Shown: positions 1 to 64,000 of the stretch, piece by piece | Numbering within the stretch: the first letter of the stretch is position 1 | Layout: the number at the start of each line of letters is the position of its first letter | DNA from: Minisyncoccia bacterium | GTDB taxonomy: Bacteria > Patescibacteriota > Minisyncoccia > Phycocordibacterales > GWA1-40-21 | Reading direction: 5' to 3' | Length of the DNA: 64,000 nt | NCBI GenBank assembly: GCA_049695975.1 | Contig: JBAVTE010000012.1 | Span: forward strand, 71,665-135,664 | Translations under genes and position numbers: made by a program | The notes under the pieces: generated by a model | What the model saw: the letters and a program-made list of their open reading frames with translations, nothing else | Databases searched by the model: none | Told to the model about the DNA's origin: nothing

Positions 1-255
1 AATCAAAAGTCTGCGATGCAAGTCGCAGAAGCTAGAGGCGTCATAATGTATGAAAGTAAAAGAAATAATTTAGAAATTTTTGAATATTCTCCGATGGCAG
101 TAAAAATTGCGGTCACTGGATATGGGAAAAGTGACAAAATTCAAGTGACAAATATGGTAAAAAGATTAGTTAAAATCACAAAGCCGATTAAGCATGATGA
201 TGAGTATGATGCTATTGCGATAGGCCTTACTTTTTTTGCAACGCAAAAGAGATAG
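1..255 (+). CDS. ruvC: Holliday junction resolvase RuvC, C-terminal part (5' truncated by window edge)
   Basis: The frame is open from nt 1. The translation ...KIAVTGYGKSDKIQV...HDDEYDAIAIGLTFF matches the RuvC C-terminal catalytic region, including the conserved D-A-A-D-A-x-A motif. Confidence 0.8.
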   Translation, partial: NQKSAMQVAEARGVIMYESKRNNLEIFEYSPMAVKIAVTGYGKSDKIQVTNMVKRLVKITKPIKHDDEYDAIAIGLTFFATQKR

Positions 256-258
256 TGA

Positions 259-351
259 AAAAAGTGTGGGCGTATTTAAATTTTGAGGTCCTCGGGTCGG
301 CCTTATGATGGCATCAACCAAACTCTCAAAATTTAAATACGCCCACACTTT
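259..351. terminator. long perfect palindrome (29-bp arms, 35-nt loop) between convergent ruvC and the acidic ORF; probable bidirectional terminator
   Basis: Left arm AAAAAGTGTGGGCGTATTTAAATTTTGAG at 259-287; right arm CTCAAAATTTAAATACGCCCACACTTTTT at 323-351. Confidence 0.55.
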
Positions 352-373
352 TTGAACTTCCATTTTTATTCAA

Positions 374-586
374 CTACCAATCATTTGCAACTCTAAAATC
401 TCCAGAATCAATCATATCATCATCTTCTAATTCCCCTCCGCTAATAAGTGGATCCTCATCCTCTAGAGCCTCTTCCCCACCAGAGTCAGCTACTTCAAAA
501 GCACTTTCGAGAATATCAGGGTTTGATTCTTTTACTTCTTCCGCTTCTTCTCCTTTATTTACATCTTCTTCTTTTATTTTTTTCAT
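374..586 (-). CDS. small highly acidic hypothetical protein (70 aa, D/E-rich)
   Basis: Intact ORF, convergent with ruvC. Low-complexity acidic composition; no recognisable domain. Confidence 0.35.
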   Translation of the reverse strand: MKKIKEEDVNKGEEAEEVKESNPDILESAFEVADSGGEEALEDEDPLISGGELEDDDMIDSGDFRVANDW

Positions 587-691
587 ATTATTTTTTTGCT
601 CAAAATCGAGCTTTTGTATATTTTCTAATTTCTATCATTTTTTGCAAGAGTAAAATAGCACAAAACTGTGGATAACTTTTTTGAACAAAAA

Positions 692-912
692 TAGTTAGTA
701 AGAAAAACTTTTTTCGAACGATTTAGCGTAGCAAGCAGAAAATCAACAAAATTTTTAGAAAAACGAGACTGTTTGACGAGTCTGCGAGGAGTTTTGAGTT
801 TTTCGCCCGACCGACACGCTTTCTTAAGCGTTGCGGTCGGGTTAAGAAAATTTTGTATGATTTTCTAGATTGCGTAGCTATTAGTGAGAAAAGAGTTTTT
901 CTTACTAACTAT
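692..912. repeat. MITE-like element A1 (long form) with a nested ~150-nt insertion flanked by GCGTAGC direct repeats
   Basis: The outer 23-bp inverted repeat is TAGTTAGTAAGAAAAACTTTTTT on the left and AAAAGAGTTTTTCTTACTAACTA on the right. The core ends CGAACGATTTAGCGTAGC … GCGTAGCTATTAGTGAGAAAAG match A2, and the extra internal segment is bounded by the 7-nt direct repeat GCGTAGC. A DnaA box TGTGGATAA lies at 666-674, just upstream. Confidence 0.6.
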
Positions 913-923
913 TTTTGCTCAAC

Positions 924-2123
924 TTAAATAGTAATTTTTATAAATCTCTTTTTTCCCACCTTCACCACAATCTCCTTTTCAATCTTAAAATCAAATTTAT
1001 CTATTTTTTCTCCGGAAACTGCGTCGCTCACAGCCCCTTCGTTAATCAATCGGCGAAAATCTGTATTTGAAGAAACTATTTTTGCAGAAACAAGAGTTTT
1101 ACCAAGAAAATCCCCTACACTAACCTTTATTTCTTCAAGATTCTCCGGCAATCCCCCTTTTTTAAAAGTATTTATAAAGTTTTCCTCAGCTTTATCGGCT
1201 TCTTGTTTATTAAAATATAAAGAAACCATTTCTTTGGCTAAAATTATTTTTATATCTCTTGGATTTTCTCCTCTTTCCATTCTTTCTTTCATTTCTTTTA
1301 TCTTTTCTGTAGAAACATCTGTGCAAAGTTCAAAGCCAGAAAGTATCATACCGTCAGTCCAGCTCATCACTTTTCCAAACATATCAAAAGGCTCGCATTC
1401 AAGCGAAATCATATTCCCTGTTGTCTTTCCCATTTTATCTCCATTTGCATCCGCGAGTAATTTGGTAGTAATAACAAATTTTTCTTTATTAAGAACCTCC
1501 TTCACTAAGTCACGGCCCGCTAGCATGTTAAACATTTGGTCATTTCCTCCAATCTCTCCATCAACATCCATAGCAATACTGTCATACCCTTGCATTAAAG
1601 GGTACATAAATTCATGAATATGTATGGGCCTTCCTTCTGTAATTCTCTTTTGGTACATATCCCTTTTAAGCATTTGATCAACGGTCATTTTTGAGGCCAA
1701 TTCCAAAACTTTTTCTAAATTCATTTTAGCAAGCCATTTTGAATTGTATTTAAGTTCTGCTCCCCGGAAACCGAATTTTAAAAATCTTGAAGCTTGTTTC
1801 TTATAATTTTTACAATTATTCAACACTTCTTTTCTTGTGAGAGGAACCCTTAGAGAAAGTTTATCTGGATCGCCAATGGTTGCAGTAAAATCACCGATTA
1901 AAAGAATGACTTTGTGTCCTAGCTTTTGAAGTTCGGTTAATTTTCTAATTGGAATACTATGTCCTATATGTAATGACGGTCCAGTAGGATCTATTCCAAG
2001 GTAAATAGTCTGTCTTTCACCAGATAAAAGTTTCTTTTTTAAAAATTCTCTATTAGGGTAAATATTTTCTATTCCTCTATTTAAAATCTCATCTATTTTC
2101 TTTTCATCTGTGTCTATTTTCAT
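924..2123 (-). CDS. tyrS: tyrosyl-tRNA synthetase
   Basis: Class I HIGH motif (GIDPTGPSLHIGHS), KMSKS-type motif (KMGKT) and a C-terminal S4-like RNA-binding region. Confidence 0.85.
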   Translation of the reverse strand: MKIDTDEKKIDEILNRGIENIYPNREFLKKKLLSGERQTIYLGIDPTGPSLHIGHSIPIRKLTELQKLGHKVILLIGDFTATIGDPDKLSLRVPLTRKEVLNNCKNYKKQASRFLKFGFRGAELKYNSKWLAKMNLEKVLELASKMTVDQMLKRDMYQKRITEGRPIHIHEFMYPLMQGYDSIAMDVDGEIGGNDQMFNMLAGRDLVKEVLNKEKFVITTKLLADANGDKMGKTTGNMISLECEPFDMFGKVMSWTDGMILSGFELCTDVSTEKIKEMKERMERGENPRDIKIILAKEMVSLYFNKQEADKAEENFINTFKKGGLPENLEEIKVSVGDFLGKTLVSAKIVSSNTDFRRLINEGAVSDAVSGEKIDKFDFKIEKEIVVKVGKKRFIKITI

Positions 2124-4719
2124 CTTTAAAATATATCACAAGAAAAGTTTTTTGTCCTGTATATCACTCATATTTTATGATATTATTTTACAAATGATAA
2201 TTAATAAAATAATTCACAATATTTATAGAAAAATAAAGAGAAACTTTAAAAAAATACTCATTTCTTTTGTAATTTTTGCTTTTTTAGTCTGTGGTATTCT
2301 CGCCTTATGGCTATCTACACTTACTATACCAGACATCAGCTCTTTTGAGACAAGAAAAGTAGTCGAGTCCACTAAAATTTACGACAAAACAGGCAAAATA
2401 CTTCTCTATGATGTACATGCAAACGAAAAGAGAACCGCTGTGCCTTTTAATACGATTTCAAGGAATATTAAAAATGCAACTATTGCCATTGAAGACGCAG
2501 AATTTTACAGCCATCCTGGTATTAGAATCACTTCTTTAATCAGGGCAACTCTCGCAAATATATTTTCTGGTGGTTATTCACAGGGAGGATCCACTATTAC
2601 ACAGCAAGTAGTCAAAAACACTTTACTAACCACAGATAAAACATTCTCAAGAAAAATAAAGGAAATATACCTGTCTTTAAAAATAGAAAGGATTTTTTCT
2701 AAAGACCAAATTTTATCTATTTATCTAAATGAAACCCCTTATGGTGGAAACATTTATGGTGTAGAAGAAGCAAGCCGAACATTTTTTGGAAAGAGTTCTT
2801 CGGACTTGTCCATTATAGAGTCAGCATACCTTGCTGCTATACCTCAAGCTCCTACTTTTTATTCGCCTTATGGAAATAATAAAGACAAATTGGACGCAAG
2901 AAAAAATCTCGTCCTCAAAAAAATGTTGGACAGTAAGTTTATAACACAAGAAGAGTACGCCTCGTCAAAAAAAGAAAAAATTACTTTTCAACCAAGGGAT
3001 CCTTACGGTATACTCGCTCCTCATTTTGTTGAATTTGTAAAACAATATTTAGCAAATAAATATGGTGCAACTGCGATAGAAGAAAATGGTTATAAAGTTA
3101 TCACTACACTTGATTATGACATACAAGCAAAAGCAGAAGCGGTCGTTAAAGAATATGCTCTAGAAAACGCAAAAAATTTCAACGCAGAAAATGCAGCCCT
3201 CGTGGCAATAGATCCAAGAAATGGCCAAATACTCGCAATGGTTGGCTCTCGCGACTATTTTGATAAAGTAATAGATGGTCAATTTAATGTAGCAATTGCC
3301 AATAGACAACCTGGATCCACCTTCAAACCTTTTGTATATGCAACTGCTTTTGAAAAAGGATATACACCAGATACAGTTCTTTTTGATATTCCAACAGAAT
3401 TTCAAAGTACCTGTACACCAGAAGGAAAACCTATAGATCCTAGTGGTGACCCTAACCAATGCTATATGCCAGAAGATTATGATGGACTATATTTAGGGCC
3501 AATGACATTAAGAGATGCTCTTGCCCAGTCCAGAAACATTCCATCAATCAAAACTTTATACTTAGCTGGAATAAAAGACTCTCTAAAAACTGCACAAGAT
3601 ATGGGTATTACTACATTATCCAATAACCCAGATCAGTATGGCCTCACGCTCGTACTTGGAGGTGGAGAAGTCTCGCCACTCGACCTTACAAGTGCATATG
3701 GAGTGTTTGCAAACAATGGTATTCGAAACCCTTATGCATCAATAATTTCTATTACAGATAAAAATGGTAACGAAATAGAAAAATATACACCAAGACCAGA
3801 AACAGTACTCGATCAAAATATTTCATCTCATATTTCAGATATACTTTCTGATAATATTGCGCGAACTCCTGCTTACGGAGAAAATTCCCCTCTCTATTTT
3901 CCCGGAAGACCTGTCGCATCAAAAACAGGTACCACAAATGATTACAAAGATGTATGGATTGTGGGCTATACGCCAAGTTTAGTCGTCGGTGCTTGGGCAG
4001 GAAATAATAACAACTCCCCCATGAAAAAGAAGGTAGCGGGCATGATAATTGCTCCGATGTGGAGAGCATTTATGGACAAAGTATTACCAAATATGCCAGT
4101 TGAACACTTCCCAACACCAAGGTCTATAGATCAAAACATCAAACCAATATTACGTGGTTTTTGGCAGGGTAATCAAACATATTTTATAGACAAGATTTCA
4201 GGAAAGCTTGCTACAGATATGACACCAGATGAAACCAAACAAGAAAAATCAATCACAAATATACATTCAATCTTGTATTGGGTAGACAAAAACAATCCCT
4301 TGGGTGGTGCCCCTCAAAATCCCGACAATGATTACCAATTTAGTTTATGGGAATACTCAGTTCAAAAGTGGTTAAGAAATAATCCTATAATTACAAATAC
4401 ACCTCCAACAATGACAGATGATGTGCATACTACAATGAACACTCCACAAGTCATAGTACTCTCTCCGGATGAAACCACTGTCTACAATAAGGACACTAGA
4501 ATAACCGCAATTATTTCTATTAGTTCAAGATATACTCCATTAAAAGCCAATTTTTATGTAAATGGAGAATATATAGGTGAATCACACAATATTCCTTTTA
4601 ATATTTCCTTTGTTCCCAGCGAAATTTCATCCCTACAATCAAAAAATGAATTAAAAATAGATGCATATGACAGTGCATACAATAAAGTAGAAAAAATTAT
4701 TACTTTTAATGTGAATTAA
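2110..4719 (+). CDS. mrcA: class A penicillin-binding protein (PBP1A-type transglycosylase/transpeptidase)
   Basis: Glycosyltransferase motifs (IAIEDAEFYSHPGI, RKIKE), a transpeptidase SxxK-type region and an N-terminal TM helix. The true start is probably the internal Met near 2194, because the annotated start overlaps the tyrS start. Confidence 0.85.
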   Translation: MSIFIFKIYHKKSFLSCISLIFYDIILQMIINKIIHNIYRKIKRNFKKILISFVIFAFLVCGILALWLSTLTIPDISSFETRKVVESTKIYDKTGKILLYDVHANEKRTAVPFNTISRNIKNATIAIEDAEFYSHPGIRITSLIRATLANIFSGGYSQGGSTITQQVVKNTLLTTDKTFSRKIKEIYLSLKIERIFSKDQILSIYLNETPYGGNIYGVEEASRTFFGKSSSDLSIIESAYLAAIPQAPTFYSPYGNNKDKLDARKNLVLKKMLDSKFITQEEYASSKKEKITFQPRDPYGILAPHFVEFVKQYLANKYGATAIEENGYKVITTLDYDIQAKAEAVVKEYALENAKNFNAENAALVAIDPRNGQILAMVGSRDYFDKVIDGQFNVAIANRQPGSTFKPFVYATAFEKGYTPDTVLFDIPTEFQSTCTPEGKPIDPSGDPNQCYMPEDYDGLYLGPMTLRDALAQSRNIPSIKTLYLAGIKDSLKTAQDMGITTLSNNPDQYGLTLVLGGGEVSPLDLTSAYGVFANNGIRNPYASIISITDKNGNEIEKYTPRPETVLDQNISSHISDILSDNIARTPAYGENSPLYFPGRPVASKTGTTNDYKDVWIVGYTPSLVVGAWAGNNNNSPMKKKVAGMIIAPMWRAFMDKVLPNMPVEHFPTPRSIDQNIKPILRGFWQGNQTYFIDKISGKLATDMTPDETKQEKSITNIHSILYWVDKNNPLGGAPQNPDNDYQFSLWEYSVQKWLRNNPIITNTPPTMTDDVHTTMNTPQVIVLSPDETTVYNKDTRITAIISISSRYTPLKANFYVNGEYIGESHNIPFNISFVPSEISSLQSKNELKIDAYDSAYNKVEKIITFNVN

Positions 4720-4722
4720 AAG

Positions 4723-4977
4723 TTAAACAATCTCTTTTGTAATATTATTTCCTAGTTCTATAAGTTTTTTAAAAATTTTATCTTTTTTTAAAAAAATTTC
4801 ATTTTTTAGGACAGAAGATTCTTTAATTTTCACTTTATTACCCAAAACTTCAATTCTTTTTTCATCTGGATAAAAACCAGTTATAAAAAATATAGCTTCA
4901 ACAACCGTTTTTTTTATAAAAGAATTTTTTTGAGAAAGTTCTTTAAATTTTTCTAAAAATCCAGATATATTAAACAT
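4723..4977 (-). CDS. small hypothetical protein downstream of dnaN (84 aa), possibly DUF721/DciA-like
   Basis: Intact ORF, translationally coupled to dnaN (stop and start abut). The function is guessed from its position only. Confidence 0.3.
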   Translation of the reverse strand: MFNISGFLEKFKELSQKNSFIKKTVVEAIFFITGFYPDEKRIEVLGNKVKIKESSVLKNEIFLKKDKIFKKLIELGNNITKEIV

Positions 4978-6080
4978 TATCTATTCATAGGCATTACGAG
5001 ATATGTGTATGATTTGTCACCAGTTCCACAAATAACCATAGGTTTTGTAAGTCCATTAAAAAATAAGGTAATACTATCTGTATCAATAAATGACAGACAA
5101 TCAAGAATATACTTATAATTAAAATTAATCTCTACATCTTCTCCTTCAAGAACAGAATCTATAGTATTTACATTTTCACCTACATTTGAATTTTTTGTTT
5201 TAAATGTAAAAGTTTTTGTTTTTGGTGAAATTTTTACATTTATTTGATTGAAATTATCAGAAAAAATATTTGAAACTTTTAATGTATTTATGAGATCTTG
5301 TTTTAAAACAGTTGCTTGTGTTTTAAAATCTTTAGCTATTATTTGTTTATAATCAGGAAATGTTCCATCTACTACTCTAGAAACAATATAAATATTATTA
5401 TAAATAAAAGATATTTGATTTTTTGTAATACCAACTTCAATATCATCATCTATATCATCAAAAATTCTCATTATTTCTAGAGTATTTTTAAAAGGAATTA
5501 AAATAGGACTAAAATCTAATGCTCGTTTTGTTTTGATTTTCTTTTCTGCTAAACGAAAAGAATCTGTGGCCACAAAAATAACACTTTCTTCATTACAATA
5601 CATATAAACACTTGAAAATTCTGGCTTTATTGTCGAAACAGAAGAACTAAAAGAGACAGAACGAAGTCCTTTTATTAAATCTTTAGAATTTATTTTAAAT
5701 GTTTTGTCGGCATCTACAAGAGGAATAGTAGGAAAATCTTCTTTTGCATGTGTTTTTATTATTGCCTTATTTGATGGGGTATATATTTTTATATTATCAT
5801 TTTCAGTAGTTTCTATAATAATATTTTTATCTTCATCAGTATTAGTAAGAAAATTGTTTAAAACTTGAGCAGGTATAGCGACAGAGCCACTTTCCTCTAT
5901 TTTAACAGGAATTGATATTTCCACACCAAGATCAAGGTTTGTAGCCTTTATATAAAGTAAATTCTTTTTAGTTTCAAATAAAAGGCAAGAAAGTACTGGA
6001 AGGGTGAGATTTTTACCAGATACCTTTTCTGCTTTTCCAACTACAATACCTAATTTTTCTTTTATACATTCTATTTTCAT
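4977..6080 (-). CDS. dnaN: DNA polymerase III beta sliding clamp
   Basis: 367 aa with typical DnaN N-terminus (MKIECIKEKL...LSCLLFE...). Sits immediately downstream of dnaA. Confidence 0.9.
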   Translation of the reverse strand: MKIECIKEKLGIVVGKAEKVSGKNLTLPVLSCLLFETKKNLLYIKATNLDLGVEISIPVKIEESGSVAIPAQVLNNFLTNTDEDKNIIIETTENDNIKIYTPSNKAIIKTHAKEDFPTIPLVDADKTFKINSKDLIKGLRSVSFSSSVSTIKPEFSSVYMYCNEESVIFVATDSFRLAEKKIKTKRALDFSPILIPFKNTLEIMRIFDDIDDDIEVGITKNQISFIYNNIYIVSRVVDGTFPDYKQIIAKDFKTQATVLKQDLINTLKVSNIFSDNFNQINVKISPKTKTFTFKTKNSNVGENVNTIDSVLEGEDVEINFNYKYILDCLSFIDTDSITLFFNGLTKPMVICGTGDKSYTYLVMPMNR

Positions 6081-6300
6081 ATTTTTGTTTTTAATTTAAA
6101 TAAATTTATATATTAGGATTGTTTATTTGTTTATAATTATTTTTATCTTTAATTTTCCTTATTCTTTTCTAATTTTTTGTTTTAAATATTGTTCCTAATT
6201 TGTTGTTATTTTTTTGTTAAATATTTTATTTTACTTTTATGTGTATAACTCATACTTTTATTAACAGTTTTTACTAGTGTTATCCACAGATTATTATATT
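6081..6300. promoter_or_regulatory. candidate oriC/DNA-unwinding region between dnaA and dnaN (very AT-rich, one perfect DnaA box)
   Basis: 220 bp of >80% A+T with a perfect TTATCCACA at ~6280-6288, adjacent to the dnaA stop. Confidence 0.45.
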
Positions 6301-7638
6301 CTATTTCAACATTGTTTGTATTTGTTCTATTTCGTTTGCAAGTACACTGTCATTTTTAATATCATTTTTAATTTTCTCATATGAATGTATGACTGTCGAA
6401 TGGTCTCTGTTACCCACTTTTTCCCCGATTGATGGAAAAGATATGTCAAAATTTTCCCTCAAAATATACATTATTATCTGTCTTGGTTTAATAACTTCTT
6501 TTTTTCTACCCTTTTCGTATATTTCTTCTTCCTTAATTCCATAAAATTCAGAAATTGTTTTAATAACTTCTTTAACAGATCTATTTTTCTTTGGTTTTGT
6601 GGTATTTTTAATTAAATCTTTAATTTCATTTATGTTTAAATCTTTGTTTTTTAGTTGAGTTTGGCAAAAAATAGAGTTTAAAACTCCCTCAAGTTCTCTT
6701 ATATTACCTTCTATTGATGATGCAAGATATTCTATTATTTCGCTTGATATAGAAAGATTCATAAGGGATGATTTTTTTGTAAAAATTTGGATTCTTGATT
6801 CAAAATCTGGCTTCTGAATCTCCACTATCATCCCTGCATTGAATCTGGATTTAATTCTATCTTCTATATCAGGAATAAAATTAGGGTGTTTGTCTGAAGA
6901 AAATATTAATTGTTTACTATTATCATGAAAATTATTAAACAAATGGAAAAATTCTTCTTGGGACTTGTCTTTTTTTGATAAAAACTGGATATCGTCGATA
7001 ATAAGCATGTCATACTTCTTATATTTTTCTTTAAAATTGTTTATTGTGCCGTTAGTTAAAGAGTTAAAATAATCATTAACAAATTTTTCCGAAGTCATAT
7101 AGAAGATTTTTTTAGTTGGGTCGCTTGTTTTAAAATGATTCCCTATCGCCTGTATGAGGTGGGTCTTACCGTGACCTGTGCTTCCATAAATAAAAAGTGG
7201 ATTATAAATGACAGATTTTTTTAGTATTGCTTGAGATGCTGCGTGGGCGAGCTCATTGAAAGGGCCGACGACGAATGAATTGAAGGTATATTTTGGGTTT
7301 AAGTTGTCTTCTTTGTTTATATAACATTCGTGTAAGGGCAACTCATTGTGATGTGGGGTTTTTGCCTCCTCAGATGATTTTTTTATTTCTTCTTTTGATA
7401 CAAGATATTGAATAGCCCTGATGTGCTCACCAAAATTTCTTAAATTTTTCATAATATCCTTATGATATTTATTGAAAAGCCAGTCTTTTACAAAAACATT
7501 TGGTACGGCCAAAAATACTACGCCATCTTCCTGCTTTATAATATAAGTATCTTTGAACCACATACTAAAATTGGCTTTTGACAGAGCCAATTCCATCCCA
7601 GCGAGAACATTATTCCAAAGCGTTTTGTTGTCTAACAT
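6301..7638 (-). CDS. dnaA: chromosomal replication initiator DnaA
   Basis: Walker A GSTGHGKTHL, AAA+ motifs, and a C-terminal DnaA-box-binding helix-turn-helix (…IGEKVGNRDHSTVIH…). Confidence 0.95.
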   Translation of the reverse strand: MLDNKTLWNNVLAGMELALSKANFSMWFKDTYIIKQEDGVVFLAVPNVFVKDWLFNKYHKDIMKNLRNFGEHIRAIQYLVSKEEIKKSSEEAKTPHHNELPLHECYINKEDNLNPKYTFNSFVVGPFNELAHAASQAILKKSVIYNPLFIYGSTGHGKTHLIQAIGNHFKTSDPTKKIFYMTSEKFVNDYFNSLTNGTINNFKEKYKKYDMLIIDDIQFLSKKDKSQEEFFHLFNNFHDNSKQLIFSSDKHPNFIPDIEDRIKSRFNAGMIVEIQKPDFESRIQIFTKKSSLMNLSISSEIIEYLASSIEGNIRELEGVLNSIFCQTQLKNKDLNINEIKDLIKNTTKPKKNRSVKEVIKTISEFYGIKEEEIYEKGRKKEVIKPRQIIMYILRENFDISFPSIGEKVGNRDHSTVIHSYEKIKNDIKNDSVLANEIEQIQTMLK

Positions 7639-7728
7639 TTATAACCCTATTATATACTGTGAACGCTGTGGACAACAACTTAAATAAGTTAATAAATTGT
7701 GTACAAACTGTTTATTATTTTTTGTTTC

Positions 7729-7848
7729 CCTGCCCCTCTGAAGAAAGTCCTTCTGAACGGCACGGATATTTTTTTGCTAAAAAATTCCTCGTGATCGCGC
7801 CGTCGCGCTCCCAAGTCCGTTCAGAAGGACTTTCTTCAGAGGGGCAGG
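7729..7848. repeat. perfect 32-bp inverted repeat with a 56-nt spacer, in the dnaA-rpmH divergent intergenic region
   Basis: Left arm CCTGCCCCTCTGAAGAAAGTCCTTCTGAACGG at 7729-7760; its exact reverse complement at 7817-7848. The spacer contains the GC-rich 17-mer TCGCGCCGTCGCGCTCC, which also occurs at ~59745. Confidence 0.8.
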
Positions 7849-7887
7849 AACCTTGCGCTCTTTTTAAAAAAGTGTATACTTTATCCT

Positions 7888-8022
7888 ATGTCAGTCACAT
7901 ATCAACCAAAAAAGAGAAAAAGAGCAAAAGTCCATGGCTTTCTTGTAAGGTCTAAATCAAAATTTGGCAGAAATACTATCAAAAGAAGAAGACAGCGAGG
8001 AAGAAATAAATTAACTGTATAA
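7888..8022 (+). CDS. rpmH: 50S ribosomal protein L34
   Basis: 44 aa, [44 protein letters not shown]. Not in the ORF track because it is under 60 aa. Divergent from dnaA, the classic arrangement. Confidence 0.9.
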
Positions 8023-8083
8023 TAGACGAATATGGGGGCTAAAAGCCCCTTTCGTCTTAATTTACCCTTAGTGAACAAAAAAT

Positions 8084-8434
8084 ATGCTTGCCAAAAAATA
8101 TAGAATTTCTAGTGAGGATATAGGTAGAACCATAAAAAATGGTAAAAGTTTTCATGCAGATCACTTTTATGGTAAATTTGCTTTGAATAATACAAAAAAC
8201 TCAAGATTTGCTGTCGTTTCGTCTATTAAAATAGAAAAAACTTCGGTAGGCAGACACCTTTTAAAGAGAAGAATCTCTTCTACTATTGAGAGTTTTTTTA
8301 AAAAAAATCCTAAGTCGTTAGAAATACCATTTGATTTGATCATTTTTTCAAAAAAAGGGGCACCTCTTTTAAGTTTTTTTCAAATTTCTATCGAAGTCAG
8401 TCAGATTTTAGAGAATACTCATAAAAATTTTTAA
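8084..8434 (+). CDS. rnpA: RNase P protein component
   Basis: 116 aa basic protein directly after rpmH, in the rpmH-rnpA-yidC-jag order. Confidence 0.8.
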   Translation: MLAKKYRISSEDIGRTIKNGKSFHADHFYGKFALNNTKNSRFAVVSSIKIEKTSVGRHLLKRRISSTIESFFKKNPKSLEIPFDLIIFSKKGAPLLSFFQISIEVSQILENTHKNF

Positions 8435-8470
8435 GGTTGAATATTCGCGTATTTCTGTTAGTATTACAGA

Positions 8471-9229
8471 ATGATTCATTTTATTTTTCAAAATTTTTTT
8501 TATATTCCACTTTATAACTTCATGGTTGCTATTTTAGGGGCTTTTCCATATTTTTCTATTGGATTTGCCATCATAGTTCTGACTTTTATTGTACGAATAA
8601 TCCTTTTTCCTCTTTCAAAGAAGGCTGTGAGAACCCAGATTGAAATGAAGATTATTGAACCAGAAATAGAAGAAATAAAGAATAAATATAAAGATAATAA
8701 GCAGGAGCAGTCTATGCAAATTATGAAGCTTTATAAAGAAAAAGGAGTCAATCCATTTTCTAGCATTTTTCTAATTCTTCTTCAGCTTCCTGTGCTTATT
8801 GCATTATATTATGTTTTTTTAAGTGGTGGTTTACCAAAAATAGATTATTCTCTTCTTTACCCTTTTGTTTATCCTCCTGTGACAATCAATATGTTTTTTC
8901 TTGGTATAGATACGATGCAAAAAAGCATTGTTTTCGCAATTTTGGCTGGTGTGACACAGTTCTGGCAGATACAGGTAGCTACACCTATGAAAAGCACCGT
9001 CAAAAAAGACCCTTCTGCAAAGAGAAGTATGGGCGATGACTTGGCAAAAAGTATGAATTTTCAAATGAAATTCATAATGCCTATCTTTATGTTCTTCATC
9101 GCATGGAGCTTCCCTGTCGTTGTATCTATCTATCTTATTACTACAAACCTCTTTTCAGTCGCGCAGGAGTTTTATATGAGAGGAAAGATGGCGAGTGAGA
9201 AGGCAGGTGTGCAAAAGGTTAATAATTAA
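8471..9229 (+). CDS. yidC: membrane protein insertase YidC/Oxa1 family
   Basis: Multi-TM protein with the conserved YidC core (…LPVLIALYYVF…), in the conserved operon context. Confidence 0.85.
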   Translation: MIHFIFQNFFYIPLYNFMVAILGAFPYFSIGFAIIVLTFIVRIILFPLSKKAVRTQIEMKIIEPEIEEIKNKYKDNKQEQSMQIMKLYKEKGVNPFSSIFLILLQLPVLIALYYVFLSGGLPKIDYSLLYPFVYPPVTINMFFLGIDTMQKSIVFAILAGVTQFWQIQVATPMKSTVKKDPSAKRSMGDDLAKSMNFQMKFIMPIFMFFIAWSFPVVVSIYLITTNLFSVAQEFYMRGKMASEKAGVQKVNN

Positions 9230-9235
9230 AATAAA

Positions 9236-9703
9236 ATGAAAAACGAAGATATAAAAAACATAATAGCAGAGATGATTCAAAAGATGGAGGTTAGCTTCGA
9301 TTCTATTGATGAAGTATTTGATGAAATAACAAAGAAAAATATTTTTGTAATAAGAACAAAGGACTCTGGGCTTCTGATCGGTGAAAATGGTGAAACATTT
9401 AATGCTTTTTTCATGCTTGTCAAAAGGATGGTTGCAAAGAAGGCTCAAAATGAGGAGATACTGTCTTCATTTGCGATTGATATCAATGATTATCACTCAA
9501 GTAAGGTAATAAAACTCAAAAATCAAGCAAATATCTTTGCAAATAGGGCTCGAGATATGAAAGTTAATATAGAAATGGATCCTATGTCTTCATATGAAAG
9601 ACTCATTATACACTCAGCACTCAGTGATCAGCCTAATATTAAGACAGAATCTATAGGAGAAGGTTTGTCTAGGAGGATTGTTATAAAATATATAAAGAGC
9701 TAG
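9236..9703 (+). CDS. jag: Jag/KhpB-like R3H-domain RNA-binding protein
   Basis: C-terminal R3H-like motif (…ERLIIHSALSD…) and its position after yidC. Confidence 0.7.
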   Translation: MKNEDIKNIIAEMIQKMEVSFDSIDEVFDEITKKNIFVIRTKDSGLLIGENGETFNAFFMLVKRMVAKKAQNEEILSSFAIDINDYHSSKVIKLKNQANIFANRARDMKVNIEMDPMSSYERLIIHSALSDQPNIKTESIGEGLSRRIVIKYIKS

Positions 9704-9831
9704 GTCATAAAAACAGGAGAGTAATGTTTCTTTTATGAACATTGCGCAGGCCGACGGGCCGAGCATAGCAAAAATCTAGCAAGATTTTATGCGCGTTCAG
9801 AAAAGGAATATTACTTTCCTGTTTTTTAATT

Positions 9832-11082
9832 TTAGTTTCCTGCTGGAGAAATTTTAAACTCCCAGAGAGACAAATCTTTTTTGTTTATAAAAATAATGTA
9901 ATTATCTTTTGCGCTTATGACAGGATCGCTTACATCTACGCTTTCATTATCTTTTGTCTGATATAAAAGGGTGGTGGTTTTGTCTGCTGTATTTATTTCC
10001 CAAAAATCATCAGAGAAAGACGCAGAACCGTTGTACCATGCATCGGGGAAGAGACCACTTGGCATGCTTTTAGGTACTGCACAATATACAATATTTGAGC
10101 TCATTTTGCTCCACACACATTTATCAGCAAATGTGCTCAGAGATAAAGAGGAGTCAATATCTTTCTCGATATCCATATATCCAAGTGTTGGTCTTCCTCT
10201 TACATTTTTAGAAAACAAAACACTGTTTCCGTTGTTCCCTACTAGAGTTGTAAGACCATATATATCTCCTGTGACTTGTTCCAAACTTCCGTCTGAAGTA
10301 TTTAAGTCAAATAAAAATCCTTGCATATAGTAACTAGGTTTCGTCAACAAAGACACGGTATTGTCCCCTACCCAACTTGCACTCCAATTTTTTAATTCGG
10401 AAGTAAAGACTTGTTTTTTGCTCGTTCCATCTATATTTCCTGTAAAACCTGCAGAACCACTATCGGTTTCTAATAAGTAAAATATTTTAGAAGAATTTTT
10501 ATTTATTGCAATCGTTTTAATATTTTCTGGTAAGAAGGACCCAGAAATAATTCCCGCAAATTCATTTGAGGTAGAAGCATAGAGAGTGATTTTTGCGGAA
10601 TAAGTTGCTATTTTTTCAGTTTTATCTTTGATGTATCTTAGTAAGACATTTGTACCTGTTTTATCAAAGAGTGCCTCATATATTTTAGGTATAGTGGTGT
10701 TGGTAATTCTTGTAATTTGGCTTGAACCAAAGCTTATTTCATGAATATTGCCATTACTTCTTTCTACCAGTCGTACTTTTTCATTTGGATACACTCCAAA
10801 TATTGTAGCCCCTGCTACTGGTTCCTGGAAAATTTGTTTTAGTCCCAATTCGTTTGCTGTATTGTTTGTGGTAGTGCTAGTAGGTGTACTCGTATCTCCA
10901 AAATTGGCGGTATTTGTATTGGTTTTGTCTACCGAAGTATCACCAAAACCATTTTGTGTCTGGGTTGTATTGTCTACAGGTACATTAGTGTTTGTATTTG
11001 TCCTAAAATAAAAGAAAAGGAATGTTATTAAAATAACGATTGTTATTCCAAGTATTAAAATGATTGCTTTTTTCTTTTCCAT
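9832..11082 (-). CDS. membrane-anchored secreted hypothetical protein (T4SS-like cluster, distal gene)
   Basis: N-terminal TM helix, a T/N-rich linker, then a ~300-aa globular domain. Last gene of the minus-strand cluster. Confidence 0.4.
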   Translation of the reverse strand: MEKKKAIILILGITIVILITFLFFYFRTNTNTNVPVDNTTQTQNGFGDTSVDKTNTNTANFGDTSTPTSTTTNNTANELGLKQIFQEPVAGATIFGVYPNEKVRLVERSNGNIHEISFGSSQITRITNTTIPKIYEALFDKTGTNVLLRYIKDKTEKIATYSAKITLYASTSNEFAGIISGSFLPENIKTIAINKNSSKIFYLLETDSGSAGFTGNIDGTSKKQVFTSELKNWSASWVGDNTVSLLTKPSYYMQGFLFDLNTSDGSLEQVTGDIYGLTTLVGNNGNSVLFSKNVRGRPTLGYMDIEKDIDSSLSLSTFADKCVWSKMSSNIVYCAVPKSMPSGLFPDAWYNGSASFSDDFWEINTADKTTTLLYQTKDNESVDVSDPVISAKDNYIIFINKKDLSLWEFKISPAGN

Positions 11083-11092
11083 TTTATTTTAT

Positions 11093-11536
11093 TTATTGAA
11101 ACCACCCTGGAATTTGAAGAATATCAGGATTGACTGTATATAGGATGAGATATGAGGCAAGGACGAGCAGTAGACCCCAGAGAGCATTAGTTATTTTACT
11201 TTTAGCATCACTCTTTCCATCAAAGGCCTCGGTAGTCATATATTCTACTCCTCCCCAAGCGATCATAAGGACGGCGAGCACGGCAGCAGCAGCAACTCCG
11301 AAGTTATAAACAGAAGCCAAAAATTTTCCCAAATTTCCACTCGTATCTATTTTTTCATTTATCATCGCTTTTTTTTCTAGCGGAACATATTTCATTGTGC
11401 CATCATTATTGTCAGATGGTATAAAGTGTGTGTTTTGGGGTTGAGCATCTTCTGCATTACATAAAGTAAAAGGTATTGCTGTACAAAGTATGAAGAAGGA
11501 AACTATTAATAATGCTATTTTTTTATTATTTTTCAT
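11093..11536 (-). CDS. pilin-like protein, VirB2/TrbC-like (signal peptide plus two hydrophobic helices)
   Basis: 147 aa with an N-terminal signal or TM segment and a C-terminal pair of hydrophobic helices (…AAAAVLAVLMIAWGG… and …LWGLLLVLASYLILY…), typical of T4SS pilins. Overlaps the upstream gene by 11 nt. Confidence 0.45.
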   Translation of the reverse strand: MKNNKKIALLIVSFFILCTAIPFTLCNAEDAQPQNTHFIPSDNNDGTMKYVPLEKKAMINEKIDTSGNLGKFLASVYNFGVAAAAVLAVLMIAWGGVEYMTTEAFDGKSDAKSKITNALWGLLLVLASYLILYTVNPDILQIPGWFQ

Positions 11537-12527
11537 AATTTAATGTAAAACCAAATCTACCAAACTGAAACATTCTATCACGATTTTCTACATTTATGCT
11601 GATGTTTGCACTCCCCGATCCAGATGTCTCGACTTGTTTTAAAATAATAGTATTTTTCTTTCCTGCTGTAGTATAACTTTGTCCATTTACTGACCAAGTC
11701 ATATTTAATCTTGATGAATCTGGTTCTTTTACATCAAAATAAAAAGGAAAAGCTATAATATCCATTTCTTCTTTTGAACCAATATTTATCACACCTGTAA
11801 GGGCTTTATTGAAAAATATTCCATATAATGGATTGTCTTCATACATTAAAATTTTGGGACTTGTTGGAGAAATAGAAATAATTTTCTCTGCTGTAACTTT
11901 TCTGTTGTCATCTTGTACTGTGACATCTATGTCTGTATCATCAGAGATACCATTACCGCTGAAAACAAAAGTATTTTTTCCTCGGCCTGAAGCATCTTCA
12001 TCAACTACCCCGTTTTTCATCCAAGTATAAGTAAGGCTTTTATCTGGTATCTTTGTTCCGTCAATATAAATTTCTGGTATCGCCAGCGCTTTGACAGTTC
12101 CCTGTTTTGCAAAAAGAGGCGAACCTTTGTAAAAATTGGGTGTGTATGACTGTGGCTCAAAAATTATATTTATGTCTCTCGGTTGGATGACTTGTTCGAG
12201 TACATTTGTGGAATTTATAACAGCTTTTACTGTCGTGGATTGTGATTTATTTGATAAATCAAAAGAAAAGCTGGTCAAACCCACCCCTTCTTTTTTCAAA
12301 GTTCCATCCACAAACCATGATATTTGCTCGGTATTTAAATTTTGATAAATGTTTTTGAGAGAAGCTGTGATGGTATCTCTAAATTTTGGATTTATGGGCG
12401 ATATAGTCATACTGGATCCAGAGATTGCCTGTGAATTTGGGGTTTGAGCAAAAGAAAAAATAGGACATATTGATATGGCTGTGAGAATAATAATTAATTT
12501 TAGAGATGTAAGAAAGCTTCTATTCAT
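11526..12527 (-). CDS. secreted hypothetical protein (signal peptide, 333 aa)
   Basis: Cleavable signal peptide and a beta-rich composition. Sits inside the T4SS-like cluster. Confidence 0.4.
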   Translation of the reverse strand: MNRSFLTSLKLIIILTAISICPIFSFAQTPNSQAISGSSMTISPINPKFRDTITASLKNIYQNLNTEQISWFVDGTLKKEGVGLTSFSFDLSNKSQSTTVKAVINSTNVLEQVIQPRDINIIFEPQSYTPNFYKGSPLFAKQGTVKALAIPEIYIDGTKIPDKSLTYTWMKNGVVDEDASGRGKNTFVFSGNGISDDTDIDVTVQDDNRKVTAEKIISISPTSPKILMYEDNPLYGIFFNKALTGVINIGSKEEMDIIAFPFYFDVKEPDSSRLNMTWSVNGQSYTTAGKKNTIILKQVETSGSGSANISINVENRDRMFQFGRFGFTLNYEK

Positions 12528-12548
12528 TTGTTATATTATAACACAAAA

Positions 12549-14387
12549 TTAACCCATCAACCCATTTGCAATACCATATTCTTGTTTTGCTTTTCTGATA
12601 GCGAGGAGCTGTGAAGGATCGGAAGTGATGATTTGATCTTCGGTATAAGATGCATAGATTTTGAGAGCGACATGCTTTGTTCCTACAAAGAAAATACCCT
12701 CTCCTACATCTGATTCAAGCAGTAAAAACTTTTCTTCATCAGTGAGGTTAAATATTTTTTGCAAATTGTCCACAGCCGTCGGGGATTGTTTGAGGAGAAT
12801 TTGTATTGAGGAGTTTGTCACAATAGGTTGCCCATAAGGTGAACGCAAGAAGTCATCGACATCTTGAGTAATAGTAGCAAGACCCAGGAAGTATTTTCTG
12901 CCTCTTTTTGCCATGCCAAAAAGGAATGATGCTGTGTCATCCGATTTCATCATCCACCATGCCTCATCTATCACAAGCAATCTCTTTTTGAGTTGTTTAC
13001 GGACGGCATTCCAAATGTGGTGTGTAATGAGATACATAGCTACTGGCTTGAGTTCATCTTCCATATCTCTAATGGAAAAAACTACGAATTTGTAGTCTAT
13101 ATCAATGTTTGTGGCTTTGTTTAGAAATCCTGCCCATGTTCCTCTCGTATATTTTGAAAGTTTTTGTACAAGTGACTCGGCCCCTTTCATACCAGAAAGA
13201 ACGAGCTCAAAGTCCGAGAGAAGTGGCGCCTCAACATTTGAGAAATCAGAGTCTGGGGTGATATCTTTCAGTGCATATGTCTCCAAAATTGCTTTATCTA
13301 TGATCGCATCTTCTTCTTGTGAAAGTCCGCCAAACATTAGGCGGAAAAGTCCGACAAGGTTTATAATATTTGTTCTCAAAACATCTGCTGATGATTCATC
13401 TTCACGAGCGATAGGAAGATCAAATGGATTCAAGTGGGCATCAGAGTTTAAAGAAATACTAAACGACTTTCCACCAGCTGCCTCGGCGAGGAATTCATAT
13501 TCTTTTTCTGGGTCTATCACAATGACATCTATATCAAACATCAAACTTCGCAATATTTCTAGCTTTGTACAGTATGATTTACCAGAACCAGACTTTGCAA
13601 AAGTGATGGAGTTGTAGTTTTCTAGAGAAAATCTGTCAAAGATTACTAAGCTGGAATTGTGCCTGTTGATACCATAAAGAATACCTTTGTCGGATGTAAG
13701 GTCGAAAGAAATAAAAGGAAAAATACTCGATAATGGGGATGAGTTGAGCTTGGAATGTATTTCAAGGAGGTCTGTGCCTGTTGGTAAAATACTTTTATAA
13801 CCCTGCTCTTGTTGAAAAAGTGCTGGTTTTACATAAATAAGGCGGGATTCAAGGATTGATTTGATTTCCGATTCAAATTTGTTTAGTTCTTCTTCATTGT
13901 CTGCATAAATAGTAATGTAAAGACCAACATCAAAAAGCTTTTCTTGTGCTTGCTGGAGATTGTCGCGAAGCCCTTCGAGGTCTTGGTATGCAGTATCTAG
14001 TACTGGGTCACGCACCAGACCCTTCCTTTCCCTGTCATTTATTTGGCTTTGTACTTCGGCCACTTTTTTCTGAAATTGTCGCAGTATTTTTACTGTGTCG
14101 AGCGGATGAATAAAAATTGAAACATTAAAAACTCTATCAAGGTTGATGATTGGGGCAAACCAGCTTTCAGTGAGAAACCTAGGATAGGAAATAACAAAAA
14201 ATGTTCGAGCTATTTTTTCTCCAAGATTTATTTCTTTCGGCGTAATTTTGAGCGCCGATGGTGCAATGATGTCTTGTAATTCTAGAACCCCAGCCTCATA
14301 TATTTCTTGGGGAAGAAAAGATGTCAGTTCATCTTTTTTGTCTTCTTTTTTGCCGAATAAATTATTTAAAAATGACATATTATGCAT
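12549..14387 (-). CDS. VirB4/TrbE/CagE-family conjugal transfer ATPase, C-terminal ATPase portion
   Basis: Walker A (FAKSGSGKSY) and Walker B (LLVIDEAWWMM) in the spacing characteristic of VirB4. At 612 aa it is too short for a full-length VirB4. Confidence 0.8.
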   Translation of the reverse strand: MHNMSFLNNLFGKKEDKKDELTSFLPQEIYEAGVLELQDIIAPSALKITPKEINLGEKIARTFFVISYPRFLTESWFAPIINLDRVFNVSIFIHPLDTVKILRQFQKKVAEVQSQINDRERKGLVRDPVLDTAYQDLEGLRDNLQQAQEKLFDVGLYITIYADNEEELNKFESEIKSILESRLIYVKPALFQQEQGYKSILPTGTDLLEIHSKLNSSPLSSIFPFISFDLTSDKGILYGINRHNSSLVIFDRFSLENYNSITFAKSGSGKSYCTKLEILRSLMFDIDVIVIDPEKEYEFLAEAAGGKSFSISLNSDAHLNPFDLPIAREDESSADVLRTNIINLVGLFRLMFGGLSQEEDAIIDKAILETYALKDITPDSDFSNVEAPLLSDFELVLSGMKGAESLVQKLSKYTRGTWAGFLNKATNIDIDYKFVVFSIRDMEDELKPVAMYLITHHIWNAVRKQLKKRLLVIDEAWWMMKSDDTASFLFGMAKRGRKYFLGLATITQDVDDFLRSPYGQPIVTNSSIQILLKQSPTAVDNLQKIFNLTDEEKFLLLESDVGEGIFFVGTKHVALKIYASYTEDQIITSDPSQLLAIRKAKQEYGIANGLMG

Positions 14388-15024
14388 TTACGATGGGTTT
14401 TTCTAAATCCCCAGGATTAAATATCTTGTAGAACAATTCAATAATCTCATCTGTACCAAGGGCGATGCTCTTCAGTCCACATCTGATAAGTCCACCTTGT
14501 ATTACTCCGATCCTCTGCTCAAGCTGGGTTCTGTTTTCAAGGAAAGAGTCATTTTTATCTGTGGTTTTTGTTTTTTCTTCTTTTTTGCTGTTAAAAAAGT
14601 TACTAGCAATACTACCGGCATTGTTCGTCGTCAATACTTGTGAAAATGGTATTACTACAAAGAAAGTTTTGGTCATAATGTTGGATTGCTCCACAAAAGC
14701 TTTGATGAAAGCAATATATTCTTTGATTTGTATTTTCATAAGGTCACTAAGCTCGGCTTTGTATCTTTCTTCGAGCTGAGCTAGATACGGTCGGATATCG
14801 AGTTGTCTTGATTGGATGGAAATTTGAACAGAAAAATCAAGAGAATTCAGAAAATTTTGAAATTGATATATGACAGCCTCCTGCTCTTCTCCGGATTTTA
14901 AAGCAAAGTTGACAGATGAAACCATAATAACCGCTCTCATTGAGCCATCTTTTAAAATCATCACTCCATCTCGGATTTCTTTGATGGGTACGAAATCTTG
15001 TGTTGCTTTTGCAATTACCGGCAT
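14380..15024 (-). CDS. probable VirB4 N-terminal domain encoded as a separate ORF (split VirB4)
   Basis: 214 aa ORF overlapping the ATPase ORF by 8 nt. Together 214+612 is about 826 aa, the normal VirB4 length. Confidence 0.45.
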   Translation of the reverse strand: MPVIAKATQDFVPIKEIRDGVMILKDGSMRAVIMVSSVNFALKSGEEQEAVIYQFQNFLNSLDFSVQISIQSRQLDIRPYLAQLEERYKAELSDLMKIQIKEYIAFIKAFVEQSNIMTKTFFVVIPFSQVLTTNNAGSIASNFFNSKKEEKTKTTDKNDSFLENRTQLEQRIGVIQGGLIRCGLKSIALGTDEIIELFYKIFNPGDLEKPIVNA

Positions 15025-15054
15025 AACTATATTATATATTAAAAGACCAAAAAA

Positions 15055-15513
15055 CTATAATCTACTTTCTCCTATTATCCTGCCTAGAGGTTTTTCTTCT
15101 TTTGACACTGGGTTCAATGACTCTTTTATATTTAAACTCCATGTCAAATCTTTTAATTTACTGTCGGAAAGCTTTGGCATATATATAGACTTTTGGGTAT
15201 TATTTTCCGAAATGGTATGTTCTGGTTTTTTATCTGCCTTTTTCCAAATATATAGCCGACTGTTTGTAAAATAATTGAATGCATACTGAATCATAAATAT
15301 AAGAGGTCTGTTGTTTACAGAATAAAAAGCGAGGAGTAAGCCGGCTATTGCCACAGCAAGAGCGATGGGGATGGATAATATTTTGAAAGGAATAAAATAA
15401 TATACCGAAAAAGCAAGACCCACACCTCCACCGATATAAATAAACTGTTTGAAGGTCAATGGTCCAAATATTTTGTCTTCTATATCAATAAATTGTGGTG
15501 TTTGAAATTGCAT
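15055..15513 (-). CDS. PrgI/VirB3-like small two-TM protein
   Basis: 152 aa with the motif FIDIEDKIFGPLTFKQFIYIGGG followed by two TM helices, located immediately upstream of VirB4 as in Gram-positive T4SS. Confidence 0.5.
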   Translation of the reverse strand: MQFQTPQFIDIEDKIFGPLTFKQFIYIGGGVGLAFSVYYFIPFKILSIPIALAVAIAGLLLAFYSVNNRPLIFMIQYAFNYFTNSRLYIWKKADKKPEHTISENNTQKSIYMPKLSDSKLKDLTWSLNIKESLNPVSKEEKPLGRIIGESRL

Positions 15514-15514
15514 T

Positions 15515-16255
15515 TTATTCTATTGGTTCTCTATAGGGGTCTTTTTTGGGCTCTGGTTTCAGAGGGATTTTACTGGTTTCCTCTATCACTACCCTTTCTT
15601 TCGGCATACTAGTCATGCCCCCCATCTTCTCCACTATTACATCCTCTACTTTTTTCTCTGGATTGTCTGAAAGTGAATTTGTTGCAAGAAGTATGGGTTT
15701 CGGATTTGGTGAAATTTGTTTTGTCTCAGAAATATAATTGTTCATAGGTGTTTGTATTTCTACTCCCTCACCCATATCTTCTATCTCTTTTGTTTTTTCC
15801 CCACTATTTGAATTGAGTGAGCTAAAATAAATAGATCCTTCTTTTTTGTGTATTTCGCTTGGATTTTCTATGCCCTCCAATATCGTCGCCCTTGTCATTT
15901 CTGGCTCTTCCAACAAATTTTCCTCGCCCGTTTCTTCATTCATCTTCTGAAGTGACTCTCTTATTTTTTTGAAAATCAAATCATCTACATCCATAGCTAT
16001 TGTATTTGCGACTCTTTCATCTACCTCCATATTTGTCATCAGATTTTTCTTGTAGTCAGCAAGTGATTCAAGCCCCACCATGACGAGCGTCGTCTCGGTC
16101 TCAAGCTTCCCTGCTTGGTCTATCAGTAATTTATTTTTCTTTGTGACCTGATCCAGCGCCGTGCTGTAATCCACCGAAAAAACCGCATCTTTCACATCCT
16201 GTGGAAGCGTCTTCATTTGCTCATCTATTGCATTTTGTAATTGTGTGTCATTCAT
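15515..16255 (-). CDS. hypothetical acidic protein, paralog of the adjacent ORF 16264-16737
   Basis: The N-terminal ~110 aa align with the neighbouring ORF (…QMKTLPQDVKDAVFSVDY…LVMVGLESLADY… versus …QMKKLPQDVREFILSVDY…FVLLGLEPISDY…). Confidence 0.45.
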   Translation of the reverse strand: MNDTQLQNAIDEQMKTLPQDVKDAVFSVDYSTALDQVTKKNKLLIDQAGKLETETTLVMVGLESLADYKKNLMTNMEVDERVANTIAMDVDDLIFKKIRESLQKMNEETGEENLLEEPEMTRATILEGIENPSEIHKKEGSIYFSSLNSNSGEKTKEIEDMGEGVEIQTPMNNYISETKQISPNPKPILLATNSLSDNPEKKVEDVIVEKMGGMTSMPKERVVIEETSKIPLKPEPKKDPYREPIE

Positions 16256-16263
16256 AATTTATA

Positions 16264-16737
16264 TTATTTTGTTGCTATCTCAGCCAATCTTTCCTTTATA
16301 CTTTTTCCACCTACTTTAATCCTTATCGCTGTTACTATTTCGCTGTTTGGCTTTTGTAACATATAATTATTTTTTACCAATGTATTTGAAATATCACTAA
16401 CCGATAACATGTCCTCATCCATTTTCTGTAAGGATTGAAGAATCCTCCTAAAAATATTTTCGTTTACATCCGTCGCTATTTCTTGGGCCTGAATTAAAAA
16501 TATATCGAGATTTTTTTCAAGATTAGCAACATAGTCAGAAATAGGTTCAAGACCAAGCAAAACAAAAGAGGTTTCCATTTCAAGTTTTTCAGTCAATTCA
16601 GCAGATAACTTTTGTCTTTCAGATATCTCTCCAAGTTTTTTTCCATAATCAACAGAAAGGATAAATTCCCGTACATCTTGTGGAAGTTTTTTCATCTGTT
16701 CTGCTACTATTTCTTGTGTCGTTTTTTCTTTTTGCAT
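16264..16737 (-). CDS. hypothetical protein, tandem paralog of 15515-16255
   Basis: Same alignment as 15515-16255 above. Confidence 0.45.
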   Translation of the reverse strand: MQKEKTTQEIVAEQMKKLPQDVREFILSVDYGKKLGEISERQKLSAELTEKLEMETSFVLLGLEPISDYVANLEKNLDIFLIQAQEIATDVNENIFRRILQSLQKMDEDMLSVSDISNTLVKNNYMLQKPNSEIVTAIRIKVGGKSIKERLAEIATK

Positions 16738-16749
16738 ATTTAATATTTT

Positions 16750-19122
16750 TTATTTTGATTCGTGTTGAGTTTCCATACCTTCTGCTAATTTAGCTGCTCT
16801 TGCCATAGAGGTCCATTTTCCAGTCCTACCCTCTCTAACTGAATCTGCATAATTTCTAGCTTTATTTACTACATCTAGTTGTGCTTTTTCAGGGGCAGTT
16901 ATTACAGATGGATCATTTTCTACCTTCTTTTCCGCCTTTGTTTTTATGGCTTTCATTTGATCATCTAGGGCAGCTATTTCACCAGCATATTTCTTCTTAA
17001 GCTCCTCTTGAATTTCCTTTACTTTTTTATCTTTTGTTCTAGCTGCGTCGTTGTAAATTCTCTTTGCTTCAGAGAGTGCTTTTTTGTGCTCAGCTTTTTG
17101 TACAGTGGTACCCGTAGCCATAATACTAGCTGATCTTGTTTCCAGATCCTCTTTTTCTGTCTTTGCATCTGCAAAAGCAGCCTGTTCGTTTACAAGATCT
17201 TTATGATTGTCTCTGACTCTTAGGTAGTCAGTTTTCTGATTTCTTAAATTATTGTAATTAACGTCGCTACCACCGGTATGATAACCAGTAACTGGGTCTA
17301 TGAAGACTGTGCTACTAATACCAGTAGCAGGGTTTACGACAGTCATACCAGCACCATCTAATTGACCTTTTACTACGGTATCTCTAGCCTGTAGAGCAGT
17401 ATTTGCCGCCAATCTTTGCTTACCAGTAACTGATTTATCAAGTTTATTATATATTTCATTTTCTCTTTCCTGTTGTGCTTGTCTAGCTCCTGCAAAACCT
17501 GTTTCTTTACCATAAATTCCACTGGTTTTACCCATATCCATATTGATACCTGTTTGTTTGCTAAGAACACCAGCTACTTTACGTACAGACTCTACATTTC
17601 TAGCATCATATGTGGACTTTGAAGCTTTTTCATATGTTGCCAATTGCATCCTAGCCCTAATACTTCCACTCGCTGCGTCTGCTCTTAATTTCTCACCTCG
17701 GGCACCTTGAAGTTGGCTGTTTGCAAGTCTGCCAATTACTTGCCTACCAGCCAAGGCCACTCCACCCGTTGCAACCCCAAGTCCAAATCCTACTACTTTG
17801 GATCCCAAGCCGTTTACCATTTGCCCCACACTTCCACTGGACTTTTTGGTTATTTCCACAGTTTTCAATATAAGGAAAATTATAATTGAGAAGTTTAGAA
17901 GCATTGCAAAACTAGAAGCAGCACCTGTAAATTCGCCATTACCACTTATCATTGTTGATATGTCAGTTGTACCAAAACCTTTAGCAATTACTAGAGTTAT
18001 AATTATTAAAAGCAAGAATATAGGAATAATAAAAAGCTGTGCGGTAAATTCTTTCCACCACCAGTCTGGAGAGAGACTTTCGAGAGCTTTTACTTTTGAA
18101 AGCATTGTTTTTACACCCGGTCCTAGAAATCCTAATGGAGAAAGAGCTAATAATAAGATTAATGTAACTATTCTTCCTATAAATAAAATACATACAGAGA
18201 AAAAAGCAAAAGCTGCAATAGAATAAATTGCAATTTGTAGTACAAAAAGTATTATTATCCCCAGAATACCAACTGGCTCTGTATTATTGTTTGAACTTAT
18301 TTTATCCTTTCCTTCGCCAAAAAGCCTTGTCCCTTGTGTTGATTGTGGTATACCCAAACCATTAGCAAGACCAGCTGTCAGAGATGATTTTGCTTCTCCA
18401 TTTACCGAGACAACTTGATTGTATAAGGCAGTTGAGACAGTATTGCTTGCATCTATTAAAACTCTCGTAAAGAACATACTAAAGTTTATCAAAAGTCCGG
18501 ATATAACAACTCCGATAATAATTTGTTTTGTAGTATTTCCAGCCTTTCCAATTATTTGAGAAATGCCAGCCCATAAAAGCACAAAAACAAAAAATACATT
18601 AAAAATATCTCTTACAATTGTCCAAACTTTAAATATTCCAGCTCCTATATTTGGATCATCATAATTAAAACCAATAGCTATTCCAAGTGTCCAATCCAAT
18701 AGCTTGGCAGAAATCACCAGCATCATTCCAGCGATAGCTCTTACGACTAAAAGTATATAAGCAATCCCCTTGAGGATAATGCCTAAAAGACCAGAGGCAA
18801 TAAATGCCATGGGGTCTTTCCAAAAACTTATTTGCTTTTCATTCGCCGCCACCCCCGCGTCATATTTTTCTTTAGTTATGATTTGATTCCTATTATCATA
18901 ATAGGTTATAACACCAGTTGTCTTGTTTGTCTCTGTCTGGTATCCATTAGGGGCAGAATAGTATGATATATCACCAGCTGCGACCTCGTTTTTTTGTGTG
19001 GAAATAATTAAAGAATCATTTGGGTTCACAATAAATTTTATCGGCGTCAAAAAAACCCCTAACACTATAGAAAGTGCAACAAAAAACTTAAATGTATTTG
19101 AAGTAAAAAATCTTTTTTTCAT
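16750..19122 (-). CDS. VirB6/TrbL-like polytopic membrane protein with C-terminal coiled-coil tail (790 aa)
   Basis: Signal/TM segment followed by at least 8 predicted TM helices and a charged C-terminal tail. Position and architecture fit a T4SS inner-membrane channel component. Confidence 0.45.
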   Translation of the reverse strand: MKKRFFTSNTFKFFVALSIVLGVFLTPIKFIVNPNDSLIISTQKNEVAAGDISYYSAPNGYQTETNKTTGVITYYDNRNQIITKEKYDAGVAANEKQISFWKDPMAFIASGLLGIILKGIAYILLVVRAIAGMMLVISAKLLDWTLGIAIGFNYDDPNIGAGIFKVWTIVRDIFNVFFVFVLLWAGISQIIGKAGNTTKQIIIGVVISGLLINFSMFFTRVLIDASNTVSTALYNQVVSVNGEAKSSLTAGLANGLGIPQSTQGTRLFGEGKDKISSNNNTEPVGILGIIILFVLQIAIYSIAAFAFFSVCILFIGRIVTLILLLALSPLGFLGPGVKTMLSKVKALESLSPDWWWKEFTAQLFIIPIFLLLIIITLVIAKGFGTTDISTMISGNGEFTGAASSFAMLLNFSIIIFLILKTVEITKKSSGSVGQMVNGLGSKVVGFGLGVATGGVALAGRQVIGRLANSQLQGARGEKLRADAASGSIRARMQLATYEKASKSTYDARNVESVRKVAGVLSKQTGINMDMGKTSGIYGKETGFAGARQAQQERENEIYNKLDKSVTGKQRLAANTALQARDTVVKGQLDGAGMTVVNPATGISSTVFIDPVTGYHTGGSDVNYNNLRNQKTDYLRVRDNHKDLVNEQAAFADAKTEKEDLETRSASIMATGTTVQKAEHKKALSEAKRIYNDAARTKDKKVKEIQEELKKKYAGEIAALDDQMKAIKTKAEKKVENDPSVITAPEKAQLDVVNKARNYADSVREGRTGKWTSMARAAKLAEGMETQHESK

Positions 19123-19202
19123 TTTACTTATTTTACCTCTTTAATTATACCAAATGTAACTCCTTTTTCCCAATCGTCTCTGACTAAAAACTCTTTTGTC
19201 TT

Positions 19203-20879
19203 TTATATTGACTGTAAATATTCTGAAAATGTAGGAATTGTAATGGGGCAATTCTCAGTGGAATAATGTGGATATCTGTTTGCTATGTCATAGGCCTGTA
19301 CATAGATAGATTCAGCCAGACTTACATCCGATGCCTGCCCCTCTGTATGGAAGGGTGGTGCCCCAAGGTCATTTATTTGCGTGCTAGCACTTAGTGTATT
19401 AAGTCTCGAGTCTATTTCTTTAACATTTGTATTACTATCTATAATATTTTTATTTAGTTCCTTAAAAATATCCGTTGTGGTTATAAGGTCTAAAACATTT
19501 GTTTGTATATCTTTAGCCCTTTGGGTGTTGGTGGTAGCGTCGCTACTATCTTGATAATTACAACTCATTGCTTCTGTGAAGGTGCTTCTTATGGATTTAC
19601 TTCCAATATTTAAATAATTTAATATATTATTTTGTATATATTGATAGTCAGTTTCTATATTTCTTTGATTTTTGAGTGCGGTTCTAGTACCTGATAGCGG
19701 ATCGGACGGGTTGGGGTTATTTGGGTTGTTGTTTGTTGAATTTCCCCCGTTTGATGAGTTATTGTAAGAATTTTGAACCGCTTGCTGAGCTTGTAGGTCT
19801 TTGATGGTTTGTTCGTTATCATAGTATTGTTGATCCTTGTTATTACCAGTAAGAGAACTCATCGTTGATTTTAATTGTTCTGTTGCTAATTCCGTTAATA
19901 AATCTACAGATGCAGCGGCTATAATATCGAGCCCATCTCCTATCGCTATTTGCATTTCGGTCATTCTTTGTCCAGAGGTACTTCCGAAAAATAATCTGGA
20001 GGCAATCAAACTCCCTGGACTTTTAACTTTACAAACCGTTTCTACACTTGTGCCTTCTATTGTGTCAGTATTATTATCGCTACCACTTTCTTCATCCATC
20101 GTGTTTTTGGTTGTAACAGGTGGTTTATAGAATGGACTTCCTACATAAGGCTGACCTTGACTTACAAATTGTTTTTGTGTATTGCCAGTTACTGGGTCTA
20201 TGGAAATGTTGTAGGTTGTATCTGTGCATTCTCGTAAAGTTAAGGAACCGCTACCTAGTGACTGTTCTTTGTCAACTTGTCCTTGTTTGTCTTGTCCTAT
20301 TAAGCTGAGTTGACTATCAAACACTAGGAATGCTCCTTCAGGAGTGGCATTTGGGTCGGTGACCATAGTGAGGAAAGAATTCCAACCACCACCACCTATG
20401 AAATCTCCATTTGCAAAATTGGTGTAGGCATCTTTTCCATTTTGTAACGCTCCAGATAGGGTACAGTCTACTGTTTGATAAAATTTTCTGTGTTGCAATG
20501 CCAGAGAAAGTTTTAGTTGTAGTTGAAATGGTTTACACAAAAAACTGAAAGCCGGATTATTATAAAGAAAGTCACCTATAGCAACATCTGCGACATTTGT
20601 AGCGAATCTCTCTGGATCATTAAGAAAAGAAGGATTTCCTTGGAACCCACTTGAAATCCAATCCGCAATACTTTGGCTCATAAAAATAATCGTTCTTTTT
20701 GCGGCGGCTTTAGCAAAAAATACCAAATCAGATTTTGTTTTTTCCCAAACACTAGCTACTACAGTTACTGGAACGGCCTCTGCTTTTTGGGGTAATAACA
20801 AAAAAGAAAAATTCAAAACTATCATTACCGTTATCAGAATTCCGGATAGCACTTTTTTATTTAAATTGTTTTTTAGCAT
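19203..20879 (-). CDS. secreted hypothetical protein with N/Q/T/P-rich low-complexity region (558 aa)
   Basis: Signal peptide, and a PNNPNP-type linker similar to the one in ORF 24145-27174. Confidence 0.4.
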   Translation of the reverse strand: MLKNNLNKKVLSGILITVMIVLNFSFLLLPQKAEAVPVTVVASVWEKTKSDLVFFAKAAAKRTIIFMSQSIADWISSGFQGNPSFLNDPERFATNVADVAIGDFLYNNPAFSFLCKPFQLQLKLSLALQHRKFYQTVDCTLSGALQNGKDAYTNFANGDFIGGGGWNSFLTMVTDPNATPEGAFLVFDSQLSLIGQDKQGQVDKEQSLGSGSLTLRECTDTTYNISIDPVTGNTQKQFVSQGQPYVGSPFYKPPVTTKNTMDEESGSDNNTDTIEGTSVETVCKVKSPGSLIASRLFFGSTSGQRMTEMQIAIGDGLDIIAAASVDLLTELATEQLKSTMSSLTGNNKDQQYYDNEQTIKDLQAQQAVQNSYNNSSNGGNSTNNNPNNPNPSDPLSGTRTALKNQRNIETDYQYIQNNILNYLNIGSKSIRSTFTEAMSCNYQDSSDATTNTQRAKDIQTNVLDLITTTDIFKELNKNIIDSNTNVKEIDSRLNTLSASTQINDLGAPPFHTEGQASDVSLAESIYVQAYDIANRYPHYSTENCPITIPTFSEYLQSI

Positions 20880-20911
20880 TTTGTCTTTTTGATTATATCA
20901 AATATTTAATC

Positions 20912-21895
20912 TTAGCTACTTTTATTCGATATGTATAAATTGATATTACTGATTGATCTACTAAAATCTTGTATAACTTTATCGTATTTTTTTGCGGTAG
21001 TTAGGGATATTATAGGATTCGTATCTACTGCTTTTAGATCTTTTGCAAGTAATGACAAACTATATATAGAATTTGCAAGGAGCAAATGACTATCTGCTAT
21101 TTCTGCTGGAGTTTCTGTATTGATTATTTCTTCCGATGTTTTTTGATATAAGGTAATAATTTTGTCTATGCCTGAGAGAATTGCCGGGTCTTCTTTTGTC
21201 AAAAAAGTATTAGCAATTGAAATTTCCTTAAATACATTATTTTTTATTTCATTGCTATTTATAATTTTATTGATTTTTATTGAATAGTTTGAGATATCTT
21301 TTGCTGTCGGATTGTCAATTATTTTTAAATCCGTACTTGTATATTTTTGCTCAAGTGGCTTGTCTGGAATATTTGCAACAGAATTTGCTACGAGTTCATT
21401 TATTTGGTCAGTTGTTAGTTTTGAGCCATCAGCTGGCTGTACGGCAATATAATCTGAAAAAAGTGATCTTGAAAATCTTTGAGTTTCGTTTAAACTATTC
21501 CATTCTTCCTCATCTTTTGTATTGTTGGCTACGATGGTCGGGTCAATTTTATCATTTGGTTCTTTGTTTTTTCCTGCAGTATTTGGAACGAGCGGATTTC
21601 TGCCTTGAGTGATTTCATCCCCATCGAGCGTTCCATCACCATCTGTATCAGGATTCCTCGGATCAGTTTTCCAGAGTGTTTCTTCCCAATCTACTAAATT
21701 GTCCTTGTCCGTATCAATTGTTTTGATATCTTTTATATTTTGAATAACAATTTGATTATTATTTAAAAATATAGATGTTTCTTTTTCATTAGTTCCTATA
21801 AATTTTATAACAAAAATAATAATGACGAGTGCAATCGCTGTAGACAAAGAAATAACAAATTTTCTAGAAGGGAGATATGTTTTATCAACTCTCAT
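20912..21895 (-). CDS. membrane-anchored protein with Asp-rich calcium-binding (thrombospondin-type-3/dockerin-like) repeat
   Basis: N-terminal TM helix and a DTDGDGTLDGDEITQGRNP motif. First gene of the minus-strand cluster. Confidence 0.4.
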   Translation of the reverse strand: MRVDKTYLPSRKFVISLSTAIALVIIIFVIKFIGTNEKETSIFLNNNQIVIQNIKDIKTIDTDKDNLVDWEETLWKTDPRNPDTDGDGTLDGDEITQGRNPLVPNTAGKNKEPNDKIDPTIVANNTKDEEEWNSLNETQRFSRSLFSDYIAVQPADGSKLTTDQINELVANSVANIPDKPLEQKYTSTDLKIIDNPTAKDISNYSIKINKIINSNEIKNNVFKEISIANTFLTKEDPAILSGIDKIITLYQKTSEEIINTETPAEIADSHLLLANSIYSLSLLAKDLKAVDTNPIISLTTAKKYDKVIQDFSRSISNINLYISNKSS

Positions 21896-21988
21896 CTTTT
21901 AATTATATCAATAACACTACTATCTTGCAATTTTTTCTATGATATCTGATATAATATAGAAATAGTAATAAATTTATTAATTTTTTTA

Positions 21989-23971
21989 ATGTTTGATCAT
22001 ATGAAAAAATATTTTTTGGCCCTCGCTATCATCTTTTCTTTAATCTATAGTGTACCTTTTTTTGCAAAAGCTGTTGAAAAAGAGCTGAGTAATTTGGAGG
22101 TTGCAAACTATATTAAAGCTTTGATTGCTGTAGGTGCAATAACAGAAGATAAAGTTGGTGCAGCAAATATAATCCTTAAACAATTAACTGATACCACAGG
22201 AGGTAGTGGTGGTGCTACATCTATTACCCTTCTCTCTCCGAATAGCGGGGGAAAATTAATGAGAGGGCAGGTTCAAAAAATAAAATGGCAGGATAATCGC
22301 AGATTTATAACTACCAATTACTATGATATTTATTTGGACGAGCTTTGTCTTTATGAAAGTGGCTCTTGTGAGTCAAAAATGATAGCTTCAAAAGTGACGG
22401 CAGGTTTATATGATTGGGCTGTGGATGAATATGATGGTCTATATAAAATAAAAATTTGCGACCACTCTTCTGATACTAATAAACAGTGTAGTCCAAGTAG
22501 CAATTTCTTCTATATTTCTTCCCCTACACCATCTTCTCATTCTGCGAGTGCATTTGTCTCTTGTGTTGCCAATCCTTCAAGAGTTCCTATTGGAGGTTCC
22601 GTTAGCTGGTCTGCTGTAATTGACGGAGGTGCGGGTGGATATAGCTATACATGGTCAGACAATGAAGGATCATCAAATATTGTATCTGGTACTGCAGGAC
22701 AAACGGTTACGAAAGTTTACAATACGGCCGGTATAAAGACTGCTACTTTGACGGTCAATGATTCTGCGGGCAATAATGCCTCTGTTAAATGTAATACCAG
22801 TGTTTACGATCCGATACAATCTCAGGAAAATTTTGCTCCTCTTCAGGTTTCGTGTTTTTCTGATGTGACCACTGTCTACCTTGGTCCAAAACATCTCCCG
22901 CTTGCAAAAGGCGGAAATATATTTTTTACAGCCAAGACTTCTGGGGGAAATGGAGGGTATAATTATTATTGGTCTGATACAGATGGGGATGAAGGATCTG
23001 CTGGTTTTAATTTATTAAAGGTATACACAACTCCAGGAAAGAAAACCATGGTAGTAAAAGTCACTTCTGGCACAGAAACAGTGACAAAAAGTTGTAATTT
23101 TAATGTTGTAGATATACCACCTCCACCACTTATTGTTTCCTGTTCTGGAACTATTTCACCATCTTCTAATAAAACAGTCATATGGGGAGCGAACGCCTCG
23201 GGAGGGAGCAAAACATCAGAAGGTAGAGATAATTATGGCTATCTTTGGTGGTTACCAAATGCAGAAAATGCTGAGATAACGACAGATAAGTTTATTTCTA
23301 AAACTTATACAACTACCGGCAATGTAAATGCAACATTAAAAGTTTATTCAGGTGATCAGGTTGGCAACGCTAGCTGTTCTGTAGATATGGATTCGGTGTC
23401 GACACCATTGTCAGCCACTTGCTCAGCAAGTCCTAGCACCATAAACCTAGGGCAGTCCATTACTTGGACAGCGCATCCTGTGGGAGGTGCTGGAGAATAT
23501 TCATATTCTTGGGGAGATAGTGAAGGGTCCATTGGATTAGCTGGACAGTCTGTTTCTAGAACCTACAATTCAGTTGGAGAAAAAGGAGCAGTAGTTCTAA
23601 TGGCATCAACAAAGGGACCTGTAGGAGGAAATTTAGCAATAGCGACTTGTTCTGCTCTTGTAAAGGATGTAGATATTCCAGATCCAAATGCTACTTCTCC
23701 ATTATCCGCAACTTGTTCGCTTGTTGAAAATGAAGTAAGAAAGACATCGGATATTAGGAATAGTCCAAGATATTTAAATTTGGTGGCATACCCTAAAGGT
23801 GGTACGGGAAATTATACTTATAAGTGGATAGAGGAAGGACATGGTGAGATAGGAAACACTAGTAAATCTGTTCCAATTGAAAAACCTGCTTCTGGCGTTA
23901 GAGATTTCATTTTAGAGGTTAACGACGGAACTCAGTCGACTGAAGCTACCTGTTCTACTCCAGTCGAATAA
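21989..23971 (+). CDS. secreted protein with ~6 PKD/Ig-like repeats
   Basis: Signal peptide, then ~90-aa repeats of the pattern SC.A.PS…W…GG.G.Y.Y.W.D.EG…G…VY.T.G.K…V.D..G…A.C. Confidence 0.5.
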   Translation: MFDHMKKYFLALAIIFSLIYSVPFFAKAVEKELSNLEVANYIKALIAVGAITEDKVGAANIILKQLTDTTGGSGGATSITLLSPNSGGKLMRGQVQKIKWQDNRRFITTNYYDIYLDELCLYESGSCESKMIASKVTAGLYDWAVDEYDGLYKIKICDHSSDTNKQCSPSSNFFYISSPTPSSHSASAFVSCVANPSRVPIGGSVSWSAVIDGGAGGYSYTWSDNEGSSNIVSGTAGQTVTKVYNTAGIKTATLTVNDSAGNNASVKCNTSVYDPIQSQENFAPLQVSCFSDVTTVYLGPKHLPLAKGGNIFFTAKTSGGNGGYNYYWSDTDGDEGSAGFNLLKVYTTPGKKTMVVKVTSGTETVTKSCNFNVVDIPPPPLIVSCSGTISPSSNKTVIWGANASGGSKTSEGRDNYGYLWWLPNAENAEITTDKFISKTYTTTGNVNATLKVYSGDQVGNASCSVDMDSVSTPLSATCSASPSTINLGQSITWTAHPVGGAGEYSYSWGDSEGSIGLAGQSVSRTYNSVGEKGAVVLMASTKGPVGGNLAIATCSALVKDVDIPDPNATSPLSATCSLVENEVRKTSDIRNSPRYLNLVAYPKGGTGNYTYKWIEEGHGEIGNTSKSVPIEKPASGVRDFILEVNDGTQSTEATCSTPVE

Positions 23972-24144
23972 AAGGTATTTACCACAGAGTAGGTCTAGCC
24001 TCGTGGGGTATTAAACCCTTTGTTTTGCCCTCGCTCGGATAAAATGTAAAATTGAATTTTCCTTTTGCTATTTGTTTTGTGGAAACAAATAAAATTAAAT
24101 TATGATATAATAATTTTAATTTATTATTAATTTAATTTAATTTT

Positions 24145-27100
24145 ATGTCAGTTTTAAGAAAGACAATATTTTCTATTTTAGTTTGTGTGATGTTTCTAGG
24201 CGCGTTTTCTTTATTTGTAAAAGCTGAGTCAGACCAAGAGTTAATAAATTTTTTAGAAACTCTTATTACTATTGGAGTTATCCCTTCTGAAAAAGCAGAT
24301 CTTGCAAGGACTATTCTTGCAAATGCTCTTTCAAATACAAGAATAAATAGAGACTTGAAAAAAGGTTCAACAGGTGAAGATGTCAAACTTTTACAAAAAG
24401 TTTTAAACACCAATTCTGCTACTGTAGTGGCTTTGTCTGGTCCAGGTTCCGCTGGAAATGAGACTACTACATTTGGTCCGGCGACAGAAGCTGCTGTCAT
24501 CAAATTTCAAAATTTCTACCATTTTTCACCTACGGGAATTGTAGATGCTGTGACTAGAGCCAAACTGAACGCTCTTTTGAGTGTCATTACCAATACAAAT
24601 GTGCCAGAGGCAGACAGACCAAGTGTAGATTTGAAAGTAAATGGTGAAGACGACAAAGTGCAGATTGGTTATGGTGGTACCGCCACGCTTATGTGGACAT
24701 CTAAAAATGTCACTTCTTGTGTGTCTGGTGCAAACAAAGCCAAACCTACTTTTGGTACCGAATCAATAATGGGGGTAGTTTCTCCTAGTCAGTTTGTGAT
24801 GACTTGCGTGGGTCCCAAAGGTGTAGTTTCAGACAGCGTCACTATGACTATTCTAAACAATAATCAAACAATAAATTCTATAGATTTCGTTGTGTTGGGT
24901 ACAAAAAGTTCAAACACTTCAGACAGTCCGAGTACCCCAAACAATCCAAACAATCCAAACAATCCAAATAAACCAAACGATCCAAGCAAGCCAAATAATC
25001 CAAGCGATCCAAGCAAGCCGGGCGATCCGGGCGATCCAGCTGGTCCGGGTTATTCCATAGGAAGCTTATATGTATATGTAAATGGTGTGAAAAATTATTC
25101 AACGACGACTTCTTCTAGTATTACACATCACATAGTCAGTTGGACTTCTACTGGATATACTAGTTGTAAGGGTAATACTGATCCTGTAATTAACAACCGT
25201 GCCGATGTGTTTGTATCAAATCCTATAACAGGTAGTACCACACTTGATATAGATCCAAATATAACTGGTAAATTAACCATTGTTATGGCCTGTGCCACAG
25301 GAACAGAGGCTGTTAATACTTTAAATAAGACTCCATTGAGTAGTTTAAAAACGTCTGCAAATCTTATTTTAGCTTCTTCTACTTTAACTATTTTGCCACC
25401 TCCCACTGCCTCAAAAACTTTATCTATTCTTGTTAATGGTGTAAAAGATTATTCAACGACAACTTCTTCTACTGTTGACACTTCGCATGTAGTTAGCTGG
25501 GCGTCTACTGGGTTTACCGATTGTAAAGTTACTTCAGATCCTATAATAAACGATCCCGCTGAAATATCAGCTCCTTCGACAAGTAGTACCACGCTTACTA
25601 TAAAACCAAATGTAACTGGAAAATTGAACCTTATTATTGCCTGTGCCACAGGTACTACAGCGGTAAATATTTTAAATCAAAATCCAGCGATTAGTATAAA
25701 GTCATCTGCCAATCTTATGATAGCCAATGCTTCATTAACTCTTACTACCCCACCTATCAAAGGACCCACAGATGTATCAAAAATAATCGGATACGGTCCA
25801 GTAAATAACTGGGAGAAAATTAGCGCTACAAGCCTCGCTAGTCAGCTTGCTATGGCAGGTCTTACTACTACACAAGTGGAATTGAATATTGACCCTTATG
25901 ATAGCAAAAGAACAGCCACTATTTTATTGCCGAAATTGAAAGCATTTATTACTGCGATGAGAGCCCAGAAAATTACAACTTTTGTAAATTTGGTAAATGG
26001 AAAATTGCACGACGAAACAGGAAATGACTACATATGCAGGTCATTATTTACTGATCAATTATTCACAGATACTGTGAACTACATTACCCAAAATATTGGT
26101 ACTGACTTGGTTATTCTTCAGCCCGTAAGCGAATGGGTTAGTGAATGTCATGACAAGAGAGATAGATTTATAAATATATTTAAAGGTTTATGGAAAGGAC
26201 TGAAGTCGTATTATGTTGGATCGCATTCAGCACCACCAAGTTCTGATTGGTTCAAAGAATATCATCCAAGTAGCTTTACTGATTATGGTAATAGCGGAGA
26301 ATTGGTAAGTACTGATAGTGGTGCAGTTTTGAATGCTATTGGCCAAGGAGGAGATGGTCTTGCATTTGCCGACACAAAAAAACTCCAAGCGTATGCGTGT
26401 CATGTATTACTCGGAGGCACCAGAGGATTCATTTATTATGGTTATGGACACACGGCGATTGACAGTGGTGCTATTACAGCCCTAGGACAACTTTTAAGAG
26501 AAAAACCTACTAGCTGTGCAGCTTATGATGCAGCTTTGCTTGAATGTCAGGGTCAAGAAATATCAGTTGATTTTGCTGGAATTGTGGAAGCTATGGGGCA
26601 GTGTAATGGACGATGGCAACTTGTTATTAAACCTTATACTAATAGTAGTGGTGTGACAGAGCCTGTAGTGACAGATGTTCCCACACGTATAAATCCAAAT
26701 GGTTGTCAGGAACCTGGAGGCAACTCGGCTGGTATGACTTGGGGAGCTGGAGATAAAACAAGAAAGCTGGTTGTATTTACAAAAGGAGGAAGTCCTCAAG
26801 CTGCTGTCGGGGACTGTGTTCTTGGGACATCAAATGGAAATACTGATGCTATTTGTGATGAAACGGATCCTGCTTTGATATGTGATGGTATTTCGGATGG
26901 AAAAGTTAGAAGCGCAGTAGAAGGTTCAGATGTATTTGTGGCAGGTGGTGTTATACAAGATATGGGGGCCAGTGCATGTAGTGGTGCTACTTCCCCTGCT
27001 GAGGATGGTTCAACTGCTGATGAAGGGGGTGGCGGAAGTGTTTTCGGTATGCAAACTGTTCAATGGACTAGTGCCGGGATTGCTGCTGGTTGTACGGCTG

Positions 27101-27174
27101 GCCCCGTAGGATGTTCCACCGGGCATGTTGTTGGAAGTGCTATCGGCTTAGGCAGTGATCTTGGTTGGTGGTAA
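24145..27174 (+). CDS. very large secreted protein: peptidoglycan-binding domain, Pro/Asn-rich linker, two Ig-like repeats, C-terminal ~460-aa Cys-rich domain
   Basis: Signal peptide, a PG_binding_1-like region (GSTGEDVKLLQKVLN…FGPATEAAVIKFQ), a PNNPNNPNNPNKPNDPSKP linker and duplicated ~110-aa modules. The C-terminal domain is of unknown function. Confidence 0.5.
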   Translation: MSVLRKTIFSILVCVMFLGAFSLFVKAESDQELINFLETLITIGVIPSEKADLARTILANALSNTRINRDLKKGSTGEDVKLLQKVLNTNSATVVALSGPGSAGNETTTFGPATEAAVIKFQNFYHFSPTGIVDAVTRAKLNALLSVITNTNVPEADRPSVDLKVNGEDDKVQIGYGGTATLMWTSKNVTSCVSGANKAKPTFGTESIMGVVSPSQFVMTCVGPKGVVSDSVTMTILNNNQTINSIDFVVLGTKSSNTSDSPSTPNNPNNPNNPNKPNDPSKPNNPSDPSKPGDPGDPAGPGYSIGSLYVYVNGVKNYSTTTSSSITHHIVSWTSTGYTSCKGNTDPVINNRADVFVSNPITGSTTLDIDPNITGKLTIVMACATGTEAVNTLNKTPLSSLKTSANLILASSTLTILPPPTASKTLSILVNGVKDYSTTTSSTVDTSHVVSWASTGFTDCKVTSDPIINDPAEISAPSTSSTTLTIKPNVTGKLNLIIACATGTTAVNILNQNPAISIKSSANLMIANASLTLTTPPIKGPTDVSKIIGYGPVNNWEKISATSLASQLAMAGLTTTQVELNIDPYDSKRTATILLPKLKAFITAMRAQKITTFVNLVNGKLHDETGNDYICRSLFTDQLFTDTVNYITQNIGTDLVILQPVSEWVSECHDKRDRFINIFKGLWKGLKSYYVGSHSAPPSSDWFKEYHPSSFTDYGNSGELVSTDSGAVLNAIGQGGDGLAFADTKKLQAYACHVLLGGTRGFIYYGYGHTAIDSGAITALGQLLREKPTSCAAYDAALLECQGQEISVDFAGIVEAMGQCNGRWQLVIKPYTNSSGVTEPVVTDVPTRINPNGCQEPGGNSAGMTWGAGDKTRKLVVFTKGGSPQAAVGDCVLGTSNGNTDAICDETDPALICDGISDGKVRSAVEGSDVFVAGGVIQDMGASACSGATSPAEDGSTADEGGGGSVFGMQTVQWTSAGIAAGCTAGPVGCSTGHVVGSAIGLGSDLGWW
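24940..25050 (+). repeat. in-frame tandem 9-15 nt repeats (AATCCAAAC units) encoding the PNNPN linker
   Basis: Direct reading of ccaaacaatccaaacaatccaaacaatccaaataaacca…. Confidence 0.8.
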
Positions 27175-27188
27175 AGGTACTTTAAAAC

Positions 27189-27215
27189 CCATGTCAAGGA
27201 CGGTCCTTGACATGG
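27189..27215. repeat. REP-like palindrome copy 1 (CCATGTCAAGGAC G GTCCTTGACATGG)
   Basis: Two perfect 13-nt arms around a single central G, lying 26 nt upstream of the Y1-transposase ORF. Confidence 0.85.
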
Positions 27216-27240
27216 TAGGACCAAATAGTATTATGAATAT

Positions 27241-27933
27241 ATGCAAAGAAATATAGTACTTTCAGTTGGTGAATATTATCATATATACAGTCGTGGAGTT
27301 GAAAAAAGAAAAATTTTTCTTAATGAAAGAGATTATGAAAGATTTACAATTTTAATTTACTTATGCAACTCTGAAAAAGTGGTACACGTAAGCGATCATA
27401 AAGAAAAAAAATTAATAGAGTTTTTTGGTTTAGAGAAGGGTAAGAATCTTGTTGATATTGGTGCGTATTGTCTTATGCCCAATCATTTTCATTTATTGCT
27501 TAAAGAAAAAATTGAGGGGGGTATTACCCTTTTTATGAAAAAGCTTCTTACTGGGTATTCAATGTATTTTAATAAAAAATATAATAGAACAGGGCCTCTT
27601 TTTGAGGGGAGATTTAAAGCAAAACATTTGAATTATGATCAATATCTTAAATACCAGTTTACATATATTCATCTTAATCCTATAGGAATTATTGATAATG
27701 GTTGGAAAAACAAAGAAATCAGTAATGTTGAAAGAGGATTGAAATTTCTACAAGATTATAAATATTCAAGTTTTTTGGATTATTCTAGGGGAGAAAGGAT
27801 AACTGGTAAAATATTAAATAAGGGTTCCTTTCCAGAATATTTTCAAAATAAAATTGAGTTTTCTGATATGGTAAAAGAATGGATGAACTTTGAAAAAGAC
27901 GATGTCAAGGACGGTCCTTGCGAAGTTGTGTGA
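27241..27933 (+). CDS. IS200/IS605-like Y1 (HUH) transposase, REP-associated tyrosine transposase (RAYT)-like
   Basis: HxH motif NHFHLLL, conserved Tyr-containing C-terminal half and a Transposase_17-like N-terminus (YHIYSRG). Flanked on both sides by the same palindrome. Confidence 0.7.
   Translation: MQRNIVLSVGEYYHIYSRGVEKRKIFLNERDYERFTILIYLCNSEKVVHVSDHKEKKLIEFFGLEKGKNLVDIGAYCLMPNHFHLLLKEKIEGGITLFMKKLLTGYSMYFNKKYNRTGPLFEGRFKAKHLNYDQYLKYQFTYIHLNPIGIIDNGWKNKEISNVERGLKFLQDYKYSSFLDYSRGERITGKILNKGSFPEYFQNKIEFSDMVKEWMNFEKDDVKDGPCEVV
27902..27920. repeat. REP-like palindrome copy 2 (19-nt core ATGTCAAGGACGGTCCTTG)
   Basis: Identical 19-mer. It lies in the convergent overlap of the transposase 3' end and the rsmA 3' end, and encodes …LRKDRP* of RsmA. 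Confidence 0.85.
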
Positions 27934-28708
27934 CTAGCCCCATCCATTTTTCTAGAGATAGGTCTTCAGCCCTAATTTTTTCTGATATTTTGCAATCAAT
28001 AAAAATCTGTTGCAGATTTTTATTTGGGAATTCTTTTTTTAGATTTCCCAAAAGCATTTTTCTTTTGCTGGAGAAACCTAGTTTTATGATTTCAAAAAAT
28101 TGTTCTTCCTCGATACTATTTTCAGTAAATAATTTTTTTGAAATATTTGAAATTTGTAAAACGGCAGAATCAACATTTGGTGAAGGTTGAAAACTTCCCC
28201 TACTCACTTTCATTATTATTTCTGGACTCCCATAGACCTTTACGCTGATAGAAAGTATGCTTTCCTTTCCATCATTTGCTACTATTCTATCAGCAATTTC
28301 TTTTTGGACCATCACAATAATTTCTGAAGGCTGGTAATCCGTTTCCAAAAACTTTCTTAAAAATTGTCCTGTTATGTAGTATGGTATGTTTGCGATGATT
28401 TTGTATTTACCAATGTCAAGGACGGTCCTTGGGGTAGATAAAATATCCCCTTCTATTAGTTCAAATTTTTTATTTTTTATTTCTTTTGAAAACTTTTCTT
28501 TTAAAATCTCTATTAAACGGTGGTCTTTTTCCACAGCAATTACCTTGCATCCTTTTTCCAGGAGTTTTTCTGTGAGGGCACCTTCCCCAGGTCCGACTTC
28601 TAGGACAATATCACTTGCAGAGATATCTCCTGTATCAGCAATTTTTTGCAAAACTCCATCGTTTTTCAAAAAATTTTGTCCCAATGATTTTTTTGCTTGT
28701 ATAGTCAT
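27905..28708 (-). CDS. rsmA: 16S rRNA (adenine1518/1519-N6)-dimethyltransferase RsmA/KsgA
   Basis: SAM-binding motif VLEVGPGEGALT and the NIPYYIT motif, at the length typical of KsgA. It contains an in-frame copy of the REP-like 19-mer at 28413-28431, encoding PRTVLDIG. Confidence 0.85.
   Translation of the reverse strand: MTIQAKKSLGQNFLKNDGVLQKIADTGDISASDIVLEVGPGEGALTEKLLEKGCKVIAVEKDHRLIEILKEKFSKEIKNKKFELIEGDILSTPRTVLDIGKYKIIANIPYYITGQFLRKFLETDYQPSEIIVMVQKEIADRIVANDGKESILSISVKVYGSPEIIMKVSRGSFQPSPNVDSAVLQISNISKKLFTENSIEEEQFFEIIKLGFSSKRKMLLGNLKKEFPNKNLQQIFIDCKISEKIRAEDLSLEKWMGLVTQLRKDRP
28413..28431. repeat. REP-like palindrome copy 3, embedded in-frame within the rsmA coding sequence
   Basis: The 19-nt ATGTCAAGGACGGTCCTTG is identical to copies 1 and 2. 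On the minus strand it translates as P-R-T-V-L-D-I-G in the variable region between the GD.L and N(L/I)PY motifs of KsgA. Confidence 0.85.
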
Positions 28709-28709
28709 A

Positions 28710-30653
28710 TTACCATTCTAAATATATTATCTTTTCTCTATATTCAAAATTCTCCTCTTCTAAGTGCTCATTGTCAATGTCTGCAAAAAATCTCGATGGC
28801 ATATTGCATTGAAGTGAACCATAAATGGTTCGTGTTTCAGAATAAGTCAAAAAAAGTTTTTTCTTTGCTCTTGTAATTGCTACATAGAAAAGTCTTCTTT
28901 CCTCCTCTTCTTCCTCGGGTGTTCTTTCTGATTTCCCGACAGGTTGATGAGGAAAGAGGTCTTCTTCAAGCCCAGTAATAAAAATATATTCAAACTCTAG
29001 ACCTTTTGATGCGTGGACGGTCATTAGTTTTACTGCATTTTCTTTTTTTTCAAGCGAATCCTGATCTGTGGTAAGCGCCGACTCTTCCAAAAGTTTTTCT
29101 ATTCCCTCTCCGATTGGCAAATAGTCGTATTTTGTTGCAAGGGTTGCTAGTTCTTTAATATTTTCTAGTCGTTCTTTTTCTTCCTCTGTTCCATTGATGA
29201 GGTCTTTCTCGATTCCACTTTCTTTGATAATAAATTTGATCACATCAGAAGGTTTTTCTTCCTCGGACGCCTTTTTTATTTTGCTGAGCAAAATAAAAAA
29301 GGCGTCCACCTTCTCTTTTATTCCCTCCGTCAATTTTTCTTTTTCCCCACCAAAAATCTTCAAAATAGTAACTTTACCTATCCCCCTCGCTGGAACATTT
29401 ATAATTCTTTTTATATCAGTTAAACTTTCTTGGTTCAAGGATGCTTTTAAAAAAGCTAAAATATCTTTAATTTCTTTTCTTTCAAAAAATTTTGTACCAA
29501 GGACCTGATACGGTGCCCCCTCGGTAAGAAATGCCTCTTCTATGACTCGTGACTGAAAATTGGCTCTATATAGCACCGCAATCTCATTTGGAACCACGCC
29601 CTTTTCTATGAGTTCTTTTGCTTTTCTTGCAATAAATCTCGCTTCTTCCACTTCCGTCTTTGCCCTGAGATATGAAACTTTTTCTCCATCAGAATTTTTT
29701 GTAAAAAGGTTTTTTTCTTTTCTGATTTTATTTTTTGAGATGACTTTGTTTGCTACAGTAAGGATCGTTTGTGTGGAACGGTAATTCTGTTCTAATAAAA
29801 TTACTTTTGCTTTTGGGTAATCTTTTTCAAAATCCAAAATATTTTGAATGTCTGCTCCACGCCAGCTATAAATATTCTGATCTACATCACCTACCACGCA
29901 GATATTTTTGTATTTTTCTGCAAGAAGCTTTACCATTCTATATTGAACTTTGTTTGTGTCTTGATATTCATCTATGTGAATATATTTCCATATTTCTTGA
30001 TATTTTTCGAGAATTTCTTTGTGATTATTTAAAAGAGAATAAGTTTTTAAAAGTAAGTCATCAAAGTCTAACCCTTTTTCTTCCCTTAGTTTTTGCTCAT
30101 AGAGTGGCCAGACTTTTGCTACGACTCCTGCAAGGGTAAAACCTTTTCCTGCAGTTTGAGAGTAATTTTCTGGTGTGTTTGTTTCACTCTTTTCTCTCGA
30201 AATAATATTTAAAATTTTCGATGGTTCAAATTGTTTTGGATCAATATCCAAGTTTTTTAGGATATCTTTTACAATTTTAGTAGAATCGCTTCTGTCTATT
30301 ATTGAAAAGTTTCTGGTAAGTCCGATGATCCGAGCATTTTCCTTTAAAATATGTACACCGAGAGAATGAAATGTGCTGACAAATGGTTTTTCATATGTGT
30401 TTATGGGAAAATTTAAACTTTTATCTTCAGACATTATCTTTTCTACCCTTTCTTTCATCTCTTTACCGGCTTTGTTTGTAAAAGTTATGGCCAAAATATT
30501 GTGTGGAGCCACACCCTCTTTTATCAAATGCAAAATTCTGTGAGTGATGGTTTTGGTCTTACCTGCACCGGCACCAGCGATGATCAAAACTGGTCCTTCT
30601 GTATACAAAACCGCCTCTTTTTGTTTTTCATTTAAGCCATTTAGATAATCCAC
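28710..30653 (-). CDS. pcrA: ATP-dependent DNA helicase PcrA/UvrD family
   Basis: Helicase motif I AGAGAGKTKT, UvrD-like motifs throughout, 647 aa. Confidence 0.85.
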   Translation of the reverse strand: MDYLNGLNEKQKEAVLYTEGPVLIIAGAGAGKTKTITHRILHLIKEGVAPHNILAITFTNKAGKEMKERVEKIMSEDKSLNFPINTYEKPFVSTFHSLGVHILKENARIIGLTRNFSIIDRSDSTKIVKDILKNLDIDPKQFEPSKILNIISREKSETNTPENYSQTAGKGFTLAGVVAKVWPLYEQKLREEKGLDFDDLLLKTYSLLNNHKEILEKYQEIWKYIHIDEYQDTNKVQYRMVKLLAEKYKNICVVGDVDQNIYSWRGADIQNILDFEKDYPKAKVILLEQNYRSTQTILTVANKVISKNKIRKEKNLFTKNSDGEKVSYLRAKTEVEEARFIARKAKELIEKGVVPNEIAVLYRANFQSRVIEEAFLTEGAPYQVLGTKFFERKEIKDILAFLKASLNQESLTDIKRIINVPARGIGKVTILKIFGGEKEKLTEGIKEKVDAFFILLSKIKKASEEEKPSDVIKFIIKESGIEKDLINGTEEEKERLENIKELATLATKYDYLPIGEGIEKLLEESALTTDQDSLEKKENAVKLMTVHASKGLEFEYIFITGLEEDLFPHQPVGKSERTPEEEEEERRLFYVAITRAKKKLFLTYSETRTIYGSLQCNMPSRFFADIDNEHLEEENFEYREKIIYLEW

Positions 30654-30715
30654 CGTGAAAATATATCACACTTATGTAAAAAGCCGAAAAAATCCAGCTT
30701 TTGAAACCGGTCTAA

Positions 30716-30802
30716 GGAAACTAACAGAGGAACGGGATACTTTTTGAACGATTTAGCGTAGCTATTAGTGTGAAAAGTATCCCGCCCGTTTGTTAGTTTC
30801 CC
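30716..30802. repeat. MITE-like element A2 (short form): core TTTTTGAACGATTTAGCGTAGCTATTAGTGTGAAAAG flanked by a 29-bp inverted repeat
   Basis: Left flank GGAAACTAACAGAGGAACGGGATACTTTTT and right flank AAAAGTATCCCGCCCGTTTGTTAGTTTCC are inverted complements. The core matches the two ends of element A1 (692-912). A perfect DnaA box TTATCCACA follows at 30811-30819. Confidence 0.6.
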
Positions 30803-31068
30803 CTTTTCACTTATCCACACCCCCCACATTTGTCAGTTGACTTGACCGTCCTAGGGTGTATCATTATTAGTAACCCTGAAATTACAGAAAATGCGAAATA
30901 ATGGCTAATCAGAGCCATTAAATAGTTCAGACAGGCAGAAAACCCTTAATTTATCGGCTTATTTCTTACAATTACCATAAAAATGATCATCGGGCCACTG
31001 ATTGCAGTTCCTATGATTCTAAAATAACCTTATTTATAGACACATATATCAAATGGTTTGGTGCTGTT

Positions 31069-32112
31069 TTGTTGCTTGTTTCTATATTTTTTTCTAATCC
31101 ATATCCTGCTCATGCCGGACTTTTTTCTTTTATTAATAAAGTTTTCTCTGGAATCAATACCGAAGCTGTGGCCTATGATTCAGTTTCCCAAGATTTGTCT
31201 TCCAGTTCTTCGATTATATCATCTCCATCTTCAGATTCCTCCTCTGTTTTGGATAGTTGTAATTTCGTCAATTCAGATGCACAAAGGACCGCTGCTATAA
31301 ATATAGTTGGTGGTGACTCTCTTATTTCCGAAAATGGCCCAGTAGGAACATTTGCTAATGTAAATAATTCACAAAATTTTGGTCAGATTAGTCTATATGT
31401 TGTGAGACAAAATGACACGCTGTCTTCCATAGGACAAATGTTTGGAGTATCAGCAAATACTATCGTTTGGGCCAACAATTTAACTAGTAAAACATTAAAG
31501 CTTGGTCAGCAACTTGTTATTTTGCCTGTTTCAGGAATTACACATACCGTTACAAAAGGTGAAACATTAAAGAGTATTACGAAAAAATATGGTGGTGATA
31601 TAGACGAAATTATTCAATTTAATGATCTTGATAGAAATGATCCTCTTGCAATCGGACAAAAAATTATTATTCCCGACGGTGAAGGTTCAGTGGTCTCAAC
31701 ACCTTCAAAATCTAGTTCAAGTGCAGGAGCAAGCAAGCTTATTGCAGGTTACGGTGGGCCAGATTGTGGTAGTTACTTTATGAGACCTCTCATTGGTGGT
31801 AGAAGGACACAGAGTTTGCATGGTTATAATGCCATTGATATTGCCACACCTGTCGGAACTCCAGTTCTCGCTTCTGCTTCTGGACAGGTTATTATTGCTA
31901 AAATGGGAGGATGGAATGGTGGCTATGGAAGTTATATTGTTATATCACACGACAATGGCGCGCAGACGGTTTATGGTCACTTAAGCTATGTAAATGTTTC
32001 TGTGGGTGAAACTGTCGCACAAGGTCAAGCTATCGGTTCATCTGGAAATACCGGAAAATCTACCGGTCCTCACCTTCACTTCGAAATCCGAGGTGCCAAG
32101 AATCCGTTTTAG
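31069..32112 (+). CDS. secreted LysM-domain (x2) M23-family peptidoglycan endopeptidase
   Basis: Signal peptide, two LysM repeats (…YVVRQNDTLSSIGQMFGVS…, …HTVTKGETLKSITKKYG…), and a C-terminal M23 region with the HLHFEIR motif. Confidence 0.8.
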   Translation: MLLVSIFFSNPYPAHAGLFSFINKVFSGINTEAVAYDSVSQDLSSSSSIISSPSSDSSSVLDSCNFVNSDAQRTAAINIVGGDSLISENGPVGTFANVNNSQNFGQISLYVVRQNDTLSSIGQMFGVSANTIVWANNLTSKTLKLGQQLVILPVSGITHTVTKGETLKSITKKYGGDIDEIIQFNDLDRNDPLAIGQKIIIPDGEGSVVSTPSKSSSSAGASKLIAGYGGPDCGSYFMRPLIGGRRTQSLHGYNAIDIATPVGTPVLASASGQVIIAKMGGWNGGYGSYIVISHDNGAQTVYGHLSYVNVSVGETVAQGQAIGSSGNTGKSTGPHLHFEIRGAKNPF

Positions 32113-32114
32113 TT

Positions 32115-32247
32115 AAAAACAAAATTTTCGTAGCAAAGTGCTTTTGAACATCCTTGGGAGTCGCGACTGGAGACGGACAGAGAAAATTTTTTGCAAAAAA
32201 TTTTCGTGATGGTCAAAAGCATTTTGTGGAGGGAGTTTTTGTTTCAG
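32115..32247 (+). repeat. MITE-like element B1 (palindrome-embedded repeat, family B)
   Basis: ~80-nt core CTTTTGAACATCCTTGGGAGTCGCGACTGGAGACGGACAGAGAAAATTTTTTGCAAAAAATTTTCGTGATGGTCAAAAG, about 90% identical to B2 and B3, set inside its own flanking inverted repeat. Lies between the convergent lysM-M23 gene and comM. Confidence 0.7.
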
Positions 32248-32254
32248 TTTTTTC

Positions 32255-33814
32255 TTAAGAGAAATAGTTTTTTGGACGATATTGGAGGGCCTCGAGGATG
32301 TGAGTGTTTTTCACATCAGAACTTTTTTCTAGGTCGGCAATGGTGCGAGCGAGCTTGATGACTCTGTGATAGGCACGAGCGGAAAGACCTAGGCGGGTTG
32401 CAGAATTTTTCAGGGTCTGGATCGCCTCATCTGTCACATTTGCGAGCTTCAGTATTTCCTTGGCGGACATTTCACTATTTGTTTTTCTTTTGCTATTGCC
32501 GAATCTTTTTTCCTGAATTTTTCTTGCTTCTTTTACTCGGTTTTTAATTTTTTCTGTTTCCTTTGACAAAGTTTTCTCACCGAGCTTTTCATAATCCACC
32601 TGTGCGACTTCTACCCACATATCTATGCGGTCAATTATTGGGCCAGATATTTTTTTTTGATATCTTGTGATGTCTGTCGGTCTACAAATGCATTCTTTTG
32701 TCTTCGAACCGAAGTTACCGCAAGAGCATGGGTTCATAGATGCTATCAGAATAAAATTAGCAGGAAAATTTTCTGTGCCTTTCGCTCTTGATATACTTAT
32801 TTCTCTTTCCTCAAGCGGTTCTCGGAGTGATTCCAAAACTTTTCTATCAAACTCAGGAAATTCATCTAAAAATAATACTCCGCCATGTGCTAGTGTGACT
32901 TCTCCGGGTTTGGGAGTGGAGCCACCGCCGACGATGGATACATATGAAGCCGTGTGATGAGGATTTCTGATCGGCGGGCTTGATATGAGGTCGTCTTTCA
33001 GTGATCCAGCGACAGAATGAATGGAAGTTATTTCTAAAATTTCATCAAAAGAGAGTGGTGGAAGAATATGTCGGAATGCTTTTGCGAGCATTGTTTTTCC
33101 CGTGCCTGGAGGGCCAAACATAGCGATGTTGTGTCTGCCTGCGGCGGCGATCTCCAGTCCCCTTTTTGCCGTTTCCTGACCTTTTATGTCTGCAAAATCT
33201 ATAAGTGTCTCATCTTCAACGATTTTAATTTCTGTTTTTGTCTGGGCGATAATTTTTTTTGGTAAAATTTTCACCTCTTCCCCTTCTTTTGTCTCTTTTG
33301 TATTTATATGTGCAATTATTTCTGAAAGTTTATTTGCACCAAAAATTTTGATGCCATCTATGAGTGCTCCCTCCACGGCATTTTCTTTTGGTAGAAAAAT
33401 TTCTTTGAAACCTTTTCTTTTTGCTTCAGCAACTATTGGCAAAACCCCGCTTATCCTTCGAAGCATACCATCGAGAGAAAGTTCTCCGATGAAAAGTATT
33501 TTTTCCGGATTAAAACTGATTTCATCACTTGCGAGAAGGTATGCAATAGCCATAGCTGTATCAAATCGTGGCCCTTCTTTCTTGATATCCGCAGGAGCGA
33601 GAGAAATAACTATTTTTTGATTTTTATTTTTTGGTGATTTGAAACCACTATTTTTTACTGAAGCGGAAATTCTGTCTTTGGATTCATCTATTGCCTTGTC
33701 GGGAAGTCCCACAATAGAAAAAGAATGCAAACCCTTGGAAAGATCCACTTCCACATCAATTATTTTGGCACCCAAACCTACGGTTTGGGCGCTGTAAACT
33801 TTTGCAAAGCTCAT
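32255..33814 (-). CDS. comM: YifB/ComM-family Mg-chelatase-like AAA+ ATPase
   Basis: N-terminal Lon-like domain, Walker A GPPGTGKTMLA, and a ChlI-like C-terminus (…LSARAYHRVIKLARTIADLE…). Confidence 0.85.
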   Translation of the reverse strand: MSFAKVYSAQTVGLGAKIIDVEVDLSKGLHSFSIVGLPDKAIDESKDRISASVKNSGFKSPKNKNQKIVISLAPADIKKEGPRFDTAMAIAYLLASDEISFNPEKILFIGELSLDGMLRRISGVLPIVAEAKRKGFKEIFLPKENAVEGALIDGIKIFGANKLSEIIAHINTKETKEGEEVKILPKKIIAQTKTEIKIVEDETLIDFADIKGQETAKRGLEIAAAGRHNIAMFGPPGTGKTMLAKAFRHILPPLSFDEILEITSIHSVAGSLKDDLISSPPIRNPHHTASYVSIVGGGSTPKPGEVTLAHGGVLFLDEFPEFDRKVLESLREPLEEREISISRAKGTENFPANFILIASMNPCSCGNFGSKTKECICRPTDITRYQKKISGPIIDRIDMWVEVAQVDYEKLGEKTLSKETEKIKNRVKEARKIQEKRFGNSKRKTNSEMSAKEILKLANVTDEAIQTLKNSATRLGLSARAYHRVIKLARTIADLEKSSDVKNTHILEALQYRPKNYFS

Positions 33815-33887
33815 TTATTATCCTAATTTATGCGGCTTTTTTGTTTTTAAACTTCCCCAATTTTCACAGTAATGACATCAAGAAGCG

Positions 33888-34244
33888 TTATTTTGCATGT
33901 TTTATACAAGTACTTGCGGAAGGATTTACTTCCAATCTTTTTTCTGGAATCTCTTCGCCACAGACACTGCATTTTCCATAAGTTCCATCCTCAATAGATT
34001 TGAGGGCATTTTTTATTTCATTAAAACTGATTTCTAGCTCTTTTGCAATCCCGGAGTTATTTTCAAATCCTTCTATTACATCTGCGGCATCATTTGGATC
34101 TGGATTGTCTATTTCGGTATCGTCAGGAATGGCTTCCCAGTCGTTAGGGTTTGAAGGATTTTTTCTGGCGACGGTATTGAGCTCTGCTTCAACTAGTTTC
34201 AACTCTTCTTCCAATTTATTTTTAAAATGTATTGTGTTTATCAT
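33888..34244 (-). CDS. DksA/TraR-family C4-type zinc-finger protein
   Basis: C-terminal CSVCGEEIPEKRLEVNPSASTCIKH (CxxC…C..H) and an N-terminal coiled-coil. Confidence 0.7.
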   Translation of the reverse strand: MINTIHFKNKLEEELKLVEAELNTVARKNPSNPNDWEAIPDDTEIDNPDPNDAADVIEGFENNSGIAKELEISFNEIKNALKSIEDGTYGKCSVCGEEIPEKRLEVNPSASTCIKHAK

Positions 34245-34281
34245 AATAGAATTATATCAGAGGAGAAAAACTATACAAGGA

Positions 34282-35790
34282 CTATTTTACCCAATGTCTT
34301 TTCCTTATCTCCACGATCTCTTTTCCTTCCTCTACTTCTTTTTTTGCCTTACCTTCTTTACCGATTTTTTCCAAATCTTTCAGCGGAAGTTTTATGAAGT
34401 CTTTTGCTCTGTCTTCAAGGTATTCCTCGGTGTTTAATTTTGGATTATCCAGCACTTCTTCTAAGAGAGCGTGCAAGACAAAGCCGATTTTTGGCCCAGG
34501 CTTTTCCTCAGTCACTTCCATTATTTTTTTGCCATCGATTTTCAGCATTCCCACAGATATCGGATCTCTCATTGCTTCTTCTATCATTGCCATATATTTT
34601 CGTAGACGGTAGGGATCTTCTTTTGGTCTGCCCATCCCTATTCTGTCGCAAGTACGAAGTTCTATGAGGTCCCAGATATTTTCTTTGCCTACATGTGAGA
34701 TGATTCTTCGCACAGCCGATAATGTAATTTGTTCTGTATCCGAGAAAAACATATGATATCGCACGAGCTTTGTAGTTTTTTCTATAATTTTTTTTGAAAA
34801 TCTTAAGTTTTCGAGAATTTTTTCTGTCATTCTTCCACTTACCACATCGTGTCCGTAAAAAGTCCATTTTTCACCATCTAATCCAGATCTTCTAGATTTT
34901 GGTTTACCAATGTCATGTAAAAGCGCTGCGAGCCGTATCTCTAAGGCGAGATTTTTATCTGCTGAATGTTGCAAACTTCTGAGAGAATGTTCCCAAACAT
35001 CATAAATATGAGAGCCCTTTTGCTCAATGCTTACTGTTTTTTCAAGTTCAGGAATAATATATTTTAAAATATCAAGTTCATAACATTTCAAAATTCCTTT
35101 CATTGGAGTTTGCGACATTATTATTTTTACAAATTCATCGCGGATTCTTTCTTTTGAAATATTTTTCAAAAATTCATGATTTTTTCTTACAGATTCCTCT
35201 GTTTTTTTTTCCATCTTGAAACCAATGTAGTTTGCGATTCGAACAGCACGAAGAATTCGAAGTCCGTCTTCTCCAAATCTTTCATCTGGTTCCCCTACCG
35301 TTTTTACTATTTTATCAGCGAGGTCTTCTTGTCCTTTATATAAATCAGTGAGATGTCCTTGATAGGTTTCTGTTTTTTTATCAAATTTTTCTAGAGTTAG
35401 TGCGATAGCATTTATGGTAAAATCTCTTCTTTTTAAATCATCTTCTAGTTTTTGACTGAAAATTACGCTATCTGGTCTGCGATTATCAGAATATTCTGAT
35501 TCCAGACGATATGGAGTCACTTCAATTACCCTCACCTTTTCATTTTTTGTCTCTTCATTTACTACGCCTACCGTGCCATAGGTATTTTCATAAAATGTTT
35601 TTGGAAATGTTGCAATGATTTGTTCGGGAGTTGCGTTTGTTGTAATATCCCAGTCATTTGCCTCTATGTTGAGCAAAATATCTCTCACGCATCCACCGAC
35701 CAAATAAGCTTGAAAGCCAGCTTTTTTAAGTTTTTCTGATACTTCCCAGACTTCTGTTGGTATGTTTTTAAATTCTTGTAATTTATTCAC
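34282..35790 (-). CDS. cca: CCA-adding tRNA nucleotidyltransferase/poly(A) polymerase-family enzyme with HD domain
   Basis: Nucleotidyltransferase head GGCVRDILLN…DWDITT and an HD motif LLHDIGKP. Confidence 0.8.
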   Translation of the reverse strand: MNKLQEFKNIPTEVWEVSEKLKKAGFQAYLVGGCVRDILLNIEANDWDITTNATPEQIIATFPKTFYENTYGTVGVVNEETKNEKVRVIEVTPYRLESEYSDNRRPDSVIFSQKLEDDLKRRDFTINAIALTLEKFDKKTETYQGHLTDLYKGQEDLADKIVKTVGEPDERFGEDGLRILRAVRIANYIGFKMEKKTEESVRKNHEFLKNISKERIRDEFVKIIMSQTPMKGILKCYELDILKYIIPELEKTVSIEQKGSHIYDVWEHSLRSLQHSADKNLALEIRLAALLHDIGKPKSRRSGLDGEKWTFYGHDVVSGRMTEKILENLRFSKKIIEKTTKLVRYHMFFSDTEQITLSAVRRIISHVGKENIWDLIELRTCDRIGMGRPKEDPYRLRKYMAMIEEAMRDPISVGMLKIDGKKIMEVTEEKPGPKIGFVLHALLEEVLDNPKLNTEEYLEDRAKDFIKLPLKDLEKIGKEGKAKKEVEEGKEIVEIRKRHWVK

Positions 35791-35849
35791 TTTACTATTT
35801 TATTATATTTTTTGATTTTTAGCGAATTTAGCGTATGATTGCTTGTATT

Positions 35850-35921
35850 GCCCTCGTGGTGAAATGGATATCACAACGGTCTTCGGAACCGTTGTTGCGG
35901 GTTCGATTCCTGCCGAGGGCA
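35850..35921 (+). tRNA. tRNA-Arg (anticodon TCG)
   Basis: Cloverleaf read by hand: acceptor GCCCTCG/CGAGGGC, anticodon loop CTTCGGA, T-arm GCGGG-TTCGATT-CCTGC. No encoded CCA. Confidence 0.75.
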
Positions 35922-36229
35922 CATGCATATGAGGTCTCGGAATTTAAAAAGTATTTGTCCAAATTATTAACCGAAAGTCGCATCACTCACTATTATACTT
36001 ATCCGAAGACACCAAAAATGAATAACCTTTGTGGAATTTTTAATTGTACTATTCAGTAAGAGTTTGTGTACTGACTTTTCTTGTTCAATACCGGACGCCC
36101 ACACTCGTCACTTGGATTAATTTCTTCTTTGGGGTATATTTGTAATCAATTATCAGTCGAGTGCAAAATAGATGGGTTATTCACATTATTTTGTTTTTTT
36201 TATTTTTCGTGTATAATGTCTGATGTAAA

Positions 36230-36300
36230 CGCGGGCGTAGTTTAACGGTAGAACTAGTCCTTGCCAAGGATTGGGTTCGGGTTCGATTCCCGGCGCCCGC
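36230..36300 (+). tRNA. tRNA-Gly (anticodon GCC)
   Basis: Acceptor GCGGGCG/CGCCCGC, anticodon loop TTGCCAA, T-loop TTCGATT. TATAAT at 36211-36216 upstream and a terminator hairpin downstream. Confidence 0.8.
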
Positions 36301-36301
36301 A

Positions 36302-36339
36302 CAATTAGAAAACCTCCCTTTTGGGAGGTTTTCTAATTG
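36302..36339 (+). terminator. rho-independent terminator after tRNA-Gly
   Basis: Hairpin CAATTAGAAAACCTCCC-TTTT-GGGAGGTTTTCTAATTG. Confidence 0.7.
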
Positions 36340-36991
36340 TGCAAAAGAAAATGCAAATTTATTTGCATTCGTCCGGGAATCAAACGGCTGAGTAATGTTT
36401 TTTAAAAAGAAAATATACGAATGAGTTGGTATCCAGACAAAGTTTGTCAGTGAAACTTTAGTCGAGAGAGTTTTTACCACGCTCGCAGTCAACCTAATAC
36501 TGAATTTTCCTAAAAGCCACCAAAAATTAAAAGGACAAATAATAAACATAAGTAAAGGAACTTGCCAATCCCCTGTTTTGGGAAACGCTTATTATATAGA
36601 GCTGCTTTTGTGAAACATGTGGATAACTGTGTGAATATGTTGATTAAAGACAGATTGTGGTTTGTCTAAGAATGTGACGAAATTTTCTGAGTCTTTTACA
36701 AAATATGCCTATAAATATGAGGTATTTCATTAAAGACCCGTCCTAGTAATGTCCTTATTTTGTAGTATTACTTTGTCAATAGGTCGATTATATAAATGAA
36801 GTGTTTCTAAGTAACATTTTATACAAATGTTACACATGAAATGAAATTCGTAATTTTTAGCTAAAAAATATACACAATTCTTTCATTTTAAATATTTTTT
36901 GAATTTTTCATTAATATACTCAAATATTGCGAACATTTGATGTGTTCTTGTGTATTTATGATATTTATATATAATATATTCATTAATTGGG

Positions 36992-37405
36992 ATGGCAAAA
37001 CATAATGAGTTAGGACAAATAGGTGAGGAAATAGCCTGTAAGTTTCTCGTGAAACAGGGGTTTAGTGTTATTTGTCGGAATTATCTTAAAAAATACGGAG
37101 AAATTGACATAATCGCTGAAAAACAAGGGAAAATCCATTTTGTTGAGGTAAAAAGCGTTTCGTGTGAAACTGTTGGCAATGTTTCATCTTCAGAAGTGTC
37201 AGATAAGTATGAAAAGGGTGGTTTTAGGCCAGAAGACAATCTACACCCACAGAAAATTAAACGATTAAGCCGAGTTATTCAGGCATATTTGCTTGAAATG
37301 GATGTTTCAGATGAAACAGAATGGCAGGTGGATGTCCTATGTGTGTATGTTTCTATGATTAAAAGGGTGGGGAGGGTAAAGATGTTGGAGGATATAATAC
37401 TGTAG
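36992..37405 (+). CDS. yraN: YraN/UPF0102-family endonuclease-like protein
   Basis: N-terminus GQIGEEIACKFLVKQGFSVICRNY…GEIDIIAEK…HFVEVK matches the UPF0102 signature. Confidence 0.7.
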   Translation: MAKHNELGQIGEEIACKFLVKQGFSVICRNYLKKYGEIDIIAEKQGKIHFVEVKSVSCETVGNVSSSEVSDKYEKGGFRPEDNLHPQKIKRLSRVIQAYLLEMDVSDETEWQVDVLCVYVSMIKRVGRVKMLEDIIL

Positions 37406-37798
37406 GATCTCCGGAGGCGAAGCCTTCGTAAGAAAATTAATTTTCCAACAAAAAACCGCCTGAAACAAATTGGTTCAGGCGGCGAAAGCGAACGCTGAGC
37501 AAGACATCATTTCTGCATCTACGCCCCGAGAGACATAAGTGTCCCCAAATATAGAGGCAAATGCATTGAGCACAAAATAAGATCTAACTAAGCAAACCTT
37601 TCTGAGGTTGTACACACCTCTTGGAAAGAACAATCGTGGTCATAATGGTGATAAGGAGATTTGATTTGAGTTACAAAATACAATCACCTAACGACCTCTA
37701 CCTGCTATTATACTATTTTAATAAAAGACATGTAAAGGACACACCTGTGGATAACTATTTATTATGAAACGTCCTTTAGAAATATATTATTAATTTGC

Positions 37799-38067
37799 TT
37801 GACTTCTAGATTAGAAAGACTATAATATAGTTAATCTTTAATTCATTTGAGTTAAAGGTTCAAAATCAGCTGAAAGCTGAAGTTTGTATCGAGAGTTTGA
37901 CCGTTTGGTCTACTTCTCAGTCGTGGTGTGATCAAATGCCTTCTGGCTACCCGACTCTAAACTTTCACTTTTGTTCTTTCTTTTTCTTCTTGTTCTTTCG
38001 TTTCCTCTGTTGTCTTCGGACAACATGAAACAAATTACACAAGCACCCATGGTGCTTGTTTTTTTAT
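37799..38067 (+). ncRNA. candidate small RNA or small-protein transcript bounded by a near-consensus sigma70 promoter and an intrinsic terminator
   Basis: Promoter TTGACT (37799-37804), a 16-nt spacer, then TATAAT (37821-37826). Terminator AAGCACC-CATG-GGTGCTT plus T7 at 38041-38067. No long ORF; the only ORF is a 30-codon Phe-rich one at 37926-38018 (MPSGYPTLNFHFCSFFFFLFFRFLCCLRTT) with a GGTG SD-like sequence 8 nt upstream. A perfect DnaA box lies at ~37743-37751 just upstream. Confidence 0.35.
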
Positions 38068-38075
38068 TTAATATT

Positions 38076-38888
38076 TTACAAATTCAAATCCAACAAAACA
38101 GGACAGTGATCAGAGCCAAAAATATTATTTAGGATTTCTGCGCGGAAAACTTTTGGTGCGAGGTCAGGGGAGACGAAAAAGTAATCTAGACGCCAGCCGA
38201 TATTGCGATCACGAGCAAAGGTTTTCATATCCCACCAGCTATACTGAACTTTTTGTGGATAAAGTGCACGAAAAGTATCTATCCAACCGTGTGAAATAAG
38301 TTTATCCATCCAATCCCTTTCAATTCGCAAAAATCCGGTGTGATCTTCATTTTCTTTTGGCCTTGCGATATCAATTTCATTGTGCGCTGTATTTACGTCT
38401 CCGCAAAAAATGACTGACTTTCCTTGTTTTTTTAGCTTTTCTATAAATTTCAGGAATTCAGCATAGTATTCAAGTTTGTAGGCAAGTCGGTCTTCTCCAC
38501 CTCCACCATTTGGAAAATAAACATTAATTAAAACCCAGCCATTAAGGGCAGACCTTTTTTCAGATTCAAGGTCTGACCTTGGGGAATTGAAATATGCGAC
38601 GAGTGTGCGCCCTTCTTCATCAAATTTTTTAATTCCTAGACCGTACTCCACTTTTTCAGGTTTCTCTTTTGAATAAATAGCTACTCCGCTGTAACCTTTT
38701 TTTAATTTTGAATGGTCAAAAAATGCGTGGTAGCCGGGAGGAGAGTGAAGCTCTTCTGAAAGTTGTTCGGGATGCGCTTTCGTCTCCTGTAAACAAATAA
38801 TATTCGGATCAAATTCAAAAATCTGATTGAACTTATCCTTTTTTCCGAGGGAGCGTAGACCGTTTACATTCCATGAAATGATTTTCAT
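38076..38888 (-). CDS. xth: exodeoxyribonuclease III / AP endonuclease
   Basis: MKIISWNVNGLRS…CLQETK… and a C-terminal SDHCPV motif; 270 aa. Confidence 0.9.
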   Translation of the reverse strand: MKIISWNVNGLRSLGKKDKFNQIFEFDPNIICLQETKAHPEQLSEELHSPPGYHAFFDHSKLKKGYSGVAIYSKEKPEKVEYGLGIKKFDEEGRTLVAYFNSPRSDLESEKRSALNGWVLINVYFPNGGGGEDRLAYKLEYYAEFLKFIEKLKKQGKSVIFCGDVNTAHNEIDIARPKENEDHTGFLRIERDWMDKLISHGWIDTFRALYPQKVQYSWWDMKTFARDRNIGWRLDYFFVSPDLAPKVFRAEILNNIFGSDHCPVLLDLNL

Positions 38889-38971
38889 GGATAAATAATA
38901 ACATAAAATAATAATAAGAAGATACGCAAGATCACATAAGAAAAGACCATTATGGTAAACGATTCTTTATA

Positions 38972-39304
38972 TTAGGATTTAATTATTGTAAAGAGATTTC
39001 CGATAATTGGTAAAGGTTTCATTTCATTTTTGGAGGCATTCATAATACCAAGTATCATAAACACAAACATGATCAATCCCCAGATATTACTAAGAAAATA
39101 TATATGTAATATATTGGTTAGTATGATAGAACCAGCCAGCCCGATAATGAAAAGAATTGCTCCTTGATTTGTATGATAATTTAAAAATTGCGATCTATTT
39201 TTTACTGCGAGAAGCGGAATAAAGAAAATAATGTAGGCGATTATTGCCATTGTTTTGTCATTATTTGCGGGGGCTTGTTGATTTGTGTTATTTGATTCGT
39301 TCAT
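38972..39304 (-). CDS. small hypothetical membrane protein (110 aa, 3 TM)
   Basis: Hydrophobic helices; no recognisable domain. Confidence 0.35.
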   Translation of the reverse strand: MNESNNTNQQAPANNDKTMAIIAYIIFFIPLLAVKNRSQFLNYHTNQGAILFIIGLAGSIILTNILHIYFLSNIWGLIMFVFMILGIMNASKNEMKPLPIIGNLFTIIKS

Positions 39305-39394
39305 AAAATTTTTGTAAATTAATTAATAAAATAATTACTTCCTATTCTATTTATACAATTATACAACAAATTAGTTTTTATAACAATTTGAACA

Positions 39395-40387
39395 CTATGG
39401 ATTATTATGAAATTTTTTATGCACATCACGTAGGTGTTTGTCGGTGACGTGAGTGTAAATTTGCGTGGTGGCAATGTTGGCGTGACCGAGCATGACTTGT
39501 ACGGAGCGAATGTCTGCACCATTACTGAGGAGGTCGGTAGCAAAGCAGTGTCGGATCACGTGAGGCGTAACTTTTTTTGAAATTCCGGCAATGGTTGCAT
39601 ATCTTTTTACAATTCTTGCAATCGTTCTTTTATCAAGAAATCCATGGGGATTATTTTCATTATTTTTTTGAAATTTAGTTGAATTTTTTGTGCTCGGTGT
39701 TTGTTTTTTTGTAGGATTGACAGAAATTTGGGTAAATAGGGCATCAGACATATCATTCCTGAGGACTAAATAATCTTTTATCGATTTTTTCGCTTCATCG
39801 GAAAGAAAAACCACCCGCACTTTTCCTCCTTTCCCTCGAATGGAAAATTCATCCATTTTTAAGTCCAAATCGTTTGTAAGTGAACAAAGTTCGGAGACAC
39901 GAAGACCTGTGGAAAACAAAAGCTCCAAAATAGCCTTATCACGAGCTCGCCGTTCTGGATTTTCTTCTTGATTTGGTGCATTTAATAGTCTCTTCAATTC
40001 ATCAGGAGATATAGTATCAATTGACCGTTCATTTACTTTTGCAAGCTCGATATTATCGGCTGATAGGGAAGCGATTCCGCGACGAGTTAAAAATTTTAGA
40101 AAAATTCTGAGAGCAATTAAATAAAAATTCTGAGTTTTCTTACTCATTGTTCCGCCGGGAGTAGCGGACTCGCCCAAGAGATGATAACTTTTTGCCCCTG
40201 GCCGACGGTTTAGCCAAATGCGAAATTCCCGCACTTTTTCATTGGTAATATCTTTTGGGTCAGTAATTTTTGTTTGTTCAAAGAAAAGAGTAAGATAGCG
40301 GTCATAGTTTTCTATCGTTTTGAGCGAGCGTCCTTTTTCTATTTCAATATATTCTAGGAATTGTGTTTTGAGTTCTCTGGTGTTCAT
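39395..40387 (-). CDS. xerC: site-specific tyrosine recombinase XerC/XerD family
   Basis: C-terminal catalytic box …HVIRHCFATDLLSNGADIRSVQVMLGHANIATTQIYTHV… and an N-terminal SAM-like core-binding domain. Confidence 0.85.
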   Translation of the reverse strand: MNTRELKTQFLEYIEIEKGRSLKTIENYDRYLTLFFEQTKITDPKDITNEKVREFRIWLNRRPGAKSYHLLGESATPGGTMSKKTQNFYLIALRIFLKFLTRRGIASLSADNIELAKVNERSIDTISPDELKRLLNAPNQEENPERRARDKAILELLFSTGLRVSELCSLTNDLDLKMDEFSIRGKGGKVRVVFLSDEAKKSIKDYLVLRNDMSDALFTQISVNPTKKQTPSTKNSTKFQKNNENNPHGFLDKRTIARIVKRYATIAGISKKVTPHVIRHCFATDLLSNGADIRSVQVMLGHANIATTQIYTHVTDKHLRDVHKKFHNNP

Positions 40388-40473
40388 CTATGTATTATAT
40401 CAAAAAAATATAATATTGTGCGACACCAAAATTAGGGGTTGCGTATTGTCATAAAATATGCTAGACTTTTCTT

Positions 40474-40737
40474 ATGCTTACAAAAATAAAGAAACATAAG
40501 ATTATTAGTGAAGTGGCTATCCATGATACAGACACTGGTTCTCCAGAGGTTCAAATAGCCATGCTTACGAAGAAAATCGAGGAATTGACCAAGCATTTGA
40601 AGAAAAATGCCAAGGACAATCACTCCAGAAAGGGACTTCTTGGAATGGTAGCGGGAAGACACAAACATTTGAAATATTTGGAAAAGAAAAATCCAAAAAG
40701 ATTCAATGCAATTCAGAAGAAAGTTGGACTTAAATAG
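40474..40737 (+). CDS. rpsO: 30S ribosomal protein S15
   Basis: 87 aa with S15 motifs (…DTGSPEVQIAMLT…HLKKNAKDNHSRKGLL…). Terminator hairpin at 40750-40777. Confidence 0.9.
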   Translation: MLTKIKKHKIISEVAIHDTDTGSPEVQIAMLTKKIEELTKHLKKNAKDNHSRKGLLGMVAGRHKHLKYLEKKNPKRFNAIQKKVGLK

Positions 40738-40880
40738 ACAATCAGCAAACTCCGCTCACAAGAGCGGATTTGTTTTTAGTGTTATAATGTAAAAGGTCGA
40801 TCTCATTAGAAACCTCGAAAATTAAAAATTTTCTATTTCTAACGGGATGAAAGTTTTTAATAATTTAATAATATTTTAAT

Positions 40881-41393
40881 ATGTCAGTTATAAAACATAA
40901 AAATCAGAGGGTCGGAATTTTCATAGATACACAGAATTTATATCATTGTGCAAAAAACCTTTACAATGGTGCAAAGGTGAATTTTGGGCAGGTAGTAAAA
41001 GACGCACTTGCGGGCAGGTCGCTTATCCGTGCAGTTGCTTATGTGATTACCACAGAATCAGGTGACGAAAAGAGTTTTTTTGATGCACTTGCTAAAGCAG
41101 GAATAGAGACAAAAACAAAAAATTTACAAATATTTGTCGGGGGTTCTAAGAAAGCCGATTGGGATGTCGGTCTTGCGGTCGACGCAATCAAACTTGCCCC
41201 AAAGTTAGACACAGTGATACTTATTTCTGGAGATGGGGACTTTGTGCCTCTTGTAGAATATCTAAAAACAAATGAAGGTTGCCAAGTAGAGCTTCTTTCT
41301 TTTGGCAAATCAACCTCAGCAAAGCTTATAGAGGCGGTAGATGATTTTATTGATCTTGGAGATAATGCGAGAAAGTATTTAATGAAATATTAG
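40881..41393 (+). CDS. NYN-domain (LabA/DUF88-like) protein
   Basis: VGIFIDTQNLYH…RAVAYV…ILISGDGDF fits the NYN/LabA fold signature. Confidence 0.7.
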   Translation: MSVIKHKNQRVGIFIDTQNLYHCAKNLYNGAKVNFGQVVKDALAGRSLIRAVAYVITTESGDEKSFFDALAKAGIETKTKNLQIFVGGSKKADWDVGLAVDAIKLAPKLDTVILISGDGDFVPLVEYLKTNEGCQVELLSFGKSTSAKLIEAVDDFIDLGDNARKYLMKY

Positions 41394-41659
41394 AAAAAAA
41401 ACAGCCCGCCTAAGGCGAGCTGTTTTTTGTATTGACTTTAATCTTTAGGCAAAATCATTGCACAAAAAATCTTAAATAAATATAGATATATTAATTCCAA
41501 AATATAGTAAACTAAACAAATTTTTAAACTTATGCTAAGATTAAAGACGAAAAATCATCAGATGATTTTTCGTCTTTAATAGTTTTATTAATATGATTTG
41601 CCTCTGAATATGCAGTTTGTCCGCTCTTTGCGGGTAATCTGAAATTTAGGGACAAATCT

Positions 41660-41791
41660 AATCCCGTTAGAGATAGATGAATTTTTTTGCAACAAAAAAA
41701 TTCATCGTAGAGAACCCACGTTCTCAATTTAACAGGATTTATCAGGTAATCAGATTAAGTGCCAATTCATAACACTTTAATCTCTAACGGG
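41660..41791 (+). promoter_or_regulatory. conserved structured 5' leader element, copy L1 (upstream of pnp)
   Basis: Begins AATCCCGTTAGAGATAG, contains two internal perfect hairpins, and ends …CAGATTAAGTGCCAATTCATAACACTTTAATCTCTAACGGG immediately before the ATG. The 5' 14 nt are the exact reverse complement of the 3' 14 nt (ATCTCTAACGGGAT), which includes the A and U of the start codon. Copies L2 and L3 are at 48302-48425 and 61153-61275. Confidence 0.6.
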
Positions 41792-43909
41792 ATGCATAAG
41801 AAAGAATTTTCGACAGAGTTTGGAGGTAGGACACTTACTGCGGAGTTTAGTGATCTCGCAGAAAACGCGCATGGTTCAGTACTTTTGAAATATGGAAACA
41901 CAATGGTTTTTGCCACGGCTGTTATTTCAAAAGAACCAAAGTTGGGGGGAGACTATCTGCCTCTCACCGTCGATTATGAAGAAAAGTTTTATGCAAGCGG
42001 TCAGATTCTTGGAAGTAGATTTATGAAAAGAGAAGGTAAACCATCGGACGAAGCTATTTTGACTGGAAGAATTGTAGATAGAACTATTCGTCCACTTTTT
42101 GATCAGTGGATTAGACACGAAATACAAGTGGTGGTCACCGTACTTTCTCTAGACACAGATGATCCAGACATACTTTCTGTTATTGCAGCATCTCTTGCGG
42201 TTTCCGTTTCCAAAATTCCATTTCATGGACCTGTCAGCGCCACAAGAGTTGGTAAACACAAACTTGATGGTTTTCAAATAAATCCGTCATATATTGAAAG
42301 AGAAAATGAAAATTATGAAATCGATCTTATTGCCTGTGGAAAAGATGGAAATATCAATATGATAGAACTTGGTGGAGATGAAGCCCAGGAGTCAGTCGTT
42401 GTGGAAGGTCTTAATCTTGCATCAATAGAAATAGAAAAAATAAATGAGTGGCAAAAGAAAATTATTTCTGAAATTGGTGAAAAAAAGATTTCACTTCCTG
42501 CTCCGGTAATGCCAGAAACTGTGTCCAAACTTTTTTCAGATAAAATTGAGCCAAAGCTCGAAAGTTTTGTAATGAGTGGAATTCCAGGCGGGTCAAAAAT
42601 AGGCGAAATAATGTCGGAGTGGATGAATCTAGCCGAGAAAAATTTTCCGGAAGATGTGCATTTTGCTGAACATTTATTTGAAGAAAAAGTAGATGCAATG
42701 ATTCATGATCAGGCATTGAAAAATAACAAGAGAGCAGATGGTAGAGGAATTGATGATTTGCGACCTCTTTTTGCACAAGCGGGTGGAGTCTCTCCAATAC
42801 TTCATGGTTCAGGAATCTTTTATAGAGGAGGAACGCACATTTTGACGACACTTACCCTCGGTGGACCAAGTGATGCACAAATAATAGATGGAATGGAAGA
42901 AAGTAATAATGCAAAAAGATTTATGCACCATTACAATTTCCCTCCATATTCAACTGGCGAGACAGGAAAAATGGGTGGAACAAATAGAAGAATGATAGGC
43001 CATGGCGCACTCGCTGAAAAAGCTCTTTTGCCAATGATTCCTTCTAATAGCGTTTTTCCTTACACAATTCGTCTAGTATCTGAAGCATTTTCTTCAAACG
43101 GTTCAACTTCAATGGGTTCTGTTTGTGGATCTACTCTTGCTCTCATGGACGGAGGTGTGCCAATCAAGAAACCGGTAGCTGGAATTGCTTCAGGATTAAT
43201 GATGGATGAAAAAGGAAATTATAAAGTTCTCACAGATATTCAAGGCCCCGAGGATCATTATGGTGATATGGATTTTAAAGTTGCGGGGACAAAAGATGGA
43301 GTTACTGCTATTCAAATGGATGTAAAAGTCAGTGGTGTTCCTGTAAATATTCTCGCCGAGGCCTTTGAAAAAGCAAAAATTGCACGACTCAAAATTCTCG
43401 ATGTGATTTTGAAAGCTATTGCTGAACCAAGAAAAGATATTTCAGCAAACGCACCAAAAATTTTAGTAATAAAAATTAAACCGGATCAGATTGGTGGAGT
43501 GATTGGTTCTGGGGGAAAAGTTATTAAAGAAATTAAAGAAAAAACTGGTGCTGATATCGATATTGAAGATGATGGCACTGTGTATTGTACCGGCAAAGAC
43601 GGTTCGGCAGAAAAGGCCAAGTTGATTATTGAAGCTATGACTCATGAATACAAGGCAGGAGAAAGATACGAGGGAATTGTAACAAAAACCACCGATTTTG
43701 GTGCTTTTGTGAAAATTGGGATGGGTGATACAGAAGGCCTTGTACATGTTTCAGAAATTGCACCTTTTAGAGTAGATAATGTCAGCACGATTTTGAAAGA
43801 AGGAGACAAAGTACCAGTCGTTGTAAAAGGTATAGATGAAAGAGGACGTATTAGTCTTTCTATTAAACTAGCTGATTCAGAATGGGCACAAAAGAAGTTG
43901 GGAAAATAA
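41792..43909 (+). CDS. pnp: polynucleotide phosphorylase
   Basis: Two RNase PH domains, KH and S1 domains at the C-terminus. The ORF-track start (GTG at 41759, giving MPIHNTLISNGM) lies inside the shared leader. The start is more likely the ATG at 41792 (MHKKEFSTEF…). Confidence 0.9.
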   Translation: MHKKEFSTEFGGRTLTAEFSDLAENAHGSVLLKYGNTMVFATAVISKEPKLGGDYLPLTVDYEEKFYASGQILGSRFMKREGKPSDEAILTGRIVDRTIRPLFDQWIRHEIQVVVTVLSLDTDDPDILSVIAASLAVSVSKIPFHGPVSATRVGKHKLDGFQINPSYIERENENYEIDLIACGKDGNINMIELGGDEAQESVVVEGLNLASIEIEKINEWQKKIISEIGEKKISLPAPVMPETVSKLFSDKIEPKLESFVMSGIPGGSKIGEIMSEWMNLAEKNFPEDVHFAEHLFEEKVDAMIHDQALKNNKRADGRGIDDLRPLFAQAGGVSPILHGSGIFYRGGTHILTTLTLGGPSDAQIIDGMEESNNAKRFMHHYNFPPYSTGETGKMGGTNRRMIGHGALAEKALLPMIPSNSVFPYTIRLVSEAFSSNGSTSMGSVCGSTLALMDGGVPIKKPVAGIASGLMMDEKGNYKVLTDIQGPEDHYGDMDFKVAGTKDGVTAIQMDVKVSGVPVNILAEAFEKAKIARLKILDVILKAIAEPRKDISANAPKILVIKIKPDQIGGVIGSGGKVIKEIKEKTGADIDIEDDGTVYCTGKDGSAEKAKLIIEAMTHEYKAGERYEGIVTKTTDFGAFVKIGMGDTEGLVHVSEIAPFRVDNVSTILKEGDKVPVVVKGIDERGRISLSIKLADSEWAQKKLGK

Positions 43910-43938
43910 ATCAAATTCGGTTATAATAGAGGTTAGAT

Positions 43939-44931
43939 ATGCCTCCAGAAGAAAATACAAATCAAAATATTTTAGCTAATGATGTCAAATCTATTGACGA
44001 GGAGACTTCAAAATTTTTAAATTTAAATTCAAACTCTCTTTCTCCTAGGGGTAAAACAATTATCCGGACATATAAGAGCGATGTGGAAGAAACTGTTTTA
44101 TCAAATCACCTTTCCTCGGTCAATATTGCTTTGTCAGAAAATAGAAAAATGATGGAAAGGTTGGCAGAGTCAAAAGACGCTGGTCAGAAAGACAAAAAGA
44201 ATTACATTATTATTTTAGTTTCTTTTTTCTTGGTTATTTTGGGTGTGCTTGCTGTTGTTATTCCGGTATTTCTTGTCAACAAAAAATATACACCAGTTGT
44301 CATCCCAATAAGAATTTCTCCTATAATTAATCCTGATTCTACCGAAGATTTAAATTTAGAAGACTTAGATCAAACCAGAATTCCCAAGACCCTTGCGGAA
44401 AGGGTAGAACAAACATCTATCAAGGTTGGTTCTATTCGCGGTATATATTTGACTGAAAAAAATGTCGATAATACAAGGAAGTTAACAGATATAAACAAAT
44501 TTATAACTCTTCTTAAATTTAATGTGCCAGACATATTAGCAAGGACATTGAGACCAGATTATCTTTTTGGAATGCACAATTTTATTGGTAATCAAAGTTT
44601 TCTTATTTTGAAATTTGGTTCTTATGATAATGCGTATTCGGGAATGCTTTCTTGGGAGAAGGATTTGTGGATAAATTTTAAAGATTTATTTGGAATTGTA
44701 GATTCGGATGATTCTTTTTCGACAGATGTAGATGTCTTTGCCAAAAATATCAAAAATTTCCAGGATATTGTTATAAAAAATAAAGATTGTAGAGGGGTAG
44801 AGGATAGTGCGGGGAAAATTCTTCTATTGTATTGTATTCTGGACAAAGAAACTGTCATTATCACGACAAGCCAAGATACCCTAAAAGAAATATTACTTAG
44901 AATGACTTCAAAACAGACAGTGAGTCAATAA
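43939..44931 (+). CDS. hypothetical membrane-anchored protein (330 aa)
   Basis: One TM helix around residue 90-115; no recognisable domain. Confidence 0.4.
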   Translation: MPPEENTNQNILANDVKSIDEETSKFLNLNSNSLSPRGKTIIRTYKSDVEETVLSNHLSSVNIALSENRKMMERLAESKDAGQKDKKNYIIILVSFFLVILGVLAVVIPVFLVNKKYTPVVIPIRISPIINPDSTEDLNLEDLDQTRIPKTLAERVEQTSIKVGSIRGIYLTEKNVDNTRKLTDINKFITLLKFNVPDILARTLRPDYLFGMHNFIGNQSFLILKFGSYDNAYSGMLSWEKDLWINFKDLFGIVDSDDSFSTDVDVFAKNIKNFQDIVIKNKDCRGVEDSAGKILLLYCILDKETVIITTSQDTLKEILLRMTSKQTVSQ

Positions 44932-45000
44932 ATAAATAGCGCTTTAATACCTTTTATTTTTTCTTATTTTGTGTTAGATTTACTTTACATCGGGGTATGG

Positions 45001-45071
45001 TGTAACGGTAGCATACGTGCTTTGGGAGCATGCAGTCCGAGTTCAAATCTCGGTACCCCGACAATAATTAC
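45001..45071 (+). tRNA. tRNA-Pro (anticodon TGG)
   Basis: Acceptor CGGGGTA/TACCCCG, anticodon stem CGTGC/GCATG with loop TTTGGGA, T-arm CCGAG-TTCAAAT-CTCGG. Confidence 0.7.
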
Positions 45072-45185
45072 CTTGAGGTAGTTTTGTTCGAGATTTGAAT
45101 GACGGAGCAATATCGAGCCAGCAGGCGAGATTGCGAGTCGGGGTCGCAGAAATTTCCGAACGACGGTGAGAAAATTATCTGTGAC

Positions 45186-45211
45186 CAAATCTCGGTACCC
45201 CGACAATAATT
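45186..45211 (+). repeat. direct repeat of the tRNA-Pro 3' end plus trailer (26 nt), 106 nt downstream of the tRNA
   Basis: CAAATCTCGGTACCCCGACAATAATT at 45054-45079 is repeated exactly at 45186-45211. The 106-nt insert between them contains CGAGATTTGAA, the reverse complement of the tRNA T-arm. Confidence 0.8.
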
Positions 45212-45246
45212 TCAAAATCCCGTATCGCAACACTAATTGTTAATTT

Positions 45247-45921
45247 ATGAATCTTTTTATTTATGGTACTGGCACAAAAATAATTACTGATCTTGCTAAA
45301 AAAATCGGTTTTAATATCGTTAAAAAAAATCCTAGCCTGATAGCAAGCTTTGGTGGAGACGGAACTTTTATGCTTGCAGAAAAGGAATACCCTAACGTGC
45401 CGAAATTTTATTTGAAAAATAGTCGCGTGTGCAAAAAATGTTTTCAATTTTCTAATGAAGATGTTTTAAAAAAAGTATTAAGTAAAAAATATATAATAGA
45501 AGAATACATAAAAATTTCTGCAAAAGCGAAAGATAAAAATATTTGTGGTCTCAACGAAATTATCGTTCATAACAAAGATCCGAGGAGAGCTATCAGATAT
45601 GAAATTTTTATAAATAATAAAAAAATTGGTGGAGAGATTATTGGCGATGGAGTAGTTGTGGCTAGTCCATATGGTTCGACAGGATATTATCGTGCGATTA
45701 CGGCTAGTTATTTTGAAGTGGGAATAGGTGTAGCTTTCAATAATAGTACTGAGCAATCTGATCATATAGTAATAAAAGATAGTTCTAAAATTAAAATCAA
45801 GATCACTAGGGGTGTAGCAGTAGCATATGCAGATAACCATAGTGATGAAATAGAATTGGAACGCGGAGATGAGATTTTTATTGAAAAATCTCTTGAAACA
45901 GCAAAAATAATAAAAATTTGA
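45247..45921 (+). CDS. nadK: NAD kinase
   Basis: GGDGT motif, the NE…HN region and the DG(V)VVASPYGSTGY motif. Confidence 0.8.
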   Translation: MNLFIYGTGTKIITDLAKKIGFNIVKKNPSLIASFGGDGTFMLAEKEYPNVPKFYLKNSRVCKKCFQFSNEDVLKKVLSKKYIIEEYIKISAKAKDKNICGLNEIIVHNKDPRRAIRYEIFINNKKIGGEIIGDGVVVASPYGSTGYYRAITASYFEVGIGVAFNNSTEQSDHIVIKDSSKIKIKITRGVAVAYADNHSDEIELERGDEIFIEKSLETAKIIKI

Positions 45922-45990
45922 ATTCGTGTTATTGCAATACTCATTGAGATTTTTTTGTAATAAAACTAATTTCTCAAATACTGAAAAAAT

Positions 45991-46290
45991 ATGAAAAAGT
46001 TTATTAAAAAAGTAGAAGATTTTGTATGTGAAAAATGTGGTTTTTTTGTAAAAGGTAATGGCTATACAAACCATTGTCCAAAATGTCTTTGGTGTAAACA
46101 TGTCGATGATAATCCTGGCGATCGAGTCTCGAGATGTAAGGGTATGATGAAGCCGATTGATATTGAACAGAAAAATGGTGAGTTTCGTATCAAACACAAA
46201 TGTCAAAGATGTGATTTTGAGAGAGTAAATAAAATACAAAAGGAAGATGATATGGATGAGGTTTTAAAATTATCTGTTTCTAAAAACTAG
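45991..46290 (+). CDS. RNHCP-domain zinc-ribbon protein
   Basis: YTNHCPKC plus three further CxxC pairs; 99 aa. Confidence 0.6.
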   Translation: MKKFIKKVEDFVCEKCGFFVKGNGYTNHCPKCLWCKHVDDNPGDRVSRCKGMMKPIDIEQKNGEFRIKHKCQRCDFERVNKIQKEDDMDEVLKLSVSKN

Positions 46291-46368
46291 TCTTAATTAG
46301 CTTGTTAATCTTGTCCCTTTATTTTTACACTCTTTTATGTATAATATTAGAGTTCGTTTGATTTTTAC

Positions 46369-46439
46369 GCGGGATTAGTTTAGTGGTAAAACGACGGTTT
46401 TCCAAACCGTGGTCGGGAGTTCGATTCCCCCATCCCGCA
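46369..46439 (+). tRNA. tRNA-Gly (anticodon TCC)
   Basis: Acceptor GCGGGAT/ATCCCGC, anticodon stem ACGGT/ACCGT with loop TTTCCAA, T-loop TTCGATT. TATAAT at 46341-46346. Confidence 0.75.
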
Positions 46440-46511
46440 CAAAATAAAATGCTGTTCTTGTAAGTGGTTTTGTTATTGTGTGTTATAATTCTCTTGTATT
46501 AATAAAAGCAA

Positions 46512-47462
46512 ATGAATTATCTACTAGAACAACAGATTAAAAAAATTTTTAATAATCAAACGCCGTCATCTCTTGAATGGGATATTTTTTTGCAGATTGT
46601 AAGTAATACATATGATAAATACGATAAAGATTGTGAACTTTCAGATGACGCATTTGATAACAAAAAAATAGAAGAGCTAAATCAGAATAGGCGACTTCTA
46701 ATAAAAAAAGAAGAAGACTTGGTAATTGAAAATAAGCGTTTATTGGAAGTTGACAAAATAAAAACAGAATTTATTTCAGTGATTGCACATCAGTTAAGGA
46801 CACCACTTAATGCTACCAAGTGGGTACTTTCTCTCCTTATTGACGAATATTCAAAAAATTTAACTTTAGAACAGCGTGATTTGGTAAAGAAAGGCTATGA
46901 AAGTAATGAACGTATGATTAATTTGGTAAACGATATGTTGGAAGTAACGCGGATAGAATCTGGTAAAGTTCAGTATAGTCTCACTCTTGTGCATATAGAG
47001 GATATTATTAATAGCTTGCTCTCAGATTTTGTCGGGCTTGCTTTTATGCGTAAGATAAATATTTTTTTTGATAAACCGATAGATCAGTTGCCATATATTA
47101 ATGTCGCTCCAGAAAAAATTCGTGGGGCAATTCAAAATTTAATTGAGAATGCATTGGTATACACTAAAAGCGGAGGAAGTGTTGTCGTAAGGGCTATGCT
47201 TGAAAACAATATGGTTAAAGTGTCTATTGAAGATAATGGTATTGGCATTCCTGAAAAACAACAGGCAGATATTTTTAATAAGTTTTTTCGTGCTGATAAT
47301 GCTGCTAAAATGCAAACAGATGGCTCAGGTTTAGGTCTTTTCATTTCTAAAGATATTATTGAAAAGCATGGAGGCCAAATTGGTTTTGAAAGCGTTGTTG
47401 ATAAAGGAACTATATTCTATTTTACTCTTCCTATAGCTAAGCAAGATAATGCTAAAAGTTAG
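46512..47462 (+). CDS. sensor histidine kinase (cytoplasmic, no obvious TM segment)
   Basis: H-box FISVIAHQLRTPLN and the N, G1 and G2 boxes (…DNGIGIP…GSGLGLFISKDII…). Confidence 0.8.
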   Translation: MNYLLEQQIKKIFNNQTPSSLEWDIFLQIVSNTYDKYDKDCELSDDAFDNKKIEELNQNRRLLIKKEEDLVIENKRLLEVDKIKTEFISVIAHQLRTPLNATKWVLSLLIDEYSKNLTLEQRDLVKKGYESNERMINLVNDMLEVTRIESGKVQYSLTLVHIEDIINSLLSDFVGLAFMRKINIFFDKPIDQLPYINVAPEKIRGAIQNLIENALVYTKSGGSVVVRAMLENNMVKVSIEDNGIGIPEKQQADIFNKFFRADNAAKMQTDGSGLGLFISKDIIEKHGGQIGFESVVDKGTIFYFTLPIAKQDNAKS

Positions 47463-47516
47463 TCTTGTGGGGATGATTTTTTATAGTATAATGATGTTAA
47501 TAGTTTATATTTAAAA

Positions 47517-47954
47517 ATGGATATCAATATTAATAAAGAAGAAATTTCTATTGAGGAAAATAGAAAAAAACAAAATATTAAAATATTAGTTGTTGAAGAT
47601 GATGTTTTTCTGACATCACTATTAACTGGACGGTTGGACAAAGAAGGATATAAAATTTCTTGTGTGAATGATGGAGTGAAAGCTTTGAAATTTCTTGAAA
47701 GTGAAATTCCCGATATAGTTTTTTTGGATATTATTATGCCAGAAATGAATGGTTTTGAGACATTAAAGAAAATAAGGGCTGATTCGCGTTATAAAAATGT
47801 ATCAATTATTATTTTTTCTAATCTTAGTCAGGAATATGAGATAGAAGAGGGGAAGAAGCTAGGCGCAGATGAATTCTTAATTAAATCTAACTTTACTTTA
47901 AAGGAGGTAGTAAATAAAATTAATGAACTTTTGCATCAGAAAGGTAAAATATAA
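47517..47954 (+). CDS. single-domain response regulator (CheY-like receiver only)
   Basis: KILVVEDD…D (phospho-acceptor) …IIMPEMNGFETLKKIR…; 145 aa with no output domain. Confidence 0.8.
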   Translation: MDININKEEISIEENRKKQNIKILVVEDDVFLTSLLTGRLDKEGYKISCVNDGVKALKFLESEIPDIVFLDIIMPEMNGFETLKKIRADSRYKNVSIIIFSNLSQEYEIEEGKKLGADEFLIKSNFTLKEVVNKINELLHQKGKI

Positions 47955-47955
47955 G

Positions 47956-48020
47956 AAAAAAAGAATCGGGGTGTTTAAATTTTAAGGTTCTTAAAATTTA
48001 AACACCCCGATTCTTTTTTT
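47956..48020. terminator. long perfect palindrome (29-bp arms, 5-nt loop) between convergent response-regulator gene and hup
   Basis: AAAAAAGAATCGGGGTGTTTAAATTTTAA-GGTTC-TTAAAATTTAAACACCCCGATTCTTTTTT. The arm sequence resembles the palindrome at 259-351 (…GTATTTAAATTTT…). Confidence 0.6.
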
Positions 48021-48028
48021 AGTAATTA

Positions 48029-48301
48029 CTATCGAACTGCCTCTTTCAAGGCCTTTGCTGCTCTAAATTTTGGAACTTTCATAGCTGGAACGGAGATTGA
48101 TTCTCCTGTTCTTGGGTTTCTGGCTTGTCTGGCGGCTCTCTGTTTGACAGAGAAGATACCGAGACCTGCAATAGAAACATCTTCGCCTTTCTTTAAACCA
48201 CCGACAATTGTATCAATAACTATATCCACGACTTGCTCTGACTGAACTTTTGTTCCATTAAGCAATTTATTTACTGCCTCTGCAATTGATTGTTTATTCA
48301 T
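48029..48301 (-). CDS. hup: DNA-binding protein HU
   Basis: MNKQSIAEAVNKLLNGTKVQSEQVV…RNPRTGESISVPAMKVPKFRAAKALKEAV is a typical 90-aa HU. The ORF-track start (48334, MPIHNTLISNGM…) lies inside the shared leader copy L2. Confidence 0.85.
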   Translation of the reverse strand: MNKQSIAEAVNKLLNGTKVQSEQVVDIVIDTIVGGLKKGEDVSIAGLGIFSVKQRAARQARNPRTGESISVPAMKVPKFRAAKALKEAVR

Positions 48302-48425
48302 CCCGTTAGAGATTAAAGTGTTATGAATTGGCACTTAATCTGGTTAAAAAATAAATCCTGTTAAATCTCGAGAAGTTGTATTCTCTTCGGAAACAATCTG
48401 ATCGTTTCCTATCTCTAACGGGATT
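48302..48425 (-). promoter_or_regulatory. conserved structured 5' leader element, copy L2 (upstream of hup, minus strand)
   Basis: The minus-strand sequence AATCCCGTTAGAGATAG…ATTTAACAGGATTTAT…CAGATTAAGTGCCAATTCATAACACTTTAATCTCTAACGGG-ATG is identical to L1 over the last ~45 nt and the first 17 nt. Its internal hairpins differ from L1 but remain hairpins. Confidence 0.6.
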
Positions 48426-48730
48426 CATACTATTAAATAACTTACTATAATCGACCATTTTATAATCTTCAAAAAAATATTTTTGAAGACAACTGACCTA
48501 GAAGTATTATATTACAAGGGTATTTTGGTGCAATAGGGGAAGTTTATAACCTGTTTATTGTCTGAGTGTTGTAAAATAAGGGTATTTTCGACATTGAAAA
48601 TATGGCTTAAAATAAGGATATATTTAATCTCAAATAAAGGTATTGATTAATATAATTAGACGTGTAATAGTTTGGGTATGAAAAACCGACAGTTTCGTCT
48701 GGCGAAACTGTCGGTTTTCTTTCTTTTTTA

Positions 48731-50260
48731 TTATCTAGCGTATTCTATCACCCTTGCTTCTCTTATGAGAGTAACTTTTATTTCACCCGGATATTTGAGC
48801 TCATTTTCTACTTTGTCGGCGATGTCTCGGGCGAGTTTAAGAGCGTCAAAATCAGAGATTTCTTCTGGTCTCACAAACACTCTGATTTCTCTACCAGCTT
48901 GCAATGCGTATGATTTTTCCACACCCTTGAACGAATTGGCGATTGCTTCAAGCTCTTCAAGTCTTTTAATATAATTTTCTATACTATCGCTTCTTGCTCC
49001 TGGTCTTCCACCAGAAATTGCATCAGCAACTTGTACGATTACTGCCTCTGGACTTTCATAGGGGTATTCTTCATGGTGCGATTGCATAGCTTTTATGATT
49101 TCTTCATTTGCTCCAAATTTTTGAAGAATTCTTTTCCCTATTTCTACATGAGTACCAACCACTTCGTGGTCTACTGCTTTACCTATATCGTGTACAAGTG
49201 CTGCTGCTTTTGCTATAGCAACATTTGCACCTACTTCTGTAGCTATCATTCCTGAAATGTGGGACATCTCTATGGAGTGTTGCAAAACATTTTGTCCGTA
49301 ACTTGTTCTGAAGTATAATCTTCCTAGAATTAAAATAATCCTAGGATCAAGGTTAATCACTCCACATTCATATGCAGCTTGTTCACCTTTTTCTTTAATA
49401 ATCTTATTTATATCTTGCTGAGCTTTTTCTACAATTTTTTCTATCTTAGCTGGTTGAATTCTACCATCTAGGAGTAGGTTTTCAAGTGCTACTCTTGCGA
49501 CCTGTCTTCGGATAGGATCAAAGGATGAAATAGTGATAACTCCAGGATTGTCATCTACAATGACCTCTACGCCCGTGACTCTTTCAAAAGCTTTGATATT
49601 TTTACCTTCTTTTCCGATAATTTTACCTTTCATGTCATCTGAAGGAATACTGACTATGGTGGACATAATATCTGGTGCAACGGAAGAGGAAAGTCTCTGA
49701 ATGGAAGTGATGAGGATTTCTTTTGCTCTGTGGTCGAGTCTTTCTTCTCCATTTTCATTGAGCTTCTTCATCCTTGTCATAATGTCTTCTTCAAACTTTT
49801 TCTCTGCAATGACAATGACTTTTTCTTTGGCTTCTTCTAGAGTAAGTTTTGCGATTTTTTGGAGTTCTTCACCTTTTTCTATCTCCATTTTGTCAACTCT
49901 TTCCTTTATTTCTTTTATTTCAATGACTTTTTGTTTGAGATTTTCAACTTCGCTGTCGATATCTCCTTGTCTTTGATCAAGAAGTGTTTCTTTTTTTATT
50001 AATCTCTCTTCTGTTTGTAATAATTTGTCTTCTTTTTCTTTTGCGTCTTTTTTTGCTTCTTTTATAATATCTACAGATTTTGACTCAGCTTCTAAGATGA
50101 TTTTTTTAGCCCCTTCTTCTGCTTTTACCATCAAGCTTCGGACTTCAAGTTCAACAGAACCCTTTTTTCCTAAAGATATGACTATACGTAAAAAATATCC
50201 AATCGCAATACCCAAAAGGCCTGCGACAGATACTAACAGGAATACTATTTTTAATGACAT
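48731..50260 (-). CDS. rny: ribonuclease Y
   Basis: N-terminal TM helix, coiled-coil, KH domain and HD domain (…LVHDIGKA…). Terminator hairpin at 48681-48720. Confidence 0.9.
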   Translation of the reverse strand: MSLKIVFLLVSVAGLLGIAIGYFLRIVISLGKKGSVELEVRSLMVKAEEGAKKIILEAESKSVDIIKEAKKDAKEKEDKLLQTEERLIKKETLLDQRQGDIDSEVENLKQKVIEIKEIKERVDKMEIEKGEELQKIAKLTLEEAKEKVIVIAEKKFEEDIMTRMKKLNENGEERLDHRAKEILITSIQRLSSSVAPDIMSTIVSIPSDDMKGKIIGKEGKNIKAFERVTGVEVIVDDNPGVITISSFDPIRRQVARVALENLLLDGRIQPAKIEKIVEKAQQDINKIIKEKGEQAAYECGVINLDPRIILILGRLYFRTSYGQNVLQHSIEMSHISGMIATEVGANVAIAKAAALVHDIGKAVDHEVVGTHVEIGKRILQKFGANEEIIKAMQSHHEEYPYESPEAVIVQVADAISGGRPGARSDSIENYIKRLEELEAIANSFKGVEKSYALQAGREIRVFVRPEEISDFDALKLARDIADKVENELKYPGEIKVTLIREARVIEYAR

Positions 50261-50582
50261 AATGCTAAAAGATTTCGCTTTAGCTTATTCCGAAAAGTGA
50301 GGAACAAAGTGAGAAATCCCTATCTATCATTTTGTCCGAACGAAGACGAAATATAAAGGTTGAATACCCTGGGGTAGAAACCGCTTTTATTTCAACTGGT
50401 CCTATGTTTGTTTTTGAGTTCTAGGTTTTGGAAACATACTTCTTTTGTGGAAATTCTGCAATAAACGAAATCTATAAATTAAAATTGATAACAGATTAAT
50501 AGTATCTTATTTTTAGGTAAATGTCTACCGAAATATAGTAAAAGTTGAAATATGCTTTATCCTATGGTATATGTAACGTATT

Positions 50583-51188
50583 ATGAAAATTATTTGTATG
50601 GATCTTGAAGGGGTGTTGATACCGGAGTTCTGGGAGGAGTTTGCGATTGTTACTGGAATAAAAGAGTTTGCTTTGACTACTAGAGATATATCGGACTATA
50701 AAACTCTTATGGAGATGAGAATTGATCTTTTAGAAAAAAATAAATATAACATACAAAAAATAAAAGAAGTTGTTTCAAAAATGAAGCCGTTTCCGGGCGC
50801 TCCTGAATTTATAAAATGGATAAGAGAAACTGGGGAGGCACAGCCTATCATACTTACAGGAAGTTTCTACGACTATATAATGCCCCTTATCGGAAAACTT
50901 GGATTTCCTCTTACTTTTGCAAATAAGCTAGAAATAAATAAAAAGGGCGAGGTAGTGGGGTATAAACTCAGAGAAAAAGACGGCAAAATAGAAATGGTAC
51001 AGCGGTTGCAACAGGCAGGATATTTTGTCATAGCGATAGGGGACAGTTTTAATGATTTAAAAATGCTAAAGGGTGCCGATAAGGGAATACTTTTCAGGGC
51101 ATCGCCCAAACTTCTTGAACAAGAAAAAGACATTGAAGTGACGAATTCTTATGAGGAATTAATGAAGATTATTACAAAGATACTTTAG
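50583..51188 (+). CDS. thrH: HAD-family phosphoserine phosphatase / homoserine phosphotransferase ThrH-like
   Basis: Close match to ThrH along its length (MKIICMDLEGVLIPEFWEEFA…DIPDY…IAIGDSFND…). Confidence 0.65.
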   Translation: MKIICMDLEGVLIPEFWEEFAIVTGIKEFALTTRDISDYKTLMEMRIDLLEKNKYNIQKIKEVVSKMKPFPGAPEFIKWIRETGEAQPIILTGSFYDYIMPLIGKLGFPLTFANKLEINKKGEVVGYKLREKDGKIEMVQRLQQAGYFVIAIGDSFNDLKMLKGADKGILFRASPKLLEQEKDIEVTNSYEELMKIITKIL

Positions 51189-51192
51189 TGAA

Positions 51193-51333
51193 AAAAAAGA
51201 CCGAGAAAACTTATAACAAAACGCTTTTGTCCGTCACGAAAATTTTTTACTAAAAATCTTCTCTGTCCGTCGCCAGTCGCAACTTCCAAGGACGTTCGAA
51301 AGCGTTTTGTTATAAGTTTTCTCGGTCTTTTTT
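51193..51333 (-). repeat. MITE-like element B3 (family B core in reverse orientation inside a 33-bp perfect inverted repeat)
   Basis: Flanking AAAAGACCGAGAAAACTTATAACAAAACGCTTT…AAAGCGTTTTGTTATAAGTTTTCTCGGTCTTTT. The reverse-complemented core matches B1 and B2 (TTCGAACGTCCTTGGAAGTTGCGACTGGCGACGGACAGAGAAGATTTTTAG…). Lies between convergent thrH and clpP. Confidence 0.7.
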
Positions 51334-51904
51334 AAATCACCTTATCAATAATTCCGTATTTTTTGGCTTCTTCGGCGGACATATAGTAGTCGCGGTCGGC
51401 GTCTTTTTCTATTTGGGCTACGGGCTTCCCGGTATTATCTGCCATTATTTTGTTTAATTTGGCTTTTAATTTTACAATTTGTTTTGCAGTGATTTCAATA
51501 TCGGTGGCTTGTCCTTGTGCACCACCCATTGGCTGGTGGATCATTATTTCAGAGTTTGGTAGAGAAAATCTCTTTCCTTTTTTACCAGCTGAGAGTAAAA
51601 GTGCTGCTGCTGATGCTGCCATACCTACGCAAACAGTAGAAACATCATTTTTTACATGGTGCATTGTGTCTAGAATTGCAAGAGCTGCGGAAACTGATCC
51701 CCCAGGAGAATTTATATAAAGCTGAATATCTTTTTTGGAATTTTCAAATTGCAAGAAGAGAAGCTGTGCAATTACAATATTTGCAGTTTCATCATCTATT
51801 GGACCACCGAGAAAAATAATATTTTCTTTTAGAAGCCTCGAATAAATATCAAAAGCTCTTTCGCCAAACTGACTTTTTTCTATGACTGTGGGTATTAAAT
51901 TCAT
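51332..51904 (-). CDS. clpP: ATP-dependent Clp protease proteolytic subunit
   Basis: Catalytic-triad context (…[14 protein letters not shown]…MIHQPMGG…). The likely start is the internal Met MNLIPTV…; the ORF extends to 51991. Confidence 0.9.
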
Positions 51905-52009
51905 ACTTATAGAATATAACAATGTTATATTAAAATCAAATTTTCGTAATTCAAAGTTAAATGAAAAGGCGCTCTTGTGTTTGAAACACAAGAGCGCCTT
52001 GATTTGACT

Positions 52010-52780
52010 TCAATGACTTTTATTTGGAATAGGGCCGTAGAGCATTGAAAGCTCGTTGGTCGTTCCAAACATATTTGTGAAAGGTTGGGGATATCCATCC
52101 ATATTTCCTGAATAATTCGAACAAAGGACATACAGATTTTCTTCCTGGTCTATGAAACCAGTTCCACTTTCACCGCAAATCGAGGTGTACTCGATCACGA
52201 ACATCTTTACTGACTTGTTATTACTGAGGACGATCATTCCAACTACTGGAAAAGTTTTTCCAGTGATTAGGGAAGTAAGTCTTTTTCCTAATTGATCTCG
52301 GCTGTAGCTTATTACTGACATTTTGTTAGTCAACAAATTTTCCGAGAAGCAGTCTATTACTTTTAAACTACCGCATCTTAGGATAGTGACATCCGGCCCT
52401 TTGTTTTTCTGACGAACAATATCAGAACCATTTTTTAGAACCCTCTCAATCGGGAAAGTCCAGAATGGTTCATAAGGGCGAAGTGGGCGATATACAAAAA
52501 CTTGCTTGCCCATTGTCTTATCAAAAAGATGCTCAGCTGTAACTATATTATTCTGACCATTTTCGACATAAAGTGAGCCAGTTCCAGCTAGCGAACCGGT
52601 TTTTCCAAAATCTAAAGAACGGTAGATGAATACGGGTGAGTATTTGCAACCCACAGCGTTTGTCGTAATCCTGCTCTGAATGATTTTTTCATTAATGGCA
52701 TAATTGATAGGTTCGCTCTTTTCAGCAAACAAATTTCCGGCTATTGTTGATAGCCCAATCGCAATAAGAATAATCCTCAT
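52010..52780 (-). CDS. secreted trypsin-like serine peptidase (S1 family-like)
   Basis: Signal peptide, TAEHLF (His) and CGESGTGF (Ser) motifs. Terminator hairpin at 51965-52000. Confidence 0.5.
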   Translation of the reverse strand: MRIILIAIGLSTIAGNLFAEKSEPINYAINEKIIQSRITTNAVGCKYSPVFIYRSLDFGKTGSLAGTGSLYVENGQNNIVTAEHLFDKTMGKQVFVYRPLRPYEPFWTFPIERVLKNGSDIVRQKNKGPDVTILRCGSLKVIDCFSENLLTNKMSVISYSRDQLGKRLTSLITGKTFPVVGMIVLSNNKSVKMFVIEYTSICGESGTGFIDQEENLYVLCSNYSGNMDGYPQPFTNMFGTTNELSMLYGPIPNKSH

Positions 52781-52985
52781 TATAATCTCCTTTTTGTTAT
52801 TTAAAAAATCTATCTTTAGATATTAAAACATAAAATTAAATATAAATCAACCATATTCTCAAAACTTGAATATTTCTAGCATTTTTGTGCTATACTTTTT
52901 TCATTCCAGCGAGCGAGGAGCATGTATGAGTGTATTCACTCATATAGTGTCCGAGTGAAGAAGGAACATAAGAATATTAACTTTT

Positions 52986-53696
52986 ATGAAACTACAGAGG
53001 TTTTTTGTGAAGGAAAATTTAAGTGATTTGCAGATTAATGATGATTTTTCTGTTACCGATGAAGAACTTTCAAATCAACTTCGTAGAGTTTTTCGGTTTC
53101 GTGGAGGGGAAGTGCTAGAGCTTTTTGACGGAAGTGATTTTGATTTTGATTCAGAAGTTTTGAGTTTTGAAAAAGATAAAGTGAATTTTAAACTTATTTC
53201 AAAAAATAAAAATGAAAATATTTCGAAAGTTGAACTGCATTTATTTCAATCAATTATAAAAAAAGATAATTTTGAGTGGATAATAGAGAAGTGTACAGAA
53301 CTTGGGGTGCATGCATTTCACCCAGTTATTTCTGAAAGGAGTGAAAAAAAAGATTTGAATTTGCAAAGATTAAACAAAATTGCAAAAGAAGCTAGTGAAC
53401 AATCGGGAAGAAGGGAAGTACCGGAAATTTTTGCGCCGGCCAAACTTTTTGATGCAATCAAAAGCTTTGATGGTACACTTTTGTCTTTTGACCTAAATGC
53501 TCCAAGTGTCGGCACAAAAATTTCCGGTCTCAAAAATCTCAAAAAAATCGCCATATTTATTGGTCCTGAAGGCGGTTGGACTGAAAGAGATCTGCGAGTT
53601 TTGAAAGATGCTGGAGGTGAAATTGTTTCTCTCGGTAAACAAGTTTTGCGTGCAGAAACAGCATCTATTGTCGCATCTACTTTCTTTTTAATTTAA
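52986..53696 (+). CDS. rsmE: 16S rRNA (uracil1498-N3)-methyltransferase RsmE family
   Basis: N-terminal …RFFV…, C-terminal GPEGGWTERD…LGKQVLRAETA SPOUT motif. Confidence 0.75.
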   Translation: MKLQRFFVKENLSDLQINDDFSVTDEELSNQLRRVFRFRGGEVLELFDGSDFDFDSEVLSFEKDKVNFKLISKNKNENISKVELHLFQSIIKKDNFEWIIEKCTELGVHAFHPVISERSEKKDLNLQRLNKIAKEASEQSGRREVPEIFAPAKLFDAIKSFDGTLLSFDLNAPSVGTKISGLKNLKKIAIFIGPEGGWTERDLRVLKDAGGEIVSLGKQVLRAETASIVASTFFLI

Positions 53697-53700
53697 TAAT

Positions 53701-54459
53701 ATGATTTACTTTTTTTATGGAGAAGATATTGAAAAGTCAAAAGTAAATGCCGACAAAGTGGTCAGTAGTATTTTGACTAGGAAAAAAGATATTACACTCG
53801 TCAAAATTATCGGTGAAGAAATTTCTGAACAAAGAATTTTTGAACTAGCACAAAGTCAAGCGCTTTTTGTAAACAAATATATTGTTTTTCTCTATCGTGT
53901 TTTAGATAATGTTGAAAATAAAAAGGCCATTCTTTCTGCTCTCGAAGAAATGAAAGAAAGTGAAAATATTTTTGTGCTGTGTGATATTTTGACTTCTAAA
54001 AAGAAGACCGATCTAGAAATAATTAAAAAAATAGAAGAAAAATCAGAAAAATCAAAAGAGTTTCAAAAACCATTTAGAAAATTGAACAAAAAAGAAGAGC
54101 TCGCTCTCATAGGTGAAAAAATCGATTTTTTTGAATTTGCAAATGCCTTGGGTGCAAGGAAAAGAAAAGAGCTTTGGGTACTTTTTCAAGATGCTTTAAA
54201 TGAGTCTGTGCCGGCGGAAGAGATTCATGGAATATTTTTCTGGCAAATAAAAACAATGATCCTTGCAAAGAAGTGCAAGACGGCAAATGAGGCCGGAATG
54301 AAGGACTTCCCATTTCAAAAATCAAAGCGTTATGCGGAAAATTATACAGAAGATGAGCTAAAAAATCTCTCATCAAAAATGGTTTCCATGTATCATGAAG
54401 CACATAGGGGAAATGCCGATATGCACGTGGCGCTAGAGAGAATGGTGATGGGGCTGTAA
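53701..54459 (+). CDS. holA: DNA polymerase III delta subunit-like protein
   Basis: N-terminal MIYFFYGEDIEK… and a length/helical C-terminus typical of HolA. Confidence 0.5.
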   Translation: MIYFFYGEDIEKSKVNADKVVSSILTRKKDITLVKIIGEEISEQRIFELAQSQALFVNKYIVFLYRVLDNVENKKAILSALEEMKESENIFVLCDILTSKKKTDLEIIKKIEEKSEKSKEFQKPFRKLNKKEELALIGEKIDFFEFANALGARKRKELWVLFQDALNESVPAEEIHGIFFWQIKTMILAKKCKTANEAGMKDFPFQKSKRYAENYTEDELKNLSSKMVSMYHEAHRGNADMHVALERMVMGL

Positions 54460-54470
54460 CTTTTTAATCG

Positions 54471-54486
54471 GTGCCCTCAGTAGGAA
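54471..54486. repeat. copy of tRNA-Lys 3'-end segment (GTGCCCTCAGTAGGAA), first of three
   Basis: The same 16-mer occurs at 54797-54812 and at the tRNA-Lys 3' end (54950-54965). Confidence 0.8.
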
Positions 54487-54796
54487 TATCTCTTTCGACT
54501 TTTTTCTCGTCGTCACTCGAAAAAGTCTGGGTACCAGCTCGTCTATTTTTCTTGCTAGAAAAATATGATTCCGCTGTTCGATTCCTACACGCAAGCAAAG
54601 CAGTTTGCTTGCTTTCGGGCCCAAATAGAAAAAGACGCCGAAGCGTCTCTTTTTAAATTTGTGAACCACGACTTTTGCCTTTCGTGAACTCAAGGCAAAG
54701 TCGCAGTCCCCGCCTCCTTCGCTTTGCTCAGTCCGGCCGGCACATTGCAAAAGAAAATCGCCTTTGGATCATTGGCGATTTTCATATATTTGCAAT

Positions 54797-54812
54797 GTGC
54801 CCTCAGTAGGAA
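54797..54812. repeat. copy of tRNA-Lys 3'-end segment, second of three
   Basis: Exact repeat of the 16-mer GTGCCCTCAGTAGGAA. Confidence 0.8.
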
Positions 54813-54832
54813 ATCTTCCATTACATGGACGG

Positions 54833-54896
54833 TACACCTTTTCTGTTTTCTGTTCGTGAAGACACTCCAGAAAACTATCAAAGGTCTTCGATTCCT
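54833..54896. repeat. 64-nt sequence shared with the tRNA-Arg locus (59447-59510)
   Basis: TACACCTTTTCTGTTTTCTGTTCGTGAAGACACTCCAGAAAACTATCAAAGGTCTTCGATTCCT is identical at both loci. It contains a GAAGAC…GTCTTC hairpin and a T-arm-like TTCGATTCC. Confidence 0.85.
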
Positions 54897-54949
54897 AACG
54901 CAAGGTCTCCCAGACCTTGCTCTGAGGGCACTCTTCATTTCATTCATCG

Positions 54950-55022
54950 TGCCCTCAGTAGGAATCGAACCTACGACCAATTGCTTAAAAGGCAACTGCT
55001 CTACCAACTGAGCTATGAGGGC
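54950..55022 (-). tRNA. tRNA-Lys (anticodon TTT)
   Basis: The reverse complement gives acceptor GCCCTCA/TGAGGGC, anticodon stem GTTGC/GCAAT with loop CTTTTAA, and T-arm GTAGG-TTCGATT-CCTAC. Confidence 0.8.
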
Positions 55023-55092
55023 ATTGATAGACAACAAAAAATATACCAAGAAAATTTAAAAAAGTCCAATTTTCTTTCACTATAACTTTGCC

Positions 55093-55515
55093 CTACAGAT
55101 GTAGGTCAAATGCAAACGCACCTGCGCCAGAAAAAATAAGAGAGACGGAAATCGTAAAAAGCAAAAGATAAAAAGGAAAATTTCTTTTTATAAGTACCTC
55201 TTCCTCCAATTCTAAGATAAGTTCGGACAAAGTGATGAGTATGAAAACTAAGGCGACAATCTGAATATATATACCAGCGATGAGCATTAGTCCGCCGATT
55301 ATTTCAACAAGCGCAAAAATTTTTACAAACCAGAGAGAAGGACGTAGTCCAGTAAAATCAAAAAGATTTCCCCATCTTTCTTTTTCTGCACCGAATTTCA
55401 AAAAGCCAAGATTTATCATTATGAGTCCTAGCACGGCTCTTAAAATGAGTGGAGCGAACATACTATAGGTTAACAGATCTGGAAATGTATTTAACATATG
55501 ACTATTATAATACAA
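55093..55515 (-). CDS. DoxX-family membrane protein
   Basis: Four TM helices; the N-terminal …APLILRAVLGLIMINLGFLKF… resembles DoxX. Confidence 0.5.
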   Translation of the reverse strand: MYYNSHMLNTFPDLLTYSMFAPLILRAVLGLIMINLGFLKFGAEKERWGNLFDFTGLRPSLWFVKIFALVEIIGGLMLIAGIYIQIVALVFILITLSELILELEEEVLIKRNFPFYLLLFTISVSLIFSGAGAFAFDLHL

Positions 55516-55574
55516 TTATATTATTTTGCATCTTTTTGATTGATTTTTTGTTTCAATGTCGTAGTATTTGAAGA

Positions 55575-56048
55575 ATGATTAAAAAACAAAAATTTGTGGT
55601 CCTAGTAGATATAAGAAGTATCCACAATGTCGGTTCGATTTTTAGGACATCAGATGCTCTTGGAGTATCTAAGATTTTTCTTTGCGGATGTACGCCGACA
55701 GCGAAAGATAGATTTGGTAGAAAGAGGCAGGATCTGGCAAAAGTGGCGCTAGGAGCGGAGGAAAGTGTGGCTTGGGAATATTGCGAAAATGTAGAAAAAC
55801 TTTTGCAGAAATTAAAAAAGGAAAAAGTGCAAATCATTGCGCTTGAGCAAAGCTCAAAATCGATAAACTACAAAAAAGTCAAAACAAAAAATTCTGTTGC
55901 AATAATTCTCGGTGAAGAAGTGCACGGTTTGTCACAAAAAGTTCTTAAATTTGCCGATGTCATCACCGAAATCCCAATGCTTGGTAAAAAAGAATCACTG
56001 AATGTTTCTGTTGCTTTTGGTGTTGCAGGATTTGAGATTTTGATTTAA
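55575..56048 (+). CDS. SpoU/TrmH-family RNA 2'-O-methyltransferase
   Basis: SPOUT motifs …IALEQ…AIILGEEVHGLS…ITEIPMLGKKESLNVSVAFGV…. Confidence 0.7.
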   Translation: MIKKQKFVVLVDIRSIHNVGSIFRTSDALGVSKIFLCGCTPTAKDRFGRKRQDLAKVALGAEESVAWEYCENVEKLLQKLKKEKVQIIALEQSSKSINYKKVKTKNSVAIILGEEVHGLSQKVLKFADVITEIPMLGKKESLNVSVAFGVAGFEILI

Positions 56049-56070
56049 TTTCAATTAGAGTTATTATTAT

Positions 56071-57351
56071 ATGAATATGGAAAAGATACTGAAATTGGTA
56101 AAGAAAATCATACCGAAAAATCTGGTAGCAAAAGGCAGGCCAGTGTACCACTATATGTTGGCTTTTGTGGGGGCAGTTTATTATGGTTTTCCTGCAAAAA
56201 AGCTCAAAGTTGTGGCGATAACGGGTACAAAAGGCAAGACTACTACCACCGAGCTTGTGAATGCAATCCTTGAAGAAGCAGGCTTTAAAACGGCCCTTGC
56301 CAGTACTTTACGGTTTAAAATTGGTGAGAAAAGTGAAGACAACAAGTTCAAAATGACTATGCCGGGGAGATTTTTCCTACAAAATCTTTTAAGAAAAGCG
56401 GTAGATGCTCAGTGTGATTGGGCAGTTATAGAAATGTCTTCAGAAGGAGCAAAACAGTTTAGACACAAGTTCATAGATCTGAATGCTCTTATTTTTACAA
56501 ATCTTTCACCGGAACATATAGAATCACACGGTTCATATGAGAAATATTTGGAGGCAAAACTTTCTATTGCAAAAGCTTTGGAAGATTCTTCAAAAAGTGG
56601 AAAAGTAATAGTTTCGAATATAGATGATAAAGAAGGGCAAAAATTTTTAGATGCAAACATTTCAAATAAATTTGCGTATTCCATAAAAAATGCCGAACCA
56701 TTTTCTTTACAGAAGGAGGGAATTACAATGGTTTTTGATGGAGTAAAAATCGTTTCCCGACTTACCGGTAAATTTAACATTTATAATATACTCGCGGCCG
56801 GAACTTTTGCCGGAGCGGAAGGGATTGGTGCTGAGACAATTAAAAATGCTCTTGAAAAAGTTTCTGTTATTCGTGGCAGAGTGGAAAGAATCAAAGAAGG
56901 GCAAAGTTTTGACGTTGTCGTGGACTATGCTCATACCTCGGATTCTCTCCGAGAACTTTATGAGGCCTTTTTAAATCAGCCGAAGGTCTGTGTGCTTGGA
57001 AATTGTGGAGGGGGTAGAGATAAATGGAAGAGGAAAGAAATGGCGCTTATTGCAGAAAAATATTGTGACAAGATTATTCTGACAGACGAGGATCCATACG
57101 ACGAGAATCCTGGAGAAATCGTGGAAGATATGGCAAAAGAGATGCAGAAAAAGAAACCGGAAATAATAATGGATAGGAGAAAAGCTATCAAAAGAGCTAT
57201 AGAAATTTCCGATAAAAACGGTGCGGTGCTTATTACAGGCAAGGGGACCGACCCTTACATAATGAGAAAAAATGGTGAGAAAGAGGAATGGAGTGATGCA
57301 AAGGTAGCAAGCGAAGAGTTGAAAAAGTTTTTGAATAAAACCCATGCCTGA
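56071..57351 (+). CDS. murE: Mur ligase family protein (MurE-like UDP-MurNAc-tripeptide synthetase)
   Basis: ATP-binding AITGTKGKTTTT and Mur ligase middle and C-terminal domains. At 426 aa it is shorter than a canonical MurE. Confidence 0.6.
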   Translation: MNMEKILKLVKKIIPKNLVAKGRPVYHYMLAFVGAVYYGFPAKKLKVVAITGTKGKTTTTELVNAILEEAGFKTALASTLRFKIGEKSEDNKFKMTMPGRFFLQNLLRKAVDAQCDWAVIEMSSEGAKQFRHKFIDLNALIFTNLSPEHIESHGSYEKYLEAKLSIAKALEDSSKSGKVIVSNIDDKEGQKFLDANISNKFAYSIKNAEPFSLQKEGITMVFDGVKIVSRLTGKFNIYNILAAGTFAGAEGIGAETIKNALEKVSVIRGRVERIKEGQSFDVVVDYAHTSDSLRELYEAFLNQPKVCVLGNCGGGRDKWKRKEMALIAEKYCDKIILTDEDPYDENPGEIVEDMAKEMQKKKPEIIMDRRKAIKRAIEISDKNGAVLITGKGTDPYIMRKNGEKEEWSDAKVASEELKKFLNKTHA

Positions 57352-58240
57352 ACTTCCAGAAGTAGAAACTACTTGCAGAATTTTGGATAAAAAAATAAAA
57401 AATCTTTTTATAGAAGATGTTTGGACAGATTACCGTGGAAAATCTGCGAAATATTCTTTGGGAATAAAAGATTCAGAATATTTTTATAATTTTAAAAAAG
57501 AAATCATCAATAAGAAAATCCTCGGTGTGGAGAGAAGAGCAAAAAATGTTTTGATAAAACTTTCGGAAGGAAACACTGTTTTGATTCATATGAAAATGAC
57601 GGGGCATCTTTTGTATGGTGAATATGATTTTTTAAATAAAAAATGGTCGCCAAAAGAGGGCGGTGCATTGAAAGATCCATACAATAGATTTGTCCATTTA
57701 GTTTTTTCTTTGTCTGATGGAAAGAAACTTGTACTTTCCGATGCGAGAAAGTTTGCAAAGATTTTACTTCTAGAAAGAGAAAAATGCGAGGAAGAATTTT
57801 GTGAAACAGGACCAGAACCCCTAAATAAAAGTTTTTCTTACAAGATTTTTACAGAACGGATTAATAAAAGACCAAAAAGTAAAATAAAAACTGTTTTAAT
57901 GGATCAAAATGTAATTGCTGGGATAGGAAATATCTATTCCGATGAAATTTTATGGACTTCCTCCGTGCATCCAGAAAAAATAGTAAAAAATCTTTCAGAA
58001 AAGCAAAAGAAAGAAATTTATAAAAATATAAGAATTATTTTAGAAAAATCCATTAAACTCGGCGGGGATTCAATGTCTGATTATCGCAATCCGTATGGTG
58101 AAAAGGGGAGATTTCAAGATTTTCATAAGGTTTACAGAAAGACCGGAGAAAAATGTGTAAAAAAGGGCTGTTCGGGAATTATTAAAAGAATTATCGTGGG
58201 TGGTAGGAGCACCCATTTCTGCCCAGTGCATCAAGTTTAA
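57344..58240 (+). CDS. mutM: formamidopyrimidine-DNA glycosylase
   Basis: N-terminal MPELPEVET, an H2TH region and a C-terminal zinc finger (C…C…CPVHQ). Confidence 0.85.
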   Translation: MPELPEVETTCRILDKKIKNLFIEDVWTDYRGKSAKYSLGIKDSEYFYNFKKEIINKKILGVERRAKNVLIKLSEGNTVLIHMKMTGHLLYGEYDFLNKKWSPKEGGALKDPYNRFVHLVFSLSDGKKLVLSDARKFAKILLLEREKCEEEFCETGPEPLNKSFSYKIFTERINKRPKSKIKTVLMDQNVIAGIGNIYSDEILWTSSVHPEKIVKNLSEKQKKEIYKNIRIILEKSIKLGGDSMSDYRNPYGEKGRFQDFHKVYRKTGEKCVKKGCSGIIKRIIVGGRSTHFCPVHQV

Positions 58241-58251
58241 AAAATAACTAT

Positions 58252-58384
58252 AAAAAACAAAAACCTCGTAACAAAGTACTTTTGAACGTCCTTGGAAGTC
58301 GCGACTGGCGACGGACAGAGAAAATTTTTAGCAAAAAATTTTCGTGATGGTCAAAAGTATTTTATGGAGAGGTTTTTGTTTTTT
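58252..58384 (+). repeat. MITE-like element B2 (family B)
   Basis: Core CTTTTGAACGTCCTTGGAAGTCGCGACTGGCGACGGACAGAGAAAATTTTTAGCAAAAAATTTTCGTGATGGTCAAAAG inside the inverted repeat AAAAAACAAAAACCTC…GAGGTTTTTGTTTTTT. Lies between convergent mutM and ruvA. Confidence 0.7.
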
Positions 58385-58394
58385 ATAGTTGTTT

Positions 58395-58964
58395 TTACTT
58401 ACCAAGAATCTTAAGTGCCTCTTTTATTTTCTTGCCAGTTTCCTTGTGTTCATCACCCACTTTTTTTAAAGCATCTCTGGCCTCATCATGTGAATATCCG
58501 AGAGTTTTTAGTGCCTCGAGTGCATCGGATTCTTCTTTGAGTCCTTCATAGTCTCCAGCTTCTCCAATAATTTTATCTTTAAGTTCTAAAACAATTTTAT
58601 CGGCCATCTTTTTACCCATGCCAGAAATTTTGACAAGTGGTCCCACTTCTCCAGTCTTGATAGCCCTCTTTAAGCCATCTACGGTGGCCATGCTCATTAT
58701 GCCCAGAGCTGTTTTTGGACCAATTCCGGAAATAGTGATAAGTAATTCAAAAAAGTCCAAATCTTCTTTTTCTAGAAAACCATAAAGTGTCTGTGCATCT
58801 TCTCGGACAGCGAAGTGAGTCCAAAGAGAAATTTCAACCCCAACTTTTTTATTCTGATGTGACACTTCTGTTGGCACAAAAATTTTATAACCGATGCCAT
58901 TTGTTTCCACTACTATGAATTTTTCTGATAAAAAAATTATTTTTCCAGTAATCTTTGTAATCAT
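58395..58964 (-). CDS. ruvA: Holliday junction DNA helicase RuvA
   Basis: MITKITGKIIFLSEKFIVVETNGIGYKIFVP… with HhH motifs. Confidence 0.85.
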   Translation of the reverse strand: MITKITGKIIFLSEKFIVVETNGIGYKIFVPTEVSHQNKKVGVEISLWTHFAVREDAQTLYGFLEKEDLDFFELLITISGIGPKTALGIMSMATVDGLKRAIKTGEVGPLVKISGMGKKMADKIVLELKDKIIGEAGDYEGLKEESDALEALKTLGYSHDEARDALKKVGDEHKETGKKIKEALKILGK

Positions 58965-59066
58965 ATCTATATTCTATCATATTTGGAAAATTGATTTTTA
59001 TATTGCCTTTTTTTCTAAAAGGTGGTAATCTAGCTTAGTTCAATTAAGAAAAACATTAAATAATAT

Positions 59067-59333
59067 ATGGCAATAACAAGTTCAGCAAAAAAGGCAAATA
59101 GAGCATCTCTCAAAAAGAGAGTTTTTAATATTAGAACAAAGAGAGGTTTTGAAGACGAAATAAGAGATATTAAAATCCTTGTTAAAGAAGGAAAGATAAA
59201 AGAAGCTGAAAAAGCGCTCCCTGTCGCCTACAAAGCAATAGATAAAGCGATGAAGAGAGACTATATAAAGAAAAACACCGCAGCAAGATACAAATCCAGA
59301 CTTACATTGTTTGTAAATAAAGGAAAGAAATAA
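59067..59333 (+). CDS. rpsT: 30S ribosomal protein S20
   Basis: 88 aa, MAITSSAKKANRASLKKRVFN…; terminator at 59350-59377. Confidence 0.85.
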   Translation: MAITSSAKKANRASLKKRVFNIRTKRGFEDEIRDIKILVKEGKIKEAEKALPVAYKAIDKAMKRDYIKKNTAARYKSRLTLFVNKGKK

Positions 59334-59389
59334 ATCAAACTATTAAACAAAAAAACCACCGAGATGTGGTTTTTTTGTTGGCTATTTAC

Positions 59390-59422
59390 GAGAGCTCTTT
59401 TTATAATTGTCCCCCCGCCAGG
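59390..59422. repeat. direct repeat of tRNA-Arg 3' end plus 3' flank (33 nt), 143 nt from the tRNA-proximal copy
   Basis: AGAGCTCTTTTTATAATTGTCCCCCCGCCAGGA occurs at 59390-59422 and again at 59566-59598, the latter overlapping the tRNA 3' end. Confidence 0.85.
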
Positions 59423-59446
59423 ATATCTCTCCCTACGGGAGCTGTA

Positions 59447-59510
59447 CACCTTTTCTGTTTTCTGTTCGTGAAGACACTCCAGAAAACTATCAAAGGTCTT
59501 CGATTCCTGG
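59447..59510. repeat. 64-nt sequence shared with the tRNA-Lys locus (54833-54896)
   Basis: Identical 64-mer; see 54833-54896. Confidence 0.85.
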
Positions 59511-59583
59511 ACGAAACTGCTACCCAGCAGTTTCTCGGTGGGACAAAATAAAAAGGCTCTTGGAAGAGCTCTTTTTATAATTG

Positions 59584-59655
59584 TCCCCCCGCCAGGAATC
59601 GAACCTGGATTTCTTCCTTCGCAGGGAAGTGTCCTATCCATTGAACGACGAGGGG
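59584..59655 (-). tRNA. tRNA-Arg (anticodon reads GCG by hand)
   Basis: The reverse complement gives acceptor CCCCTCG/CGGGGGG with one G-U pair, D-stem GTTC/GGAC, anticodon stem CTTCC/GGAAG with loop CTGCGAA, and T-arm CCAGG-TTCGATT-CCTGG. Confidence 0.65.
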
Positions 59656-59825
59656 AATTTAAAAACTCTAACACATTTTGCTTTAAATTACGAAAAAAAT
59701 GGATTCCCCACAGTGCTTTTCTGCTGAAAAGCATGCAGGGCCCATCTCGCGCCGTCGCGCTCCGATCTTGCACTTGGGTTCCAACCCAAGCTCACGTTTG
59801 CACGGGAATGACAGAGAGAGGAGAT

Positions 59826-60287
59826 TTAAAATCCCAAAAATTCCATAACTCTTTTTGAAGCGGTTTCCTCGAGTTCTTTTTCTTTTATTTTTTTTATGAG
59901 AAAATTTCTTATGTTATTTATGTCTGCATCCTCTATGATGATAGAGTGTATTGGTGCAAGAAATTTGTTTGTTTTAAGAATCAAAAGGTCTTCGTCTTTT
60001 GTGTCTTTTATCCAGAAACATTCGATGGACTCATAGGCCATAAAATCTCCACCAGCTTTGATTCCTTTTTCATTTATTTCATATTCAAAAACAGTAGAAT
60101 CTTTTCTGATGACGGTCATCAAAGCAAAGACTGATACTACGACGAGTATTACGAATGCATAATTGTGAAGAAATATGGCGATGATGATTGTTGATAAAGA
60201 AATAATACCCCAAGACCAATACCAATCCACACTTCTTTCTTTTTTACGATACTCAGGTGCTGTCCATTTAATTTTTGAATCCATATG
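59826..60287 (-). CDS. hypothetical two-TM membrane protein
   Basis: Likely start MDSKIKW…. The longer ORF up to 60422 would overlap the tpiA start. Confidence 0.4.
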   Translation of the reverse strand, partial: HMDSKIKWTAPEYRKKERSVDWYWSWGIISLSTIIIAIFLHNYAFVILVVVSVFALMTVIRKDSTVFEYEINEKGIKAGGDFMAYESIECFWIKDTKDEDLLILKTNKFLAPIHSIIIEDADINNIRNFLIKKIKEKELEETASKRVMEFLGF

Positions 60288-60367
60288 ATAATTATAGCAA
60301 GGAAAGAGGGAAAAGCCAGACTCTCTTGAAGATTTTTTGACTCTAAAAATTATGATATAATGGTCAT

Positions 60368-61138
60368 ATGATAAAAAGAAGAAAAATACTTGTAGGCAAC
60401 TGGAAAATGAACCCGAATTCACTTGAAGATGCAGTGACCCTTACGACAGAAATTAAACAAAAGTTGGAAAATAATAAAAAAATTGATGTGGTCGTCTGCC
60501 CACCTTATATTTTTCTAAATGAAGTTGGAGCAGTTCTCAAAGATCAGAAAAAGATCAAGCTCGGTTCACAAGATGTATTTGGAGGAGACGGCACTTCTTT
60601 TACAGGTGAGGTAAGCGTGGATATGATCAAAAATGCTGGCGCTGAATATGCGATTGTAGGACATTCTGAAAGAAGAAAGATATTCGAGACATTGGAAATG
60701 GTATCAGAGAAAGTTGTTTTTTCACTCAAGGGTGGATTGAAGACTATACTTTGCGTCGGAGAAATAGCTAGAGATGAACAAGGTGAATTTTATAATTTTA
60801 TAAAAACAGAGCTTCTCGGTGCTCTTCTAAAAATTAAGAAAAGTTATCTTTCTAATTTAATTATTGCTTACGAGCCAATTTGGGCTATCGGCAAAAAAGA
60901 AAGTGAAGCAATCAGTCCAGAAAATTTGCATGAGATGACGATTTTTATAAAAAAGATTTTGAATGACAAATTCAAAGAGGAAGGTCTTCTTGTTCCTATT
61001 CTTTATGGTGGTTCAGTAAATAAAAATAATGTAAAAGAGATTATTTCGAGGGGACAAGTGGATGGAATACTTCTCGGTAGAGAAAGTTTGAAGTTCGATA
61101 ATTTCACTGAAATTGCAAACATACTTGGTGAAGTCTAG
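60368..61138 (+). CDS. tpiA: triosephosphate isomerase
   Basis: GNWKMN, a catalytic His/Glu context (…VGHSERR…YEPIWAIG…) and GGSV. Confidence 0.9.
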   Translation: MIKRRKILVGNWKMNPNSLEDAVTLTTEIKQKLENNKKIDVVVCPPYIFLNEVGAVLKDQKKIKLGSQDVFGGDGTSFTGEVSVDMIKNAGAEYAIVGHSERRKIFETLEMVSEKVVFSLKGGLKTILCVGEIARDEQGEFYNFIKTELLGALLKIKKSYLSNLIIAYEPIWAIGKKESEAISPENLHEMTIFIKKILNDKFKEEGLLVPILYGGSVNKNNVKEIISRGQVDGILLGRESLKFDNFTEIANILGEV

Positions 61139-61152
61139 GATAGGTTTTATGG

Positions 61153-61275
61153 ATCCCTTTAGAGATAGAAACAATCAGATTGATTACGTAAAATTAATCA
61201 AATAATAAAATTTAATAACAATAATTTAATAAATAGATTAAGGTGGTAATTCATAACACATTAATCTCTAACGGG
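61153..61275 (+). promoter_or_regulatory. conserved structured 5' leader element, copy L3 (upstream of capA-like gene)
   Basis: ATCCCTTTAGAGATAG…AAACAATCAGATTG…TAGATTAAGGTGGTAATTCATAACACATTAATCTCTAACGGG-ATG. The 3' 30 nt are nearly identical to L1 and L2, and the 5' end has one mismatch. Confidence 0.55.
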
Positions 61276-62349
61276 ATGGAAAAAGGTTTTTTAAAAAAAT
61301 TATCGGCAATGATTTTGGAGGGTTTTGTCCTCGCGTTTTTTATTTTTGCTTTTGTACAAATGCCGTCTGAATTATTGTCTATTTGGCAAAATTTAAAAGA
61401 TAGAAAATTGAGTATAGAAGAAATAAATATATTAAATAAAAATATTTCTTCTGTTATTGAGTCTCGGAACTTTGCCGAAATAACAAAATCCAATGAAACC
61501 ACCTTGGCTTTTGTCGGGGATATAATGCTTGATAGAGGTGTCTATTCTAAATTTATAAAAAATGGTAATGGTGATTATTATTTTCCCTTTGCAAAAATAA
61601 AAGATGATTTGGCTAAGTATGATCTAGTCTTTGGAAATCTTGAAGGGCCTATGTCAGACAAGGGGCAAGATTCGCACAACCTGTATTCTTTTGAGATGGA
61701 TCCAAATTTTGCACCAGTATTGCGAGATATTGGTTTCAAGGTTTTGTCTATTGCAAATAACCACATAGATAATTGGGGAAAAATAGCGATGGAGGATACT
61801 TTTTCTAGACTAAAAGAAAATAGAATAATTGTTTCAGGCGGAGGAATGAATGAAAGCGAAGCGTATGGTGTAAATGTCATAAATGTTGATGGAAATAAAA
61901 TTGCGATTTTATCTTTTAGTCAGTTTGGCGCAGGACAATATAGTGCGACAGCAAGCTCTTCTGGAATTGCTATCCTAGATCAGAAAAAAGTTGAAGAAAG
62001 TGTAAAAATGGCTAGAAACATGGCTGATATTGTGGTGGTGTCGTTTCACTTTGGGGAAGAATACAAAAATATACCTAACGATTTTCAGAAAAAATGGGCG
62101 AAGATTGTAGTGGATGTGGGTGCGGATCTCGTCGTTGGCGGACATCCTCATGTGGTGGAGCCAGTAGAACAATACAGGAATGTTTTTATTGCGTATAGTT
62201 TAGGAAATTTTGTTTTCGATCAGTATTTTTCTCCAGAAACAATGTCGGGAGGTCTTCTTGAAGTAAAAATAAAAGATAAAAAAATTATTTCAGTAAATTT
62301 AAGAAAAATCCAGATGAATAGCGAATATCAGCCGGAACTTGTGGAATAG
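61276..62349 (+). CDS. capA: CapA/PgsA-family (PGA_cap) metallophosphatase-like protein
   Basis: …LAFVGDIMLDRG…NLEGP…ANNH…GGHPH…SLGNFVFDQ… The likely start is MEKGFLKK…, after the leader; the ORF-track start is at 61243. Confidence 0.7.
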   Translation: MEKGFLKKLSAMILEGFVLAFFIFAFVQMPSELLSIWQNLKDRKLSIEEINILNKNISSVIESRNFAEITKSNETTLAFVGDIMLDRGVYSKFIKNGNGDYYFPFAKIKDDLAKYDLVFGNLEGPMSDKGQDSHNLYSFEMDPNFAPVLRDIGFKVLSIANNHIDNWGKIAMEDTFSRLKENRIIVSGGGMNESEAYGVNVINVDGNKIAILSFSQFGAGQYSATASSSGIAILDQKKVEESVKMARNMADIVVVSFHFGEEYKNIPNDFQKKWAKIVVDVGADLVVGGHPHVVEPVEQYRNVFIAYSLGNFVFDQYFSPETMSGGLLEVKIKDKKIISVNLRKIQMNSEYQPELVE

Positions 62350-64000
62350 GATGACAAAATACTTAATCAGACAAAAACTTGGAATAGAAGAAAAAATGAA
62401 GTTCGGTGATTATCCCGAACTTCTTTCGCTTTTACTACTTTCGAGAGGAATGAAAAGTAAAGAAGAAGCAGATGACTTTTTAAATCCAGATTTTGAAAAG
62501 AATCACGATCCATTTTTAATGAAGGATATGGAAAAAACCGTAGTGAGAATGAAAAAGGTGATTGATAAAAATGAAAAGGTTGTGATATTTAGTGACTATG
62601 ATGCTGATGGAATTTCTGGAGCAGTAGTGCTCTACGATTTTTTTGAAAAAATTGGATTTAAAAATTTTGAAAATTATATTCCGCACAGAGTGATGGAGGG
62701 CTTTGGTTTAAATAAGGACGCGGTGGAGGAATTTTCAAAAAAAGATGTAAAACTTATCATCACTATTGATTGTGGAATTGCGGATGTGGAAGAAGCGAAA
62801 TTAATTAATGAAAAAGGCATTGATCTTATTATTACAGACCACCATTTAGTACCCAAAAAAATTCCTGAGGCATATGCGATTCTTGATCCGAAAAGAAAAG
62901 ATTGCGATTACCCAGAAAAAATGCTTTGTGGATCTGGGGTAGTTTTCAAATTTGTGCAAGCGATGATTTCAAAGTATGGGGAAGAATTTAAAATCAAAAA
63001 TGGTTGGGAAAAATGGCTTCTAGACATGGTAGGGCTTGGCACTATTTCCGATATGGTGCCACTTGTTGGAGAAAATCGAATTTTCGCTCACTATGGACTT
63101 AAAGTTTTGAGAAAGTCGCCTCGTCTTGGTTTAGTAAAACTTTTGCGAATTTTAAAAATAGACCAGAGCCGACTTTCAGAAGATGATATCGGCTTTATGA
63201 TCTCTCCGCGTATCAATGCCGCATCCCGAATGGGAAAGCCAGAAGATGCGTTTAAACTTTTGATTACAAAAGATGAAGACGAAGCAGAAGTCCTCGCAAG
63301 GCATTTGGATAAAATAAATAGTGAAAGAAAAGGCGTAGTTGCAAGCATTGTAAAAGAAATTAAAAAGAAAATTTCCGAAAGAAGCACTGAGAGTAAAAGA
63401 AAAGTCTTGGTCGCAGGAAATCCAGATTGGAAACCTTCACTTCTTGGACTTGTGGCAAACTCTCTTCTTGATGACCATGATGGTCCAGTATTTCTCTGGG
63501 GAAGAGAAGACGGGAAGAACTTGAAGGGCTCATGTCGCTCTGATGGGTGTGTAGATCTTGTGGAAATGATGAAAGAAGCAGGGGATGTATTTGTAGAATT
63601 TGGTGGGCACAAAATGTCTGGAGGTTTTACTTTGGCTTTTGAAAAAATATCTCTTTTAGAAGAACGTCTAGAAATGTCATACAAGAAAATTGCGGTAGAG
63701 ATGATAGAAACAGGTTTTGATGTGGATGCAGAAGTAAATGCAAAAGATGTAAATGTTAAAAATTATAAAATTTTGGAAAAACTTTCACCGTTTGGTGCTG
63801 AAAATGAAAAGCCAATCTTTTTGTGGCGAAACTTGAGAGTTGTGAGTGTTAAAAAATTTGGAAAAGAAAATAATCACCTAGAATTAGTTTGTGAGGGTAG
63901 TGATGGTGGAGAATTTAAAGCAATTTCCTTTTTTTCTTCACCGGAAACATGGGGTGAAGAAATAAAAATCGGCGATGCAATAGACCTAATTGGAAATTTA
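62350..64000 (+). CDS. recJ: single-stranded-DNA-specific exonuclease RecJ (3' end beyond window)
   Basis: Translated by hand: DHH motifs FSDYDADGISGAVVL and LIITDHH, and a DHHA1 region (…GGHKMSGGF…). No stop before the window end. Confidence 0.8.

Follow-up and report, generated by a model that had tools for sequence, protein, structure and literature searches.

Family A, a pair of strong intergenic hairpins in the 64,000-nt stretch of DNA analysed here (the window), is best explained as a non-autonomous, strand-specific hairpin module of the REP or IS200/IS605 type that is moved as single-stranded DNA, a reading to which we assign a probability of roughly 40%. What was found goes beyond an ordinary MITE, but it falls within a known kind of element. 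Features that speak for this reading include a loop conserved on variable stems, the lack of outer duplications, strand asymmetry, turnover between relatives and the presence of a Y1 transposase gene.

The window derives from the MAG of a Minisyncoccia bacterium (candidate phyla radiation), with a G+C content of 35%, and contains the dnaA-dnaN region (dnaA at 6301-7638 and dnaN at 4977-6080, both on the minus strand), where the GC skew switches sign. One family A copy, A1, is situated between two minus-strand genes: on one side is the stop codon of tyrS (924-2123), on the other the promoter of an acidic ORF of 70 aa (374-586). The second, A2, lies between two divergent genes, uvrD/pcrA on its left (28710-30653, minus strand) and a LysM/M23 peptidase gene on its right (31069-32112, plus strand). 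Beside the origin region, a minus-strand gene cluster at 9832-21895 has the appearance of a type IV secretion-like system; it includes a TraG/VirB4-like P-loop ATPase (12549-14387), a PrgI-family protein (15055-15513) and many ORFs with no Pfam match, and T4SS-pilin matches are found in the corresponding neighbourhood of relatives.

A2, the compact form, spans 30716-30801 on the plus strand and consists of two 29-nt arms (30716-30744 and 30773-30801) forming an imperfect stem (86% complementary), a 38-nt core (30740-30777) and a tip hairpin, TAGC-GTA-GCTA, at 30754-30764. An earlier note on this DNA had described a 29-bp inverted repeat here; the repeat and its hairpin are real, with a core of 38 rather than 36 nt and an end at 30801. 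The fold is much more stable than chance (z = -7.8; 0 of 200 shuffles equally stable), and the element scores 80 bits against R1, a covariance model of the compact family A form.

A1, the long form, shares the ends of its core with A2, as previously noted, but its inverted repeat is longer than had been described: the complete element occupies 681-922 on the plus strand and is built from a 35-bp outer stem (arms 681-715 and 888-922, 35 nt each, 94% complementary), a basal motif, a split tip and a tip extension of 139 nt. The 5' half of the core, CTTTTTTCGAACGATTTAGCGTAGC (709-732, plus strand), holds the exact 17-mer GAACGATTTAGCGTAGC that A1 and A2 have in common, and the first 7 nt of the 3' half, GCGTAGCTATTAGTGAGAAAAG (872-893, plus strand), repeat positions 726-732. 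Between the halves, the extension or 'insert' (733-871, plus strand) has TIR-like ends, AAGCAGAAAATCAACAAAATTTT and AAAATTTTGTATGATTTTCTAGATT, that are mutually complementary over ~25 nt, and contains a conserved inner block, ACTGTTTGACGAGTCT, as well as a GC-rich inner hairpin (806-819 paired with 828-841). Both the bounding GCGTAGC repeats (726-732 and 872-878) and the internal hairpins (806-841) are present as the earlier note proposed. Where the compact tip reads TAGC-GTA-GCTA, that of A1 reads TA[GCGTAGC]-139 nt-[GCGTAGC]TA, so that the two copies are accounted for by a single exact 7-nt duplication of TA[GCGTAGC]TA, the tip found in A2. In the folded strand these copies are opposed as GC/GC pairs around a symmetric GUA/GUA internal loop. 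Computed as RNA, A1 has a minimum free energy of -108.8 kcal/mol on the plus strand against -89.8 kcal/mol on the minus strand (z = -13); computed as DNA, its fold gives z = -13.4, with 0 of 200 shuffles equally stable.

The tip duplication and the complementary ends fit an insertion. The closest relative examined (L036; TyrRS 81% identical) carries the long form at the orthologous site: its insert keeps the inner block ACTGTTTGACGAGTCT, is missing the GC-rich hairpin and shows a compensatory change from GCAA/UUGC to GUAA/UUAC that preserves pairing, and its counterparts of the two GCGTAGC copies have drifted to GTGTAGT and ACGGAGC. Because L036 has the insert at the same site, the event is old, not recent. 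The nested insertion suggested earlier thus stands in its anatomy (139 nt placed in the tip, TIR-like ends, an exact 7-nt duplication), but not as a recent event. The long form may be an ancient insertion later retained as structure or a structural expansion; the same data fit both.

Family A is scarce, with two copies in 64 kb and only the ortholog in ~100 kb of relatives. The 17-mer GAACGATTTAGCGTAGC occurs exactly twice in the window, and R1 run over 172 kb (window genome and relatives) recovered only A2, the copy described below and part of A1, with no further copy. An exact 17-mer scan of genome_contigs (185,579 species genomes) gave 15 matches, of which 14 were due to chance and one was real: a third copy in a Lachnospiraceae MAG (L011:4797-4857), where a 16-bp stem has GAACGATTTAGCGTAGC-G-ATTAGTG-AAAAG as its loop sequence. 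All 17 matches from the same scan of metagenome_contigs were due to chance, as were all matches of degenerate patterns for families A and B in viral_contigs. BLAST of the core returned nothing from plasmids and, from phages, only a chance match in a coding region.

The cores of A1, A2 and the Lachnospiraceae copy are 100% identical over 17 + 7 nt, while the stems that carry them are unrelated and the arms have nothing in common beyond CTTTT/AAAAG. Since three identical cores stand on unrelated stems, family A conserves its loop and exchanges its arms, the reverse of a terminal-inverted-repeat transposon. In a four-sequence alignment of the family, 91.6% of stem cells are paired, 10 pairs have changed on both sides and none of 500 shuffles reaches the covariation score; the inner pairs are invariant.

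These observations bear directly on the first alternative, in which family A is a classical DDE-type MITE, A1 is such a MITE carrying a second one within a 7-bp target-site duplication, and a single transposase serves the ends of families A and B. The ~25-nt TIR-like ends of the insert, the exact 7-nt repeat that flanks it as one duplication of the tip, and the enrichment of CTTTT..GAAC at hairpin elements are all what such a history would leave. We nevertheless consider it improbable: the arms of the A copies are unrelated, no flanking direct repeat was found at the outer stems of any copy (only the inner 139-nt piece of A1 has the 7-nt repeat), the insert is single-copy in about 170 kb of the window genome and relatives, no DDE transposase was found among the ~50 window proteins checked, and two family B copies (in L034 and L038) are without the motif. 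The label 'MITE-like' is apt for a non-coding repeat that is gained and lost; it does not suit an element with differing arms, a conserved loop and no outer duplication.

Gain and loss are visible at orthologous sites, where A2 and two family B elements of the window (B1 and I5) are missing in relatives and other hairpins stand in their place. A2 is missing in all of L041-L045. In L041 and L045 it is replaced by a hairpin that differs between the two genomes; in L044 a UbiA gene has been inserted and the neighbouring DnaA box is degenerate (TTATTCACA). B1 is missing from the orthologous site in relatives and I5 from that in L037 and L038. Family A as a non-coding repeat gained and lost between close relatives is supported by these comparisons.

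The A1 locus has also been rearranged. In L036 the core lies on the tyrS strand and in the window on the opposite strand; since the flanks are collinear, the segment between the A1 arms has been flipped in one lineage. In relatives with 70-73% identical TyrRS (L037, L085 and L086), ruvC comes immediately after tyrS, both on one strand, and relative to these genomes the block comprising the acidic ORF and ruvC is inverted in both the window and L036, with A1 exactly at its tyrS-side junction. An opposite interior between collinear flanks, enclosed by 35-nt arms that are 94% complementary, could be imagined as an invertible switch whose flipping changes the expression of neighbouring genes. This is very unlikely, since the difference is one between species rather than within a population, the sole other assembly of the window genome has A1 in the same orientation, the interior has no promoter-like site and no invertase gene is adjacent.

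The window holds a candidate mobilising unit at 27195..27933 on the plus strand, a 230-aa Y1/HUH transposase gene (27241-27933) bracketed by the hairpins ATGT-CAAGGAC-G-GTCCTTG at 27195-27209 and 27906-27920. Its product matches Pfam Y1_Tnp with 32.1 bits (cut-off 23), HFH and YIHLNP motifs are visible in the translation, and the best NCBIfam match is to the REP-associated tyrosine transposase, with 37 bits and thus below the cut-off of 80; a PDB sequence search with the protein gave no match. Homologues number more than 7600; among the best 120 of these, the named ones are from candidate-phyla-radiation bacteria, one is annotated RayT and many lie on ~1 kb contigs. In relatives the unit is missing and an ordinary terminator hairpin takes its place; the unit was recently acquired, and alignment to the relatives did not fix its exact ends. 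Enzymes of the Y1/HUH class (IS200/IS605, RAYT) move hairpin-bearing DNA as a single strand and in a strand-specific manner, and the IS200/IS605 and RAYT enzymes recognize a short adjacent target sequence and leave no duplications. The build of families A and B agrees more closely with such a mechanism than with a DDE one; the parallel between G(A/T)AC| and GTGA| ends is no more than suggestive. We infer that the 27241-27933 enzyme or a paralogue moves family A. The flanking hairpin itself is present in three local copies and differs in sequence from the hairpins of families A and B; the single mobilising enzyme proposed in the earlier note accordingly has a candidate in the window, one that is not a DDE transposase and whose flanking hairpins are not those of A or B. 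The third CAAGGAC-G-GTCCTTG copy (28417-28431) lies in frame inside ksgA, where it encodes PRTVLD at a position with other residues in relatives; the last residues of KsgA (KDRP*) are also hairpin-encoded.

Family B, with at least five window copies, is larger than the earlier note had reported. It comprises B1 (32115-32244, plus strand), with a variable stem and a ~55-nt core with two hairpins, B2 (58240-58396, plus strand), I2 (51193-51333, minus strand), I5 (7729-7848, minus strand), which lies directly against the -35 element of the promoter of rpmH, upstream of dnaA, and I7 (9709-9826, plus strand); outside the window, copies were found at L034:9948-10024 (the same genome) and L038:6977-7070. 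Each copy places a different long stem around the ~55-nt two-hairpin core, in which 9 of 17 pairs show compensatory changes and the loop of the second hairpin reads TAGCAA. The motif CTTTT(N0-2)GAAC occurs nine times, seven of them at hairpin elements, against ~2.4 expected by a rough base-composition estimate. A terminal motif shared by families A and B holds for most copies, as GAAC precedes 7 of the 8 A and B cores in the window genome and almost all end in GTG(A), but it does not extend to the copies in L034 and L038, both of which are without CTTTT..GAAC.

Other hairpins are abundant in this DNA. Long perfect palindromes (arms of 17-31 bp, loops of 1-4 nt) are numerous in the window, with palindrome sites at 47956-48020, 29265-29307 (inside the uvrD coding region), 41540-41580, 36299-36342, 51966-52000 and 245-367; the stem of the last is related to that at 47956-48020 but encloses a 37-nt loop, and the hairpin is bracketed by TAGTGAAAAAAG and CTTTTTGAAC. 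Downstream of tRNA-Lys(UUU) and tRNA-Arg(GCG) lies a common core of ~100 nt (85% identical; 54797-54948 and 59391-59583), each copy bracketed by a duplicate and a complement of the 3' end of its own tRNA; here too the acceptor-like stem is locus-specific and the core conserved, the same logic of core and stem as in families A and B. Outside the window, a 15-bp stem, AAATCTCTAAACAAT, is kept in three genomes between ruvB and a T2SSE ATPase gene (L034:2720-2866, L036:4845-4991 and L037:13703-13848), where it encloses a conserved interior of ~117 nt and may represent a conserved non-coding RNA.

The core-sense strand folds better than its complement in all four family A copies and in all family B copies. 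In family A, 15 G-U pairs fall on the sense strand and 5 on the antisense strand; the corresponding numbers for family B are 20 and 4 (35 against 9 over both). The strand difference is 5-20 kcal/mol with RNA parameters; with DNA parameters it has the same direction but is small (2-7 kcal/mol). G-T is only a weak pair in DNA. The G-U bias suggests that the element acts single-stranded, and the asymmetry can be read in two ways, with the strand preference arguing for RNA and the genomic positions arguing for DNA. Orientation to neighbouring genes is inconsistent across copies: A1 and the Lachnospiraceae copy are antisense to both neighbours, the L036 copy is sense to tyrS, and A2 and I5 lie between divergent promoters close to start codons. 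This inconsistency, together with the placement of A2 and I5, argues for an element that acts at the DNA level.

The strongest alternative to a mobile single-strand DNA module is a structured RNA, either cis-acting in untranslated regions or terminators or a small RNA. Its long variable stem would serve in processing (for instance, as a substrate of RNase III) or in termination, and a protein would bind the conserved tip. Both the general proposal and these specific roles seem to us possible, if rather unlikely. The bias of G-U pairs to one strand, the size of the strand difference with RNA parameters, the covarying stems with conserved loops, the many outer stems with A-runs and T-runs resembling bidirectional terminators, the location of most B copies between convergent genes and the sense orientation of the L036 copy are what would be expected of an RNA. 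Against this, searches of Rfam at gathering and permissive thresholds with the whole window, A1, A2 and the Lachnospiraceae copy returned only generic hairpin noise, no promoter-like site was found in 300-1000 and hence none inside A1, A1 and the Lachnospiraceae copy run antisense to the genes on either side, A2 and I5 are placed upstream of promoters that sit near the start codons, and the element is not retained at orthologous sites. A 6S-like RNA was set aside because there is no central bubble, and for the core we rejected a K-turn, hammerhead, CIRCE, LexA box, dif, attC, parS and Ter, which do not fit in spacing or polarity.

As the earlier note had observed, a perfect DnaA box lies within 20 nt of both window copies; the distance is 6-10 nt, and the first box is at 667-675 (minus strand, upstream of the acidic-ORF promoter), one position from where it had been placed. 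The second (30811-30819, plus strand) precedes the TTGACT-16-TATCAT promoter (30837-30864) of the LysM/M23 peptidase gene, the two together spanning 30811..30864. The box sequence TTATCCACA occurs seven times in the window (at 667, 6280, 30811, 36618, 37746, 38254 and 44666) compared to 0.56 expected, and 0 of 100 shuffles reach seven. Box 667-675 is kept in L036; in L037 the box and promoter of the acidic ORF follow directly after yebC with no hairpin, and L041 and L045, both without A2, keep the box and TTGACT promoter of the peptidase gene. Because relatives without the element keep box and promoter, the boxes are host promoter elements that are older than the family A element. The Lachnospiraceae copy has no DnaA box. 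Adjacency to a box is therefore not general, as the earlier note had asked of it, and is not a property of family A; in this genome it is statistically unusual, as if the element favoured the spacer that immediately precedes promoters of this kind. Several perfect boxes lie just upstream of promoter-like sites (those of the acidic ORF and the LysM/M23 peptidase gene, and at 36618 and 37746) and the dnaA-dnaN spacer contains only one, a distribution that suggests a DnaA regulon rather than origin boxes.

The tip of family A resembles that of plasmid single-strand origins. In ssoA origins, the CS-6 motif (TAGCGT) lies in the terminal loop and the RSB in the basal stem (PMC4598088, PMC8860593, PMC4595007). 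The family A tip reads TTAGC-GTA-GCTAT-TAG, next to ATAGC-GTGA-GCTAT-TAA in pC194 and GTAGC-GACA-GCTAT-TAA in pE194, and the pattern TAGCG[N1-3]AGCTATTA matched only these tips among all sequences examined. By the definition of ssoA (PMC4598088), a long hairpin carries CS-6 (TAGCGT/A) in its terminal loop; the A2 tip has this feature, whereas the RSB (TTATGCCGAGAAAATTT) is absent from the loop-distal stem, with only GAGAAAA in common. The similarity is real but confined to a tip of ~17 nt, and we treat it as a lead to single-strand DNA biology.

A fuller interpretation of this likeness is that family A is an sso-like origin or priming hairpin at which RNA polymerase or primase starts the complementary strand, with a coupling to the adjacent DnaA box that might be added. 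The tips matching pC194 and pE194, the strand-specific fold and the type IV secretion-like cluster in the window would suit this proposal, which we find highly doubtful given that the RSB is absent, R1 found no ssoA on five plasmids, the plasmid and phage BLAST searches were empty, the location is chromosomal with no rep gene nearby and the DnaA boxes are older than the element. Fork orientation is also mixed: read against an origin on the dnaA side, the sense strand is the lagging-strand template for six copies and the leading-strand template for three.

For the preferred REP/IS200-type module, we propose that the recognized part would be a small hairpin with short flanking motifs, approximately GAAC|GATT-TAGC-GTA-GCTA-TTAGTG(A), read in single-stranded DNA by a Y1 (HUH) transposase, and terminal inverted repeats would not be what is recognized. 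The module would sit in the tip of long palindromic intergenic hairpins at terminator or insulator positions; hairpin tips are thus its putative target, and residence in the tips of palindromes already in place would explain the locus-specific stems. A1 would be the same module after an old second event that brought a 139-nt hairpin-shaped piece into the tip, with GCGTAGC at both junctions representing target plus element end, or a duplication, and recombination between the arms may later have flipped the element in one lineage. The hairpin in place is probably also a terminator or insulator before the DnaA-box promoters, and any role of family A in the host is putative.

Several observations weigh against a REP/IS200-type module. 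The CAAGGAC-G-GTCCTTG hairpins of the transposase are unlike those of A and B, which leaves the link between enzyme and element a presumptive one; the copy number is low (two in 64 kb); the compact form is a single hairpin, in contrast to the two employed at IS200/IS605 ends; DDE transposition leaves an exact 7-nt duplication more typically than Y1 transposition does; a G-U asymmetry of this strength would be expected of RNA more than of DNA; and for none of the copies did we find its stem as an empty hairpin.

We also considered whether families A and B together form a new class of hairpin-tip-targeting single-strand DNA modules that have their place in palindromic terminator loops, bear a tip of the ssoA type recognized by RNA polymerase and pass between the candidate phyla radiation and Firmicutes. 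This is distinctly unlikely; if it were true, it would suggest that DNA moves between an episymbiont and its neighbours or host. The genomes of the candidate phyla radiation are very small and are regarded as carrying little mobile DNA, yet the window has several hairpin repeat families, a recently acquired Y1 transposase and a rapid turnover of intergenic hairpins between close relatives. Should the Y1 link hold, it would provide an enzyme-substrate pair for the spread of hairpins and the remodelling of promoters and terminators in these organisms, and the identical Lachnospiraceae core would mark a cross-phylum exchange. Should the match to the ssoA tip be functional, chromosomal hairpin repeats would be tied to signals of rolling-circle replicons.

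Three groups of known systems bear comparison with family A. The ssoA (palA) origins of pC194, pE194 and pT181, which are active only as one strand, are likewise long imperfect hairpins with a terminal hairpin in which CS-6 (TAGCGT) is followed by GCTAT-TAA/TTA, and family A shares with them a fold that favours one strand; unlike them, family A has no RSB, neither a rep gene nor a plasmid setting accompanies it, the length of A2 is only 86 nt and the similarity stops at the ~17-nt tip. REP/BIME sequences with their RAYT enzymes, along with IS200/IS605 and its miniature derivatives, resemble family A in several ways: the palindromes are short, imperfect and intergenic and have neither target duplications nor classical terminal repeats, the hairpins are strand-specific and often lie at gene ends, a hairpin-flanked Y1/HUH transposase gene is present in the genome and the distribution among relatives is patchy. 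Family A differs from these in its low copy number, in a transposase-flanking hairpin that is not its own, in an NCBIfam RAYT score under the cut-off, in a conserved part held at the tip of a long locus-specific stem and in an identical core in another phylum. Lastly, the ERIC/IRU, Correia and Rickettsia palindromic elements are likewise intergenic and imperfectly palindromic; they measure 100-250 nt, occur in both orientations, include variants with internal insertions and can act as terminators. A related hairpin of the window lies in frame inside ksgA; those elements conserve their whole sequence, arms included, whereas here it is the loop only that is conserved.

Follow-up and report, generated by a model that had tools for sequence, protein, structure and literature searches.

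The window, i.e., the whole 64-kb stretch of DNA that was analysed, belongs to a Minisyncoccia (Paceibacteria-type) MAG and carries eleven consecutive minus-strand genes at positions 9832-21895, numbered here g1 to g11 in the order of transcription (Table 1). All eleven ORFs of the original prediction were recovered with the same positions and lengths. The spacers from g1 to g11 (32, 80, 12, 8, 1, 30, -8, 21, -11 and 10 nt) are tight, ranging from -11 to 80 nt, which indicates an operon-like layout. The two best minus-strand matches to a promoter consensus are both intergenic; the total number of such matches in the region was not above shuffled expectation. Chance can by no means account for the cluster: dozens of independent genomes contain syntenic orthologues of each of the eleven genes.

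Table 1. Features of the gene cluster and further elements of the window.
Feature	Position	Strand	Description	Remark
promoter-like site	21902..21930	-	TTGCAA-17-TATAAT with TG	just upstream of g1; consensus match only
g1	20912..21895	-	327 aa, N-terminally membrane-anchored, Asp-rich TSP3/EF-hand-like repeats	first gene of cluster
g2	19203..20879	-	558 aa, secreted/anchored, N/T-rich region	directly upstream of VirB6-like g3
second promoter-like site	19144-19173	-		in 80-nt gap before g3; consensus match only
g3	16750..19122	-	790 aa, 'extended' VirB6/TrbL-like polytopic membrane protein	topology, orthologues, fold match
g4	16264..16737	-	157 aa, truncated lineage-specific duplicate of g5	44% identity to g5
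g5	15515..16255	-	246 aa, soluble, undescribed family	family alignment, C-terminal motif
g6	15055..15513	-	152 aa, PrgI/VirB3-family membrane protein	Pfam PF12666
g7	14380..15024	-	214 aa, stand-alone TrsD / 'TraC-like'	homologous to N-terminal part of full-length VirB4
g8	12549..14387	-	612 aa (probably 609), VirB4 ATPase body, CD1110/MPF_FATA type	Walker A and B
g9	11526..12527	-	333 aa, secreted/anchored	N-terminal hydrophobic segment, weak Ig-like profile matches
g10	11093..11536	-	147 aa, VirB2-like T4SS pilin	PF18895 via orthologues, topology
g11	9832..11082	-	416 aa, N-terminally anchored, T/N-rich linker, ectodomain	last gene of cluster
IS200-like transposase	27241-27933			
comM	32255-33814			
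tyrosine recombinase	39395-40387		XerC/D-like	

Curated cut-offs were passed within the cluster by the PrgI/VirB3 protein g6 and by the VirB4 ATPase g8 (CD1110 family). g6 scored 37.0 bits against Pfam PF12666 (PrgI; cut-off 27), and T4SS profile matches are thus not confined to VirB4. The protein has a hydrophobic hairpin at residues 33-68 according to its hydrophobicity profile, and orthologues are present in 80/80 related loci at a median identity of 50%. In characterised systems, PrgI/VirB3 serves as the membrane anchor of VirB4.

The profile searches suggested along with the original prediction were less direct for the pilin and the VirB6-like protein. g10 reached 21.7 bits against Pfam PF18895, below the cut-off of 26.6; the family was matched by 30 of 33 g10 orthologues (best E 2.2e-11), and alignment and hydrophobicity profile revealed a signal peptide, a Y.PL.PLP motif and two hydrophobic helices. 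g10 is short, whereas the pilins of most relatives carry a variable (hypervariable) C-terminal extension, and it is present as a single copy, as no further pilin copy was found in the window. g3 displays about seven hydrophobic segments within residues 1-430, the remaining stretch of about 360 aa forming a hydrophilic tail. It had no direct match in Pfam or NCBIfam, but Pfam TrbL/VirB6 was matched by 7/46 syntenic orthologues (best E 1.6e-4), and one homologue bears precomputed PF04610 and PF19590 assignments. The core of the AF2 model is well defined (pLDDT 85-93), and its highest-probability Foldseek match was R388 TrwI/VirB6 (7o3v_G; prob 0.95, TM 0.41) at a non-significant E of 0.1. The identities of g10 and g3 are hence supported by their orthologues, and that of g3 also by the fold match, in agreement with the proposed T4SS-like cluster of the CPR type.

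g8 matched NCBIfam NF045971 with 369 bits (cut-off 325; profile positions 175-733 of 752), Pfam P-loop_TraG with 91.7 bits and the solved structure of a VirB4 C-terminal domain (PDB 4AG5) with an E-value of 2.9e-37. The anticipated Walker A (AKSGSGKS, residue 264) and Walker B (LLVIDE, residue 470) motifs are kept in 80/80 orthologues. In contrast, every NCBIfam match of g7 to a VirB4 model is N-terminal (VirB4_plasma profile 103-252, CD1110 2-118, TIGR00929 7-162); g7 also matched NCBIfam TrsD/TraD (E 3.5e-7) and has a precomputed Pfam PF26593 assignment. Stand-alone TrsD is an already catalogued family (NCBIfam NF041427 TrsD/TraD; Pfam PF26593 'TraC-like'). The profiles of g7 and g8 showed no resemblance to each other (hhalign prob 0.2%), and the two proteins match complementary, non-overlapping stretches of full-length VirB4 profiles. 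Their lengths of 214 and 612 aa add up to 826 aa as described before; however, the 8-nt overlap arises because the longest ORF was taken for g8. A second ATG at 14378, where the public gene call also starts, yields a VirB4 of 609 aa and lies 1 nt past the TrsD stop (TAA-T-ATG), a junction type that is the commonest among the relatives (13/80). This canonical ATG is the likely start of g8, and the two genes are probably translationally coupled.

Three readings of the split had been put forward, i.e., a two-subunit arrangement, a programmed frameshift and a pseudogenising frameshift. Adjacent ORFs in different frames that jointly resemble one VirB4 could result from a frameshift, by mutation or by sequencing or assembly error, leaving the system defective in this genome, and the overlap of the longest ORFs would allow a programmed ribosomal frameshift that joins both into a single 826-aa VirB4. 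However, g7/TrsD and g8/VirB4 are separate genes in 80/80 related loci with varied junction sequences, and both are highly conserved (median identity 57% for g7; 75-83%, median 78%, for g8). Moreover, 7,982 homologues of g7 were identified, the best 120 of which, from many assemblies, all measure 179-221 aa (about 210 aa). An identical protein was obtained from an independent assembly (Logan SRR28012095), and the junction contains no homopolymer, so that sequencing error was not borne out as the cause and a broken gene is hardly conceivable. The same split occurs in some Firmicutes plasmids, such as Geobacillus pGspE55-1, where the same trio of PrgI, TrsD-like and DUF87-VirB4 genes overlaps by stop and start, and in Southlakia epibionticum (SEML1_0008-0010), where the order PrgI-TrsD-VirB4 is as here, virB4 likewise has 1,839 nt and the T4SS is essential. 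Recoding can be dismissed with the same assurance: the TrsD-VirB4 spacing is mostly -4 to tens of nt but extends in a few loci to several hundred nt, and VirB4 may be in any of the three frames relative to TrsD, even in the same frame behind a stop codon. A conserved recoding site would not tolerate such variation. In addition, no slippery heptamer is found at the junction, and the ATG directly past the TrsD stop provides a regular start. Of the three, the two-subunit arrangement stood. The comparisons show that g7 and g8 are a genuine two-gene VirB4, predicted to be translated as two separate polypeptides of 214 aa and 609-612 aa, and that the split represents an ancient conserved arrangement, an ancestral TrsD and VirB4 pair, and no event peculiar to this genome.

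The two tandem small proteins g4 and g5 are true paralogues, as had been proposed (44% identity over 102 aa, E 1e-26). In g5, the first domain is helical and comprises about 100 aa; a disordered linker connects it to a DPYREP motif at the extreme C-terminus, the DPYRE of which is exact in 45/55 orthologue C-termini. Its hydrophobicity profile shows no hydrophobic segment, and no Pfam or PDB relatives were found. The family comprises 3,161 cluster representatives at E<=1e-3, and its gene is always located between the VirB6-like gene and PrgI; g5 represents an uncharacterised family of cytoplasmic proteins with DPYREP at the C-terminus. g4 retains the helical N-domain, lacks the motif and matched no Pfam or NCBIfam family. 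Most relatives possess a single copy, identifying the tandem as a lineage-specific duplication within a single-copy family.

For each of the remaining products, g1, g2, g9 and g11, one anchor or signal segment was seen at the N-terminus in the hydrophobicity profiles, which also agreed with the other topologies predicted earlier, including polytopic g3. For g1, the profile fits the predicted membrane anchor, while the suggested Ca-binding is putative, as TSP3_bac and EF-hand matches were below threshold and those to CglD/MtsD partial; syntenic orthologues occur in 34/80 loci, many of these loci being truncated. g2 occupies the place of VirB5 in classical systems, just upstream of the VirB6-like gene. 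Orthologues occur in 56/80 loci, and the family has conserved Cys/Trp/Gly columns; an F5/8 type C (discoidin) domain was matched by 4/41 orthologues and DUF4141 by one. No PDB or NCBIfam relatives of g2 were found and its AF2 model is poor (pLDDT 42); a surface or adhesin role may be assumed. g9 (orthologues in 76/80 loci) gave a weak profile match to Hoc (E 0.0046), and its orthologues weakly matched Ig-like Pfam families, suggesting that the protein is probably built of Ig-like beta-sandwich repeats and may be an envelope or surface component. g11 (63/80 loci) matched no Pfam family; a weak profile match to the TolB beta-propeller (E 0.021) points to a probable beta-propeller-like ectodomain.

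The order g1-g11, followed by jag/yidC/rnpA/dnaA, is kept across Paceibacteria-type genomes. With the 80 comparison loci selected by their VirB4 match, and hence with a slight bias towards VirB4 over DnaA, median identities in the same genomes were 78% for VirB4, 59% for DnaA and 44% for YidC. Conserved order, this high conservation and a G+C content equal to the surroundings all indicate a vertical, core character of the cluster. We consider it, with a probability of about 0.85, to be a chromosomal, vertically inherited T4SS that belongs to the Patescibacteria-specific clade, goes back to the MPF_FATA class of monoderms and is present in the Paceibacteria-type 11-gene form beside replication-origin genes. 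The cluster is real, was read correctly in the original prediction and is already known from papers of 2023-2025; it matches the Patescibacteria-clade T4SS of Wang et al. (2023) and Quinonero-Coronel et al. (2025), the chromosomal T4SS carried by most ultra-small CPR/Patescibacteria. In the Patescibacteria VirB4 clade, TrsD is the most abundant partner, next to PrgI, VirB6 and VirB2-like pilins, relaxases are rare, and the T4SS is located near dnaA in Paceibacteria (PMC12102498).

The cluster might also stem from an integrated conjugative element, either as its transfer module or as a decayed remnant, as VirB4, PrgI and TrsD descend from monoderm conjugation machinery and a tyrosine recombinase and an IS200-like transposase lie in the window. 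This is very unlikely: as predicted, neither relaxase nor VirD4/T4CP was found among 30 other ORFs scanned in the 64-kb window (20 of the largest and 10 mid-sized); most patescibacterial T4CP homologues are reported to lie far from virB4. The recombinase is located 17 kb off amid housekeeping genes, and the position beside yidC/rnpA/dnaA is constant across about 80 species, in accordance with a published phylogeny indicating vertical inheritance of the T4SS within classes. An apparatus for import of DNA or other nucleic acids, like the Helicobacter ComB T4SS or archaeal Ced, instead of an exporter or pilus-contact device, is improbable as well. ComB and Ced similarly lack relaxase and T4CP, VirB4 weakly matches CedB (E 3e-9), comM is located in the window, T4SS genes of class ABY1 co-localise with comF/recG/radA, and such organisms are without nucleotide biosynthesis; a 2026 preprint on a cultivated Minisyncoccota parasite proposes feeding on host RNA and ties VirB4 to macromolecule transfer. 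However, the CedB match is far below cut-off and reflects generic VirB4 homology, and no component of the locus is recognisable as nucleic-acid-binding. In S. epibionticum, competence requires T4P/ComEC, and comEC can be deleted, whereas epibiotic growth is impossible without the T4SS (PMC10633639), indicating that transformation alone does not explain why the T4SS is required.

For the chromosomal T4SS, we infer that the VirB6-like protein, PrgI and TrsD/VirB4 would form a translocon in the cytoplasmic membrane, with the VirB4 ATPase providing the energy to extract the pilin and to polymerise it into a pilus or tube. g1, g2, g9 and g11 may provide the envelope-spanning and host-contact parts, and soluble g5 with its DPYREP peptide may work at the cytoplasmic face. 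As no relaxase or coupling protein was found among the ORFs scanned in the 64-kb window, the machine would most likely serve contact-dependent macromolecule exchange with a host cell, by exporting effectors and/or taking up host material, over conjugation; this function, including cargo and transport direction, is entirely inferred. Exchange with the host has also been proposed for the essential homologue of Saccharibacteria, to which the present organism does not belong. A pilus conduit has been discussed as speculation (PMC12857230), and the tubular structures observed between the Minisyncoccota parasite and its host in the 2026 preprint may be T4SS pili.

All eleven minus-strand open reading frames originally predicted for the T4SS-like cluster (g1 to g11, numbered in transcription order) were recovered with matching coordinates and lengths, and with spacers of 32, 80, 12, 8, 1, 30, -8, 21, -11 and 10 nt from g1 to g11 they are packed like an operon. 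The cluster lies in the replication-origin neighbourhood, with dnaA and dnaN beyond the rnpA-yidC-jag block on one side and housekeeping genes, among them ksgA and uvrD, on the other. The G+C content across the cluster (0.33-0.375) did not differ from that of the window (~0.35). Scans for promoters and terminators were overall no better than those of shuffled sequence, and an Rfam scan of the window returned only tRNAs. Elsewhere in the window lie genes for a Y1 transposase (IS200-like) and a tyrosine recombinase (XerC/D-like); neither flanks the T4SS cluster.

Features of the cluster and its surroundings, with detection in 80 related loci and median identity; lower detection counts reflect fast-evolving genes and truncated contigs
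Feature	Window position (strand)	Loci with detection (of 80)	Median identity (%)	Remark
dnaN	4977-6080			replication-origin neighbourhood of the cluster
dnaA	6301-7638		59	replication-origin neighbourhood of the cluster
rnpA-yidC-jag block	8084-9703		44 (YidC)	divergent from the cluster, between it and dnaA/dnaN
g11		63
g10, pilin	11093-11536 (-)	68	42
g9		76
g8, VirB4 body	12549-14387 (-)	80	78 (range 75-83)
g7, TrsD	(-)	80	57
g6, PrgI	15055-15513 (-)	80	50
g5	15515-16255 (-)
g4	16264-16737 (-)
g3, VirB6-like		63
g2	19203-20879 (-)	56
other cluster genes			26-32
660-aa protein	21989-23971 (+)			PKD domain
1009-aa protein	24145-27174 (+)			PG_binding_1 domain
Y1 transposase	27241-27933 (+)			IS200-like
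ksgA	27905-28708			housekeeping gene on the other side of the cluster
LysM + Peptidase_M23 protein	31069-32112 (+)
Tyrosine recombinase	39395-40387 (-)			XerC/D-like

In the cluster, VirB4 is divided over two genes. The larger part, g8, was confirmed as a VirB4-family ATPase: it scored 369 bits against the NCBIfam model NF045971 (CD1110 VirB4-like; cut-off 325), matched Pfam P-loop_TraG with 91.7 bits and the VirB4 C-terminal domain structure PDB 4AG5 with an E-value of 2.9e-37, and contains intact Walker A (AKSGSGKS) and Walker B (LLVIDE) motifs that are both kept in 80/80 orthologues. The smaller part, g7 (214 aa), aligned to the N-termini of VirB4 profiles (CD1110, 2-118 of 752; VirB4_plasma, 103-252 of 894; TIGR00929, 7-162 of 792), and g8 covered the rest of the CD1110 profile (175-733). 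As these coordinates are complementary and hhalign of the two family profiles gave a probability of 0.2%, g7 and g8 represent complementary parts and not duplicates, which rules out that g7 is a copy of an N-terminal region kept in g8. The VirB4 N-terminal homology of g7 rests on NCBIfam profiles; a single-sequence PDB search returned nothing meaningful. Against the stand-alone TrsD/TraD model NF041427, g7 reached an E-value of 3.5e-7 and 30.3 bits, well below the cut-off of 200, and is therefore homologous to the TrsD/TraD subfamily and not a member of it. PF26593 ('TraC-like') is found in the precomputed annotation of a protein identical to g7, and was not returned by our Pfam scan.

The original prediction had considered a genuine two-subunit arrangement, a programmed frameshift, a pseudogene or a sequencing error as possible sources of the split. 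A database search yielded 7,982 homologues of g7, the best 120 of which are 179-221 aa long and 64-100% identical. These 120 stem from many independent assemblies, with PF26593 as their precomputed Pfam annotation. TrsD and VirB4 are separate genes in 80/80 related loci, separated by spacers of mostly -4 to tens of nt with few larger ones, and all three frames of VirB4 relative to TrsD occur. Such separate genes with varied spacing and frame exclude both a conserved recoding site and an error: the three relative frames and varied spacers rule out a programmed frameshift joining g7 and g8, the variable junctions of the 80 two-gene loci rule out a sequencing error, and the comparative evidence from loci and homologues shows a genuine gene pair and not a pseudogene. 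A trio of PrgI, TrsD-like and DUF87-VirB4 genes with overlapping stops and starts also occurs on the Geobacillus plasmid pGspE55-1, and Southlakia epibionticum has the same trio order (SEML1_0010/0009/0008), its virB4 likewise spanning 1,839 nt. The TrsD homologue of S. epibionticum is listed as essential (PMC12102498). Of the options considered, only the two-gene arrangement was retained: the split is the normal TrsD + VirB4 pair. The locus provides a clean example of how a 'split VirB4' should be annotated, i.e., as TrsD + VirB4 and without a pseudogene flag.

The junction itself reads GCA-TAA-T-ATG and renders the VirB4 start ambiguous. The predicted 8-nt overlap holds if the upstream ATG at 14387 is taken, resulting in a protein of 612 aa, and disappears with the ATG at 14378, which yields 609 aa and starts 1 nt past the TrsD stop. 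The public gene call uses this second ATG (609 aa), and the commonest junction in the relatives is TAA/TAG-N-ATG; both favour 14378 as the probable start.

T4SS profile matches were not limited to VirB4. The PrgI/VirB3-like g6 scored 37.0 bits against Pfam PF12666 (PrgI), above the gathering threshold of 27, and the corresponding prediction stands. The predicted VirB2-like pilin, g10 (147 aa), remained below threshold with its own sequence (21.7 bits against 26.6 for PF18895, T4SS_pilin); the assignment is supported by 30/33 syntenic orthologues, which matched PF18895 at E<=0.01 (best E-value 2.2e-11), and by a topology of a signal peptide and two hydrophobic helices, as expected for a pilin. 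The window and L001-L003, the three relatives nearest to it, encode only a bare pilin of 106-147 aa. In most relatives, a pilin module of signal, Y.PL.PLP motif and two helices continues into 100-300 aa of hypervariable C-terminal extension (e.g., L004:13258-14409 and L012:13401-14702). Such pilin fusions are not described in the Patescibacteria T4SS literature compared, whereas pilin arrays are.

For g3, predicted to be VirB6-like, no direct Pfam or NCBIfam profile match was obtained. However, TrbL/VirB6 (PF04610) was weakly matched by 7/46 of its orthologues, and one homologue carries precomputed PF04610 and PF19590. An AlphaFold model of residues 1-470 (core pLDDT 85-93) gave TrwI/VirB6 of the R388 stalk (7o3v_G) as the highest-probability Foldseek match (probability 0.95, target TM 0.41, E-value 0.1). 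The g3-family profile found nothing significant among PDB sequences, the tail producing low-complexity coiled-coil noise. The protein has about seven hydrophobic segments and then a hydrophilic tail of ~360 aa, which fits the 'extended VirB6' architecture (PMC12857230), and at 790 aa it is nearer to MPF_FA sizes than to the ~300 aa of MPF_FATA VirB6 proteins (PMC12857230). Taken together, orthologue matches, the PF04610 homologue, fold and topology make a VirB6-like identity of g3 probable, not proven.

A search for relatives of the VirB4 body, with one genome per species, gave at least 477, the best 80 of which are 75-83% identical. In tblastn searches of these 80 loci with all window proteins, the order g1 to g11 was conserved; beyond it lay jag/yidC/rnpA, encoded on the opposite strand, and then dnaA. 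Such conservation with a fixed gene order marks a core machine passed on vertically and not a mobile element, and the locus documents that all eleven genes keep their order beside the origin in Paceibacteria-type genomes. Judged by median identity, the constraint on VirB4 exceeds that on DnaA and YidC and is unusually strong for a secretion ATPase, in a comparison that is somewhat biased by the ranking of the loci by VirB4 similarity.

These features are those of a system that is already known. VirB4 was found in 2,417 of 3,035 surveyed Patescibacteria genomes (~80%), and most of the sequences grouped as one monophyletic clade inside MPF_FATA; the most abundant partner of VirB4 was TrsD, which is remotely homologous to its N-terminus (2,272 homologues, 1,664 near virB4), and PrgI/VirB3, VirB6 and PF18895 VirB2-like pilins likewise occurred near virB4 (Quinonero-Coronel et al. 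2025, PMC12102498). Relaxases were found in 103 genomes only, T4CP homologues lay mostly far from virB4, and the Paceibacteria systems were close to dnaA, dnaN, rnpA and ksgA (PMC12102498). In the window, virB4 is likewise chromosomal and directly preceded by the stand-alone TrsD (g7), with PrgI, a large VirB6-like protein and a pilin nearby, the latter two sub-threshold in the window's own copies; no relaxase or T4CP lies near, and the position relative to dnaA, rnpA and ksgA is that reported for Paceibacteria. The window VirB4 is 75-83% identical to that of >80 Paceibacteria-type species, and among curated models it fits the MPF_FATA-type CD1110 best, both consistent with a place in the Patescibacteria clade. 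The locus therefore reproduces the published system in every major respect and is a textbook instance of it; the original observation is confirmed and its interpretation supported with corrections.

Epibiotic growth of S. epibionticum requires the homologous cluster, for which pilins but no recognisable coupling or relaxase proteins were noted (Wang et al. 2023, PMC10633639). The window locus shares the PrgI-TrsD-VirB4 order and virB4 length (SEML1_0008) of that cluster (SEML1_0006-0019). It differs in a single pilin gene instead of an array of 6 divergent pilins, in that no NTF2/VirB8-like protein was detected in the locus, and in class (Minisyncoccia/Paceibacteria-type versus Saccharimonadia). 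This T4SS, one of the superfamily's most intriguing recent members, lacks a conjugation module and is essential in the one lineage where genetics is possible. Fundamentally the window adds nothing new on it and its value is confirmatory; minor additions, which could guide work on the mechanism, are the DPYREP family (g5), the C-terminal pilin extensions of related genomes and the envelope genes that are conserved yet unannotated.

More distant systems share fewer parts. The MPF_FATA plasmids pGO1/pSK41 (TrsC-TrsD-TrsE) and pGspE55-1 have, in this order, a PrgI/TrsC-type VirB3, a small TrsD-like protein and an ATPase of ~610-640 aa with a similar stop/start overlap, but on the Geobacillus plasmid this trio alone is detectably shared and the other eight cluster genes are unmatched. 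Enterococcus pCF10 Prg/Pcf (PrgH-PrgI-PrgJ) shows the same order of VirB6-like, PrgI-family VirB3-like and VirB4 genes and a monoderm architecture without VirB7/9/10. Its PrgJ is a single polypeptide, and the system includes the coupling protein PcfC, the relaxase PcfG, the hydrolase PrgK, the VirB8-like PrgL and the adhesin PrgB, and no pilin. In general, Gram-positive conjugative T4SSs have a relaxase and a T4CP and lack a VirB2 pilin (PMC12102498, PMC12857230). With the MPF_T systems, Agrobacterium VirB/VirD4 and R388 Trw, the source of the g3 fold match, the cluster shares functional analogues of VirB2, VirB3, VirB4 and VirB6. Unlike these, its VirB4 is bipartite, and VirB7-B11, VirD4, an outer-membrane core complex and a recognisable VirB5 are absent from the cluster.

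In classical operons, the VirB5 gene is located directly upstream of VirB6. The conserved and secreted g2, with invariant Trp/Cys/Gly columns, occupies the equivalent position, so that its candidacy as a VirB5 counterpart is positional only; no homology was found. An F5/8 type C (discoidin) carbohydrate-binding domain is inserted in 4/41 g2 orthologues and DUF4141 was matched in one, a lead (VirB5/TraI) upon which an NCBIfam scan of the orthologues found nothing. Structure prediction of g2 (residues 1-347, 16-sequence alignment) was unusable at pLDDT 42. The predicted paralogy of the small tandem proteins g4 and g5 was verified (44% identity over 102 aa). As most relatives have a single copy, always between the VirB6-like gene and PrgI (window and orthologues in L002-L080), g4 represents a truncated duplicate specific to the window's lineage that has lost the C-terminal motif retained by g5. 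Members of the g5 family have a helical N-domain of ~100 aa and then a disordered linker; 2-4 residues before the C-terminus stands a DPYRE(P/E) motif that hardly varies (exact in 45/55). At E<=1e-3 the family comprises 3,161 cluster representatives, of which some have the N-domain in tandem. It has no relative in Pfam, NCBIfam or PDB, and is a soluble, undescribed protein family. PDB profile searches of the g2, g5, g9 and g11 families yielded nothing significant; a weak Ig-like signal hints at Ig-type beta-sandwich repeats in g9, and g11 gave a weak TolB-propeller signal. The predicted calcium binding of g1 is backed by TSP3/EF-hand repeats that stayed sub-threshold. For g1, g2, g5, g9 and g11, no counterparts are described in the Patescibacteria T4SS literature compared.

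Three further proteins may act together with the cluster. The 660-aa PKD-domain protein and the 1009-aa protein, which also has PNNPN-type repeats, are secreted, encoded divergently upstream, and possibly surface or cell-wall partners. Matches to the latter (39-62% identity) occurred near the cluster in 14/80 loci, mostly directly upstream. The gene of the LysM + Peptidase_M23 protein lies at a distance of ~9 kb, and its product may be a partner in cell-wall remodelling; an M23 peptidase is also found downstream of VirB4 in the Geobacillus plasmid locus (L081), and 'VirB1' matches near virB4 in Paceibacteria often bear M23/LysM domains (PMC12102498).

Together, the chromosomal, conserved and origin-proximal cluster encodes a PrgI/VirB3 anchor, a VirB4 ATPase in two parts, a protein of the pilin family and probably a VirB6. 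From established T4SS biology and the Saccharibacteria essentiality data, we infer that these parts would form a translocon in the cytoplasmic membrane, in which the ATPase would drive extraction and polymerisation of the pilin, and that the four anchored or secreted proteins (g1, g2, g9 and g11) would build envelope and host-contact parts. Such a system would mediate contact-dependent exchange with a host cell and not conjugation. As predicted, a relaxase or VirD4 is absent: no relaxase or T4CP was identified among the 30 other scanned ORFs, so that within the 64-kb window no MOB relaxase or VirD4/TcpA is linked to the MPF genes. This, the fixed position beside yidC/rnpA/dnaA and a G+C content like that of the surroundings speak against an integrative conjugative element, and a remnant of one was rejected.

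A T4SS and pilus serving as conduit for signals or for uptake from the host has been put forward as speculation in a 2025 review (PMC12857230), and tube-like structures at the Minisyncoccota-host interface, which may be T4SS pili, were described in a 2026 preprint. Our most far-reaching reading, to which we assign a probability of roughly 0.12, is a fixed 11-gene, origin-proximal organelle with an ATPase evolving more slowly than DnaA and with more than half of the conserved parts (g1, g2, g5, g9, g11) outside described families. The g5 family with its DPYREP peptide would be a cytoplasmic adaptor or gate replacing the missing coupling protein, the pilin, fused to a hypervariable C-terminal domain in most species, would provide host-specific contact, and the whole would take up host macromolecules as an essential conduit and would not be an exporter. 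A DNA or RNA import apparatus is a live but improbable rival: VirB4 did match CedB, but generically and far below threshold (36 bits against 700), and no other Ced or ComB family matches, as expected of ComB/Ced-type import, were returned by the cluster scans.

The organism belongs to Minisyncoccia, a class of Minisyncoccota (phylum alias Patescibacteria or CPR), and the g7 product is identical to the NCBI protein WCC74_01405 from a 'Minisyncoccia bacterium' MAG. Its nearest relatives are genomes of the Taylor-, Zambryski-, Nomura- and Campbellbacteria types. Given these relatives and the class, the organism is Paceibacteria-type and not a Saccharibacterium. L004, L006-L008 and many other loci stem from third-party-annotated (TPA) MAGs under the title 'uncultured Candidatus Saccharibacteria bacterium', yet show the Paceibacteria-type locus with a VirB4 76-80% identical to that of the window, and their titles are probably generic or mislabelled.

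Follow-up and report, generated by a model that had tools for sequence, protein, structure and literature searches.

A probable REPtron-like unit in a CPR genome: a RAYT-type transposase gene bracketed by palindromes, with a further copy inside rsmA

In the window analysed here, a single stretch of DNA 64 kb in length, a gene for an HUH/Y1 transposase converges on the rRNA methyltransferase gene rsmA, and one 19-nt palindromic sequence occurs ahead of the transposase gene, at its 3' end and once more within rsmA. The locus raises the question of whether enzyme and repeat belong together as a REP/RAYT system, and how the palindrome is accommodated inside rsmA. To our knowledge, work on REP/RAYT systems has been confined almost entirely to Proteobacteria with a few other phyla, and how RAYTs move REPs is still unsolved. 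CPR genomes are small and gene-dense. An initial annotation of the locus had taken REP/RAYT systems to be unreported in CPR, and our literature searches for RAYT or REP in CPR agree, having returned no relevant report; CPR is also absent from the text of two large surveys (PMC6006769, PMC3733652).

We consider it probable that the locus is a minimal REPtron-like unit, namely a RAYT-type HUH/Y1 gene bracketed by two cognate hairpins of the form RTGTCAAGGAC-S-GTCCTTGACAY. The following features of the window bear on this reading.

27189..27215, no strand: palindrome copy 1, a perfect 13+1+13 hairpin, CCATGTCAAGGAC-G-GTCCTTGACATGG
27207..27234, plus strand: predicted sigma-70-like promoter of tnp (TTGACA, 16 nt, TATTAT), from consensus match
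27241..27933, plus strand: tnp, an HUH/Y1 single-stranded-DNA transposase gene of RAYT type, 230 aa, from Pfam, motifs and fold
27902..27920, no strand: palindrome copy 2, inner 7+1+7 kept, outer right arm missing
27905..28708, minus strand: rsmA/ksgA, 16S rRNA A1518/A1519 dimethyltransferase, intact (TIGR00755)
28413..28431, no strand: palindrome copy 3, inside rsmA, with the same one-sided truncation as copy 2
38541..38585, minus strand: in-frame insertion in xth, 45 nt or 15 aa, SPRSDLESEKRSALN
54900..54920, no strand: variant AGG-apex palindrome, GCAAGGTCT-ccc-AGACCTTGC, intergenic

The 19-mer ATGTCAAGGACGGTCCTTG occurs in three exact copies, all on the plus strand (27191-27209, 27902-27920 and 28413-28431), as first annotated, and no further exact copy is found in the 64-kb window. 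Chance does not account for them (0 matches in 100 shuffled sequences, with a chance expectation of 0), nor is the palindrome a common motif in the window. We regard the probability that the copies reflect chance similarity or misassembly as negligible. The window does belong to a metagenome-assembled contig of 137.6 kb; however, the tnp and rsmA open reading frames are both intact and full length, and the same architecture recurs in dozens of independent assemblies, which effectively refutes an artefact. Furthermore, a 19-nt repeat is shorter than the k-mers that assemblers usually use, so repeat-induced misjoins are not expected.

The three copies are not equivalent. Copy 1 lies 15 nt past the stop codon of the upstream PG_binding gene, with its centre ~38 nt upstream of the tnp ATG, and is a strong hairpin (folding energy as single-stranded DNA −12.5 kcal/mol, z −5.4), its perfect pairing being as originally described, whereas copies 2 and 3 retain the inner 7+1+7 palindrome only and fold weakly (−4.2 to −5.5 kcal/mol), about as shuffled sequences do. 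Two variant palindromes bring the window total to three canonical and two variant per 64 kb. The first lies in the insertion in xth (exonuclease III, 38076-38888), where the variant CAAGGTC-t-GACCTTG (38567-38581) forms a doublet with a degenerate second copy of complementary centre. The second is the intergenic palindrome at 54900..54920, whose membership of the family is uncertain; it lies 29 nt from the 3' end of a tRNA-Lys gene.

The transposase assignment is well founded. Pfam PF01797 (Y1_Tnp) matches tnp residues 43-143 with 32.1 bits against a gathering threshold of 23, and also matches 26 of 26 aligned homologues. The HUH motif (H82-F-H84, in PNHFHLLL), the tyrosine motif (Y142-IHLNP) with its catalytic tyrosine, an SS motif at 176-177 and the ferredoxin-like core fold are all present, and H82, H84, Y142, N146, P147, S176 and S177 are invariant across the 26 homologues. 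The hallmarks noted at the outset are thus borne out. The sole NCBIfam match at E ≤ 0.01 is NF047646 (REP_Tyr_transpos), with 37.4 bits and an E value of 2e-9, which does not reach the equivalog cut-off of 80. A profile of the tnp family searched against the PDB gave just a weak ISDra2 match and did not reach 4er8, so a fold comparison was needed; it placed tnp closest to TnpA-REP (4er8), ahead of IS608, ISDra2 and IS200 TnpA.

These results bear on an alternative that we consider unlikely, in which the 730-bp hairpin-tnp-hairpin unit is an autonomous insertion sequence of the IS200/IS605 type and the solo palindromes are solo ends, excision footprints or target sites. Its size and layout are indeed IS200-like, a lone Y1 gene lying between two hairpins. 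In 79 of 80 homologous loci tnp stands in a different genomic context, a second tnp copy lies within 10 kb in four of the 80, and in a third relative the same site holds a solo palindrome but no tnp gene. The motifs point the other way, however. Class 2 (RAYT) TnpA-Y1 proteins are marked by Y---NP and IS200 by Y---Q (PMC6006769), and tnp carries the former as YIHLNP, together with NHFH in place of the DH[VI]H of IS200. Its fold is also the nearer to TnpA-REP. There is a single tnp copy in the 64-kb window, and in the relative L026 the gene lies at the same place with about equal divergence of tnp (64% identity) and RsmA (66%), which fits long vertical residence. Moreover, IS200/IS605 ends are distinct, whereas here the same palindrome stands at both ends, with direct (24) and inverted (20) relative orientation about equally frequent among homologous loci, and solo copies consist of no more than a 19-23-nt hairpin or an inverted doublet. 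The two-copy loci, and the single locus in 80 that lies beside rsmA, leave room for occasional mobility of the whole unit. That same count (1/80) rejects a conserved tnp-rsmA linkage.

The association of the REPtron-like unit with its palindromes was assessed in 72 homologous tnp loci taken from metagenomes, with permuted flank pairs as the control. The upstream and downstream flanks share a 10-mer in 61 of the 72 loci (permuted mean 4.6, maximum 12). In these 61 loci, the same lineage-specific palindrome with the core AGG-loop-CCT lies ~48 nt upstream of the ATG and ~13 nt past the conserved C-terminus, the downstream one at +13 nt after the conserved EWxNF, as in window copy 2; most of the 80 homologous loci likewise share the position of copy 1 relative to the ATG. 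A third, internal palindrome is indicated in 18 of 72 loci by a 10-mer shared with nt +130..+215 of tnp (permuted mean 2.2). The palindrome sequence differs between lineages yet is matched within each locus, in flanks and in-gene copy alike. Sequence co-evolution is nevertheless not simple, because the same palindrome accompanies tnp proteins just 35-55% identical to that of the window, whereas the closest homologue (64%) carries a different one. Away from the gene, five palindrome copies were found in 248 kb around the homologues. The GTAG/CGTC tag of known REPs was sought at the hairpin foot and rejected, with no enrichment over 183 hairpins (GTAG 16 against 10 expected, CGTC 1 against 10 expected); the GTAG beside window copies 1 and 3 is probably due to chance.

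Copy 1 also overlaps a putative promoter. The predicted element has 11 of 12 consensus matches, the best within 27000-28900, and its TTGACA (−35) is formed by the right arm of the copy 1 hairpin; in homologous loci, a TATAAT-like box separates the hairpin from the ATG. Judged from sequence, TTGACA-16-TATTAT would function as the tnp promoter. The ATG follows TATTAT by only 6 nt, and the mRNA is therefore probably leaderless.

At the other end of the gene, the reading frames of tnp and rsmA overlap convergently by 29 nt (27905-27933), and copy 2 falls in this overlap, as initially annotated. It is translated as VKDGP in tnp, within the C-terminal tail DVKDGPCEVV, and as KDRP-stop in rsmA. The terminal LRKDRP of RsmA had been credited to the palindrome; K-D-R-P, the stop codon and one base of the Arg codon do come from it, but the Leu does not. 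Copy 3 encodes P93-RTVLDI-G100 in frame, in the variable loop flanked by GDIL and NIPY, as proposed, but the distance to the rsmA start is 277 nt, with 508 nt to the 3' end, rather than the 500 nt given at first. The palindrome-derived parts of RsmA are thus residues 93-100 and the last four codons plus stop. RsmA itself scores 230.1 bits against TIGR00755 (equivalog cut-off 171) and retains every invariant column of 26 aligned orthologues, including the SAM and NxPY motifs.

Both segments are peculiar to this protein: PRTVLD and the KDRP tail occur in the window RsmA alone among the 120 closest RsmA proteins, in line with the prediction that the segment would not be conserved in orthologues. 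The further proposal of an in-frame insertion does not hold as a net gain: relative to 21 of 25 aligned close orthologues the loop lacks 2 aa (the remaining four comprise two shorter and two longer), and relative to B. subtilis KsgA it lacks 1 aa. The orthologue alignment and the KsgA structure-sequence alignment both reject a net insertion, and since the loop is not lengthened, the palindrome replaces loop sequence. By eye, the orthologous loop DNA of L028 resembles the palindrome at ~14 of 18 positions, with gaps; we judge this to be chance because L026 shows no such likeness. The palindrome in rsmA is tolerated, and domestication, as initially suggested, claims more than this.

Nor is rsmA a rare case. 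The exact 19-mer occurs in 25 genome stretches, 22 of them CPR from several lineages, with ~4 chance matches expected in 596 Gb. The three others (Thermoplasmatales L002, Paucibacter L017 and Planctomycetia L019) were set aside, as their number equals that expected by chance; the L019 match encodes an FtsK motif, DSRTVLD. Five of the stretches adjoin tnp homologues, one of which (in L018) has the 19-mer on both sides, and solo and tnp-flanking palindromes share the same MAG in two instances (L006/L007 and L015/L022). Of 17 solo CPR palindromes, 12 are located within housekeeping genes or at their ends. In-frame copies are Pfam-confirmed in IF-2, Fmt, MetRS, PurH, Dus and a GT1 glycosyltransferase, and at the GrpE stop; others lie in open reading frames recognised from sequence as IleRS, LeuRS, RecG and a CysRS-like protein. 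In rsmA, Fmt and PurH, the palindrome hardly alters protein length. All 7 adjacent palindrome pairs seen (L003, L005, L014, L021, L023, L025 and the window xth) are inverted, as their complementary centres show, and no inverted doublet was seen at the window's own tnp locus. A phage vector was considered and rejected: the 21-mer has no match in IMG/VR, which holds two remote tnp relatives only. Together, the flank architecture and the CPR distribution of the 19-mer support the REP/RAYT reading.

The same distribution could be taken to mark a host regulatory or structural site, such as the operator of a conserved CPR DNA-binding protein, an mRNA-stabilising stem-loop or a terminator, that lies near tnp by coincidence. 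The 21-mer is conserved over several CPR lineages with G+C from 36 to 55%, the palindrome reads TTGACA on either strand and coincides in part with a promoter-like site, and REPs act as RNA elements in other bacteria (PMC3733652). We nonetheless hold this to be very unlikely, as the palindrome changes by lineage yet stays matched around and inside tnp, is read in three different frames inside unrelated genes, and hardly folds in copies 2 and 3. A terminator role is rejected, with no T-run after any window copy, and an Rfam search of the window returned tRNAs only and no known RNA family at the palindromes.

How a REPtron-like unit might produce this pattern can be outlined by analogy with E. 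coli TnpA-REP, from which we infer that the window protein would mobilise the hairpin. The Y1 enzyme would bind the hairpin in single-stranded DNA, at replication, and cut and rejoin at its foot; recurrent exact one-sided truncation suggests that the joint is the CAAGG/CCTTG boundary. The hairpin may be copied in trans with a local bias, and such local copying could have placed one palindrome at the rsmA 3' end and another 511 nt from it, in the rsmA loop. Where genes are packed as densely as in CPR, two kinds of copy would survive: those read without stops in surface loops (SRTVLD or CQG[RP]SLT) and those at gene ends, for which the third frame (VKD[GR]P-TGA) would supply the stop. Protein binding to the promoter-overlapping hairpin would probably autoregulate tnp. 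The gene itself would be mostly resident rather than hopping, as the same place and similar divergence in the 64-66% relative and the solo palindrome in the third suggest.

The near length-neutral rsmA, Fmt and PurH copies are not predicted by simple insertion. A more radical version, which we put forward as a doubtful conjecture, is that the enzyme, which occurs in several CPR lineages, writes a near-invariant 19-23-nt palindrome into CPR coding genes by single-stranded-DNA cut-and-replace (cassette exchange). This would fit the almost unchanged lengths of those three genes, the truncated copies that always break exactly at the CAAGG/CCTTG boundary, and the in-tnp copy that stays matched to the flanking copies across lineages. 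If true, cut-and-replace would be a natural form of single-stranded-DNA ‘editing’ through which essential proteins of minimal genomes acquire remodelled surface loops and C-termini.

On the REPtron-like reading, cognate hairpins would persist chiefly within essential genes (for rRNA methylase, tRNA synthetases, IF-2 and repair enzymes), donating loop residues and stop codons, and selfish single-stranded-DNA elements could endure in minimal genomes by residing in coding sequence. This would explain some lineage-specific ‘SRTVLD’ or ‘KDRP’ peptides of CPR proteins. Furthermore, the short, sharply defined hairpin-enzyme pair is a candidate for the biochemistry of REP movement by RAYTs.

Among known systems, the REP/RAYT ‘REPtrons’ (E. 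coli TnpA-REP with REP/BIME; Pseudomonas REPIN-RAYT) share with the window the HUH/Y1 motifs, Y---NP, a fold nearest 4er8, a gene bracketed by cognate palindromes that recur elsewhere as singlets and inverted doublets, and a transposase gene that, for the window type, is mostly single-copy among the 80 loci (four hold two copies) and syntenic in a relative. They differ in that the window protein, at 230 aa, scores below the NCBIfam RAYT cut-off, and CPR palindromes are few (in the window and in 248 kb around homologues) and carry no 5' GT[AG]G or CGTC tag. CPR palindromes are also mostly intragenic instead of extragenic; one 21-23-mer is kept over several CPR lineages, whereas REPs are usually species-specific; and CPR tnp has one palindrome on each side at fixed distances, the upstream one overlapping the promoter. 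Low palindrome copy number, the missing GTAG/CGTC tag and the sub-cut-off NCBIfam score count against the REPtron reading, and the system is therefore RAYT-like rather than a canonical REP/RAYT system; of the module initially proposed, the RAYT-type Y1 protein and its cognate flanks stand.

By inspection, the tnp motifs match TnpA-Y1 subclass 2.1 (Bertels group 1, ‘TIRYT’; Quentin et al. 2018, PMC6006769; Di Nocera et al. 2013, PMC3733652), with NH[YF]H, Y[IV]HLNP, an SS tail motif and a median length of 238 aa against 230 aa here; some TIRYT terminal repeats are also self-complementary and form small repeat families. That subclass is reported to lack REP-like sequences near the gene and to carry terminal repeats with GGGG[AT][CG]A[CG] (PMC6006769, PMC3733652), whereas window-type genes are flanked by AGG-loop-CCT hairpins. 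The tnp C-terminal tail gave no match to a Bac_DnaA_C-like HTH, and the combination that marks subclass 2.1 (a Bac_DnaA_C/HTH_23/HTH_28-like C-terminal HTH, GGGG[AT][CG]A[CG] TIRs and no REPs) is not that of the window locus. IS200/IS605 elements (IS200, IS608, ISDra2) have in common with it the Y1/HUH chemistry, a ~700-bp unit and hairpins beside both gene ends; they differ in motif class, fold sub-type and distinct rather than identical ends, and their combination of DH[VI]H with Y---Q, several near-identical copies and distinct ends is not found in the window, where tnp is syntenic with a diverged relative.

In-frame intragenic REPs have already been described (PMC3733652, PMC6006769), and intragenic palindromes thus have known precedents in other bacteria, here seen across many CPR genomes. 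Like intragenic REPs, REPs inside tnpA-REP (subclass 2.4) and Rickettsia palindromic elements (RPEs), the CPR palindromes lie in frame in functional genes; hosts of intragenic REPs and RPEs also include tRNA synthetases and repair genes, often at loops and often as dimers, and in subclass 2.4 a REP likewise sits inside the transposase gene without breaking the frame. RPEs are 100-150 bp and without a known transposase, whereas a CPR unit spans 19-23 nt (7 aa); the intragenic REPs on record carry the GTAG/CGTC tag and lengthen their proteins by 20-30 aa, unlike the almost length-neutral copies in rsmA, Fmt and PurH; and the internal copy in CPR tnp precedes the HUH motif (codons ~52-55) rather than lying between HUH and Tyr. 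Four traits distinguish the CPR system: few copies, the missing GTAG/CGTC tag, motifs like those of subclass 2.1 and a palindrome identical across CPR lineages.

The 19-nt palindrome ATGTCAAGGACGGTCCTTG occurs three times in the window, always on the + strand, and two of the copies flank the Y1 transposase gene (tnp), confirming the initial annotation on this point. The features concerned are:

27191 (+): copy 1 of the palindrome, before tnp
27241-27933 (+): tnp, 230 aa, containing PNHFHLLL
27902 (+): copy 2, in the 29-nt overlap of the tnp and rsmA ORFs
27905-28708 (-): rsmA
28413 (+): copy 3, inside rsmA

An exact search of the whole 64 kb returned no further copy, and shuffles expect none, so the palindrome does not behave here as a common genome-wide motif. 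Copy 1 forms the middle of a perfect 13+1+13 hairpin (27189-27215), with a predicted folding energy as single-stranded DNA of -12.5 kcal/mol (z -5.4 against shuffles). Copies 2 and 3 keep the inner 7+1+7 palindrome and a one-sided ATGT and fold weakly, leaving copy 1 as the only strong hairpin of the three.

The assignment of the ORF to the HUH/Y1 proteins holds, as its product passes the Pfam Y1_Tnp model (32.1 bits, cut-off 23). The RAYT model was the sole NCBIfam match at E<=0.01, scoring 37 bits, under its cut-off of 80. A protein search returned 7,676 relatives, the best of which are 55-64% identical, 215-235 aa long and from Patescibacteria-group or Minisyncoccota MAGs wherever the source names the organism; some sources label relatives ‘REP element-mobilizing transposase RayT’. 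The MAG that encodes the window's own protein is classed as Minisyncoccia. Alignment of 26 homologues showed H82, H84, Y142, N146, P147 and S176-S177 to be invariant. The protein carries NHFH, YIHLNP and SS; motifs of this type mark class 2 proteins (RAYT-like), in particular those of subclass 2.1 (Quentin et al. 2018, PMC6006769).

We retrieved 80 metagenome loci encoding tnp homologues. In almost all of them an upstream palindrome is centred ~24 or ~38 nt before the ATG, and a matching downstream palindrome starts 0-50 nt (mostly 8-16) past a conserved EWxNF. The stems vary by lineage (e.g. TATCAAGG, CCCATAGG, ACCGAGG, CTGCAAGG) around a conserved AGG-loop-CCT apex. A 10-mer is common to both flanks in 61 of the 72 loci counted, against 4.6 on average and at most 12 for permuted flank pairs. 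The palindrome-bracketed tnp gene is therefore a property of the family. The two flanking copies have the same orientation in 24 loci and opposite orientations in 20. Between the upstream hairpin and the ATG there is usually a TATAAT-like box. The best promoter match of the window region reads TTGACA, 16 nt, TATTAT, 6 nt, tnp ATG, and this predicted -35 is the right arm of the copy 1 hairpin.

A third copy sharing a 10-mer with the flanks lies within the tnp homologue gene in 18 of 72 loci (nt +130 to +215). Found at nt +153 to +165 in about a quarter of members (e.g. loci L040, L055, L059 and L069), it is each lineage's own palindrome, encoding ‘QGxSL’ within a variable loop ahead of the HUH motif, and has the orientation of the upstream copy in 12 cases and the opposite in 2. 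The window's own tnp gene has no such copy. REP copies within tnpA-REP have been described for subclass 2.4 (Quentin et al., PMC6006769). In 18 of 79 loci (the syntenic relative L026 and 17 others, the window not among them), about five-fold over background, the upstream hairpin is directly preceded by a DnaA-box-like TTATCCACA (<=1 mismatch), at -60 to -66 nt relative to the tnp ATG. The box is of interest since the tails of subclass 2.1 proteins reportedly resemble DnaA domain IV (Quentin et al. 2018, PMC6006769); we looked for that similarity in the tails of this tnp family and did not detect it.

The syntenic relative (tnp 64%, RsmA 66% identity) has the same order of PG_binding gene, tnp, convergent rsmA and uvrD, with its own hairpins around tnp and none in rsmA. 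Another relative (RsmA 69%) lacks tnp, and its 61-nt spacer carries a solo degenerate palindrome, CAAAGACtGTCCTTG, where copy 1 sits in the window. This fits a long-resident tnp, lost from the second relative via recombination between flanking copies. Across the 80 loci the surroundings of the gene vary: a tnp homologue adjoins rsmA in one only and two copies occur in four; palindromes distant from tnp homologues are rare (5 in 248 kb).

Within rsmA, copy 2 supplies the four terminal codons together with the stop (KDRP*), rather than the longer LRKDRP* first proposed, and copy 3 does encode PRTVLDIG in frame (residues 93-100), 277 nt from the gene start and not 500. The GD(I/V)L-NIPY loop measures 12 aa in 21 of 25 close orthologues, 9 aa in two and more in two; in the window it has 10 aa, seven of them palindrome-derived, 1 aa under B. 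subtilis KsgA. The C-terminus extends a few residues beyond most aligned orthologues. Neither PRTVLD nor KDRP was found in 119 other close RsmA proteins. A loop shorter than most, with a PRTVLD segment unique among close RsmA proteins, thus indicates a lineage-specific copy that replaced sequence rather than adding it. In the suggestion that this essential gene tolerates, or was remodelled by, an in-frame REP insertion, the net insertion is not supported at the loop; for the palindrome as coding sequence ‘tolerated’ is the fitting term, and ‘domesticated’ says too much.

The exact 19-mer was found in 25 stretches of a species-representative genome collection, 22 of them from CPR (Kaiser-, Nomura-, Zambryskii-, Taylor-, Levyi- and Saccharibacteria, Paceibacterota, and MAGs or single-cell assemblies whose label goes no further than ‘Patescibacteria group’ or ‘bacterium’ and which were assigned to CPR by sequence context). 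The CPR stretches span 36 to 55% G+C. With ~4 matches expected by chance in 596 Gb, the three non-CPR matches look like chance. A tnp homologue adjoins the 19-mer in five stretches; in a Levyibacteriota genome two copies bracket it at 738-nt spacing, and in two MAGs (L006/L007; L015/L022) tnp-flanking and solo copies occur together. These adjoining proteins are just 35-55% identical to the window's, and the closest homologue (64%) carries another stem sequence, so conservation is higher at the DNA site than in the protein.

Nor are in-gene palindromes rare, as had been supposed: 12 of 17 CPR solo copies lie within genes or at gene ends, and intragenic REPs are published. Pfam-confirmed hosts are IF-2, Fmt, MetRS, PurH (twice), Dus, a GT1 glycosyltransferase and GrpE; IleRS, LeuRS, RecG and a CysRS-like fragment were recognised from ORF translations alone. 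Two reading frames of the palindrome are open, (M)SRTVLD and CQG[RP]SLT, and the third reads VKD[GR]P-TGA; the GrpE C-terminus, ...VKDRP*, takes its stop from the palindrome, as in the window's rsmA. Adjacent pairs have complementary centres in all seven cases and are therefore inverted doublets, as in REPINs. In truncated copies the one-sided break always falls exactly at the CAAGG/CCTTG boundary, which suggests a defined joint. Protein length is nearly unchanged by the copies in Fmt (0 aa), PurH (+3 aa) and Dus (+5 aa, two units); in these and in rsmA, selection may have trimmed the sequence afterwards, or the mechanism may be one of replacement. The window's second in-gene case is in xth (exonuclease III, 38076-38888, -), whose product has 15 aa more than Mth212 at one point, SPRSDLESEKRSALN (38541-38585). 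This clean insertion consists of a variant palindrome, CAAGGTCaGACCTTG, that forms a doublet with a degenerate copy.

Other repeats were noted in the window. A ~36-nt motif, GTG..AATTCATAACAC.TTAATCTCTAACGGG, abuts the ATG of three window genes and of the syntenic relative's rsmA:

41759-41796 (+): motif in the window
48296-48334 (-): motif in the window
61243-61280 (+): motif in the window
L026 7496-7531 (-): motif at the relative's rsmA

The four sequences have 39 invariant columns in common, there was no match in Rfam, and a role as promoter or leader is possible. A ~100-130-nt repeat family (32115-32244, 51216-51320, 58253-58382; 86-88% identity, one copy inverted) looks MITE-like because two copies each contain a long inverted repeat (51193-51333, 58240-58396). 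Exact direct repeats of 33 nt (59391-59423 = 59565-59597) and 26 nt (45044-45069 = 45186-45211) overlap the 3' ends of tRNA-Arg(gcg) and tRNA-Pro, and a 101-nt segment (54796-54896 ~ 59408-59508, 85% identity) lies downstream of both tRNA-Lys and tRNA-Arg. Integration scars and duplicated tRNA trailers are possible origins of these repeats. Perfect inverted repeats were found at 7729-7848 (32 nt, 56-nt spacer) and 47956-48020 (31 nt, 3-nt loop, A/T-rich flanks), the latter looking like a terminator.

Several features that define canonical REP/RAYT systems are absent: the window protein stays under the NCBIfam RAYT cut-off, the high extragenic palindrome copy number is lacking, and the palindromes have no GTAG/CGTC tag. 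The protein's motifs match those of subclass 2.1/TIRYT, which was reported without REPs (PMC6006769), whereas here palindromes flank the gene. Since in-frame REPs inside genes and within tnpA-REP (PMC3733652, PMC6006769) have been published, as have Rickettsia RPEs, palindromes of this kind in coding sequence have precedents. We found no report of REP/RAYT in CPR in the literature searched, although incomplete coverage makes this weak evidence of absence. The rsmA case is better described as a replaced loop and a stop codon supplied by the palindrome. The motifs and cognate flanking palindromes support the REP/RAYT-like interpretation, which extends to several CPR lineages, and the system in the window probably works like a REPtron.

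Follow-up and report, generated by a model that had tools for sequence, protein, structure and literature searches.

Bacterial MITEs with RNA structure include the Correia, ERIC, RUP and bcr1 elements, and REPs carry a conserved GTAG/CTAC end. Elements derived from IS200/IS605 have differing left and right ends, each with a subterminal hairpin on the same strand, and insert 3' of a fixed tetra- or pentanucleotide. In integron attC sites, conserved R''/L''...L'/R' boxes lie at the base of a hairpin with a variable centre. The REP/BIME/REPIN sequences of Proteobacteria, mobilised by RAYT Y1 transposases, are extragenic palindromes found in multiple copies at the ends of genes, commonly between convergent ones, and REPs are transcribed as 3'-UTR hairpins. 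Between genes they serve as terminators and mRNA stabilisers, with locations that vary between strains (10.64898/2026.03.23.713779), and they are hot spots for other elements (PMC1525189). MITEs in bacteria (reviewed in PMC10969869 and PMC3184786) are small non-coding elements of 100-200 nt with inverted-repeat ends and long hairpins, which are co-transcribed with their neighbours and polymorphic between strains. Template switching creates or perfects hairpin stems and inverts the spacer between inverted repeats (PMC8794818, PMC8604942), and the HMP-PP riboswitch has its aptamer inside an intrinsic terminator hairpin (PMC6478431).

The repeat described here, Family B, was found in 64,000 nt of DNA from a Minisyncoccia bacterium (hereafter the window, meaning the whole stretch analysed). 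It is a genuine family of structured hairpin repeats in Minisyncoccia (Patescibacteria), not described before, and is unusual in that a conserved branched apex is carried on stems that are free in sequence and often perfect. Searching the literature for its core strings, and for RAYT or REPIN in connection with CPR bacteria, yielded nothing relevant. We hold with about even confidence that Family B is a REP/MITE-like mobile structured hairpin repeat, non-autonomous and used as a bidirectional terminator.

Like REPs, Family B consists of multi-copy extragenic palindromes at gene ends, and the window contains a weakly RAYT-like Y1 gene. However, a REP is a hairpin of ~35 nt conserved throughout, whereas Family B conserves only a 56-nt branched apex and leaves its stem free. 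Its density also differs, at about one copy per 10-20 kb of sequence sampled. REPs and REPINs are short palindromes conserved over their whole length in very many copies, with a RAYT gene flanked by the same dispersed REP; the window has five copies of Family B in 64 kb, on unrelated stems, and the repeats beside its Y1 gene are not Family B. The resemblance to MITEs covers the features given above, with co-transcription presumed, but Family B has no visible target-site duplication, its flanks are self-complementary rather than direct repeats, and its similarity boundaries are nested.

A conserved branched apex in five copies

In all copies and relatives, the conserved unit of Family B is a three-way-junction apex of ~56 nt capping a long stem, P1; a first-pass annotation of this DNA had proposed a core of ~80 nt, which is longer than the unit common to distant relatives. 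The apex runs, in order, J1/2 (CUUGGRAG), P2, J2/3 (GGACAGA), P3 and J3/1 (GUG). P2 has 4-5 GC pairs and a GACUG or GACG loop, and P3 has about 10 AU pairs and an AGCA loop, while the sequence of P1 is free and unrelated from one subfamily to another.

The three copies first reported are all present, and all three lie between convergent genes, as had been claimed. Copy c1 (32115..32247, + strand; apex 32153-32208) is located between the stop codons of an M23 peptidase (32112) and a ComM-type ATPase (32255). Copy c2 (51193..51333; apex 51235-51290) is inverted, with its sense on the minus strand, between the stops of a HAD hydrolase (51188) and ClpP (51332-51334). Copy c3 (58252-58384, + strand; apex 58291-58346) sits within a palindrome (58240..58396) that extends to both adjacent stop codons (Fpg TAA 58238-58240; RuvA TTA 58395-58397). 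The identity of about 90% reported for their core is close to what we measure, with 88% between c1 and c3 across 130 nt and 86% complementarity of c2 to each of them across 97-103 nt. The sub-features named at the time (GTCGCGACTGGCGAC, GAAAATTTTT(T/A)GCAAAAAATTTTC and CTTTTGAAC...GGTCAAAAG) were also all found. A window scan with the core 22-mer, allowing up to three mismatches, hits exactly c1, c2 and c3, where shuffles expect 0.00.

Three copies turned out to be an undercount. A covariance model built from seven sequences and run with filters off finds exactly five in the window, namely c1 (111 bits), c2 (107 bits), c3 (108.6 bits) and two more diverged copies. C4 (7729..7848, - strand; apex 7761-7816) belongs to a diverged subfamily and has a 32-bp perfect stem; it had earlier been spotted by eye at 7729-7848 and is scored by the model at 7740-7837 (-) with 80 bits. 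C5 (9709..9826, + strand; apex 9741-9794) is the most diverged, with a P2 of GGCC-GACG-GGCC and the P3 loop AGCA, and scores 42 bits (E 2.6e-9) at 9719-9816 (+). Its convergent neighbours are a Jag/KhpB-like gene, with its stop at 9703, and a 416-aa gene, whose stop is at 9832.

Could these be ordinary intrinsic terminators, alike by convergence or low complexity, with no true repeat family behind them? Gene-end copies do have A/T tracts, and this AT-rich genome is full of hairpin terminators. However, plain palindromes in the window score ~20 bits on both strands, whereas Family B copies reach 42-111 bits, and on a single strand; the 22-mer has three matches with none expected; and the GC-rich junction sequence is conserved in other genomes. 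We regard convergence as almost certainly the wrong explanation.

The fold is supported by covariation. Among 11 distinct copies, pairing holds in 89.7% of cells, and both sides have changed in 20 of the 29 pairs; none of 500 shuffles matched the observed values, and slid partners were 43-59% paired. P3 is 100% paired in these 11 copies, with six covarying pairs, and compensatory changes are found in each of P1, P2 and P3. P2, for instance, occurs as UCGC/GCGA, GCGC/GCGC, GGCC/GGCC and GGCU/AGCC, and two copies in one relative (L031), ~95% alike by eye, differ in P2 by a compensatory swap (GCGC/GCGC vs GGCT/AGCC). In 11/11 copies the same strand is the more stable, by 4-14 kcal/mol, and has more G-U pairs. 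In c1 the sense strand folds at -42.3 and the antisense at -31.2 kcal/mol; in C5, whose 32-bp outer stem has 3 G-U pairs, the values are -58.7 and -42.6 kcal/mol. This asymmetry, with G-U pairs on one strand, is expected for an element acting as RNA or as one single DNA strand. Hence the fallback reading offered in the first-pass annotation, a structured RNA with covarying stems, is strongly supported by the compensatory changes in all three helices and the shared strand preference.

At gathering threshold, Rfam 15 finds six tRNAs in the window and nothing else. For the c3 region, searching by E-value gave nothing but generic models of long-hairpin plant microRNAs, with scores of 26-30 bits (gathering 74-211), with no ribozyme or riboswitch families among the matches. 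The HMP-PP riboswitch similarly houses conserved nucleotides in an intrinsic terminator hairpin. However, it is a single-copy 5'-UTR element of one gene class, whereas Family B is multi-copy, mostly at 3' ends and with no consistent gene, and the Rfam search showed no similarity between them. We also rejected hammerhead, ZTP-like (GACUGGCG) and DNA-uptake sequence candidates, for which the defining motifs did not fit or Rfam gave no match, as well as attC sites. Family B is the reverse of an attC site, with a conserved centre and a variable base, and by direct reading has no RYYYAAC/GTTRRRY pair at its base.

Outer stems, palindromes and the Y1 gene

The outer palindromes are perfect over 33, 32, 28, 22 and 20 bp and, in most copies, are locus-specific and limited by stop codons; the inverted-repeat arms flanking copies measure 43 nt at 93% and 51 nt at 84%. 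Family B had been described as the centre of a long, perfect inverted repeat that differs everywhere. The long flanking repeats are real, with perfect runs of 33 bp (c2) and 19-20 bp (c3) in the folds, but perfection and uniqueness do not hold throughout. The outer stem of c1 is weak, imperfect and contains G-U pairs, and it is common to c3; indeed c1, c3 and the copy in L024 (probably the same genome) have the same A-rich/T-rich outer stem (AAAAACAAAA...TTTTGTTTTT), which puts the length of the duplicated unit there at ~130 nt. The c2 stem (~33 bp, perfect, with A/T tracts) is unrelated to c1 and c3 in its outer part. Inner, shared stem segments contain G-U pairs and internal loops.

Similarity between copies ends at nested limits, of 56, about 105 and about 130-140 nt. 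At one site common to two relatives (L027 and L031), the same element has different outer pairs (about 8 vs 15 perfect bp), indicating that the outermost pairs are young. Template-switch hairpins (PMC8794818, PMC8604942) are alike in their perfect long stems, multi-base compensatory changes, spacer inversion and asymmetric pair frequencies, and template switching would also account for the opposite core orientation in L005 and L024. It is, however, a mutational process and not an element, and leaves the conserved apex and its spread to new loci and genomes unexplained.

The first-pass annotation instead proposed that the core was inserted into the centre of a pre-existing palindrome, as IS200/IS605-type elements mobilised by a Y1 transposase might do. 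Spelled out, an element of ~56-130 nt would insert, as single-stranded DNA and via a hairpin-recognising Y1/RAYT-type enzyme, into the apex of older host palindromic terminators. Such insertion would fit the presence of the same core on at least five unrelated stems (window B, window C4, L027/L031, L034, L001 and L006) and the nesting of units, in which a locus-specific outer stem encloses a shared A/U-tract unit, which in turn encloses the core. It would also fit the abundance of hairpin-only perfect terminators of the same style, the short hairpins in L031 that have a B-type P1 and no three-way junction, the RAYT-like Y1 gene in the window, and another palindrome family whose stem carries either a short or a long apex. 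On the other hand, five compact empty orthologous sites, with spacers of 2, 3, 4 or 17 nt or overlapping genes, lack the outer palindrome or any other. Reading by eye a 40-nt spacer at a sixth empty site, and the 48 nt upstream of dnaA in L027, we saw no obvious palindrome. Nor did we see a hairpin-only allele with the outer stem of a filled allele, and the outer stem common to c1, c3 and L024 also speaks against the idea. Insertion into a pre-existing palindrome was thus not borne out, given these empty sites and the partly shared stem. At least one empty site is a secondary deletion (see the RNase J tree below), however, so the empty sites cannot give the direction of insertion.

The other palindrome family just mentioned, Family A (245-367 and 47956-48020), has a common inner stem, G(Y)GT(W)TTTAAATTTT(R)AG, and different outer pairs, and its apex on that stem is 3 nt in one member and 37 nt in the other. 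Palindromes at 259-351 and 47956-48020 had been taken for empty targets of Family B, but they share this inner stem module of their own and hence belong to a third palindromic family.

The candidate enzyme, the protein at 27241-27933, has a Y1_Tnp domain (PF01797 at 32 bits) and is closest to REP-associated tyrosine transposases, although its score (NF047646 at 37.4 bits) is below the family cut-off of 80, and the hairpin flanking its gene (CATGTCAAGGACGGTCCTTGACATG) is unrelated to Family B. With a weak family match and different hairpin repeats beside the gene, we rejected a link between this transposase and Family B. The palindrome-associated elements derived from IS200/IS605 are alike in being hairpin-dependent and strand-asymmetric, in lacking target-site duplications and in having a Y1 gene in the genome. 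However, Family B lacks their end anatomy: it is one symmetric hairpin, with P2 and P3 adjacent and central inside one stem rather than subterminal, and it has no constant flanking motif or target tetranucleotide. The evidence therefore goes against mobilisation of the IS200/IS605 type. Apex insertion by some other route, for which the nesting of modules and the abundance of hairpin-only terminators leave room, we judge improbable.

Around the Y1 gene, a stretch of 1.3 kb contains three occurrences of a 19-nt string (ATGTCAAGGACGGTCCTTG; 27184-27209, 27895-27920 and 28406-28431), and a weaker one is found at 37723-37748. The first, immediately upstream of the gene, forms a perfect hairpin of 12 bp, the second is in the gene's 3' end, and the third is inside a KsgA methyltransferase gene, where it encodes the VLDIG motif. 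These repeats have one 8-mer in common with Family B and are otherwise unrelated to it.

The window contains further repeats. Three genes have a near-identical start, GTGCCAATTCATAACAC.TTAATCTCTAACGGGATG (41727-41799, 48294-48366 inverted, and 61243-61283), two of them also with ~30 nt upstream in common (73 nt at 92%), and related TCTAACGGGATG strings are found at 40824-40866 and 41643-41685; together they mark a conserved module at 5' ends of genes. A perfect 33-nt direct repeat (59391-59423/59565-59597) overlaps the end of a tRNA gene (59584-59655), and a 101-nt repeat at 85% (54796-54896/59408-59508) connects the neighbourhoods of two tRNA genes. These tRNA-adjoining repeats resemble attachment sites left by an integrated element.

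Gain, loss and homogenisation among relatives

Exact-pattern scans recovered one real locus (a MAG) and one chance match in coding sequence from genome contigs, and three distinct real sequences (L001 = L003 = L004; L005; L006) and the chance match L007 from metagenome contigs. Three viral-contig hits (L008-L010) were rejected as chance matches only. RuvA and DnaA of the window are identical to proteins of a Minisyncoccia MAG. Logan contigs of run SRR28012095 carry the window DNA, and L024 comes from the same sample as the window.

Family B shows presence/absence differences at six orthologous sites, among relatives with 77-91% DnaA or 73-90% RNase J identity, with ambiguous polarity at some. 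At the RuvA/Fpg junction, which has c3 in the window, L013 has a plain 14-bp terminator and L012 an unrelated 426-nt insert; neither has Family B, and the RuvA identities of these relatives are 85% and 82%. The L012 insert (2599-3024) is GC-rich, with a ~100-aa ORF on the minus strand and a GC hairpin of its own, making this site a hot spot for other insertions too.

At the 3' end of RNase J, L005 has both Family B (sense) and an unrelated hairpin repeat, Family C, while L024 has B in antisense, L026 a partial antisense B, and L025 a plain 23-bp palindrome; in ten loci (L014-L023) the spacer is 2 nt. The RNase J tree is ((L005,L014),L024),(L025,L026), and as the outgroup L026 has a copy, the state in L014 is a secondary deletion. 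Some absences are thus clearly losses, which weighs against reading each difference as mobility. The copy has been held at the same site and in the same orientation in L024 and L026 over about 75% RNase J identity, which is more like a functional RNA that has been kept than like a selfish repeat. The MFS transporter gene is in the opposite orientation in L025 relative to L014 and L005, with palindromic elements on both sides in L005; palindromic hairpins may mediate single-gene inversions such as this one.

The remaining sites are just as variable. On the 5' side of dnaA, the window has C4, L027 (with a DnaA 91% identical to the window's and no C4) has 48 unrelated bases, L031 a short hairpin with a B-type stem and no junction, and L033 Family C. 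The Jag/416-aa junction has C5 in the window, but C5 is absent from both L027, where the genes overlap, and L031, which has a 14-bp hairpin. At the 3' end of tyrS, Family C is found in the window, C4-type B in L027 and L031, and a 17-nt spacer with no palindrome in L033. The junction of an 84-aa gene and a PBP gene has B in L031, Family C in L034, 3 nt in the window, 40 nt in L027 and overlapping genes in L033. The density of Family B also varies sharply among close relatives, from 0 copies in 22 kb of L014 to three elements in 4.8 kb of L005.

A consensus DnaA box (TTATCCACA) is conserved just past the tyrS 3' element in the window (about 640-660, AAGTTATCCACAGTTTT), L027, L031 and L033. The dnaA-rpmH spacer (7640-7720) has boxes TGTCCACA and TGTACACA, ~5 kb from the tyrS-side box, and the origin region may be split into two parts.

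Family C occurs at 681-922 in the window, at 672-860 and 2232-2460 in L005, partially at 1-40 in L033, and at about 13680-13840 in L034. Its branched core of ~170 nt, TTTCGAACG.T.TAGCGTAGCA to ATGATTTTCTAGATTGCG.AGCT.TTAGTGAGAAA, lies within a locus-specific long palindrome, the same architecture as Family B. The + strand folds better (-112 vs -96 kcal/mol), and Rfam gave no match. In other genomes Family C is found at the gene-end sites of Family B. In these comparisons, copies come and go at permissive gene-end sites that two unrelated hairpin families both use, with gains and losses of Family B at orthologous sites among genomes that have 83-91% DnaA identity. Four of the Logan short-read contigs (L011, L024, L026 and L033) break off within a copy of Family B or C, and short-read assemblies of these genomes are fragmented by the repeats.

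The mobility and polymorphism foreseen for Family B are supported by these many differences at orthologous sites. For Family B we found neither a transposase nor a target-site duplication, nor any donor/empty pair whose junction is clean, and "mobile" hence rests on comparative presence and absence. No direct target-site duplication was seen at c1-c3, C4, C5, L005 or L031, where the flanks are reverse-complementary all the way to the stop codons; nor did we see, in ~450 kb of sequence, a parent insertion sequence sharing the ends of Family B. P1 and the outer stems do provide the terminal inverted repeats of a MITE, although this is trivially true of any hairpin.

Copies within a genome also appear to be homogenised. 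L031 and L032 differ at 7 positions in 17,101 nt, all seven within the tyrS copy, and all seven turn this copy into the sequence of that genome's other copy. This is either gene conversion or an assembly chimera, of which the k=141 contigs make the latter less likely. Among C4-type cores, identity is 93-100% (86-89% for the P2 variant L031a), compared with 74-85% for the dnaA DNA of the same genomes, and their P1 stems are unrelated. Such high conservation could reflect selection instead of recent spread. However, P3 varies freely between subfamilies, and its identity within a subfamily therefore points to a recent common origin, by spread or conversion, and not to constraint alone.

Terminators, functional RNA and consequences

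Hairpins c1-c3 fill their spacers practically from stop codon to stop codon, and direct reading shows A and T tracts on both sides of c1, c2, c3 and C5, which consequently look like bidirectional terminators with an enlarged apex. The usual terminator style of the window genome is a hairpin-only perfect stem of 16-31 bp with A/T tracts. A pattern scan, scoring loops of up to 8 nt only, counts 24 terminator-like sites where 8.8 are expected. Hairpin-only perfect terminators are found at 47956-48020, 36299-36342, 41540-41580 and 51966-52000, as well as in L025 (6063-6112) and L031 (7989-8016). Judging from this context, Family B hairpins probably act as terminators and 3'-UTR hairpins.

If Family B is a mobile terminator repeat, its long stem and flanking A/U tracts would form, in the transcript, a (bidirectional) intrinsic terminator and a hairpin protecting the 3' end, like E. 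coli REPs, and the conserved apex would be what the copying or binding factor recognises. New copies would arise by copy-and-paste of a unit that already has its stem and A/U tracts (~130 nt in the window genome, ~140 nt in L031). The perfect, locus-specific outermost pairs would then be young, with template switching during replication adding or perfecting them on the spot, and deletion would remove whole hairpins. Three copies fit this scheme poorly. C4 has no U-tract after it and lies between the rpmH start/promoter region and a DnaA-box/dnaA promoter region. The L006 copy (19 nt upstream of a start codon) and the L001 copy (beside but apart from a separate terminator) have no flanking A/T tracts and are not terminator-embedded.

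Alternatively, the copies may be selected functional RNA genes or cis-elements (a protein-binding RNA, ribozyme or ligand sensor) that are multiplied by ordinary duplication and are not mobile. P1 would in this case need only be a helix, and would hence drift by covariation and template switching. The three covarying helices, the conserved junctions and loops and the consistent strand asymmetry all fit such a role, as do the vertical retention of the copy after RNase J in L024 and L026, the positions of the L006 and L001 copies just described, and a core better conserved than dnaA. It is harder to reconcile with the frequent gains and losses between close relatives, or with the replacement of B by the unrelated Family C at the same four sites, which suggests a generic hairpin role or permissive landing sites. 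Furthermore, the region between divergent promoters that holds C4 is apparently untranscribed, the copies share no consistent gene association, and a P3 that is identical within subfamilies but free between them indicates recent common origin rather than constraint. We consider a family of non-mobile functional RNAs rather unlikely.

A bolder proposal, which we also think unlikely, is that the 56-nt junction module is a new self-propagating element, moving between hairpins and between Minisyncoccia genera. It would either seek out terminator apices or make its own palindromic flanks (e.g. by fold-back/template-switch synthesis), without a known type of transposase. The conserved loops and junctions would then either be recognised by an enzyme not yet described or form a new catalytic RNA.

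The genomes of Patescibacteria (CPR) are tiny and have few regulators, and we know of almost no described non-coding RNA or repeat biology in them. Family B, together with at least one sister family, makes up most of the intergenic DNA at several gene ends; it turns over faster than the surrounding genes and is conserved better than dnaA. If the elements are terminators and 3'-UTR stabilisers, these organisms could use them to adjust expression cheaply while their genes stay unchanged. Should the apex mark a new mobility mechanism or RNA-protein system, Family B would represent a new class of mobile element.
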